Shown here one piece after another: positions 1 to 24,000 of a stretch of 24,000 bases of DNA. The notes under the pieces are model-generated. The model saw nothing but the letters and a program-made list of their open reading frames with translations, was not told the origin of the DNA and made no database searches. The translations under genes were made by a program, and so were the position numbers. Source of the DNA: Oscillospiraceae bacterium. GTDB taxonomy: Bacteria > Bacillota > Clostridia > Oscillospirales > Ruminococcaceae. Position 1 is the stretch's first letter. Every line of letters starts with the position of its first letter. Location of the stretch: the NCBI GenBank assembly GCA_017435565.1, contig JAFSEU010000004.1, forward strand, positions 10,323 to 34,322. The letters run 5' to 3'.

Positions 1-378
1 AAGAATATTTACGGCTCGCAGAATTTTGATGCGCTAATTGATATGATAAAGCGCAAATGCGATGAAGAAGGCATTGAAGTTGAATTATTTCAATCCAATC
101 ACGAGGGTGTGATTGTTGACAAAATTCAGCAGGCATACGGCGTTTTCGACGGCATCGTCATAAACCCTGCGGCTTATACACACACAAGCGTTGCAATTTT
201 AGACGCTTTGAAAGCGGTAATGATACCCACTGTTGAAGTTCATATTTCCGATATTTCACAGCGTGAAGAATTCAGAAAATTCTCTTATGTTTCGCTTTAT
301 GCTTCAAAAACCATCGCCGGACACGGCTTTGACGGATATATCGAAGCAATCGACTGGTTAAAGAATAATATCAAATAA
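1..378 (+). CDS. aroQ: type II 3-dehydroquinate dehydratase; 5' end cut by the window edge
   Basis: The frame stays open from position 1 (KNIYGSQNFDALIDMIKRK...). Motifs typical of type II DHQase are present: QSNHEG, INPAAYTHTSVAILDA, EVHISDI..RE.FR. It sits directly upstream of a DAHP synthase, which gives shikimate pathway context. Confidence 0.9.
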   Translation, partial: KNIYGSQNFDALIDMIKRKCDEEGIEVELFQSNHEGVIVDKIQQAYGVFDGIVINPAAYTHTSVAILDALKAVMIPTVEVHISDISQREEFRKFSYVSLYASKTIAGHGFDGYIEAIDWLKNNIK

Positions 379-399
379 TTTTTTGGGAGGAATACTACT

Positions 400-1431
400 A
401 TGTCTATGAATTTTGAAAGAAAGCTTCCTATTCCTATGGAGGTAAAGGAAAAATACCCCGTAACCTACGAGGCATCCAAAACAAAGGAAAAAATCGACAG
501 AGAGATAGCTGCGGTTTTCAGAGGCGAATCTTCAAAGAAGATTCTTGTTATCGGACCCTGCTCGGCTGACCGTGAGGATGCGGTTTTTGAATATTGCACA
601 CGTTTGAAAAAAATGCAGGAAAAATGCGCTGACAAGCTCATTCTTATCCCCAGAATTTACACAAACAAGCCCAGAACTACAGGCGATGGCTACAAGGGTA
701 TGCTTCACCAGCCTGATCCAAACAAGCGTCCCGATCCCTTTAACGGTCTGCTTGCTATAAGAGCGCTTCACGCAAAAGTTCTTACAGAGCTTGGAATGCC
801 CACAGCTGACGAAATGCTTTATCCCGCAAACCACCGTTATCTTTCCGATTTGCTTTCATACGTTGCAGTTGGTGCACGTTCAAGCGAAAACCAGGAGCAC
901 AGACTTGTTTCCAGCGGATTTGATGTTCCCGTTGGTATGAAGAATCCCACAGGCGGCGACCTGTCCGTTATGATGAATTCAATCACCGCAGCTCAGCATG
1001 CGCACACATTCATTTACAGAGGCTGGGAAGTGAACACAAGCGGCAACGAGCTTTCGCACGCAATTTTGCGCGGATATATGAACAAGCACGGACAGAGCCT
1101 GCCCAATTATCACTATGAAGATTTGGCTCACCTTTGCGAAATGTATGCCAAGACCGACCTGAAGAATCCTGCTGTTATTGTTGATACAAACCACGCAAAT
1201 TCGGGCAAGAAATATGATGAACAGCCCAGAATCTGCAAGGAAGTTCTTCACTCATGCAGACACAACAGCGATATTGCAAAAATCGTTAAGGGCTTTATGA
1301 TTGAAAGCTATCTTGAAGACGGCTGCCAGAAAATCGGTGCAGAAGAGGTATTCGGCCAGTCGATTACAGACCCCTGCCTCGGCTGGGAAAAGACCGAAAA
1401 GCTCATAAACGACATTGCAGAGCTTGTTTAA
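400..1431 (+). CDS. aroG: 3-deoxy-7-phosphoheptulonate (DAHP) synthase, class I
   Basis: 343 aa. Contains VIGPCS and IYTNKPRTTGDGYKGMLHQPDP, comparable to the KPRTT..WKGLINDP block of class I DAHP synthases. GGGAGG Shine-Dalgarno lies 9 nt upstream of the ATG at 400. The paralog letter (F/G/H) cannot be decided from sequence. Confidence 0.85.
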   Translation: MSMNFERKLPIPMEVKEKYPVTYEASKTKEKIDREIAAVFRGESSKKILVIGPCSADREDAVFEYCTRLKKMQEKCADKLILIPRIYTNKPRTTGDGYKGMLHQPDPNKRPDPFNGLLAIRALHAKVLTELGMPTADEMLYPANHRYLSDLLSYVAVGARSSENQEHRLVSSGFDVPVGMKNPTGGDLSVMMNSITAAQHAHTFIYRGWEVNTSGNELSHAILRGYMNKHGQSLPNYHYEDLAHLCEMYAKTDLKNPAVIVDTNHANSGKKYDEQPRICKEVLHSCRHNSDIAKIVKGFMIESYLEDGCQKIGAEEVFGQSITDPCLGWEKTEKLINDIAELV

Positions 1432-1440
1432 AACGCAAAA

Positions 1441-1476
1441 AACCGGGAAGAAATTTCTTCTCGGTTTTGTTTTTTA
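1441..1476. terminator. intrinsic terminator, probably bidirectional, between the DAHP synthase gene and the convergent small gene
   Basis: Hairpin ACCGGGAAGAAA/TTTCTTCTCGGT with one G-T wobble. It is followed by TTTTGTTTTTT and preceded by an A-run (AAAACGCAAAAAA). Confidence 0.75.
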
Positions 1477-1489
1477 TACTCATTATATG

Positions 1490-1777
1490 TTAATCTGTAT
1501 ATTCAGTTATTCTTTCATCCAAAATCAGATACTGATAACGAAAGATTGAAACTTCAGATAATTTCAATTTGAATTTTCCATAAATAATATGTTGTTGCAT
1601 ATTTTCATCAATCAGAGTAATTGTCGCTTCATCTGCGAATAGATAACTGTTATCAAGTTTTGTTATTATTTCCAGAGTCTGAGTGTCAATCTTTTTTAAT
1701 TTCAAAACCTTTATAGTGTGACCATTGCAATTTATAGTAAAATGCTTTTTGATTTTTTCAAGCCTTTTATCTTTCAT
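1490..1777 (-). CDS. hypothetical small protein (95 aa), no recognisable family
   Basis: Strong RBS AAGAGGAGGG upstream of the ATG at 1777. It has its own consensus promoter (next feature). The region is AT-rich and the protein has no motif I recognise. Confidence 0.6.
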   Translation of the reverse strand: MKDKRLEKIKKHFTINCNGHTIKVLKLKKIDTQTLEIITKLDNSYLFADEATITLIDENMQQHIIYGKFKLKLSEVSIFRYQYLILDERITEYTD

Positions 1778-1811
1778 CTACAACACCCTCCTCTTAGTTC
1801 TAATCAAAACA

Positions 1812-1840
1812 ATTATACCATTGCAAATATTCAAAGTCAA
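1812..1840 (-). promoter_or_regulatory. sigma-70/SigA-type promoter for the small gene
   Basis: On the minus strand: TTGACT, 17 nt, TATAAT, with a TGg extended -10. The RBS and ATG at 1777 follow about 35 nt downstream. Confidence 0.65.
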
Positions 1841-1841
1841 C

Positions 1842-1886
1842 AAAAAACCGCCTATGATGCCCAATATGCACCATAAGCGGATTTTT
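1842..1886 (-). terminator. intrinsic terminator after murD
   Basis: Stem CCGCCTATG (1848-1856) pairs with CATAAGCGG (1872-1880), with one wobble. On the minus strand it is followed by TTTTTT (A-run 1842-1847 on plus). On the plus strand it is followed by ATTTTT. Confidence 0.65.
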
Positions 1887-1890
1887 AATC

Positions 1891-3270
1891 TTACAGCTCA
1901 TTTACAAGATCTTTGAAATGCTCGCCGCGCTTTTCAAAATTGGGGTATTTATCAAAGCTGGCGCAAGCGGGCGAAAGCGTTACAATATCGCCGCTTTGTG
2001 CAATATCCTGTGCGATATTTACTGCCTGTTCCATAGAATCGGCCTTGTATATGGGAAGCTTTTGAGCGCTGTAGCCTTCATATTCAACAACAACCTTTTC
2101 AATTTTTTCAGCAGTAGCGCCCATTAAAATCAGCGCTTTTGCATTATTATTCAAAGGCTCGGATAAAGGCTCAAACGGAATTTTCTTGTCATATCCGCCC
2201 ATTATGATAATCAGCTTCTGCGTAAATGCGTTAATGCCAGCCATTACTCTTGTGGGGCTTGTTGCAATGCTGTCATTATACCACTTAACGCCACCAGTTT
2301 CACGCACAAATTCAATTCTGTGCTCAACACCGCCGAAATTTTCGGCAACACGTCTGATAATCGCAATGGGCACCTCGCCCCATACGGCGGAAATTGCAGT
2401 CAAGTAGTTTTCTACATTGTGCATTCCGGGCAGACGTATCTGTGAGCTTGGCATAATCTCAGTAACAGTGCCTCTGTCATTATAGCAAATATATGAATCA
2501 TCACGCAAGAATGCGCCGTTTTCAACCTTATGATAACGAGAAAAAAGCGCTAAATCTCCTCTTACCTCATCATAAAAGCCCTTTGATATTTCATCATCGG
2601 CGTTGAAAATTGTTCTTGAGAATCCATCCTGATGAGCAAAAACATTCTTCTTGCAGGCAATATATTCATCCATAGTGCCGTGAACGTCAAGATGATTCGG
2701 AGTGATATTGGTAATTACCGCAACATCGGGTGATTTTCTCATTGAGATAAGCTGAAAGCTTGAAAGCTCCACAACTGCGCAGTCATCTTCAGAAATTTCT
2801 TCAACAATGGGCAAAAGTGCTCTGCCGATGTTTCCGCCCTTGTGAACTGTCTTTCCCGCTTCTTTAAGAAACTCGGAAATCAGCGTGGTTGTTGTGGTTT
2901 TGCCGTCCGAACCTGTTACAGCATAGATTTTGCAGGGGCAGACCTTGAAGAACATTTCCATTTCAGACGTTACCACAACGCCGTTTTTCAAAGCATTCTG
3001 AAGCTTTTCGTTGTTAAAATACATTCCCGGCGTTCTGAAAACAACATCAAAATCACAAAGACTATCAAGATAATCATCGCCAAGAATGAATTTTGCGCCT
3101 TCGTTTGAAAACTCTTCATAGATATCGCCCAAGTCAACAGCGCATTTTCTGTCACATACAGTGACATCAAAGCCTTTTTTCAAAAACAGCCTGATAAGGT
3201 CGTTGTGGCTGACCCCTGTGCCTATCATGGCTATTTTTTTGGATTCAAGGCAGGAAAACGGATTATTCAA
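1891..3270 (-). CDS. murD: UDP-N-acetylmuramoyl-L-alanine--D-glutamate ligase
   Basis: 459 aa. N-terminal Rossmann-like IGTGVS...VTVCD, Mur-ligase P-loop VTGSDGKTTTTTL, GGNIG, NITPNHLD. The start is TTG at 3270, with AAGGAG 8 nt upstream. Confidence 0.9.
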   Translation of the reverse strand: MNNPFSCLESKKIAMIGTGVSHNDLIRLFLKKGFDVTVCDRKCAVDLGDIYEEFSNEGAKFILGDDYLDSLCDFDVVFRTPGMYFNNEKLQNALKNGVVVTSEMEMFFKVCPCKIYAVTGSDGKTTTTTLISEFLKEAGKTVHKGGNIGRALLPIVEEISEDDCAVVELSSFQLISMRKSPDVAVITNITPNHLDVHGTMDEYIACKKNVFAHQDGFSRTIFNADDEISKGFYDEVRGDLALFSRYHKVENGAFLRDDSYICYNDRGTVTEIMPSSQIRLPGMHNVENYLTAISAVWGEVPIAIIRRVAENFGGVEHRIEFVRETGGVKWYNDSIATSPTRVMAGINAFTQKLIIIMGGYDKKIPFEPLSEPLNNNAKALILMGATAEKIEKVVVEYEGYSAQKLPIYKADSMEQAVNIAQDIAQSGDIVTLSPACASFDKYPNFEKRGEHFKDLVNEL

Positions 3271-3289
3271 AATATTATCTCCTTTAAAA

Positions 3290-3901
3290 TCAGATTCCGA
3301 ACAGAGTGTTCATAATTTCCTGTGCGATGAAAAGATGTCCCATATCGGTAGGATGAACACCATCTGCAGCAAGTGCTTCGGGAGAAAGCTTTATAGCAAG
3401 TGAAGCCATTTTGCCATCCATCGGAATATAATAATCGGCAAACTCAGCAGCCAGTTCTCTTACAGCCTGAATCTTCGGATCAAGGTCAACTCTCCAATCC
3501 TTTCTGTCTGCAGGATAAGGCAGAACAAACGGCTCAATCATAAGAATTTCTGCATTGGGACATTCTTCCTTGAAGCTTGTTAAAATTCTGCGGTAGCAAT
3601 CATAAAATTCCTGCGCTGTTGTTTCGTCATTGCTGTCAAATCTGCGCCAGGTATCGTTAATGCCGATAAGAATGCTGAGAAGGTCGGGCTTGATATCCAG
3701 ACAGTCTTCCTTCCAGCGTGCTTCAAGGTCGCACACTCTGTTTCCGCTGATGCCCTTGTTGATAACCTCGATATCATCGGATTGAAGGCCCAAACGCACC
3801 AGATCCTTGAAATATCTGGGATACCCGTAACCGAGGTTATAAAAATCCTCATATGTTCTGCCAGCGTCGGTAATGCTGTCGCCGATAAACAATATTTTCA
3901 T
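3290..3901 (-). CDS. SGNH/GDSL-family hydrolase (lipase/acylhydrolase-like)
   Basis: Block I FIGDSITD, block III LIGINDTW, block V DGVHPTDMGH (DxxH). It lies 19 nt upstream of murD on the same strand. Confidence 0.85.
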   Translation of the reverse strand: MKILFIGDSITDAGRTYEDFYNLGYGYPRYFKDLVRLGLQSDDIEVINKGISGNRVCDLEARWKEDCLDIKPDLLSILIGINDTWRRFDSNDETTAQEFYDCYRRILTSFKEECPNAEILMIEPFVLPYPADRKDWRVDLDPKIQAVRELAAEFADYYIPMDGKMASLAIKLSPEALAADGVHPTDMGHLFIAQEIMNTLFGI

Positions 3902-3943
3902 AAAAATTTACCTCACTTAATATAATATTTTTCCATAGGTTTA

Positions 3944-3973
3944 ATTATAACTCTTAATCGTGTTTGTTGTCAA
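3944..3973 (-). promoter_or_regulatory. SigA-type promoter for the SGNH-murD unit
   Basis: Minus strand: TTGACA, 18 nt, TATAAT, located upstream of the ATG at 3901. Confidence 0.55.
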
Positions 3974-4011
3974 CAAGTATTTGTCAGCTTTTCATTCTTT
4001 TTCATAGCATC

Positions 4012-4040
4012 TTGACAACGACCCGCCGCTATGATAATAT
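4012..4040 (+). promoter_or_regulatory. SigA-type promoter for the lipoprotein gene
   Basis: TTGACA (4012-4017), 17 nt, TAATAT (4035-4040), divergent from the SGNH promoter. Confidence 0.55.
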
Positions 4041-4063
4041 GAAAGAAAAAGGAGATGATACCT

Positions 4064-4648
4064 ATGAAAACACTGTCAAAACTCGCACTGTCCGCACTGC
4101 TTTTTGTTTCGGCGTTTACTTTCATAGCGTGCGATAAAAAGCAGGATTCTTCGTCTTTATCAGATAGCGGCAGCAAGCTGTCTGCTGAAAGTCTTGAGCT
4201 TTCGCAATTCAACGACGTAAGCTTTGACATAAGCGCTATCGAACCAACTGAGGTTGCGAATGCAGGTGCTTTTTCGTCACCCGACACACCGACACCGTAT
4301 TATATATATGACAGCGTATATATAACTATGGACAAGACCGATTACAAAGCTGATGAAACGCTTGAATATACATTACATAACGAAACAGAAAATGAGATCG
4401 GCGGCTCTGACTATTATCAGCTTGAGGTTTTAATCGACGAGAATTGGTATGTAATTCCCAGAAAAAGTATGATGGATATAGCTTCGATAATATCGACGGG
4501 CGAATCTGTAAAGCACATTAACTTAGGTAACCTCTGTGAAGATTTTGCAAAAGGGCAATACAGAATTATTTTTAACTATGATATGGGCGATGCAGGTGAA
4601 ATATGTACGAGCTTAATCGCCTGTGCAGAATTTAATATTATTGACTGA
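4064..4648 (+). CDS. putative secreted lipoprotein, function unknown
   Basis: Signal peptide MKTLSKLALSALLFVSAFTFIAC with a lipobox-like FIAC, followed by a Ser/Asp-rich linker. AAGGAG at 4049-4054 favours the ATG at 4064 over the ORF-track ATG at 4055. Confidence 0.7.
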   Translation: MKTLSKLALSALLFVSAFTFIACDKKQDSSSLSDSGSKLSAESLELSQFNDVSFDISAIEPTEVANAGAFSSPDTPTPYYIYDSVYITMDKTDYKADETLEYTLHNETENEIGGSDYYQLEVLIDENWYVIPRKSMMDIASIISTGESVKHINLGNLCEDFAKGQYRIIFNYDMGDAGEICTSLIACAEFNIID

Positions 4649-4654
4649 AAAAAG

Positions 4655-4690
4655 TCCTCTGAGATGCAAAAATTCTCAGAGGATTTTTTG
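4655..4690 (+). terminator. intrinsic terminator after the lipoprotein gene
   Basis: Perfect 10-bp stem TCCTCTGAGA/TCTCAGAGGA followed by TTTTTTG. Confidence 0.85.
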
Positions 4691-4743
4691 TTCATAACCG
4701 CCCATTTGCGTGAATATCCTTATACAAAAGAGGTGCGCATATT

Positions 4744-5331
4744 ATGATGAAATGGGTTTTTGGACTTATAATAATTTTTTCGGTGTTCTGCAGCTTATTC
4801 ACGGGCAACACGGGCAATGTTACAAATGCTCTGCTCGAGGAAGGTGTGAATGCACTCGAATTATGCATTTACCTCACAGGTGGGATGTGCGTCTGGGGCG
4901 GATTGATGAGAATTGCCGAAAAATCGGGAATTACCGATGCATTTTCTAAAATGTTCAGACCAATCGGCAAGCGGCTTTTTCACAATATAGATACTGATTC
5001 AAAAGCATTCTCAGCCATTACAATGAACATTGCCGCAAACCTTTTCGGGCTCGGAAACGCCGCAACTCCTTTGGGACTTAAAGCTATGCGTGAGCTTGAA
5101 AAAAACGATGGCGAAAGCGAATCGGCAAGCGACAATATGATAATCTTCACAGTTTTAAACACAGCATCAATCACGCTGATTCCGACAACCGTGGCATCGT
5201 TGCGCTTAAAATACGGAGCGCATAACCCTATGGATATTCTGCCTGCGGTGCTCATTTCATCGGCAATTTCGCTGTGCATCTCACTTACAACAGCAAAGCT
5301 TTTATGCGCAAAAAGAGGAAAAAACAAATGA
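4744..5331 (+). CDS. spmA: spore maturation protein A (nucleoside-recognition/Gate domain membrane protein)
   Basis: Multi-TM protein containing NIAANLFGLGNAATPLGLKAMRELEK, which is typical of SpmA. AAGAGGTG RBS. Its end overlaps the next gene by 4 nt (ATGA). Confidence 0.8.
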   Translation: MMKWVFGLIIIFSVFCSLFTGNTGNVTNALLEEGVNALELCIYLTGGMCVWGGLMRIAEKSGITDAFSKMFRPIGKRLFHNIDTDSKAFSAITMNIAANLFGLGNAATPLGLKAMRELEKNDGESESASDNMIIFTVLNTASITLIPTTVASLRLKYGAHNPMDILPAVLISSAISLCISLTTAKLLCAKRGKNK

Positions 5332-5855
5332 GCATTACTTCATACATAATGCCCATTACAGCAGCGTTGATTCTCACAATCGGGCTTTTTAAAAAGGTCG
5401 ATATATTCGATGAATTCATAAAAGGCGCAAGGGAAAACCTGAAGACAGGCATTGAGATTTGCCCTGCGCTGATAACGCTTGTTCTGACCATCGGAATCTT
5501 CCGCCAATCAGGTGCGCTGGATATTTTAACACAGCTTATTTCCCCTTTATGCGCAAGAATCGGCTACCCTGCCGAGTGTATTGCCTTAGCAATGATTCGG
5601 CCTATTTCGGGCAGCGGCGCTACTGCTGTTTTTGAAGATATACTGAGCAACTGCGGTGCTGAAAGCTTTGCATCGAGAGTTGCCGCCGTAATGATGGGTT
5701 CATCCGAAACGACCTTCTACACAATTGCTGTATATTTCAGCGTGACCAAAGTCAAAAGGTTGCGTCACACTCTTTTTTGCTCACTTTTAGGTGATTTTGC
5801 CTGTTTTATTGCGAGCTTTGTGCTCGTTAATATGTTATATTCTATAAATTTTTGA
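5328..5855 (+). CDS. spmB: spore maturation protein B
   Basis: The start at 5328 (MSITSY...) overlaps the spmA stop (ATGA). Membrane protein with an IRPISGSGATAVF motif. The spmA-spmB pairing is classical in endospore formers. The ORF-track start at 5274 would overlap spmA by 58 nt and is less likely. Confidence 0.8.
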   Translation: MSITSYIMPITAALILTIGLFKKVDIFDEFIKGARENLKTGIEICPALITLVLTIGIFRQSGALDILTQLISPLCARIGYPAECIALAMIRPISGSGATAVFEDILSNCGAESFASRVAAVMMGSSETTFYTIAVYFSVTKVKRLRHTLFCSLLGDFACFIASFVLVNMLYSINF

Positions 5856-5871
5856 AATAAGAAAAAAATGC

Positions 5872-5900
5872 TTGACAAGTGAATCTCGATTTGATATAAT
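5872..5900 (+). promoter_or_regulatory. consensus SigA promoter for tRNA-Lys
   Basis: TTGACA (5872-5877), exactly 17 nt, TATAAT (5895-5900), ending 10 nt before the tRNA 5' end. Confidence 0.8.
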
Positions 5901-5910
5901 TAATCTGTTC

Positions 5911-5986
5911 GAGATATTAGCTCAGTTGGCAGAGCATTTGACTTTTAATCAAAGGGTCCGGGGTTCGAATCCCCGATGTCTCACCA
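5911..5986 (+). tRNA. tRNA-Lys (anticodon UUU) with encoded CCA
   Basis: Hand-folded cloverleaf. Acceptor GAGATAT/ATGTCTC (one G-T). D stem GCTC/GAGC. Anticodon stem TTTGA/TCAAA with loop CTTTTAA (anticodon TTT). T stem CGGGG/CCCCG with loop TTCGAAT. Discriminator A followed by CCA. Confidence 0.93.
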
Positions 5987-6351
5987 TAAGCTTTTCGTAC
6001 ACTGCAAAATTTCAATTTCAAAAAATTGGAACTTTGCGGTGCGCGAAGCTTTGTTTTTTGTGATTATTTTTATCTATAATTAAATCGTGAGGAACAGATG
6101 ATGAATATCCCCTATCCCTCACGATATCTCAAACAATTAATTATATCCTATTAATCACAAAGCGCAACAAGTGCGAGTTGTATGCGATTTAGGGAATCCC
6201 CTGCGCGTTCTCCCGTTCTTCTTCTCATTCGGCATTAGCCGAACACGGATATTGGGTTTTGCTAAACTGCTTTTACGCCGTTATGCAGCTTCTGATATTA
6301 AGTTGGGTATTAAAAAAATCAAGCCCTCGACATCGGCACAACATCGAGGAC

Positions 6352-6380
6352 TTGACAAATGTATTTCAATGTGGTAATGT
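6352..6380 (+). promoter_or_regulatory. orphan promoter-like element P1 in the non-coding stretch
   Basis: TTGACA (6352-6357), 17 nt, TAATGT (6375-6380), with a TGg extended -10. No credible ORF lies downstream. A 13-bp hairpin (6438-6450 / 6458-6470, one wobble) lies about 55 nt downstream. Confidence 0.35.
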
Positions 6381-6504
6381 TAACCACAAGGAATCCTTGC
6401 TAAGTCATTCAGATGTTTGCGCATCTGTCTGATTATGAATCACAAGCTGTTTACCAGACAGTTTGTGATTTGCATGATTTTTCTATATTATATACCGCTG
6501 AAAC

Positions 6505-6533
6505 TTGACTGTCAAGTCCTCAGAGTATATAAT
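6505..6533 (+). promoter_or_regulatory. orphan promoter-like element P2
   Basis: TTGACT (6505-6510), 17 nt, TATAAT (6528-6533). Confidence 0.45.
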
Positions 6534-6539
6534 TTTTAA

Positions 6540-6604
6540 ATTTAAGAGATTTTATCTCCATCAAATCCCTTCGCATTAGATAGCTGCGGAGGGATTTTTC
6601 TTTG
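6540..6604 (+). ncRNA. candidate ~60-nt small RNA (P2 to intrinsic terminator)
   Basis: The predicted start is about 6540. A small hairpin GAGAT-TTT-ATCTC is followed by a terminator hairpin AAATCCCTTCGC (6563-6574) / GCGGAGGGATTT (6586-6597), one wobble, running into TTTTTCTTT. There is no ORF. The call rests on sequence pattern only. Confidence 0.3.
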
Positions 6605-6630
6605 CGACAACGTGTTCTTTTGAACTTTAG

Positions 6631-6723
6631 AAAACGTGTCCATTTGGACACGAATTGACGAATATTATAAAATGTACGTTTGTGATTTGTGCAAAGCGTT
6701 CAAAACGTGTCCAAATGGACACG
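6631..6723 (+). repeat. 93-bp direct repeat, copy A, with two GTGTCCA-N2-TGGACAC palindromes
   Basis: It aligns without gaps to 7288-7380, with 18 mismatches in 93 by hand count; the last 23 nt are identical. The palindromes are CGTGTCCATTTGGACACG near 6635-6652 and CGTGTCCAAATGGACACG near 6705-6722. Confidence 0.85.
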
Positions 6724-6736
6724 TTTATTAAAATAC

Positions 6737-7003
6737 TCAGTTATAGACTTCACGTCTGTGCCCCACAGATAACGCTAAAATAACCAATTTTTCATCTTCA
6801 ATACAACAAATCAGCCGATAATCTCCGATACGGTATCTCCACTGTCCGCTTCTGTTGGCGGTTAAACCTTTGCCGTGCTGCCTCGGATTTTCGCAATCAA
6901 TCAAATTCTTTTGAATCCACGCTTTAATCATCTTTTGCGTGTATTTATCAAGCTTTTTAAACTCTCTGTCAAATACAGCTGTGGTTTCGACCCTGTATGT
7001 CAT
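6737..7003 (-). CDS. type II toxin, RelE/ParE superfamily
   Basis: 88 aa with the characteristic C-terminal pattern WRYRIGDYRLICCIEDEKLVILALSVGHRREVY. It overlaps the upstream antitoxin gene by 4 nt. Confidence 0.88.
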   Translation of the reverse strand: MTYRVETTAVFDREFKKLDKYTQKMIKAWIQKNLIDCENPRQHGKGLTANRSGQWRYRIGDYRLICCIEDEKLVILALSVGHRREVYN

Positions 7004-7221
7004 AAATCAAGTTCCTTCCAAAGCTGCTCGATAGGTACGCTCTTTTTACCGCTTTTCAGATATTCGTTATAGGCTTCATCTGCAACTGTTATATCATATT
7101 CGTCCTCGATTTTTTCAAACAAAGCCCTCTTAAACGCTTCTCCAAGCGACATAGAATGAAGTTTAGCGTAGCTCTCAGCCAATTTTTTTTCCTGTTCAGT
7201 CAGTCTGATAGAAAATGCCAT
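7000..7221 (-). CDS. type II antitoxin, ribbon-helix-helix (RelB/ParD-like)
   Basis: 73 aa. The N-terminal SIRLTEQEKKLAESYAKLHSMSLGEAFKRALFEKI fits an RHH fold and the C-terminus is acidic. ATGA overlap with the toxin gene. Confidence 0.8.
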   Translation of the reverse strand: MAFSIRLTEQEKKLAESYAKLHSMSLGEAFKRALFEKIEDEYDITVADEAYNEYLKSGKKSVPIEQLWKELDL

Positions 7222-7239
7222 AATATCAGCCCCTTTCTT

Positions 7240-7274
7240 TAGTACATTGTACTATACATTATGCCGCTTGTCAA
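7240..7274 (-). promoter_or_regulatory. TA operon promoter with an overlapping palindromic operator
   Basis: Minus strand: TTGACA (7269-7274), 17 nt, TACAAT (7246-7251). The perfect palindrome TAGTACA-T-TGTACTA (7240-7254) covers the -10, as expected for antitoxin autoregulation. Confidence 0.65.
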
Positions 7275-7287
7275 GCGCATTATCATA

Positions 7288-7380
7288 AAAACGTGTCCAA
7301 ATGGATACAAATTGATGAATGCTACAAAATCGGCACATCAGATTTGTGCAAGGTGTTCAAAACGTGTCCAAATGGACACG
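7288..7380 (+). repeat. 93-bp direct repeat, copy B
   Basis: See copy A. The first palindrome is degenerate (CGTGTCCAAATGGATACA). The second is intact (CGTGTCCAAATGGACACG, ending at 7380). Confidence 0.85.
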
Positions 7381-7559
7381 CAAAGGAATCATCTATCCAT
7401 GTTTTATTCTAATCCTTTTGCCACAATCTTCTGTTAACTAGATTCGTGATATTATGTATTTTGATATCATCTCTTTTATCAATTTACTTTAATATATGAT
7501 CAATACCAATTCTTTCATTGAACGCAATGTAAACGCTAAAAAGCATAATGCTGCGCTTG

Positions 7560-8117
7560 TCAATTTTTACTCATATTTGCAAAAAATCTATCATAATCTT
7601 TCTGAATGATTTTTGTAGTGTTTTCCTTAAATTTAGCTATTTTAGCTTTTGCTCTTGCACCGTCATCTTCAAAATCCCCGCTTTTATCAATTGATAAATA
7701 ATCATCCGTATTTGCAGCAAATTTGTGACATTCCATAGTAAGCTCAGAACGGCACTTGCTGTATCGAAGCCACGTTTCTTTATATGCAGCTAATATTTTT
7801 ATACCATTGAAGATACTGACAAAAGCTGCGCATACAGCTGCTGCAATATTTATCCAAAGCGCAATATCAGATGGTACCGCAGCAGCTATAACATTCAAAA
7901 GACTGATTACAGCAGTGAAAATTATAAGCATACATTCTGAAATACGCCACCAGAATTTATTATAGTCCGAGTATTCAGATAAGTCATTTATATTCTGGTA
8001 AATGTTTTCTATGTATTCTTTATCCGCTGTAATATTGGCTTTCTCTAATGTTTCGTCCCACTTTTTTTGGCAATATCCTTTATAGCCCTCATTTGACTTC
8101 CATTTTTTCTTAATCAT
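7560..8117 (-). CDS. rdrD: SLATT-like 2TM protein (DUF4231-like), last gene of the RADAR-type operon
   Basis: 185 aa. A cytoplasmic N-terminal region is followed by two adjacent TM helices (WWRISECMLIIFTAVISLLNVIAAAV; IALWINIAAAVCAAFVSIFNGIKILAAY). Next comes the conserved post-TM helix KETWLRYSKCRSELTMECHKF. AGGAGAAAG RBS. It starts 30 nt after the upstream gene. Confidence 0.7.
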   Translation of the reverse strand: MIKKKWKSNEGYKGYCQKKWDETLEKANITADKEYIENIYQNINDLSEYSDYNKFWWRISECMLIIFTAVISLLNVIAAAVPSDIALWINIAAAVCAAFVSIFNGIKILAAYKETWLRYSKCRSELTMECHKFAANTDDYLSIDKSGDFEDDGARAKAKIAKFKENTTKIIQKDYDRFFANMSKN

Positions 8118-8147
8118 TTAATCTTTCTCCTACTTGTATAATTTATG

Positions 8148-8927
8148 TTAATTCGACTGAACTCTGATAATATCTTCAAAATTCTTCCATTGATATGTCA
8201 CACCGGTTTTGCCGATAGTAGTGTGTTCAAGATATTTTATCTGTGTTTCACCATCCCACATATTAAAATCAGCTATATAATAACTATCCTTCGTTTCGTA
8301 TATAATTGCATATCTATCATCAATAAACCTATATCTCGACTCATTCTTGGTCAAATTATAGCTCATATGCCAAACAAAGACACATAAGGCCGCCGTAACA
8401 ATTGGCGCAATTACTGCGACCCCTTTAATCAACTTACAGTTATTAATCGTTTCATTTTCGTATAACTTAATAGAATTGTAAATAGCAAGATTCGGATAGA
8501 GAATAGTAATATGAAACATTATTGTAAAAAGAACGAAGTTAAACATAAATGAATGTTCATTATACCTGTTATTTCCATTTAAAAGCAAAAATAAAAGAAC
8601 AGAGGACACAAAATACAACAATGTTATCACCAATATTTTTTTGATCAATCTTAGTTTAGATAATATTATCGGTAAGGGAATAAATATTATTGCTAAAACA
8701 AATATAGAAAACAGAATTGACATTAGAACATCAGCAATTAAATTATCATCAAAAATAGATATTGCTGAATTATCAATTCCAAGGCAATTCAGTTTTGCCC
8801 TTTCAAATATATACCCTATGAATTTCAAAAATGCAGCGCAACTTCCGATAAGTAAAGTTGCCGTCAAGCTTATTGCTTCCTTATTGTTTTTTATATAAGT
8901 CATCATCTTATTAAAAAGCTCACTCAT
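8148..8927 (-). CDS. multi-pass membrane protein (about 5 TM) with a ~70-aa soluble C-terminal domain, function unknown
   Basis: Very hydrophobic segments (LTATLLIGSCAAFLKFIGYIF, LMSILFSIFVLAIIFIPLPIIL, ILVITLLYFVSSVLLFLLL, FNFVLFTIMFHITILYP, VAVIAPIVTAALCVFVW). The ATG at 8927 has an AGGAAG RBS 7 nt upstream. The ORF-track start at 8966 is a GTG with no RBS. Confidence 0.65.
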   Translation of the reverse strand: MSELFNKMMTYIKNNKEAISLTATLLIGSCAAFLKFIGYIFERAKLNCLGIDNSAISIFDDNLIADVLMSILFSIFVLAIIFIPLPIILSKLRLIKKILVITLLYFVSSVLLFLLLNGNNRYNEHSFMFNFVLFTIMFHITILYPNLAIYNSIKLYENETINNCKLIKGVAVIAPIVTAALCVFVWHMSYNLTKNESRYRFIDDRYAIIYETKDSYYIADFNMWDGETQIKYLEHTTIGKTGVTYQWKNFEDIIRVQSN

Positions 8928-9024
8928 ATTTACACTTCCTATATTAAAAATATTTCGATAATACACAGAATTTTACTCTATGTATTATCACAAAAATTTC
9001 ATTTATGCTAAACGACTATTATTA

Positions 9025-11616
9025 TCAATATGCAAAAGATTGCTCATTTCCCATTTTGCGAATTTCATCAAGCCATTTCATAATTTCGAATCGCGAATAC
9101 ATATAGTTACCCTTACTGTCTTTTTTGTTTTCCAAATAAAACAGCAGATATGCATACTCGTTACTTATGCAAGTGGAAAACACACTTTTATCATCAGTAT
9201 TAATCGATACATTAAGCTGCACTTTGCTTGGATCTTTTTTAAGTGCATTATCATAAAAATCAGTAATCGGGTGCTCGCTGTAATCATTGATTGCACTTAT
9301 AAAAACGTTGGAGGAAGGATTTGTTTCAATTCCAATGCTTTCAAGTGAAATATTGCGCTTCATATCATCCTGTATCAGAGAAAGCCCTTCCAAGAAATAA
9401 TCAGGCAGTTTTTCAACGGCGCATTTCTCACCTTTTTCTCTCACTATTTCGCTATAATGATACAAATGATAAAGATAACATGCCTCAAAGCTCTTCCGTG
9501 CTTCTTTCATACGTTCTTTGGTATTACATATTCTATACTCTTGTTTACCGCTGCACCATTCTGAAATAAAACCTTTTTTATAAAGTAATGGATCATCTCC
9601 TCTAAGTAAATATGATAAGTAATAGTGTTGCATATCAAACTTGCATTTATTAAATTCCAAAAACTCTCCTTTCCAAAAACAGTTATATTTCATAGTCTCT
9701 TCCAAAATTTTCTGTACAAATGAAGAATGTATATCATCAGAATATATTATTTGGAAATACCAGTCAAATTTCTCTTGCAAGTAAGAACGGAGACGCGCAT
9801 ATCCGTCAAATTCAATGTTGTGCTCTTGAAAATAATAATACATCCATACTATATTATCCAAAAAAACTTGAATCGGGATTGACAATGGATTCCGTATTTC
9901 ACTATAGTATTTCTCAGGTGGTATTCCGAGTAATGTTGCGTGTCCCAAACGGGAACCCGAGCGTAGATCTAAAAATGTTATCGCTTCGTCAATAGCACGC
10001 AGACCGTCAGCAAGGTCATAGTTATCTTCCCCAACATGATAAGTAGCTTTCAATTGCTGTAAAAGAGATTTATCAATCTGTCGTTTTTCTGCGTCATAAT
10101 ATTGCAGAAAACGAAACATTGGTGCAAACACCTCAGGACGACAGTCCATTTCTTCGCCAGATGCATCTATACCATAAATCCTTTTCGCGGTGTCATAGTG
10201 CAAATCAAAAATGATGTGTGCTTTTTGCTCAATTTCCTGGCGCAAATTATGATGACGACAGAACCCTTCTTGAAATTCTTCAGATTTCTTCACAAAGTGA
10301 AGTGTATAGAAGAAATTTCTGTCTGATTCGAGTGTTCCTTTATGATTTGTTCTACTCAAAGCATCCTCAATTGCGTCGTCATAAACCCGGATAGCCTCTA
10401 TCATTTCGCTACGGCTTTTCTGAGGAGAAATTCTCAGTTCCATTCTATAGATTTTATTGCATTCAATCACGCTGGATATAGTATCCGCGGCAACCGTGCG
10501 TTCATCAGCCCAAGGAATAATACCATCTTTGCGTGCCTGATATTGATTAAAATTATAAAACCCTCTGCGTGAATTGGTCTGAACAAACTCACTATAAAAC
10601 CGATGCTTGAGTATGAGATATAAAAATAACATCTGTTTTATTAATTCATAATCACCTTTACGACAAGCAATTTTCATGAGACAATTATAAAGGATATAAC
10701 GCTCGCCGGAAACAGAAAAATACTTTTGATTCACGTATTGCGCATATCGATGTGCATAATCTATTGTTCCAAGTGAATTCAGCGCATCACACTTTTCTTG
10801 TATTCTCTTTATAGGAAAGGTACAGATAGATTCAGATTCATAAGGAAGAACAGTATTGACAATCAACTTATATAACTCTTTCTTTTCATTCTCCATTTCT
10901 GTAACACTTAGGTATAAAAACAAACGGATAGCTGCAGCTTTTCGCCAAATCAGCTTGAGAGGATACTCCGAACCCTTACATAAAAAATTGTTCAACACAT
11001 CAGACTGAATCTGTTCAATCCACTTTTCATACCAGGCACTTGAAATATTATTCATAAGATATACCCACGAGATATCGAAATACGAAGACGAACCACGCAG
11101 ATGAAAGTGATTATCAGAAATACCGATATCTCTTTGCAGCATCCGATTCAGTTCGTGGTTGTCATGCTCAATACAATAACTCCAATCCATTTGAATTCGC
11201 ATCGAATTCCCTCTGCGAATGTCGTCCTGAACAATTGCAGAGGTAACAAATATTTCCTCACCGATTTCCTTAACTACAGTTCTCCAGATATCTGTATATA
11301 TGTACTTAAAACGATAACGGTTATCACTGCGTACAATCATTTCTCTGGAAAAGTTAAACAGAACATCAAAAAAATCAACCTTTTCCCCTTTCCGCTCATC
11401 ATTGTCATAAAGGCGATCCAAAAGAGCGGTTATATGATTCTGTAACTCCTGAAAATGATATTCCGGAAATACATCAATTAGCATTTTTGTCAGTTCGTTT
11501 CTGCTGAATTCACTGACATTATAGGTGTTAGCTTTCTTCCACAATTCTTTTGTTGTGGTGTTATAATATACTGCACGAAAGAATCGGGCGGAAAATAGAT
11601 TATTGTGACGGGTCAT
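9025..11616 (-). CDS. rdrB: large divergent adenosine-deaminase-fold protein (RdrB-like)
   Basis: All four amidohydrolase/ADA signature motifs occur in the canonical order. These are NHFHLRGS (HxH, nt 11101-11109), YHVGED (HxGE, about nt 10027-10038), RLGHATLLG (GH, about nt 9940-9945) and SINTDDKSVF (TDD, nt 9190-9198). The ATG at 11616 has AAGGAGAG 6 nt upstream. An alternative ATG at 11649 overlaps the rdrA stop (ATGA) but lacks an RBS. Confidence 0.78.
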   Translation of the reverse strand: MTRHNNLFSARFFRAVYYNTTTKELWKKANTYNVSEFSRNELTKMLIDVFPEYHFQELQNHITALLDRLYDNDERKGEKVDFFDVLFNFSREMIVRSDNRYRFKYIYTDIWRTVVKEIGEEIFVTSAIVQDDIRRGNSMRIQMDWSYCIEHDNHELNRMLQRDIGISDNHFHLRGSSSYFDISWVYLMNNISSAWYEKWIEQIQSDVLNNFLCKGSEYPLKLIWRKAAAIRLFLYLSVTEMENEKKELYKLIVNTVLPYESESICTFPIKRIQEKCDALNSLGTIDYAHRYAQYVNQKYFSVSGERYILYNCLMKIACRKGDYELIKQMLFLYLILKHRFYSEFVQTNSRRGFYNFNQYQARKDGIIPWADERTVAADTISSVIECNKIYRMELRISPQKSRSEMIEAIRVYDDAIEDALSRTNHKGTLESDRNFFYTLHFVKKSEEFQEGFCRHHNLRQEIEQKAHIIFDLHYDTAKRIYGIDASGEEMDCRPEVFAPMFRFLQYYDAEKRQIDKSLLQQLKATYHVGEDNYDLADGLRAIDEAITFLDLRSGSRLGHATLLGIPPEKYYSEIRNPLSIPIQVFLDNIVWMYYYFQEHNIEFDGYARLRSYLQEKFDWYFQIIYSDDIHSSFVQKILEETMKYNCFWKGEFLEFNKCKFDMQHYYLSYLLRGDDPLLYKKGFISEWCSGKQEYRICNTKERMKEARKSFEACYLYHLYHYSEIVREKGEKCAVEKLPDYFLEGLSLIQDDMKRNISLESIGIETNPSSNVFISAINDYSEHPITDFYDNALKKDPSKVQLNVSINTDDKSVFSTCISNEYAYLLFYLENKKDSKGNYMYSRFEIMKWLDEIRKMGNEQSFAY

Positions 11617-11645
11617 TTTACTCTCCTTCTTTTTTTCGTATAGTA

Positions 11646-14261
11646 TCATTTAGATTGTCGAATTAATAGCTTATTTATAGTTTTTTGGGGATTTTTAATT
11701 CCGCAACCATTAGAAAAGATTTCGTCGTATTCTTTGTATCTTGAACTATCAATATTTTCTTTTAGGTCACCGCAATACTTTTGTACTATAATATGATTTC
11801 TAAACATTTCTGAAAATCTACAACTATCTTCAGTAAGGTGGTAAACATCATCATTTTCTTTCAATTTCTTGTAGATTATTTCATATAATTTTTGAATTGT
11901 TTCCAATGGTGTTCTTTGGTTAGCTTTTGTATCTCTCAAATTCATTTCGCTACTATATAGAATATAGTAAACCGCTCTTTTGATAACATTATATGCCAAA
12001 TCCGTATGCTTAAGGAAAAACCAAAGGATATTACTTTGTTGTAATGATGTCTGTAATTCTTTCATCAACCCTGTTACTACAGAATTGATATCATCAACAT
12101 TTGCATCAATGTTGGAATGACGTAAAATGGCAGTCAATAGCTCTGATATCGAATAAACTGTATTTCCAGCGTCATCACATTTGCTTCGGTATATATATGA
12201 TAATTCATTTATAAATTTCATATTTGTAAGACGTTCTTCAGCACACAATGAATTTATAATAAACGAAGTGGGATCAATATGATTTTCTATATGATATTCT
12301 GTTGTTATGTAGTTCTGGTTCACAATATATGGTTCTCTCGTCGAACGTGATGACATAAGCAATAATAATAATAAATCATATACAAAAAACCGAAACTTAA
12401 TATTTTCTGTATTTAAAATTAATGTGCCATTTGCATCTTCATCACAAAAATCACAGAATGCTTCAGGATAAATCAATGTATCGAGAGAGCCTTCAAATAG
12501 ATCTTTGCACCAAGTTCCTAACAATGTATATCCGAATATATCTCGTAGGTTACGATAATTATCTTTTTTTAGAAAATAGTCTTCAGTTGAACTACTATTT
12601 TTCCATTTTTCATCTTCTACACACTGAGGTAATGAGAAAGAAAAAGATGCCAGAATAAATCGGATTAACTTTTGATCCATTAGACCGATTCTTGAAGCAC
12701 TGTATAGGATTCTGAAAAGCTCTCCAAAACTATAATTATCAATCACATATCGATTTTTCTCTTCATTAAAGAAATTTTCACCATAAATACTAACTATACG
12801 TTTTTGTTCGTCTTCTGAGGTCAAACAATTATAGTAATATTCCCATATTCTTTTTCCACGACGATCGATAGGTTCAGCAAGAAATTCTCTAATTAATTTC
12901 TCTTCTCTTTGAGAAAAATCATACTCAGGAAACAATTTAAAATATAGGTAATCCAACAAAATTTTCACATTTGCTTTCCGACTAAGTAGAAGCGTTATAT
13001 CAGTGCTTTCTGAACGTTTTAAGGATGCAATATCCTTCATCTGGTAAATCATATAAAAGATGTCATATAGATTTCTGAGGCTATCGGGTTCCATAAAGTG
13101 AAATTTATTTCCTTTAGCATCTAAATAAACCTGCGTCCTATCAGCAAGTATTATTAAAACCAATTCCTTTGGACTTACGGCATAATCCGCATCCATTCCG
13201 TTTTCTTCTAATTTCTTAAATAATATACTATGCTTTAATGCAGGAAAATTCTTTCTGTATTCATCAAGCTTTGCTGATGTTCCTAAGTTTATACGTACAG
13301 GTGTTAAAGCACGATAGTCATACTTTCTCCATGACGGCATAGTGATTCTCATATCAGATGGAATAATCTTTCTGAGGAAATCATGTGTATGTTCAAATGC
13401 AAGGTGAAGGTTTTGTTTGTTTTTTTCTTCAGTAGTACTCAAACGCAAAAAAGTTTCTTTCTGCAACGATGCTGTCAACACCGGAAGATTAAGTGTAACC
13501 ATCACGATCATATGTGGAATCATAAGATATTGGTGTATACACTGCATAATACGCATATGATTCTGCCTAGACATATCAATATCATCGATACAAATAATCA
13601 GATGCATATCATTAGTGCTACTGTTTGGCTCAAATAATTCTTTATGAAAATTAGTGTATTTTAGCACTAAATTTGTGAACTCTTCCCTAATACTATATCT
13701 ATCTGAAAGCTTTTCCATAGAATTATATGAAGAAGTGAGATTATCATTGCACTTAAGACTCACATAATGTCCGTAAATATTGCATATATCTTCTTTGATC
13801 ATTCTCGCATTATCATAGCGTTCCTTTTTGTACGGAAAATCTTCACGTTTCGATTTCTCATCAATCTTTTTGAACATGCTTGAAAGAATAATAAGAAAAA
13901 TATCTTCGGTTTCATCAAGGATAGCCGCATTGATATATGGCAACTGGATAAAACAATTTGATATTTTAACTTCATCGGTATGCTTAACATCCGATAATGA
14001 ATCTGCAACCGATAACATTGCCGATGTTTTACCGGTTCCTCGTCTACCCATAAAAGCTATTACATTATGTATTTCATCTTGGTGAGTTATGCGCTTACTG
14101 GTTGCACATATTGTCTCGACCAATCTAAAAGCTTGCGTATAAGTCTTATTTAGGAATCCATCATCATTCATAGCATCAATCATTCTTCTTTGAATTCCAC
14201 GATTTAGCAAGCTCTCAAAAGGTATTCTGAGTTCATTCTGCATTTTTATCCGTCCTTTCAT
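11646..14261 (-). CDS. rdrA: large P-loop ATPase (RdrA-like)
   Basis: 871 aa. Walker A MGRRGTGKTS (nt 14022-14048). Walker B LIICIDDIDM (nt 13572-13601). A long helical C-terminal region has no other motif I recognise. An alternative start at 14243 (MQNEL...) has a weak AAGGA RBS. Confidence 0.75.
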   Translation of the reverse strand: MKGRIKMQNELRIPFESLLNRGIQRRMIDAMNDDGFLNKTYTQAFRLVETICATSKRITHQDEIHNVIAFMGRRGTGKTSAMLSVADSLSDVKHTDEVKISNCFIQLPYINAAILDETEDIFLIILSSMFKKIDEKSKREDFPYKKERYDNARMIKEDICNIYGHYVSLKCNDNLTSSYNSMEKLSDRYSIREEFTNLVLKYTNFHKELFEPNSSTNDMHLIICIDDIDMSRQNHMRIMQCIHQYLMIPHMIVMVTLNLPVLTASLQKETFLRLSTTEEKNKQNLHLAFEHTHDFLRKIIPSDMRITMPSWRKYDYRALTPVRINLGTSAKLDEYRKNFPALKHSILFKKLEENGMDADYAVSPKELVLIILADRTQVYLDAKGNKFHFMEPDSLRNLYDIFYMIYQMKDIASLKRSESTDITLLLSRKANVKILLDYLYFKLFPEYDFSQREEKLIREFLAEPIDRRGKRIWEYYYNCLTSEDEQKRIVSIYGENFFNEEKNRYVIDNYSFGELFRILYSASRIGLMDQKLIRFILASFSFSLPQCVEDEKWKNSSSTEDYFLKKDNYRNLRDIFGYTLLGTWCKDLFEGSLDTLIYPEAFCDFCDEDANGTLILNTENIKFRFFVYDLLLLLLMSSRSTREPYIVNQNYITTEYHIENHIDPTSFIINSLCAEERLTNMKFINELSYIYRSKCDDAGNTVYSISELLTAILRHSNIDANVDDINSVVTGLMKELQTSLQQSNILWFFLKHTDLAYNVIKRAVYYILYSSEMNLRDTKANQRTPLETIQKLYEIIYKKLKENDDVYHLTEDSCRFSEMFRNHIIVQKYCGDLKENIDSSRYKEYDEIFSNGCGIKNPQKTINKLLIRQSK

Positions 14262-14747
14262 ATTTTAAGTCATCTTTACTTCTAAACTTGATGGCTATTT
14301 CATATCGGTAATCTCAAATTTCTTGCTCTATCAGCCATTTTCTGTTATCAATTAAATAGTGCTTTTTAAGTAAACTCTCTATGATAACAAGCATAGTTCT
14401 ATGATTCGTCTAAACTGTTTTATTAGACATTATTTATCGACTAATTCTATTGTGAATTGAGCTACAACTGTGATACAAGTATGTAAAAAATAAGTTTACT
14501 CTGTTGCACATTACAAAAACAAAAGTTTAACTTATTATCAAGAGTAGAACCGATATATCTAATTTTCACCTTCTACTATATATATCGTTGATTTTTCTTA
14601 AAATGATTAAAAAAAATGGAAAATTCGGCAAAATTCTACGTATTGCACAAAACGCTTCACAATTTTTAATGCAATATGTCGGGACGATTCCTATCCAACA
14701 ACCGATTTAAGCAAACCAGAAATGATATTAGGTCAATGGTAGATATA

Positions 14748-15989
14748 TCAGTGGCTCGGCACAACCCCCACAGCCAATGCCGCATATTTGTCAATATCAA
14801 TATGCTTCTCATCTGGCTCAGTAAATCCACCCGGCGTATATCCAACAGCCAATTCTTCAAATTTTTCAAGATTGTAGCTGTGTTCTCTTTCAATGACCTT
14901 GCGGTTCGGCGCAATACCGATTGCAAGTGCGGCAAGCTCATTGATGTCATAGCTATGCTCTCTTTTGGCGGCCTTGCTCGCTGAAACGGTATAGTTCATC
15001 AAGCAGGTAAGCGCATAGTTCTTTAGATTGCAGATGTTATCCCGTTTCAGAACGTTCTCGCAGATATCGGCAATATCGGACACACTCAGAGCTGCAATTT
15101 TCTCGATGATTTCTGTTTTCGGGCACAGCTCGCCGCCAACCCACATATTTTTTCTTTTTGTGCTGACTGCCTCTTTGAGCGCCGTTATGATTTTTTTATG
15201 GCGTGATTTATAATTCTCCAAAGACAATTTTTGTGATATTTGGTCTCTCAAATCCTCAGAAGAGATATAAATATAATTATCTAACTTAGAATTATTTAAT
15301 TTAGTGGTAAAAATCACACTTTGGTCTTGACAATTTTCACACGTCGGAATTTCCTTTTTTACATCACGCCTTGGCAAAAAAGAATCCGCATTTTCGGTCT
15401 TTTTCGCCTTGATTTTGGAAAGCTTGTCCGAAATTATGCGAAGTGTCATTTTTGCCATTTTTCCTGTAAGGCTCAAAATATTGCCCTTAGCGCTTCGGCG
15501 CACCTCGATGAGCCGTTCACGCTCAAGCGCAGAGAGCAGCTCACACGCCTTTTTGTTTCCGCAGGAAAGTGCCGATTGAATTTCCGTATTCTTAAATGCG
15601 CAGAACGTTTTGAGCGAGCTTAAAATTCTCGATGCAATAAAGGCATACAGAACGGCGCAATCGTTCCCTAAACTTAGCGCACCTTGCAGAATCATCACAA
15701 ACTGTCCGTCAATTTTCTTTATGTAATAGCGATTTCTGCCGCAGGATGTTATGAATCCGTAATTAGTAAGATTTTTGAGTGCCGAAAGGGCTGTCTTGCG
15801 TGAGCAGCTGAGCATTGTTGCCGCCGAATCGGGTGAGCAGAACACATACGGCTTGCCTTCTGCGTCCGTATATCCGTTGGCAAGAGAAAGCGAACGACGG
15901 GAGTGCAGCAGCATAAAGAGGATTTTCGCACGGCTGCAGAGTAATTTGTTTTCCAAGATTTCCTTGTGCATTATTAAAAATTTTGTCAT
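14748..15989 (-). CDS. RepA_N-type replication initiator-like protein (winged-helix N-terminus)
   Basis: The N-terminal pattern is typical of Firmicute RepA_N proteins on plasmids and ICEs: ...LLCSRAKILFMLLHSRRSLSLANGYTDAEGKPYVFCSPDSAATMLSCSRKTALSALKNLTNYGFI. A second similar wHTH-like module follows. The C-terminus carries three tandem ~25-aa repeats. Confidence 0.7.
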   Translation of the reverse strand: MTKFLIMHKEILENKLLCSRAKILFMLLHSRRSLSLANGYTDAEGKPYVFCSPDSAATMLSCSRKTALSALKNLTNYGFITSCGRNRYYIKKIDGQFVMILQGALSLGNDCAVLYAFIASRILSSLKTFCAFKNTEIQSALSCGNKKACELLSALERERLIEVRRSAKGNILSLTGKMAKMTLRIISDKLSKIKAKKTENADSFLPRRDVKKEIPTCENCQDQSVIFTTKLNNSKLDNYIYISSEDLRDQISQKLSLENYKSRHKKIITALKEAVSTKRKNMWVGGELCPKTEIIEKIAALSVSDIADICENVLKRDNICNLKNYALTCLMNYTVSASKAAKREHSYDINELAALAIGIAPNRKVIEREHSYNLEKFEELAVGYTPGGFTEPDEKHIDIDKYAALAVGVVPSH

Positions 15990-16085
15990 TGAAATACATT
16001 CCTTTCAGATATGGCGCAAAAACGCAGAAAAATTGCATTGAAATATGCAACTAAAAACGTTCACATTTTACGAACAAATAAAAAA

Positions 16086-16112
16086 AGGCGCAGAAGTTAA
16101 ATTTCTGCGCCT
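16086..16112 (-). terminator. intrinsic terminator after the RHH gene (bidirectional shape)
   Basis: Perfect 10-bp stem AGGCGCAGAA/TTCTGCGCCT. On plus it is flanked by AAATAAAAAAA upstream, which gives the T-run on the minus strand, and by TCGTTATTTCTTTTT downstream. Confidence 0.8.
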
Positions 16113-16166
16113 TCGTTATTTCTTTTTGTGCCGATTGGTCTTGTGTAAGGGGGGGAACTGTGCCGG

Positions 16167-16568
16167 TTAATCTATCAGCTCTGAGAGTCTGAAGGCTCTG
16201 TTATTCATCTTGATAAAATCAACTGCTTTGCGGCGGAAGATTTCAACCTGCGCAGGTGATATCTCAAGCTGCTCGGCCAATATCTGCGATACAATCTCAA
16301 GCTCGATAGCAGTCGATGACAGCACCTGATTTGTCTTTGTGTTTATGCGCTGCTCGACAAGGGCAAGGCGGCTGTCGAGGAGCTTCACAATGTCCTCGTT
16401 GATAAAACTCGCCTTGTCGCTCATATAGCGGTAGTCACGGTAGAATTTTAAGGCTGATGTTACGATGGACGTAACACTCGCACCTTCATCCTTTGCAATT
16501 TTTGCAATGTCAATCATCAAATCCTCGTCAATTCTCAAGGTAGTTTTTACTGTGTTTTCTGTAGACAT
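16167..16568 (-). CDS. ribbon-helix-helix (CopG/MetJ-like) DNA-binding protein; possible relaxosome accessory factor or regulator
   Basis: 133 aa. The N-terminal TLRIDEDLMIDIAKIAKDEGASVTSIVTSALKFY fits a beta-alpha-alpha RHH fold, followed by a coiled-coil-like C-terminus. Strong GAAGGAGAGG RBS. Confidence 0.6.
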   Translation of the reverse strand: MSTENTVKTTLRIDEDLMIDIAKIAKDEGASVTSIVTSALKFYRDYRYMSDKASFINEDIVKLLDSRLALVEQRINTKTNQVLSSTAIELEIVSQILAEQLEISPAQVEIFRRKAVDFIKMNNRAFRLSELID

Positions 16569-16622
16569 AAAAATGACCTCTCCTTCTCAAAAAATTCGTT
16601 TTGTCAAGGTTTGCAGGATAAA

Positions 16623-16881
16623 GGAATATGGCAAAAGTGCCATATTCCGTCACAGCAGTCAGCAAAGCTGACTGCACTTTTTTCTTTTGTTCTCGGATAA
16701 AAACTGAATTTTACAGTTATAAAAATTTGTATGGCATTTTGTATGGCAAATTCTTTTTCAGAAAATGCGATTTGCCATACAAAAACGTGAAAAGCTCCGA
16801 TTTTGCTTTATTTGTGTGTATGGCTCGAATATGGCACAAAGTAAAACAAACGGCTAAAGTTAGCCATTTGTCTGTATGGCA
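16623..16881. repeat. intergenic array of TATGGCA iterons and inverted repeats (candidate oriT, iteron or operator region)
   Basis: There are six direct copies of TATGGC(A/T), at 16627, 16730, 16742, 16819, 16830 and 16875, and two inverted copies, at 16638 and 16773. A perfect 11-bp IR GGAATATGGCA-N4-TGCCATATTCC spans 16623-16648. A perfect 9-bp IR GCAGTCAGC-N3-GCTGACTGC spans 16655-16675 and is followed by a T-run. A perfect 13-bp IR TTGTATGGCAAAT-N18-ATTTGCCATACAA spans 16739-16782. Confidence 0.7.
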
Positions 16882-18696
16882 TTAATCAAACATACCTTTA
16901 GTGAGTCTGCCCTTGGTTTTGCCCTTGATTTTTGCACTTGAAAGGTAGTTTATCCGCCCGATTTTTACCGTTTTTGTGTCATCAAACGGTGGCAGATTTT
17001 TAACCGAATCGCTCAACATCGGCGCTTTGATTTTGCAAGGGAAGGAGCCCGCTTTTGTCACAATCCAGGTGCCGATTGGAATACGTGTCAGCTCGTCGGG
17101 CGACATTAAAGGCTTGCCAATCATCGACTTTGTAACGCTGCGCTTGCCGCTTGATTTGCTCTCTGAAGCGGAGAGTACCGTGCGGTTTCCAAGCAGCTTT
17201 GAAAGCGTGTTTGCAGTCGTTTCCGAGCTTGGCGAAACTCTTGAAAACATCATCATCTGGACTGCGTCCCTGATGATTTCCGATATCTCTCTGCCGTAGA
17301 TTTTTGATAGCTGAGAGAGCGACTGCAGGGATAATATGAAGCGTATTCCACGGGAACGTGCGGCGGTGATGAGAACGTCAACGTCCTTAATCGGCGGCGT
17401 GTTGCCGAACTCGTCCCATACGCACAAAACGTTCCTATCAAGCCTTGATGAAGCATTACTTTCTGCCTGTGCTATCAGTTCGTTCATTAAGCTTCGGATA
17501 AACAGCGACGCAAAGAAATGTCTTGTCGTGTTATCGTCGGGACAGATGATATATATTGCCGTCGGATTCTTGATGAAATCCTCGCTGTCAAATTCAATGC
17601 TGTGCGTGCATATCATCTGCTCAAGTTCAGCATCAATAAAATCTACAAGATGAGCAAGAGCGCTTGAGAATACGTTCATTGATGTTCTGCTGTCGGCACT
17701 TGTCGCAGGACCGACGTAGTTGATTATTCTGTCATCATCAATAAATTTTAAAAGACCTTCGAGCCTTGATTTCTGCACAGTTGCAGTCGAGCCTTCCTCA
17801 AGACCGTTAAGCTCAACAATGAGCCTGAAAACCGATATAATATGCCTCTCGTCACTTTCTCCGTAAATGCTCACCAGCAGAATCATTCCCGTGACCAACC
17901 CCTTTGAGGTATCGTCAAAAAAGCTCTCGGACGATGATTTGTGCGTGTTTATGTTTGATATAATCGAGTTTGCGAGAATTTTAGCGTGTTTTTCTGCCAA
18001 AGCGTAAGAAATAATGCGTTCCTCGTCCGTTTCGGCAGTCTTGTAGCGGTCGATTGCATTATTGACGTTTATCATCAGATTGTAGCAGTAGGATTTCAGC
18101 GGATTTCTGAAATCAAGATACGGCGTTTTGTAGCCTAAATTTCGCAAAGCTCCGCCCGTTGTTTTCAGGCATTCGCCCTTGTTATCAAGAACAATCATTG
18201 AAGCGCCGCCAAAATTAGCCGGCTGAGCATTTCGGTGACACTTGGCATTGTAGATAATATTTGCGTTGATAATACATTTTGTCTTGCCCGTTCCCGGAGG
18301 AGCAACAAGAATCACGCTGTCCTCGGTTGTATCGACTATCCAGATATGCTTTTGTTTTGCAAGCACAATTCCGCTTTTTTGCTCTCTGCCCGGTGCAACA
18401 TAGGTATAGACCTTGCGGCACTCTGCGTCGGTTGCAAACCTTGCGCTGCCGTGCTGATTGTCGCCGACCGTTCGTGATTTTGTCTCATTCAGCGTATCGG
18501 TATCCCACAGATACACGATAAATCCTACGCAGATTGACAAAAACAGCTTCATAGCAACATTTTGGGTAAGCGCAAAAAGAAAAAGGCGGATATCAAATCC
18601 GCCTTTAAAGCTGTTTGCACTTGTCAGAAATGTCATTGCTATGTAGGTTATCAGCGCCGATATTGCGGCAAGCACTGTTTTTTCACTATTTTTCAT
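16882..18696 (-). CDS. type IV secretion coupling protein (VirD4/TraG/TraD family)
   Basis: N-terminal TM helices. Walker A VAPPGTGKTK (nt 18277-18303). Walker B-like VLCVWDEFGNTPPI. Size is about 600 aa. The ATG at 18696 has a GAAAGGGTG RBS; the ORF-track start at 18708 is a GTG. Confidence 0.85.
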   Translation of the reverse strand: MKNSEKTVLAAISALITYIAMTFLTSANSFKGGFDIRLFLFALTQNVAMKLFLSICVGFIVYLWDTDTLNETKSRTVGDNQHGSARFATDAECRKVYTYVAPGREQKSGIVLAKQKHIWIVDTTEDSVILVAPPGTGKTKCIINANIIYNAKCHRNAQPANFGGASMIVLDNKGECLKTTGGALRNLGYKTPYLDFRNPLKSYCYNLMINVNNAIDRYKTAETDEERIISYALAEKHAKILANSIISNINTHKSSSESFFDDTSKGLVTGMILLVSIYGESDERHIISVFRLIVELNGLEEGSTATVQKSRLEGLLKFIDDDRIINYVGPATSADSRTSMNVFSSALAHLVDFIDAELEQMICTHSIEFDSEDFIKNPTAIYIICPDDNTTRHFFASLFIRSLMNELIAQAESNASSRLDRNVLCVWDEFGNTPPIKDVDVLITAARSRGIRFILSLQSLSQLSKIYGREISEIIRDAVQMMMFSRVSPSSETTANTLSKLLGNRTVLSASESKSSGKRSVTKSMIGKPLMSPDELTRIPIGTWIVTKAGSFPCKIKAPMLSDSVKNLPPFDDTKTVKIGRINYLSSAKIKGKTKGRLTKGMFD

Positions 18697-18741
18697 GGCT
18701 GAGTGCACCCTTTCTCATTTTAAATTTGGCACCACCGCCTT

Positions 18742-21700
18742 TCACACCATCAAAAAATTTGCCGCTTCAGGTATGCTGTCGATATTCTGTGCATTGTCCT
18801 GTACGTTTTGTTGCGTTTGCTGCTGCTTTTGTAATTCAAAAGATATACCCATTTCCTCGGCGGTATCATCAAACTGCTTTTCAACGAAAGAATATGCCTT
18901 GTGCACTCGCTCGAAGGACTCGCTTAAATTGTGGTCTTGCGGGATTTTTCGATAGCTTTGCGCCAAGTGGTGCTTGTTGGTTTCGCTCAGGTTATCCAAA
19001 CCAAACTTAGAGGCAAGCTGTGCAGACAGGCAGTCAGCCTCAAACTCGCAAACACTAACACTTTGAGTGGTGGTTTTATGCATAAGAGCGTGTGCAAGCT
19101 CGTGCGACATTGTGTGCGCCAGTTCTGTGTCATTCAGCTTGTCACTCAGCACGATTTTGTCCTCTTTAGGTGAATAATATCCGTGCAGGGATATGGAATT
19201 TACATCTTCAACCGAAACTGTTATGCCGTTGTTTTCTGCAATTTGCCGCAAAACCTTGTAGATATCATTGTGTTGTTTCGATTCAAAGCCTTTTTCAAAA
19301 AATTTCGGATATTCACTCGGAGGACAGTTCGTCTGCGAAATATCGAAAACATTGAATGCTTCAAATCGCTTTTTCACCCAGGTTTCGATTTCTCCATTGG
19401 CAATGGCGGCTTTTTCAAGGCTCGAAGCCTGAGATACCTTTTTGACGTTGCCGTTTTCGTCCTTAAAATACTCGCAAAATGCAGGCTGCAGCAATTGAAT
19501 CGCACCCTTTTTGATTACCTTATGCCCCATATCCGCCCATTGCTTATAGGTTTTCACAAAGGTCGCGTGTGGATTCTGAGCGTAGATTCTGAGCTGATTT
19601 TGTGCAGAATACTTCGTAAATTTTGCACGATACGCCATATATTCGGCAATCGTCGAAGGGTCGAGCTTGAAGCTTTCGCCGATATCGACAACGCTTCTGT
19701 CCACAATGTCTGATTTAATCGCACTTTGCTTGATATCGATTGCTTTTGCTTTGGTATTGAGCGCATTGTGCTTTTCAATAAAGCTTTGAACATCAACTGC
19801 GCTAAGCCTTGCCGATGATAGCTTGTAGTCACCGTCAGCGGAAATTTTAATCAGCTTGTCTGTCTTGACGCACAGCGGAGCTTCAAGTTTATTTTTTTCA
19901 TTACACGAAATCGAAACGTGAGTTTTTGCATCAAAATCACCCGATGAAACAGCAAAGCAGGAAAGTGAATCCTTTCCTGCTTCGATAACGACGTATTGGT
20001 TTGTGATAGAGTTTTCATTTTTGATTTGCAGGATATCTCCCGTAAAGTATTTTTGGGACATAGATTGTTCAGTCCTTTCAATTGTATTTTCGCTATTATA
20101 TTGTATTGCTATCGGATCTTGCAACTTCATATCGAAGTTTTCGGCAACATCTGTGTTTGATATAACATTATCGTTATCTTCGGATATTTCTTCTTCAATT
20201 TCCAACAGCTCACTAAGTTCTTTAAGTCTTGCACTTTTCTCTGCAAGTTCTTCAGATTGCGCAAATGGTTGATTTAACTGTTCCTTTGCTTCCTGGAGCT
20301 GAATGTGCAGAGAATCGAGTGATGCTATTGCGTCTGTATAGTGTTTTCCTATCATTCCTAAAGCATTGTTTATTCTGCGTATGTTTCCTTGTGCGTCAGA
20401 GCCGAGCGTTATCTGATAAGTTCTCTCTCGGTGCAGGTCAAGATAATGCTCATTTGCAAAAATATCATATGAAACATACATATCAAAGCCTTTATATGTT
20501 CCGACTGATAGTTTCGTACCGCCTTTGCACATACTACAGCAAGCTATCAATTCCTCCCCGCATTCTGCTTTATCGGTAAAGGTTTTGCCGTTAACAACCA
20601 TCTCAAAATCATCATTATCGGCAAAGGTGCGTATATGCTCTATGTCAGAGCGAAGTCCTTCTATTTTGATTTCTGCGCTGCGGATTCTTTCGGGCAAATG
20701 CTTCATCACTTGATTTTCAAGGTTGTACATTTCGTTTCTGTGGTTAGCTTCAAGTGTTTTAAGCTTTGCAACCGAAATTTCCAGTTCCATTTTTTCCTTG
20801 ATGAGAGGATTGCCTGCGCACAAGGCCTTTACTTCGGCATACGACAGCGTAGCTTCGTCTACATCCTCACACGAACGCACAGGCGATTTGCTTGACATTA
20901 TCTGCGATATAAAACGCTGCTTGTTTTCGATGGTTTGATACAGATATGCATCAAAGGTAGCTTCGGTAACATACCTGTATATCTCAACAACATCGTTTTC
21001 ATTGCCTTGACGGATAATACGTCCGTGACGCTGTTCCAAATCAGAAGGGCGCCACGGACAATCAACATCGTGAAGTGCGATAAGCTTGGTCTGAACATTG
21101 GTTCCTGCACCCATTTTGGCGGTTGACCCCATAAGTATTCTTACTTGTCCGCTGCGCACTTTGGAAAACAGATCCTTTTTCTTTGCTTCGCTATCTGCGT
21201 TATGGATATATTCAATTTCAGCTTTCGGTACACCTTTTGCAATCAGCTTGCTTCGGATATCATCATAAACATTAAAAGCTCCGTCGCTTTTCGGAGTGGA
21301 AAAGTCGCAGAAAATAAGTTGTGTAGATTTGTTCTCTGCGGAATTCTGCCATATATTGAATACATTATCAACGCACATATTGACTTTCGTTCCGCTTTCA
21401 TCGGGCAGCAGAGGATTTATCATTCGCTGGTCAAGACCGATTTTGCGTCCGTCGTTTGTAACCTTGAGCATATTATCTTCTTCGGGCGCAACAAGCTTGT
21501 CGTGTATGCGCTTTGCCCTTTCGGAAAGAGCCTTTACCATTTGCTTTTGATTTTCTGTGGGTTTTACGACGATATTATGATATTTTGCTTCAGGCACAGG
21601 AAGATTGAGCATATCAGATGTTTTTATATCAGCCGTTTCCCGAAATACATTCATTAGTTCGGGCAGATTTGAAAACTTTGCAAATCTTGTCTTTTGGCGA

Positions 21701-24000
21701 TATCCCGTACCTTCAGGCGCAAGCTCGCTTGATGTTACAGTTTCACCGAACATTGAAGCCCACGCATCGAAGTTCTGCCAATGCATTTCTTTAAGCCGTG
21801 CACTCTGCAGATAACGCTGCATGGTGTAAAGCTCAGTCATTGAATTTGATACAGGCGTGCCTGTTGCGAATATAACACCTTTTCCGCCTGTCAGCTCATC
21901 CATATACTGACACTTCAAGTACAAATCCGAAGATTTTTGTGCTTCTGTTTGCTGTACACCTGCAACATTATGCATTTTTGTATATATAAAAAGATTTTTG
22001 AATGAGTGTGCCTCATCAACGAAAAGTCTGTCAATGCCGAGTTCCTCAAAGGTTACAACATCATCACGCTGCGGACTTTCCAATAATTTCGTTAACCGTG
22101 CCTCAAGATTGCGCTTTGTCTTTTCAAGCTGCTTTACGCTGAAGGTATTTCCGTTCTTTCGTCCAAGTTCACTTATACCATCAGCGATTTCCGATATCTG
22201 CCTTCTTATCATTCGTTCCTGCCGTTCTCTCGACACCGGTATTTTTTCAAGCTGTGAATGACCGATTATAACTGCATCATAATCGCCGGTAGATATCTTT
22301 GCGCAAAGACGTCGGCGGTTCTTTGTACTAAAATCATCTTTGGTTGCAACGAGAATGTTTGCTGAAGGATATAACGTCAAAAACTCGCTGCCCATCTGCT
22401 CCGTCAAGTGATTGGGCACAACAAAGAGTGATTTTGTACATAATCCAAGTCTTTTGCTTTCCATAGCGGCTGCTACCATCTCAAAGGTCTTACCTGCACC
22501 GACCTCATGGGCGAGCAGAGTATTTCCGCCGTAGATTATTCTTGCAATTGCGTTAAGCTGATGTTCTCTCAGCTTTATTTCGGGATTTATACCGACAAAA
22601 TTCAAATGACTGCCGTCATACTCTCTCGGACGTGTGCTGTTGAACAGGATGTTATATTTGCTTACAAGAGAATCACGACGGTTAAAATCGTTATATACCC
22701 ATTCCTTGAAGGTCTGCTTTATTAAGTCCTGCTTTGCCTGCGCAAGCTCCGTTTCCTTTTTGTTTATTACAGAGATAGTTTTACCGCCTTCAACCGTAAC
22801 TCTGTCATAAACCTTCGTATCACGCAAATTCAGCGTATCTTCGATAATTTCATAAGCGTTCTTTCTCGATGTACCGTAAGTCGTATTGGCAATAACATTG
22901 TAGTTATCGGAATTCTTACCGTCAATATGCCATTCTGATGTGTATTCGGAATATTTGACACCGAGCTGATATGTTCTTGCGTATGATGACGGTTTGATTG
23001 TTTCTATGATAAAGTCTTTTACAACATCCGTGCCTATCCACGTTGCGCCTAAGCGTATATCTATGTCGCTTGCTTCAAGCGGCTTTGGCATTACTGCTGT
23101 CAATGCATTTACGTTCTGCTCATATAACGAAGATGTTTTCGCATACTCTTGTGCTATGTGCAGCTTTTCACGAATATTCCCGGAAAGGTATTCGTCTGCA
23201 GTAAGGTATTTATCAGCGCCGTTTGTATCATCGCCCATAGGATTCAGATAAATAACGCTTTTCAACTCAGCGAATATGGCTTCTTCACTCTTGCCGGTGA
23301 GCTGCTGCATATATTGCATATCAACTCTTGCTTTTTCGCTTAATGATATTGCCAATGCTTCACTTGCCGTATCGACGTGCGTTATTTCTACAATCGGCTT
23401 TATGGTGCGTTTGTAGAACATATCGGCTTTGCTTGCAAGCTCGCCGTTTTCGTCAAGATTTTCAAGCGAGGTAAGTAAATGGTATGAGCTGTCCTCTCCA
23501 AATGCTTTGGCGTTGTTGCGTGAATTTATCAAGCCGTATTTTTCCGTAAAGCTGTCATAAATCCTGTTCAGCTGTTCCTGAAGTCTGCTGATTTCATTAT
23601 CACCGTATTCATTAACTTGGTAATCTATCAGAGTTCTTACGCAGTCACGAATTTCAATCATACCCTTAATGCGCTCTGATACCGTTGCAGAAAACTCCTT
23701 ACGAATCATTACGCTGTTTTCACGGTAATAGATATCATCGTTAACAACGGTATAAGAGTAGTTACACACGTCAGCTTGTGCCGGTATTTTCTCTGCAATT
23801 TCTTCAACATTTTCAAGTTTTTCTGATTTTGTAATCTCACCCTGCAAATGACTTATTGCTGATTTAAGCTGTTCTTTCAGTGAAGCACGCTCTATAGCAA
23901 CACAAGCCGTTTCATCAGGATTGCCATACAGAGAATACTCTACTCCCTGCTTCATTTCGCCCAATATCATTTCCGGATGCAACTCGAAGTACTTATTGAC
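18742..24000 (-). CDS. giant multidomain protein: SNF2-family helicase fused to a C-terminal ArdC-like ssDNA-binding domain and HExxH metallopeptidase motif; N-terminus outside the window
   Basis: The frame is open to position 24000 (the ORF-track start is an internal TTG). SNF2 motif I AHEVGAGKTF (nt 22483-22512). DEAH box VDEAHSF (nt 22006-22017). Helicase-C motifs GSTAKMGAGTNVQ and QRHGRIIRQGN. The ArdC-N-like block is YSAQNQLRIYAQNPHATFVKTYKQWADMGHKVIKKGAIQLLQP. HELAH lies at nt 19090-19104. Confidence 0.85.
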   Translation of the reverse strand, partial: VNKYFELHPEMILGEMKQGVEYSLYGNPDETACVAIERASLKEQLKSAISHLQGEITKSEKLENVEEIAEKIPAQADVCNYSYTVVNDDIYYRENSVMIRKEFSATVSERIKGMIEIRDCVRTLIDYQVNEYGDNEISRLQEQLNRIYDSFTEKYGLINSRNNAKAFGEDSSYHLLTSLENLDENGELASKADMFYKRTIKPIVEITHVDTASEALAISLSEKARVDMQYMQQLTGKSEEAIFAELKSVIYLNPMGDDTNGADKYLTADEYLSGNIREKLHIAQEYAKTSSLYEQNVNALTAVMPKPLEASDIDIRLGATWIGTDVVKDFIIETIKPSSYARTYQLGVKYSEYTSEWHIDGKNSDNYNVIANTTYGTSRKNAYEIIEDTLNLRDTKVYDRVTVEGGKTISVINKKETELAQAKQDLIKQTFKEWVYNDFNRRDSLVSKYNILFNSTRPREYDGSHLNFVGINPEIKLREHQLNAIARIIYGGNTLLAHEVGAGKTFEMVAAAMESKRLGLCTKSLFVVPNHLTEQMGSEFLTLYPSANILVATKDDFSTKNRRRLCAKISTGDYDAVIIGHSQLEKIPVSRERQERMIRRQISEIADGISELGRKNGNTFSVKQLEKTKRNLEARLTKLLESPQRDDVVTFEELGIDRLFVDEAHSFKNLFIYTKMHNVAGVQQTEAQKSSDLYLKCQYMDELTGGKGVIFATGTPVSNSMTELYTMQRYLQSARLKEMHWQNFDAWASMFGETVTSSELAPEGTGYRQKTRFAKFSNLPELMNVFRETADIKTSDMLNLPVPEAKYHNIVVKPTENQKQMVKALSERAKRIHDKLVAPEEDNMLKVTNDGRKIGLDQRMINPLLPDESGTKVNMCVDNVFNIWQNSAENKSTQLIFCDFSTPKSDGAFNVYDDIRSKLIAKGVPKAEIEYIHNADSEAKKKDLFSKVRSGQVRILMGSTAKMGAGTNVQTKLIALHDVDCPWRPSDLEQRHGRIIRQGNENDVVEIYRYVTEATFDAYLYQTIENKQRFISQIMSSKSPVRSCEDVDEATLSYAEVKALCAGNPLIKEKMELEISVAKLKTLEANHRNEMYNLENQVMKHLPERIRSAEIKIEGLRSDIEHIRTFADNDDFEMVVNGKTFTDKAECGEELIACCSMCKGGTKLSVGTYKGFDMYVSYDIFANEHYLDLHRERTYQITLGSDAQGNIRRINNALGMIGKHYTDAIASLDSLHIQLQEAKEQLNQPFAQSEELAEKSARLKELSELLEIEEEISEDNDNVISNTDVAENFDMKLQDPIAIQYNSENTIERTEQSMSQKYFTGDILQIKNENSITNQYVVIEAGKDSLSCFAVSSGDFDAKTHVSISCNEKNKLEAPLCVKTDKLIKISADGDYKLSSARLSAVDVQSFIEKHNALNTKAKAIDIKQSAIKSDIVDRSVVDIGESFKLDPSTIAEYMAYRAKFTKYSAQNQLRIYAQNPHATFVKTYKQWADMGHKVIKKGAIQLLQPAFCEYFKDENGNVKKVSQASSLEKAAIANGEIETWVKKRFEAFNVFDISQTNCPPSEYPKFFEKGFESKQHNDIYKVLRQIAENNGITVSVEDVNSISLHGYYSPKEDKIVLSDKLNDTELAHTMSHELAHALMHKTTTQSVSVCEFEADCLSAQLASKFGLDNLSETNKHHLAQSYRKIPQDHNLSESFERVHKAYSFVEKQFDDTAEEMGISFELQKQQQTQQNVQDNAQNIDSIPEAANFLMV

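Follow-up and report, generated by a model that had tools for sequence, protein, structure and literature searches.

A 24,000-nucleotide stretch of DNA from an Oscillospiraceae genome, referred to below in its full length as the window, carries a RADAR-like system as cargo on a conjugative element, in which the genes for an rdrA-like ATPase, an rdrB-like adenosine deaminase, a membrane protein with five transmembrane helices (5-TM) and a SLATT protein follow each other in series on the minus strand (Table 1). As judged from sequence comparison, the identities of these four genes are established. A moderately probable reading of the arrangement is that of a RADAR-like rdrA-rdrB-SLATT system, in which a mobile membrane gene now occupies the variable slot before the SLATT gene, relatives of this gene residing mostly among restriction- or defence-type genes, with the 5-TM protein being probably co-expressed with SLATT and not a dedicated RADAR subunit. 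The locus is an undescribed but not unique RADAR variant and not a categorically new system. In the accessible literature, no description was found of a two-module accessory arm consisting of a second module plus SLATT, of the 5-TM occupant or of the 5-TM family.

To our knowledge, RADAR is understood structurally for RdrA and RdrB, with the role of the membrane accessories being essentially unknown. Gao et al. in 2020 reportedly described RADAR as rdrA-rdrB-rdrD with a SLATT accessory, for example in Pluralibacter gergoviae. A three-gene rdrA/rdrB/rdrD RADAR system of Pluralibacter has been documented (PMC11482910), the RADAR accessory is given as a small membrane protein, either SLATT or Csx27 (PMC11676413), and the deamination of (d)ATP by RdrB is licensed by RdrA (PMC9994260). 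For RdrD, a pore or channel output of the SLATT protein has been proposed (PMC11482910), accessory or effector-replacement roles of SLATT proteins have been discussed (PMC9226505) and the Hailong channel HalA is associated with membrane depolarisation according to a review (PMC13276650). The statement in the original prediction that described RADAR loci possess at most one optional accessory agrees with the accessible literature (PMC11482910; PMC11676413); one commentary names a 'SLATT-associated RADAR (rdrABCD)' (PMC7699616).

Table 1. Features of the RADAR-like block, with positions counted in the window
Feature	Position	Strand	Description and basis
rdrA-like AAA+ ATPase	11646..14243	-	865 aa from the called ATG (gene call of the public contigs)
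rdrB-like adenosine deaminase	9025..11616	-	863 aa
rdrB/5-TM intergenic elements	8956..9011	-	promoter-like site and hairpin (consensus scan, RNA fold)
5-TM membrane protein with C-terminal SH3-like beta domain	8148..8927	-	259 aa; hydropathy, AF2, family alignment
SLATT/DUF4231 two-TM protein	7560..8117	-	185 aa; Pfam and NCBIfam; clade-typical RADAR accessory

The host of the block is an Oscillospiraceae MAG, and the conjugative element encodes TraG/VirD4, RepA_N and a giant methylase-helicase, with a DUF6290/ParE toxin-antitoxin pair adjoining the RADAR-like genes. Third-position GC content (GC3) amounts to 0.26-0.33 in all four genes of the block versus 0.48-0.51 in neighbouring genes of the element, a shared low value suggesting that the four genes may be mobilised and expressed together. 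While the longest open reading frame of the rdrA-like gene extends to 14261, that of the 5-TM gene (8148..8966) starts with GTG and encodes 272 aa. The ATG at 8927, with an AGGAAG ribosome binding site 8 nt upstream and used as the start by public gene calls, is the likelier start. Equally, the SLATT gene is preceded by an AGGAG ribosome binding site. The distance between the rdrB stop (9025) and the 5-TM start is consequently 97 nt, or 58 nt with the GTG start, and 30 nt separate the 5-TM stop from the SLATT start, so that the initial description of two co-oriented genes downstream of rdrB with short gaps and ribosome binding sites of their own was right in coordinates as well as in layout.

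The deaminase is matched from end to end by the NCBIfam RdrB model (protein 39-870, model 16-845 of 850, E=2.3e-49) with 168.7 bits versus an equivalog cut-off of 800, and matches were equally obtained with the PADLOC RdrB model (E=8.5e-30), the solved RdrB structures 8fnv and 8fnw among the PDB sequences (E=9e-23) and Pfam A_deaminase (E=4e-10). Its deaminase motifs HxH, H527 and NTDD are intact and invariant across 29 relatives. The ATPase, whose gene is co-oriented and located directly upstream of rdrB (ending at 11646 and overlapping or abutting rdrB), contains the Walker A motif GRRGTGKTS; it is matched partially by NCBIfam RdrA (E=4e-15, 55.3 bits versus a cut-off of 600), and the PADLOC RdrA model gave no match to it. 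A local search recovered an RdrA homologue in 74 of the 84 loci examined first, and also in the surveyed loci RdrA resides just upstream of rdrB. As the RdrB score is far below the equivalog cut-off and the RdrA match is weak, sequence comparison assigns the pair to a divergent, distant RADAR subfamily and not to the equivalog.

The 185-aa protein passes both curated cut-offs, with 31.7 bits against Pfam DUF4231 (PF14015; gathering cut-off 24.7) and 58.7 bits against NCBIfam SLATT_1 (NF033634; cut-off 41). By hydropathy, two adjacent TM helices are located at residues ~58-80 and ~84-110, which are followed by YKETWLRYSKCRSE, with the motif after the second helix reading YKETWLRY in line with the conserved amphipathic helix (W-x-R-H/Y) of SLATT proteins; the proposed SLATT/DUF4231 layout of two TM helices and a subsequent conserved motif was thereby borne out. 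The motifs YKETWxRH and a C-terminal F..NM are common to this protein and the SLATT proteins encoded after rdrB in 14 other loci (alignment A4), and nine of these 15 RADAR-linked SLATT proteins match DUF4231 individually. DNA identity of the gene amounts to 69% with the SLATT-encoding part of L088 and to 67% with L089. As it aligns with the post-rdrB SLATT genes of many other loci, the sequence identifies it as a real gene and not a chance open reading frame. A SLATT gene follows rdrB in the relatives L089 (75% RdrB identity) and L005 (55%) as well as in many distant loci, and in these comparisons SLATT accompanies this RdrB clade as its regular accessory. The AF2 model from the single sequence was poor (pLDDT 59), and no solved structure in the PDB was matched by the single sequence or the profile.

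In comparison to the RADAR system with SLATT of Pluralibacter gergoviae (rdrA-rdrB-rdrD), the window shares the succession of genes for an ATPase, an adenosine deaminase and a small two-TM SLATT protein on one strand, an RdrB that is homologous from end to end with the catalytic motifs kept and a SLATT protein above the curated cut-offs. It differs in the scores against the NCBIfam equivalog cut-offs (55/600 bits for RdrA, 169/800 for RdrB), in the additional 259-aa polytopic gene between rdrB and SLATT and in the host, a member of the class Clostridia from gut or rumen that carries the locus on a conjugative element. CBASS 2TM effectors, DRT/AbiA-associated SLATT proteins and Hailong HalA resemble the arrangement in that the gene for a small membrane protein with a predicted pore or channel output follows an enzymatic sensor or producer module. 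However, the sequence similarity of the window SLATT protein is weak, with the PADLOC RTasSLATT and 2TM effector models matching at E ~0.01, and no solved structure provides a match.

How exceptional the additional membrane gene is can be estimated from a survey of 80 genome and 80 metagenome RdrB loci, the best 80 from each of two collections with 475 and more than 537 RdrB matches, complemented by the loci of the two closest relatives and analysed with own ORF, TM and HMM scripts. Accessories were counted in the 129 non-redundant loci for which 1.5 kb or more of DNA downstream of rdrB was available. A membrane accessory is absent in 87 of them, 37 possess one (SLATT, Csx27-like or other), and two in series occur in five, namely the window, L009, where a Zn-ribbon 4-TM protein precedes SLATT, L163, where a CBASS-type 2TM effector precedes Csx27, L019 and L056. 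The original prediction that two accessories in series are unusual thus stands with respect to rarity (5/129), but not with respect to uniqueness, as demonstrated by L009 and L163; moreover, a second module before SLATT is the norm in the close clade, defined as RdrB above 550 bits. In this clade SLATT is constant and the position before it variable, with a second module fused to or upstream of SLATT in seven out of nine loci with SLATT.

The slot is empty in L089 and L005, contains a hydrolase-like module (HxxH...PD...HxxxD), encoded by a gene of its own in L011, L094, L010 and L098 or fused to SLATT in L088 (78% RdrB identity), L115 and L010, and harbours the Zn-ribbon 4-TM protein in L009 and L096. 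The sister loci L088, L094, L010, L011, L115 and L009/L096 therefore resemble the window in possessing an rdrA-rdrB-SLATT backbone with a second module in the same slot; in contrast, their occupants, hydrolase-like or Zn-ribbon 4-TM, are both unrelated to the 5-TM protein. The hydrolase-like module gave no PDB or NCBIfam match, and a 'PLC-like' label was dropped, as its sole support was a sub-threshold Pfam Zn_dep_PLPC match (E=0.01). Equally, the polytopic occupant of L009 (243 aa) was considered as a relative of the 5-TM protein and rejected with an hhalign probability of 0.6%.

The comparison with L088 locates the exchange with precision. DNA homology between the two loci extends from 9376 to 9021, including the stop codon of rdrB, and is found again from the second SLATT codon onwards (8112..7559). 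The 908 nt between these blocks in the window take the place of 882 nt in L088, which code for an HxxH hydrolase-like domain together with two TM helices. Since homology stops at the stop codon of one gene and resumes at the second codon of the other, the alignment demonstrates an exact cassette replacement in the rdrB-SLATT slot at the sequence level. With the 5-TM family HMM, no other RdrB locus was positive among approximately 160, the best 80 per collection, so that by this measure the pairing of 5-TM protein and RdrB is unique among the loci surveyed. As no other surveyed RdrB locus contains the family and the nearest relatives of the protein are 31% identical, the 5-TM gene has the appearance of a foreign cassette.

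Hydropathy analysis of the 259-aa protein predicts TM segments at residues ~18-41, 64-88, 96-116, 127-148 and 167-188 and a subsequent soluble tail of ~70 aa. An AF2 model based on a 26-sequence alignment (pLDDT 87.3, pTM 0.81), with long helices up to residue 194 and six strands between 198 and 255, concurs, and the expectation of a multi-pass membrane protein with a soluble C-terminal tail was accordingly confirmed. A word-indexed search of 5.8 billion proteins with the single sequence recovered nothing beyond the query, and a word-indexed search with a profile yielded P0108 in addition. As such searches were swamped by low-complexity words of the TM segments, an exhaustive HMMER search was used to collect relatives and provided 40 full-length cluster representatives (phmmer E=6e-22 to 1e-3) with 25-31% identity. 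Conserved in the family are GAxTW at the start of the first TM helix, loop 1 and the C-terminal beta domain with YAIIYET..YYLAEY (alignment A2).

These features bear on the reading of the 8148-8966 frame as a chance open reading frame or pseudogene remnant devoid of a gene, for which the AT-rich composition (29.6% GC) and the missing assignment to an annotated family could be quoted. A frame of 259 codons in stop-rich AT DNA with a good ribosome binding site, 40 full-length distant relatives with conserved motifs and a confident AF2 model effectively refute it, and the 5-TM gene is, as far as can be read from the sequence, a real gene.

The family gave nothing meaningful in Pfam, NCBIfam, PADLOC, PHROGs and the PDB sequences, a tblastn search of plasmid and phage collections with the 5-TM protein provided no match and Foldseek comparison of the model with PDB and BFVD no similar fold below E=1e-3. 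Its top partial matches, with ~70 aligned columns, were to the core of the HIV-1 intasome (integrase). They are taken to cover the SH3-like C-terminal domain of the integrase because the beta tail is of about the same size (~70), the range being assigned from the size of the tail and not from alignment coordinates. The 5-TM family is on these grounds uncharacterised and constitutes a candidate new membrane protein family, previously undescribed. In 26 members, the balance of K+R minus D+E is positive at the N-terminus, loop 2 and loop 4 and negative at loop 1, loop 3 and the C-terminal domain, from which, by the positive-inside rule, we infer an N-in, C-out topology; this orientation would place the two soluble parts with the highest conservation outside.

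Among known accessories, the Csx27 protein associated with RADAR (rdrC) and with type VI-B CRISPR is similar in being polytopic, a few hundred residues in size and, in RADAR, encoded after rdrB. The 5-TM protein differs in the number of TM segments and in possessing a C-terminal beta domain. The Csx27 affiliation, which had been brought up for comparison initially, was not supported and was rejected, since the PADLOC Csx27 and tm_4 models gave no hit at E<=1, while the accessories of the RdrB loci L022, L111 and L163, serving as positive controls, match PADLOC Csx27 at 2e-12 to 3e-8.

Where the family resides otherwise provides a further view on the 5-TM protein. Seven other members were sampled, giving eight contexts including the window, several of them on short contigs. 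One gene is located inside a type I restriction-modification operon between hsdS and hsdR (L172), where translational coupling links it to a DUF2513 gene and a further gene with no assigned function; one follows Shedu SduA and PDC-S31 (L174), two are directly upstream of AriA/GajA/OLD-like ATPases (L173, L177), one comes after a gene for a DUF6119 protein (L176), one adjoins a regulator judged by visual inspection of its sequence to be of the HATPase type (L175), and one is beside peptide deformylase (L085). Restriction- or defence-type genes or candidates hence flank six of the seven, and SLATT, Csx27, RdrA and RdrB were found near none of them. The idea of the 5-TM protein as a dedicated RADAR accessory is weakened by these contexts, because the sampled members outside the window have neither RADAR nor SLATT as neighbours and are mostly located beside restriction- or defence-type genes.

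The same contexts render it improbable that the 5-TM gene has no part in defence and travels as passenger cargo, its product being a plain envelope protein such as a cell-wall-associated SH3-like-domain protein. The protein has no recognisable defence domain, the predicted SH3-like domain would face outward, SH3-like domains being a common wall-binding fold, and one family member adjoins peptide deformylase. However, in six out of seven other contexts the neighbours are restriction- or defence-type genes or candidates, and the family is sparse and patchy, as is typical for defence genes.

The 97-nt gap between rdrB and the 5-TM gene contains an AU-rich hairpin (8990..8956) of 15-16 bp, followed by a U-rich tract, and an extended -10 promoter-like site (9011..8984, consensus scan), which overlaps the hairpin. 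The RNA fold of 8925-9030 has a free energy of -22.8 kcal/mol (z=-3.6 versus shuffles), whereas the promoter and terminator scans are consensus matches whose counts are not enriched over shuffles. These elements could constitute a partial terminator, an internal promoter or the seam of a cassette. In the 30-nt gap before SLATT, the consensus scan called neither promoter nor terminator. As the two genes are only 30 nt apart, the 5-TM protein is probably co-expressed with SLATT.

Against the reading of a separate cassette, the short spacing of the 5-TM gene to SLATT with no promoter or terminator call and the low GC3 common to the four genes have been counted, as well as the fusion of the slot occupant to SLATT in the sister loci L088, L115 and L010. 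By analogy to these fusions, slot occupants may work with SLATT, and the 5-TM protein could do likewise. The 5-TM protein would in that case be a true partner of SLATT and the rdrB-SLATT slot a dedicated co-effector position with a two-part membrane output, in which the SLATT channel is combined with an interchangeable membrane-directed module, hydrolase-like or polytopic, and the 5-TM protein gates, anchors or senses for SLATT. Beyond the Rosetta-stone evidence for an interaction of occupant and SLATT that the hydrolase-SLATT fusions provide, this partnership is favoured by the frequency of a second module at or fused to SLATT in the close clade, by the exactness of the replacement at the gene boundaries, by the distance of 30 nt to SLATT and by the composition common to the four genes. 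Nevertheless, the evidence from fusions belongs to the hydrolase-like module and not to the 5-TM family, the other sampled members have no SLATT neighbour, the 5-TM protein is unlike the other polytopic occupant in L009, and the closest RdrB relatives do without an occupant altogether. A SLATT partnership is accordingly possible, though doubtful.

Slightly more tentative is an extended version, in which the rdrB-SLATT junction is a dedicated swappable co-effector slot that pairs SLATT with interchangeable membrane-directed partners, while the 5-TM family is a new membrane sensor or effector recruited by unrelated defence systems. Although rather unlikely to hold in full, it would, if true, provide SLATT with an HxxH hydrolase, a Zn-ribbon 4-TM protein or a 5-TM protein with an SH3-like domain as partners. 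Equally, it would define a structurally novel family recruited by RADAR, Shedu, OLD/Gabija-like ATPases and type I restriction-modification, and through the outward-facing conserved parts of the 5-TM protein, what happens at the cell envelope would be connected with nucleotide poisoning inside the cell.

Returning to the favoured reading of a mobile membrane gene inserted into an rdrA-rdrB-SLATT backbone, RdrA would sense infection and license the conversion of (d)ATP to (d)ITP by RdrB, in line with characterised RADAR systems. SLATT might contribute a membrane-permeabilising or ion-channel output, by analogy with the proposal for RdrD and with other membrane effectors for which such an output has been shown, and the 5-TM protein would most likely represent a separately mobile defence or sensor module on the level of the membrane. 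The coupling of a membrane-disruption output to deamination, as hinted at in the original prediction, is hypothetical, and so is any joint action of the 5-TM protein with RADAR or SLATT.

An accessory arm composed of a second module plus SLATT is typical of this RdrB clade, with SLATT rarely occurring alone, and the natural series of loci with an empty slot, a hydrolase-like module, a Zn-ribbon 4-TM protein or a 5-TM protein is suited for testing the contribution of the arm. The 5-TM family constitutes in itself a candidate new defence-related membrane protein; its fold is predicted with confidence, it has neither structural nor sequence annotation, and its neighbours are mostly of restriction or defence type. 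As a minor observation, a Ham1-type ITPase occupies the slot in one relative, which is of direct relevance to the (d)ITP model of RADAR action.

Membrane accessories in series 3' of rdrB have been found in a RADAR-like surveyed locus, L163, where the gene for a CBASS-type 2TM effector (PADLOC PDLC00696, E=2e-53) comes first and one matching Csx27/tm_4 (E=3e-8) second; by these matches, proteins of the 2TM-effector and Csx27 types are encoded one behind the other. The slot between rdrB and the SLATT gene, filled by the 5-TM gene in the window, is a recurrent site for a hydrolase-like domain with the motif HxxH...PD...HxxxD, which lies immediately 5' of SLATT or is fused to it in L088, L115, L010, L094, L011 and L098, and whose sole annotation is a sub-threshold Pfam Zn_dep_PLPC match. 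Within the fusion ORF of L088, a ribosome-binding site and ATG (GGGAGGGAACGCATATG) have been retained precisely at the SLATT start, so that SLATT may additionally be made on its own.

RdrB has been reported to produce (d)ITP, which makes the occupant of the accessory slot in the metagenome contig Ga0352976_1046384 (L097) striking: the gene directly 3' of rdrB there encodes an ITP/dITP pyrophosphatase of the Ham1 family (Pfam Ham1p_like, E=1.3e-33), which could serve self-protection or reset. The RdrB of this contig is 54% identical to that of the window, and the Ham1-family gene is followed by the beginning of an ORF that appears SIR2-like by eye. In L093 and L092, with RdrB identities of about 50% to the window protein, the gene for a small protein whose N-terminus looks Csx27-like by eye and an MBL-fold-looking gene are located approximately 590 nt 3' of rdrB, not directly adjoining; for the L092 counterpart of the small protein, the sole hint is a weak one to SLATT_4 (E=0.009). 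On a Bacteroidota megaplasmid, an unannotated rdrA/rdrB-like pair, both genes labelled hypothetical, precedes a gene annotated as 'SLATT domain-containing protein', a further three-gene arrangement missed by current annotation.

Coordinates of the features discussed
Feature	Locus	Position	Remark
2TM effector, Csx27/tm_4 protein	L163	7756-9110	
Hydrolase-like domain, SLATT	L088	8619-10040	
Ham1-family gene	L097	1705-2406	
Small protein, 297-aa MBL-fold-looking gene	L093	8244-9640	small protein: Csx27-like N-terminus (MEKLSSYNILNNLFPG...), by eye
rdrA/rdrB-like pair, SLATT gene	L179, Aureibacter tunicatorum plasmid pAT1	NZ_AP025306.1 199132-205458	
5-TM family members	L172	4206-6457	
	L173	1242-3713	
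	L174	1055-4176	
	L177	1659-5990	
Four-gene block	window	7560-14261	
RepA_N, TraG genes	window	14748-23982	
16-bp palindrome	window	6636-6651, 6707-6722, 7364-7379	GTGTCCA(A/T)(A/T)TGGACAC
DUF6290/ParE toxin-antitoxin pair	window	6737-7221	
Gate, MurD-like, DAHP-synthase	window	below about 6400	chromosomal, past element edge

Relatives of the 5-TM protein, some of them extended at the N-terminus by about 170 beta-rich residues, occur within a type I restriction-modification operon between hsdS and hsdR (L172), after Shedu SduA and PDC-S31 (L174), and with AAA_15/AAA_21 (AriA/GajA/OLD-like) ATPases directly 3' (L173, L177).

The four-gene block of the window, with a GC3 of 0.26-0.33, looks like imported cargo; the enclosing conjugative element, whose edge lies between the toxin-antitoxin pair and the chromosomal genes, has a GC3 of 0.48-0.51 in its RepA_N and TraG genes. 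The three palindrome copies, situated on both sides of the toxin-antitoxin pair, are probably operator sites, and one of them doubles as a terminator-like hairpin in scoring.

Follow-up and report, generated by a model that had tools for sequence, protein, structure and literature searches.

RADAR is known from Escherichia coli P0304799.3 and Citrobacter rodentium (RdrA structures 8fnt and 8hr7; RdrB structures 8fnv and 8fnw), where it consists of the two genes rdrAB, and from Streptococcus suis SS993 (RdrA 8fnu). Work on these three systems has established the assembly of the proteins into ring and shell, the deamination of ATP and dATP, and the protection against phage (PMC9994260). Three subtypes of RADAR, namely rdrAB, Csx27 and SLATT, have also been published (Gao et al. 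2020, as summarised in PMC7699616); in the last of these, a gene for a SLATT-domain membrane protein, rdrD, stands downstream of rdrA and rdrB. The SLATT type has been known since 2020, and the published census of RADAR systems already includes relatives from gut Clostridia. Outside RADAR, common ground is found in Cad1, the CARF-adenosine deaminase of type III CRISPR, and in KomA of Kongming, which are also enzymes of adenosine-deaminase fold producing ITP or dITP in immunity.

The window analysed here, a stretch of 24,000 nucleotides from a gut Oscillospiraceae bacterium, very probably carries on its minus strand, between positions 7560 and 14243, a SLATT-associated RADAR anti-phage system with the order rdrA-rdrB-(gene for a protein with five transmembrane helices, 5-TM)-SLATT, lodged as low-GC cargo in an integrative conjugative element, at the end nearest to tRNA-Lys (table 1). 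The pair of giant genes at its core is a real, sequence-divergent copy of RADAR (RdrA ATPase and RdrB ATP deaminase) and not a new system, an assignment that profile matches, structure and the order of the genes all support. The initial annotation had already proposed an RdrA/RdrB core of this kind in two adjacent giant genes of the minus strand, and both genes are indeed present as open reading frames of 871 aa (11646..14261) and 874 aa (9025..11649) in their maximal forms; 870 stop-free codons would arise by chance with a probability of ~5e-32, given the local base composition. The pair stands, but the unit comprises four genes and the 5-TM and SLATT genes had been overlooked, so that the range first drawn was too short. 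The entire four-gene locus recurs, identical, in three other assemblies, and although the loci L005 and L006 encode an identical rdrB, the best match to the RdrB of the window in the protein database has 78% identity, a ceiling that we treat as a limitation of the index and not as biology.

Table 1. Features of the RADAR locus and its surroundings in the window
Feature	Position	Strand	Remarks
tRNA-Lys(UUU)	5911..5986	+	Presumed chromosome/element junction; ARAGORN; Rfam tRNA 72.9 bits
ParE toxin (6737-7003) and DUF6290 antitoxin (7000-7221)	6737..7221	-	Directly downstream of the cluster; Pfam ParE_toxin 4e-15, DUF6290 4e-28
SLATT gene	7560..8117	-	185 aa, two predicted TM helices; RdrD-type accessory; own AGGAG ribosome-binding site
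5-TM gene	8148..8927	-	259 aa, five predicted TM helices, C-terminal tail of ~70 aa; between rdrB and SLATT; small unnamed family
Hairpin with T-run	8956..8990	-	AT-rich, 16-bp stem with 3 GC pairs; in the 97-nt spacer between rdrB and the 5-TM gene
Promoter-like site	9011..8984	-	Overlaps the hairpin; consensus match only
rdrB	9025..11616	-	RADAR adenosine (ATP/dATP) deaminase, activity assigned by homology; 863 aa from M12; maximal ORF to 11649
INTDDK	9187..9204	-	C-terminal adenosine-deaminase aspartates D808 and D809; invariant; aligned with SDD of 8fnv; Pfam A_deaminase at residues 765-834
RLGHAT	9934..9951	-	Fourth zinc-binding histidine H559; invariant; aligned with RLGHC of 8fnv; E. 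coli H530
YHVGED	10024..10041	-	Third zinc-binding histidine H527 and catalytic glutamate E530; invariant; aligned with TYHVGED of 8fnv; E. coli H498, E501
NHFHL	11098..11112	-	First two zinc-binding histidines H170 and H172 (863-aa numbering); invariant; E. coli RdrB H152, H154
rdrA-rdrB spacer	11617..11645	-	29 nt; AGGAG ribosome-binding site at 11623-11627; read from sequence
rdrA	11646..14243	-	Divergent RADAR AAA+ ATPase; 865 aa from M7; maximal ORF to 14261 (871 aa)
Walker B LIICIDDIDM	13572..13601	-	Residues 221-230; D226, D227 and D229 invariant in 54 homologs
Walker A GRRGTGKTS	14022..14048	-	Residues 72-80; all nine invariant in 54 homologs
Region upstream of rdrA	14262..14747	-	Presumed promoter and leader; 486 nt, 29% GC; weak promoter-like matches only
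Conjugative element backbone	14748..23982	-	RepA_N (14748-15989), T4 coupling protein (16882-18708), C-terminal 1746 aa of a 2755-aa methyltransferase/SNF2/ArdC/M78 protein

By its profile scores, the product of rdrA is a divergent homolog of RdrA and not an equivalog according to NCBI criteria: NCBIfam RdrA is its top match (4e-15, followed by Orc1/Cdc6 at 9e-5), with a score of 55.3 bits that lies far below the cut-off of 600 bits for the equivalog NF041743, and the PADLOC RdrA models give no match at E <= 0.01. Among the 54 RdrA-like members of its clade, NCBIfam RdrA matches 38 and PADLOC RdrA 8. Searched against the PDB, the family profile returns significant matches only to three distinct solved RdrA sequences (~2e-13), with which the Walker motifs align; these motifs had been read correctly at the outset, and GRRGTGKTS and IDDID are invariant across the 54 homologs. 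In the literature, too, conservation of RdrA is described as limited to the ATPase domain, with 22-25% identity. The AF2 model (pLDDT 85) finds solved RdrA chains in all of its top 20 Foldseek matches to the PDB, over ~900 aligned columns and with E from 6.5e-13 to 1e-9, before ORC/Cdc6 appears at 8e-4, which the structure paper likewise names as the nearest neighbour of RdrA. The predicted fold displays the elements specific to RdrA, namely a helical crown, a further insertion behind sensor 1 and, at the C terminus, a large lobe of alpha helices: helices 121-210 lie between strand 2 (103-106) and strand 3 (219-226), which is the position of the crown, while helices 259-299 lie between strand 4 (251-257) and strand 5 (305-307), which is the position of RdrA insertion 2. 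Because the global TM-score against solved RdrA is just 0.32-0.46, the homology of the C-terminal domain amounts to a long but loose alignment.

The best PDB match of this protein, by profile (2.2e-13) as well as by structure (E 6.5e-13, TM 0.43-0.46), is the RdrA of S. suis, another Firmicute, whose RADAR has the same gene order, a similarly large size of both proteins and the same conserved Walker motifs. Nevertheless, identity in the structural alignment is ~12% and sequence similarity is confined to the ATPase core (residues 67-316); moreover, the window has two further genes after rdrB, the comparison with S. suis covering rdrA and rdrB alone.

Within the locus RdrA is much more divergent than RdrB. 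Judged by sequence, the RdrB of the window is itself divergent, yet its homology to RdrB is unambiguous: it matches NCBIfam RdrB (NF041744) end to end, with residues 39-870 aligned to positions 16-845 of the 850 in the profile (E 2e-49), even if its 168.7 bits fall far below the equivalog cut-off of 800 bits; the PADLOC RdrB model matches at 8.5e-30; and phmmer retrieves the solved RdrB entries 8fnv, 8fnw and 8hr7 from the PDB at 9e-23, with YHVGED and RLGH aligned. The series of deaminase motifs that had been recognised initially (HFH, HVGE, GH, TDD) is found in that order as NHFHL, YHVGED, RLGHAT and INTDDK, and none of the residues of the histidine tetrad, the catalytic glutamate or the DD pair varies across 34 RdrB-like homologs; they map to residues that have been mutated in experiments. 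The tetrad and the glutamate, which had been put forward as active-site residues, are identical in the RdrB of E. coli and C. rodentium. The AF2 model (pLDDT 90, pTM 0.91) has RdrB chains as its top eight Foldseek matches in the PDB (E 2e-26, TM 0.67-0.76 over 870-920 columns), and solved RdrB is the only full-length structural match, ordinary deaminases coming next at 4e-5 with a TMq of ~0.26. With 355 residues between HxH and HVGE, the model displays the architecture specific to RdrB, in which three large insertions, predicted to build the dodecamer, divide and enlarge the deaminase core.

A different adenosine deaminase of immunity was also considered, and RdrB does have a weak PADLOC CARF_ADA match (7e-6). 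The window contains no CARF domain, CRISPR array, cas genes, HAM1 or SIR2, and structures of Cad1 match the model at ~4e-4, against 2e-26 for RdrB; hence identity with Cad1 or Kongming has been rejected.

Both large proteins are thus homologous to solved RdrA and RdrB, by sequence and by predicted fold. In comparison with E. coli and C. rodentium, the window shares the fold of RdrB including its oligomerisation insertions (~900 columns) and that of RdrA, for which ORC/Cdc6 is again the nearest outgroup, whereas identity in the structural alignments is 16-17% for RdrB and 11-13% for RdrA, the host is an anaerobic gut Firmicute, the carrier is an integrative conjugative element, and a SLATT gene and a 5-TM gene are added to rdrAB. 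Assembly state, substrate and phage protection would then be as in these homologs, by extrapolation across less than 20% identity.

The junction between the two core genes differs from its initial description, according to which the rdrA stop overlapped or abutted the rdrB start and the ribosome-binding site of rdrB lay inside the 3' end of rdrA. The start codons are likely M7 for rdrA (14243, 865 aa) and M12 for rdrB (11616, 863 aa): these are the starts used by the gene calls of the identical loci in other assemblies, and the first methionine of the 863-aa form is an invariant column in the alignment of the 34 RdrB-like homologs. AGGAG stands 6 nt upstream of the ATG at 11616, downstream of the rdrA stop (11646-11648), while no Shine-Dalgarno sequence is seen on inspection ahead of the ATGA overlap at 11649. 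Because these features favour the start at 11616, the ribosome-binding site is placed in the spacer and not inside rdrA, so that the two genes are probably closely spaced without overlap.

Gene order in related loci supports the assignment to RADAR, for rdrA and rdrB are adjacent in all 24 loci having room for both, with rdrA upstream on the same strand. Much of the clade also has a SLATT gene downstream of RdrB, namely eight related loci, as does the Aureibacter plasmid pAT1, which has the same rdrA-rdrB-SLATT layout, although many members of the clade have no recognisable SLATT gene. The SLATT protein of the window matches NCBIfam SLATT_1 with 58.7 bits (cut-off 41) and Pfam DUF4231 with 31.7 (cut-off 24.7). 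Its likeness to the published rdrD lies in domain and gene order, no rdrD model of PADLOC matching it; the SLATT subfamily varies by locus (SLATT_1 or SLATT_4), and the window protein shows no pairwise similarity to that of Aureibacter. In the relatives the SLATT gene abuts rdrB, whereas in the window one unrelated gene, encoding the 5-TM protein, is wedged between them.

What is this intervening gene? Its product, called at 259 aa also in the identical loci of other assemblies, has no match in Pfam, NCBIfam or PADLOC, but it is not a true orphan: a word-index search gave only the protein itself, while exhaustive phmmer found ~40 distant relatives. Nor is it Csx27 (rdrC), since it has no Csx27 match in Pfam, NCBIfam or PADLOC, which also separates the locus from the Csx27-associated subtype; a weak Csx27 match (4e-4) occurs only in one distant related locus. 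Elsewhere the variable gene beside SLATT is either a 4-TM ORF, zinc-ribbon-like by eye from its N-terminal sequence and without match in Pfam or NCBIfam, or a soluble domain with the pattern MPxFILHxLHG. The possibility that the SLATT ORF of 185 aa and the neighbouring ORF of 272 aa form one gene interrupted by stops was also tested, given their shared frame and a relative with a single DUF4231 protein of 473 aa; it is ruled out by three in-frame stops and a separate AGGAG between the ORFs, and homology to the 473-aa protein is confined to its SLATT part at the C terminus.

These downstream genes could in principle be read as an independent membrane module of two genes, either a separate abortive-infection system or cargo, with rdrAB alone constituting RADAR. 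The 97-nt spacer, with its hairpin, T-run and promoter-like site, leaves room for a separate unit, and these sequence elements may belong to an attenuator or an internal promoter; the 5-TM gene has the lowest GC of the cluster (0.296); and its relatives lie away from RADAR in five of five sampled contexts, some beside SduA_C with DUF2971 or an AAA_15/21 ATPase, a distribution for which a role as recurrent RADAR accessory has been rejected. This division of the cluster is nonetheless quite improbable. The SLATT protein is homologous to those encoded by the genes abutting rdrB in the relatives (identity 62% for L001, 49% for L009, 22-31% for other loci), which argues that SLATT travels with rdrAB. 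The 5-TM gene, for its part, seems to have been inserted where rdrB and SLATT adjoined ancestrally.

For the SLATT-associated RADAR that we favour, the following course of action may be proposed by analogy with the three characterised systems (PMC9994260). Seven AAA+ subunits of RdrA would assemble into a ring, which would sense infection and dock onto a shell of twelve RdrB subunits; once activated, RdrB would convert ATP and dATP to ITP and dITP on a massive scale, and these inosine nucleotides would poison the nucleotide pool, stopping phage replication and arresting or killing the infected cell. More tentatively, the SLATT protein with its two transmembrane helices, and possibly the 5-TM protein too, might provide a membrane-disrupting arm that reinforces abortive infection.

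What might a SLATT protein contribute to RADAR? One answer would be that RADAR acts here as a generator of signals and not as a poison: RdrB, activated by RdrA, would make ITP or dITP as a second messenger that opens or activates SLATT, alone or together with the 5-TM protein, and the true killing effector would be the membrane protein. dITP is a proven immune messenger in Kongming, whose authors report RADAR-like modules linked genetically to the dITP-responsive effector KomBC; SLATT, which the window protein matches above cut-off, is by definition an effector family tied to nucleotide-signalling systems; and SLATT homologs trail RdrB at distances ranging from an overlap of 8 nt to 17 nt across deep divergence. 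We consider this answer unlikely, however: in E. coli, RdrAB is sufficient for protection and produces ITP in toxic quantities, and RdrB is toxic when overexpressed by itself (both according to the literature); the clade includes many members lacking a recognisable SLATT gene, the 185-aa protein has no recognisable nucleotide-binding domain, and the link between SLATT and inosine nucleotides is itself a proposal. A broader version, to which we assign an equally low probability, is that in SLATT-type RADARs the ITP or dITP would be both a poison of the pool and a ligand switching on SLATT, while the variable gene beside it, here that of the 5-TM protein, would tune or anchor the response. If true, RADAR would combine a sensor with a signal synthase and serve effectors that can be exchanged for one another, in parallel with CBASS, Thoeris and Kongming.

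The surroundings of the cluster agree with the accessory DNA, toxin-antitoxin module and conjugation genes that had been noticed initially: a ParE/DUF6290 pair on one side, RepA_N, a type IV coupling protein and a giant SNF2/ArdC/M78 protein on the other. Within the window the 3' end of the tRNA does not recur as a second att copy. An RNA element in the leader of rdrA was rejected, the tRNA being the only Rfam match in the whole window. In such a setting, the cluster might serve the conjugative element and not phage defence, as a module for addiction or for the exclusion of rival plasmids and integrative conjugative elements, or it might be an inactive relic. It does lie among genes of the element, adjoining the ParE pair, and RdrB relatives are found on plasmids, three of them conjugative, whereas carriage by phages was rejected after none turned up in 50,697 phage records. 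Still, all RADARs characterised in the literature are anti-phage; every catalytic residue of the ATPase and the deaminase is intact and both reading frames are full length; and identity of the locus in several independent samples does not fit decay. This makes such a function, or a relic, the least probable of the readings considered here. More weakly inferred is that the RADAR system would shield the host of the element, and hence the element itself.

The locus does not change the understanding of RADAR itself. However, it belongs to a whole RADAR branch of gut and rumen Clostridia, comprising ~150 protein clusters, that is left unnamed in annotation, its proteins appearing as 'hypothetical protein' in GenBank and RefSeq. 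Because the PADLOC RdrA models match so few members of the RdrA clade and miss the protein of the window, censuses of defence systems in the gut microbiome probably undercount RADAR. The locus is also a compact natural example of the SLATT-associated subtype, with an extra membrane gene and on a conjugative element, and would be a reasonable construct for studying the contribution of SLATT to RADAR and a possible role of inosine nucleotides as signals in addition to that as poisons.

The two long adjacent minus-strand open reading frames reported by the initial annotation are present in the window with all the motifs quoted for them, the deaminase series lying in order (see table), and the chance of 870 stop-free codons, computed from the local AT-rich composition, is about 5e-32. 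For both genes a start internal to the maximal frame is better supported: M7 (14243) for rdrA, giving 865 aa, and M12 (11616) for rdrB, giving 863 aa. Three other assemblies with identical loci have the genes called at these same starts, the 863-aa start of rdrB is an invariant column of the homolog alignment, and an AGGAG lies 6 nt before its ATG; inspection of the sequence upstream of the ATGA overlap at 11649 revealed nothing resembling a ribosome-binding site. Because rdrB would thus start at 11616, its ribosome-binding site falls outside rdrA, in the 29-nt spacer past the rdrA stop, and not within the 3' end of rdrA as first proposed. The unit, originally delimited at 9025-14261, is also longer, with same-strand genes for a 5-TM protein and a SLATT protein continuing beyond 9025.

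Features of the window and of three related loci (L001, L012, L015) carrying other proteins between rdrB and SLATT
Feature	Position	Strand	Description
Housekeeping genes	1-5900		41% GC; dehydroquinase, DAHP synthase, Mur ligase, GDSL lipase, nucleoside-recognition proteins
tRNA-Lys(UUU)	5911-5986
ParE/DUF6290 toxin-antitoxin pair, then four-gene RADAR cluster	past tRNA-Lys		RADAR cluster 30-36% GC
SLATT gene	7560..8117	-	185 aa, two TM helices
5-TM protein gene	8148..8927	-	259 aa, five predicted TM helices
rdrB maximal ORF	9025..11649	-	874 aa
INTDDK	9187-9204	-	RdrB, fourth deaminase motif
RLGHAT	9934-9951	-	RdrB, third deaminase motif
YHVGED	10024-10041	-	RdrB, second deaminase motif
NHFHL	11098-11112	-	RdrB, first of four deaminase motifs
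rdrA maximal ORF	11646..14261	-	871 aa
Walker B LIICIDDIDM	13572-13601	-	ATPase residues 221-230
Walker A GRRGTGKTS	14022-14048	-	ATPase residues 72-80
Element backbone			42.5% GC; RepA_N, VirD4/TraG-type coupling protein, C-terminal 1746 residues of 2755-aa protein
243-aa 4-TM ORF	L012:12679-13410		N-terminal sequence zinc-ribbon-like by eye
Soluble domain, ~235 aa	L001:13254-14675		starts MPxFILHxLHG; fused to SLATT
Soluble domain, ~235 aa	L015:7956-8672		starts MPxFILHxLHG; free

Judged by profile comparison and predicted structure, the deaminase is unambiguously RdrB. The NCBIfam RdrB model covers its residues 39-870 with profile positions 16-845 of 850 (E 2e-49), the PADLOC RdrB match reaches 8.5e-30, and phmmer against the PDB matches only solved RdrB (8fnv, 8fnw, 8hr7; E 9e-23), with which TYHVGED and RLGH pair residue for residue. 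In E. coli RdrB the active site comprises H152, H154, H498 and H530 plus E501, and H152A/H154A abolishes ATP-to-ITP conversion (PMC9994260); the counterparts in the window protein, H170, H172, H527, H559 and E530, are invariant among 34 RdrB homologs, as is a C-terminal DD pair. An AlphaFold model built on the homolog alignment (pLDDT 90.2, pTM 0.91) has RdrB chains as its best eight PDB matches (E 2e-26 to 1e-23; TM 0.66-0.76 over 870-920 aligned columns), and the matches that come next are some 21 orders of magnitude weaker: ordinary adenosine and adenine deaminases (4e-5) and CRISPR-associated Cad1 (about 4e-4). The four motifs therefore belong to an adenosine-deaminase active site set within an enlarged, RdrB-specific architecture.

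The RADAR call depends above all on the ATPase, which is far more divergent than the deaminase. Pfam and PADLOC searches gave no match to it, nor did a PDB search with the single sequence; its best NCBIfam match is RdrA (E 4e-15, 55 bits), with Orc1/Cdc6 behind. When searched against the PDB, a family profile built from 54 homologs was significant only to three distinct solved RdrA sequences, those of Streptococcus suis (8fnu, 2.2e-13) and E. coli (8hr7 and 8fnt, about 6e-13), the match covering the ATPase core, residues 67-316. The top 20 PDB matches of the AlphaFold model (pLDDT 85.4, pTM 0.76) are all RdrA chains, aligned over about 900 columns at E 6.5e-13 to 1e-9 with S. suis RdrA the best, and next comes ORC/Cdc6 (8e-4), the nearest outgroup of RdrA also in the structure paper (PMC9994260). 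The model contains long helical insertions, helices 121-210 between strands 2 and 3 and helices 259-299 between strands 4 and 5, the two inter-strand sites that hold the 'crown' and 'insertion 2' of solved RdrA (PMC9994260). Both profiles and structures thus place the two proteins with RdrA and RdrB, and the RADAR identification made initially is correct: neither of these, nor the superposition of the active site, gave a result at odds with it.

The C-terminal half of the RdrA clade is variable except for two short motifs with invariant residues. One, GNKFHFMEPDSLR (residues 384-396, window ~13074-13112), has G384, H388, P392, L395 and R396 invariant and is kept in a Bacteroidota relative too; the other, HTDLAYNVIKR (residues 754-762, window ~11976-12002), has D754, Y757, K761 and R762 invariant. 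The GNKFHFMEPDSLR motif could be a sensor or an interaction surface.

The original description of RADAR distinguished rdrAB alone from a Csx27-associated and a SLATT-associated form (PMC7699616), and the window locus belongs to the last of these three. Its 185-aa protein exceeds the curated cut-offs of both NCBIfam SLATT_1 (58.7 vs 41 bits) and Pfam DUF4231 (31.7 vs 24.7). The 5-TM and SLATT genes are separate, being divided by three in-frame stops and an AGGAG distinct from the one before rdrB, and a hairpin with a T-run plus a promoter-like site in the 97-nt spacer after rdrB leave room for some transcriptional independence of this pair. The 259-aa 5-TM protein, which matches no Pfam or NCBIfam family, belongs with about 40 distant relatives, at 25-31% identity, to a small unnamed family (proteins P0196-P0234, loci L034-L040); some relatives are extended by about 170 aa at the N-terminus. 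RADAR is absent from all five sampled contexts of these relatives, two of which look defence-related, and the family may be one of defence-associated membrane proteins. One relative closes a compact SduA_C (Shedu nuclease)-DUF2971 cluster, another adjoins an AAA_15/21 ATPase. Unlike SLATT, the 5-TM protein is peculiar to the element of the window.

Among 5.8 billion proteins the ATPase family forms about 150 clusters, every one of them unnamed or 'hypothetical', and the window ATPase is identical to a protein of an Oscillospiraceae MAG. Nearly all clade members in reference genomes come from Clostridia of the gut and rumen (Oscillospiraceae, Ruminococcus, Lachnospiraceae, Eubacterium, Roseburia, Hungatella), the outliers being a single Gastranaerophilales MAG and a single Bacillus MAG. 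A large deaminase directly follows the ATPase in 24 of the 24 loci with room for both. The window SLATT shares 62% identity with the C-terminal part of a 473-aa protein after RdrB in its closest relative, 49% with a SLATT gene product encoded 6 nt past RdrB in a second locus, and 22-31% with other post-RdrB SLATT proteins; Lachnospiraceae loci have weaker SLATT_1 matches in this position, and the most divergent locus a weak Csx27 match (4e-4). The same layout of an RdrA-like gene, an RdrB homolog and then SLATT recurs on plasmid pAT1 of Aureibacter tunicatorum (Bacteroidota), the first having an hhalign probability of 99.8% (E 5e-30) and the second 30% identity. In a Bacillus sp. MAG (L027:11054-12929) two SLATT_4 genes follow RdrB, and the C-terminal region of the second (418 aa) weakly matches an ANT(9)-like nucleotidyltransferase; this gene could be a SLATT-nucleotidyltransferase fusion, or an adjoining signalling system.

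The slot between rdrB and SLATT holds differing, unrelated components in other SLATT-bearing loci. Outside the SLATT/DUF4231 part, the slot proteins of L001, L015 and L012 have no Pfam or NCBIfam match, while the MPxFILHxLHG domains of the first two are 42% identical. Such a variable partner beside a conserved SLATT module is the sole pattern found here that is undescribed in the accessible literature.

As for the genomic setting, the transition from chromosome to element falls somewhere between 5987 and about 6630, and the position of the RADAR cluster is consistent with cargo of an integrative conjugative element, carried near its tRNA-proximal end. The 1746-aa ORF at 18742-23982(-) (compare L005:1-5502, in a locus with identical rdrB) runs to the window edge and forms the C-terminal portion of a protein of 2755 aa; carrying Eco57I-like methyltransferase, SNF2/ResIII helicase, ArdC N-terminal and M78/IrrE-like peptidase domains, this is the giant anti-restriction type known from conjugative elements. 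The window contains no integrase gene and no second att site or repeat of the tRNA 3' end. Eight sequenced plasmids, including three conjugative ones, carry RdrB relatives; among phage records none was found.

Several smaller features lie around the cluster. After tRNA-Lys(UUU), within 5911-6060, a long hairpin with a T-run resembles the tRNA's own terminator. Two overlapping, opposed near-perfect sigma-70 promoter matches stand at 6487-6533, between the tRNA and the toxin-antitoxin cassette: TTGACA-17-TATAAT (12/12) on the minus strand, with no obvious downstream gene, and TTGACT-17-TATAAT (11/12) on the plus strand. The ParE/DUF6290 cassette is flanked by a 93-nt direct repeat (6631-6723 and 7288-7380, 81% identical) with the 18-bp palindrome CGTGTCCAnnTGGACACG at both ends of each copy, four in the window where chance would give 0.01; a near-consensus promoter for the antitoxin gene (7274..7246) follows directly downstream of the pair at 7292-7380. 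These palindromes and repeats could be operators, terminators or mobile-cassette borders. Between the RepA_N gene and rdrA, 14262-14747 is an unusually long stretch (486 nt, 29% GC) without a convincing ORF, an Rfam match or more than weak promoter-like sites.

The analysis itself shows that both proteins are homologs of RdrA and RdrB with their catalytic sites intact, that the gene order is conserved and that SLATT is linked to it. In characterised RADAR systems RdrA is an active ATPase forming a heptameric ring that docks on a dodecameric RdrB shell (PMC9994260), and by analogy the window RdrA would form such a ring on its RdrB shell. Upon infection RdrB would convert ATP and dATP massively, yielding ITP and dITP, and this would block phage replication and arrest the cell, the active sites of RdrA and RdrB both being required. 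More tentatively than these steps, SLATT might contribute a membrane-damaging arm. That ITP or dITP is the signal switching on SLATT seems to us improbable, even though dITP has been demonstrated to act as an immune messenger in Kongming and the Kongming study observed linkage of RADAR-like modules to its dITP-responsive effector: rdrAB alone suffices for protection in E. coli, and SLATT is a small protein without an evident ligand-binding domain.

The window locus represents a known kind of system, not a new one. Its SLATT-associated subtype has been known since 2020 (PMC7699616), a Firmicute RADAR has already been solved and tested, and the published census of 270 systems includes Clostridium sp. 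ASF356, whose pair measures 1000 and 894 aa, and the Lachnospiraceae 3-1 and A4 (PMC9994260). Existing models barely detect the RdrA clade of the window: PADLOC RdrA models match 8 of its 54 members and NCBIfam RdrA 38, the window RdrA scoring 55 bits vs the 600 required, and since the best member reaches only 2.9e-20, the whole clade is probably far under the NCBIfam cut-off. The complete RdrA-RdrB-SLATT set of pAT1 (199132-205458) stands in RefSeq with the PGAP labels hypothetical, hypothetical and SLATT domain-containing protein, and the plasmid hits in Bacillus cereus, Cetobacterium, Pantoea, Rhizobium and Salmonella are likewise 'hypothetical'. For non-enterobacterial RADAR, the annotation gap is systematic.
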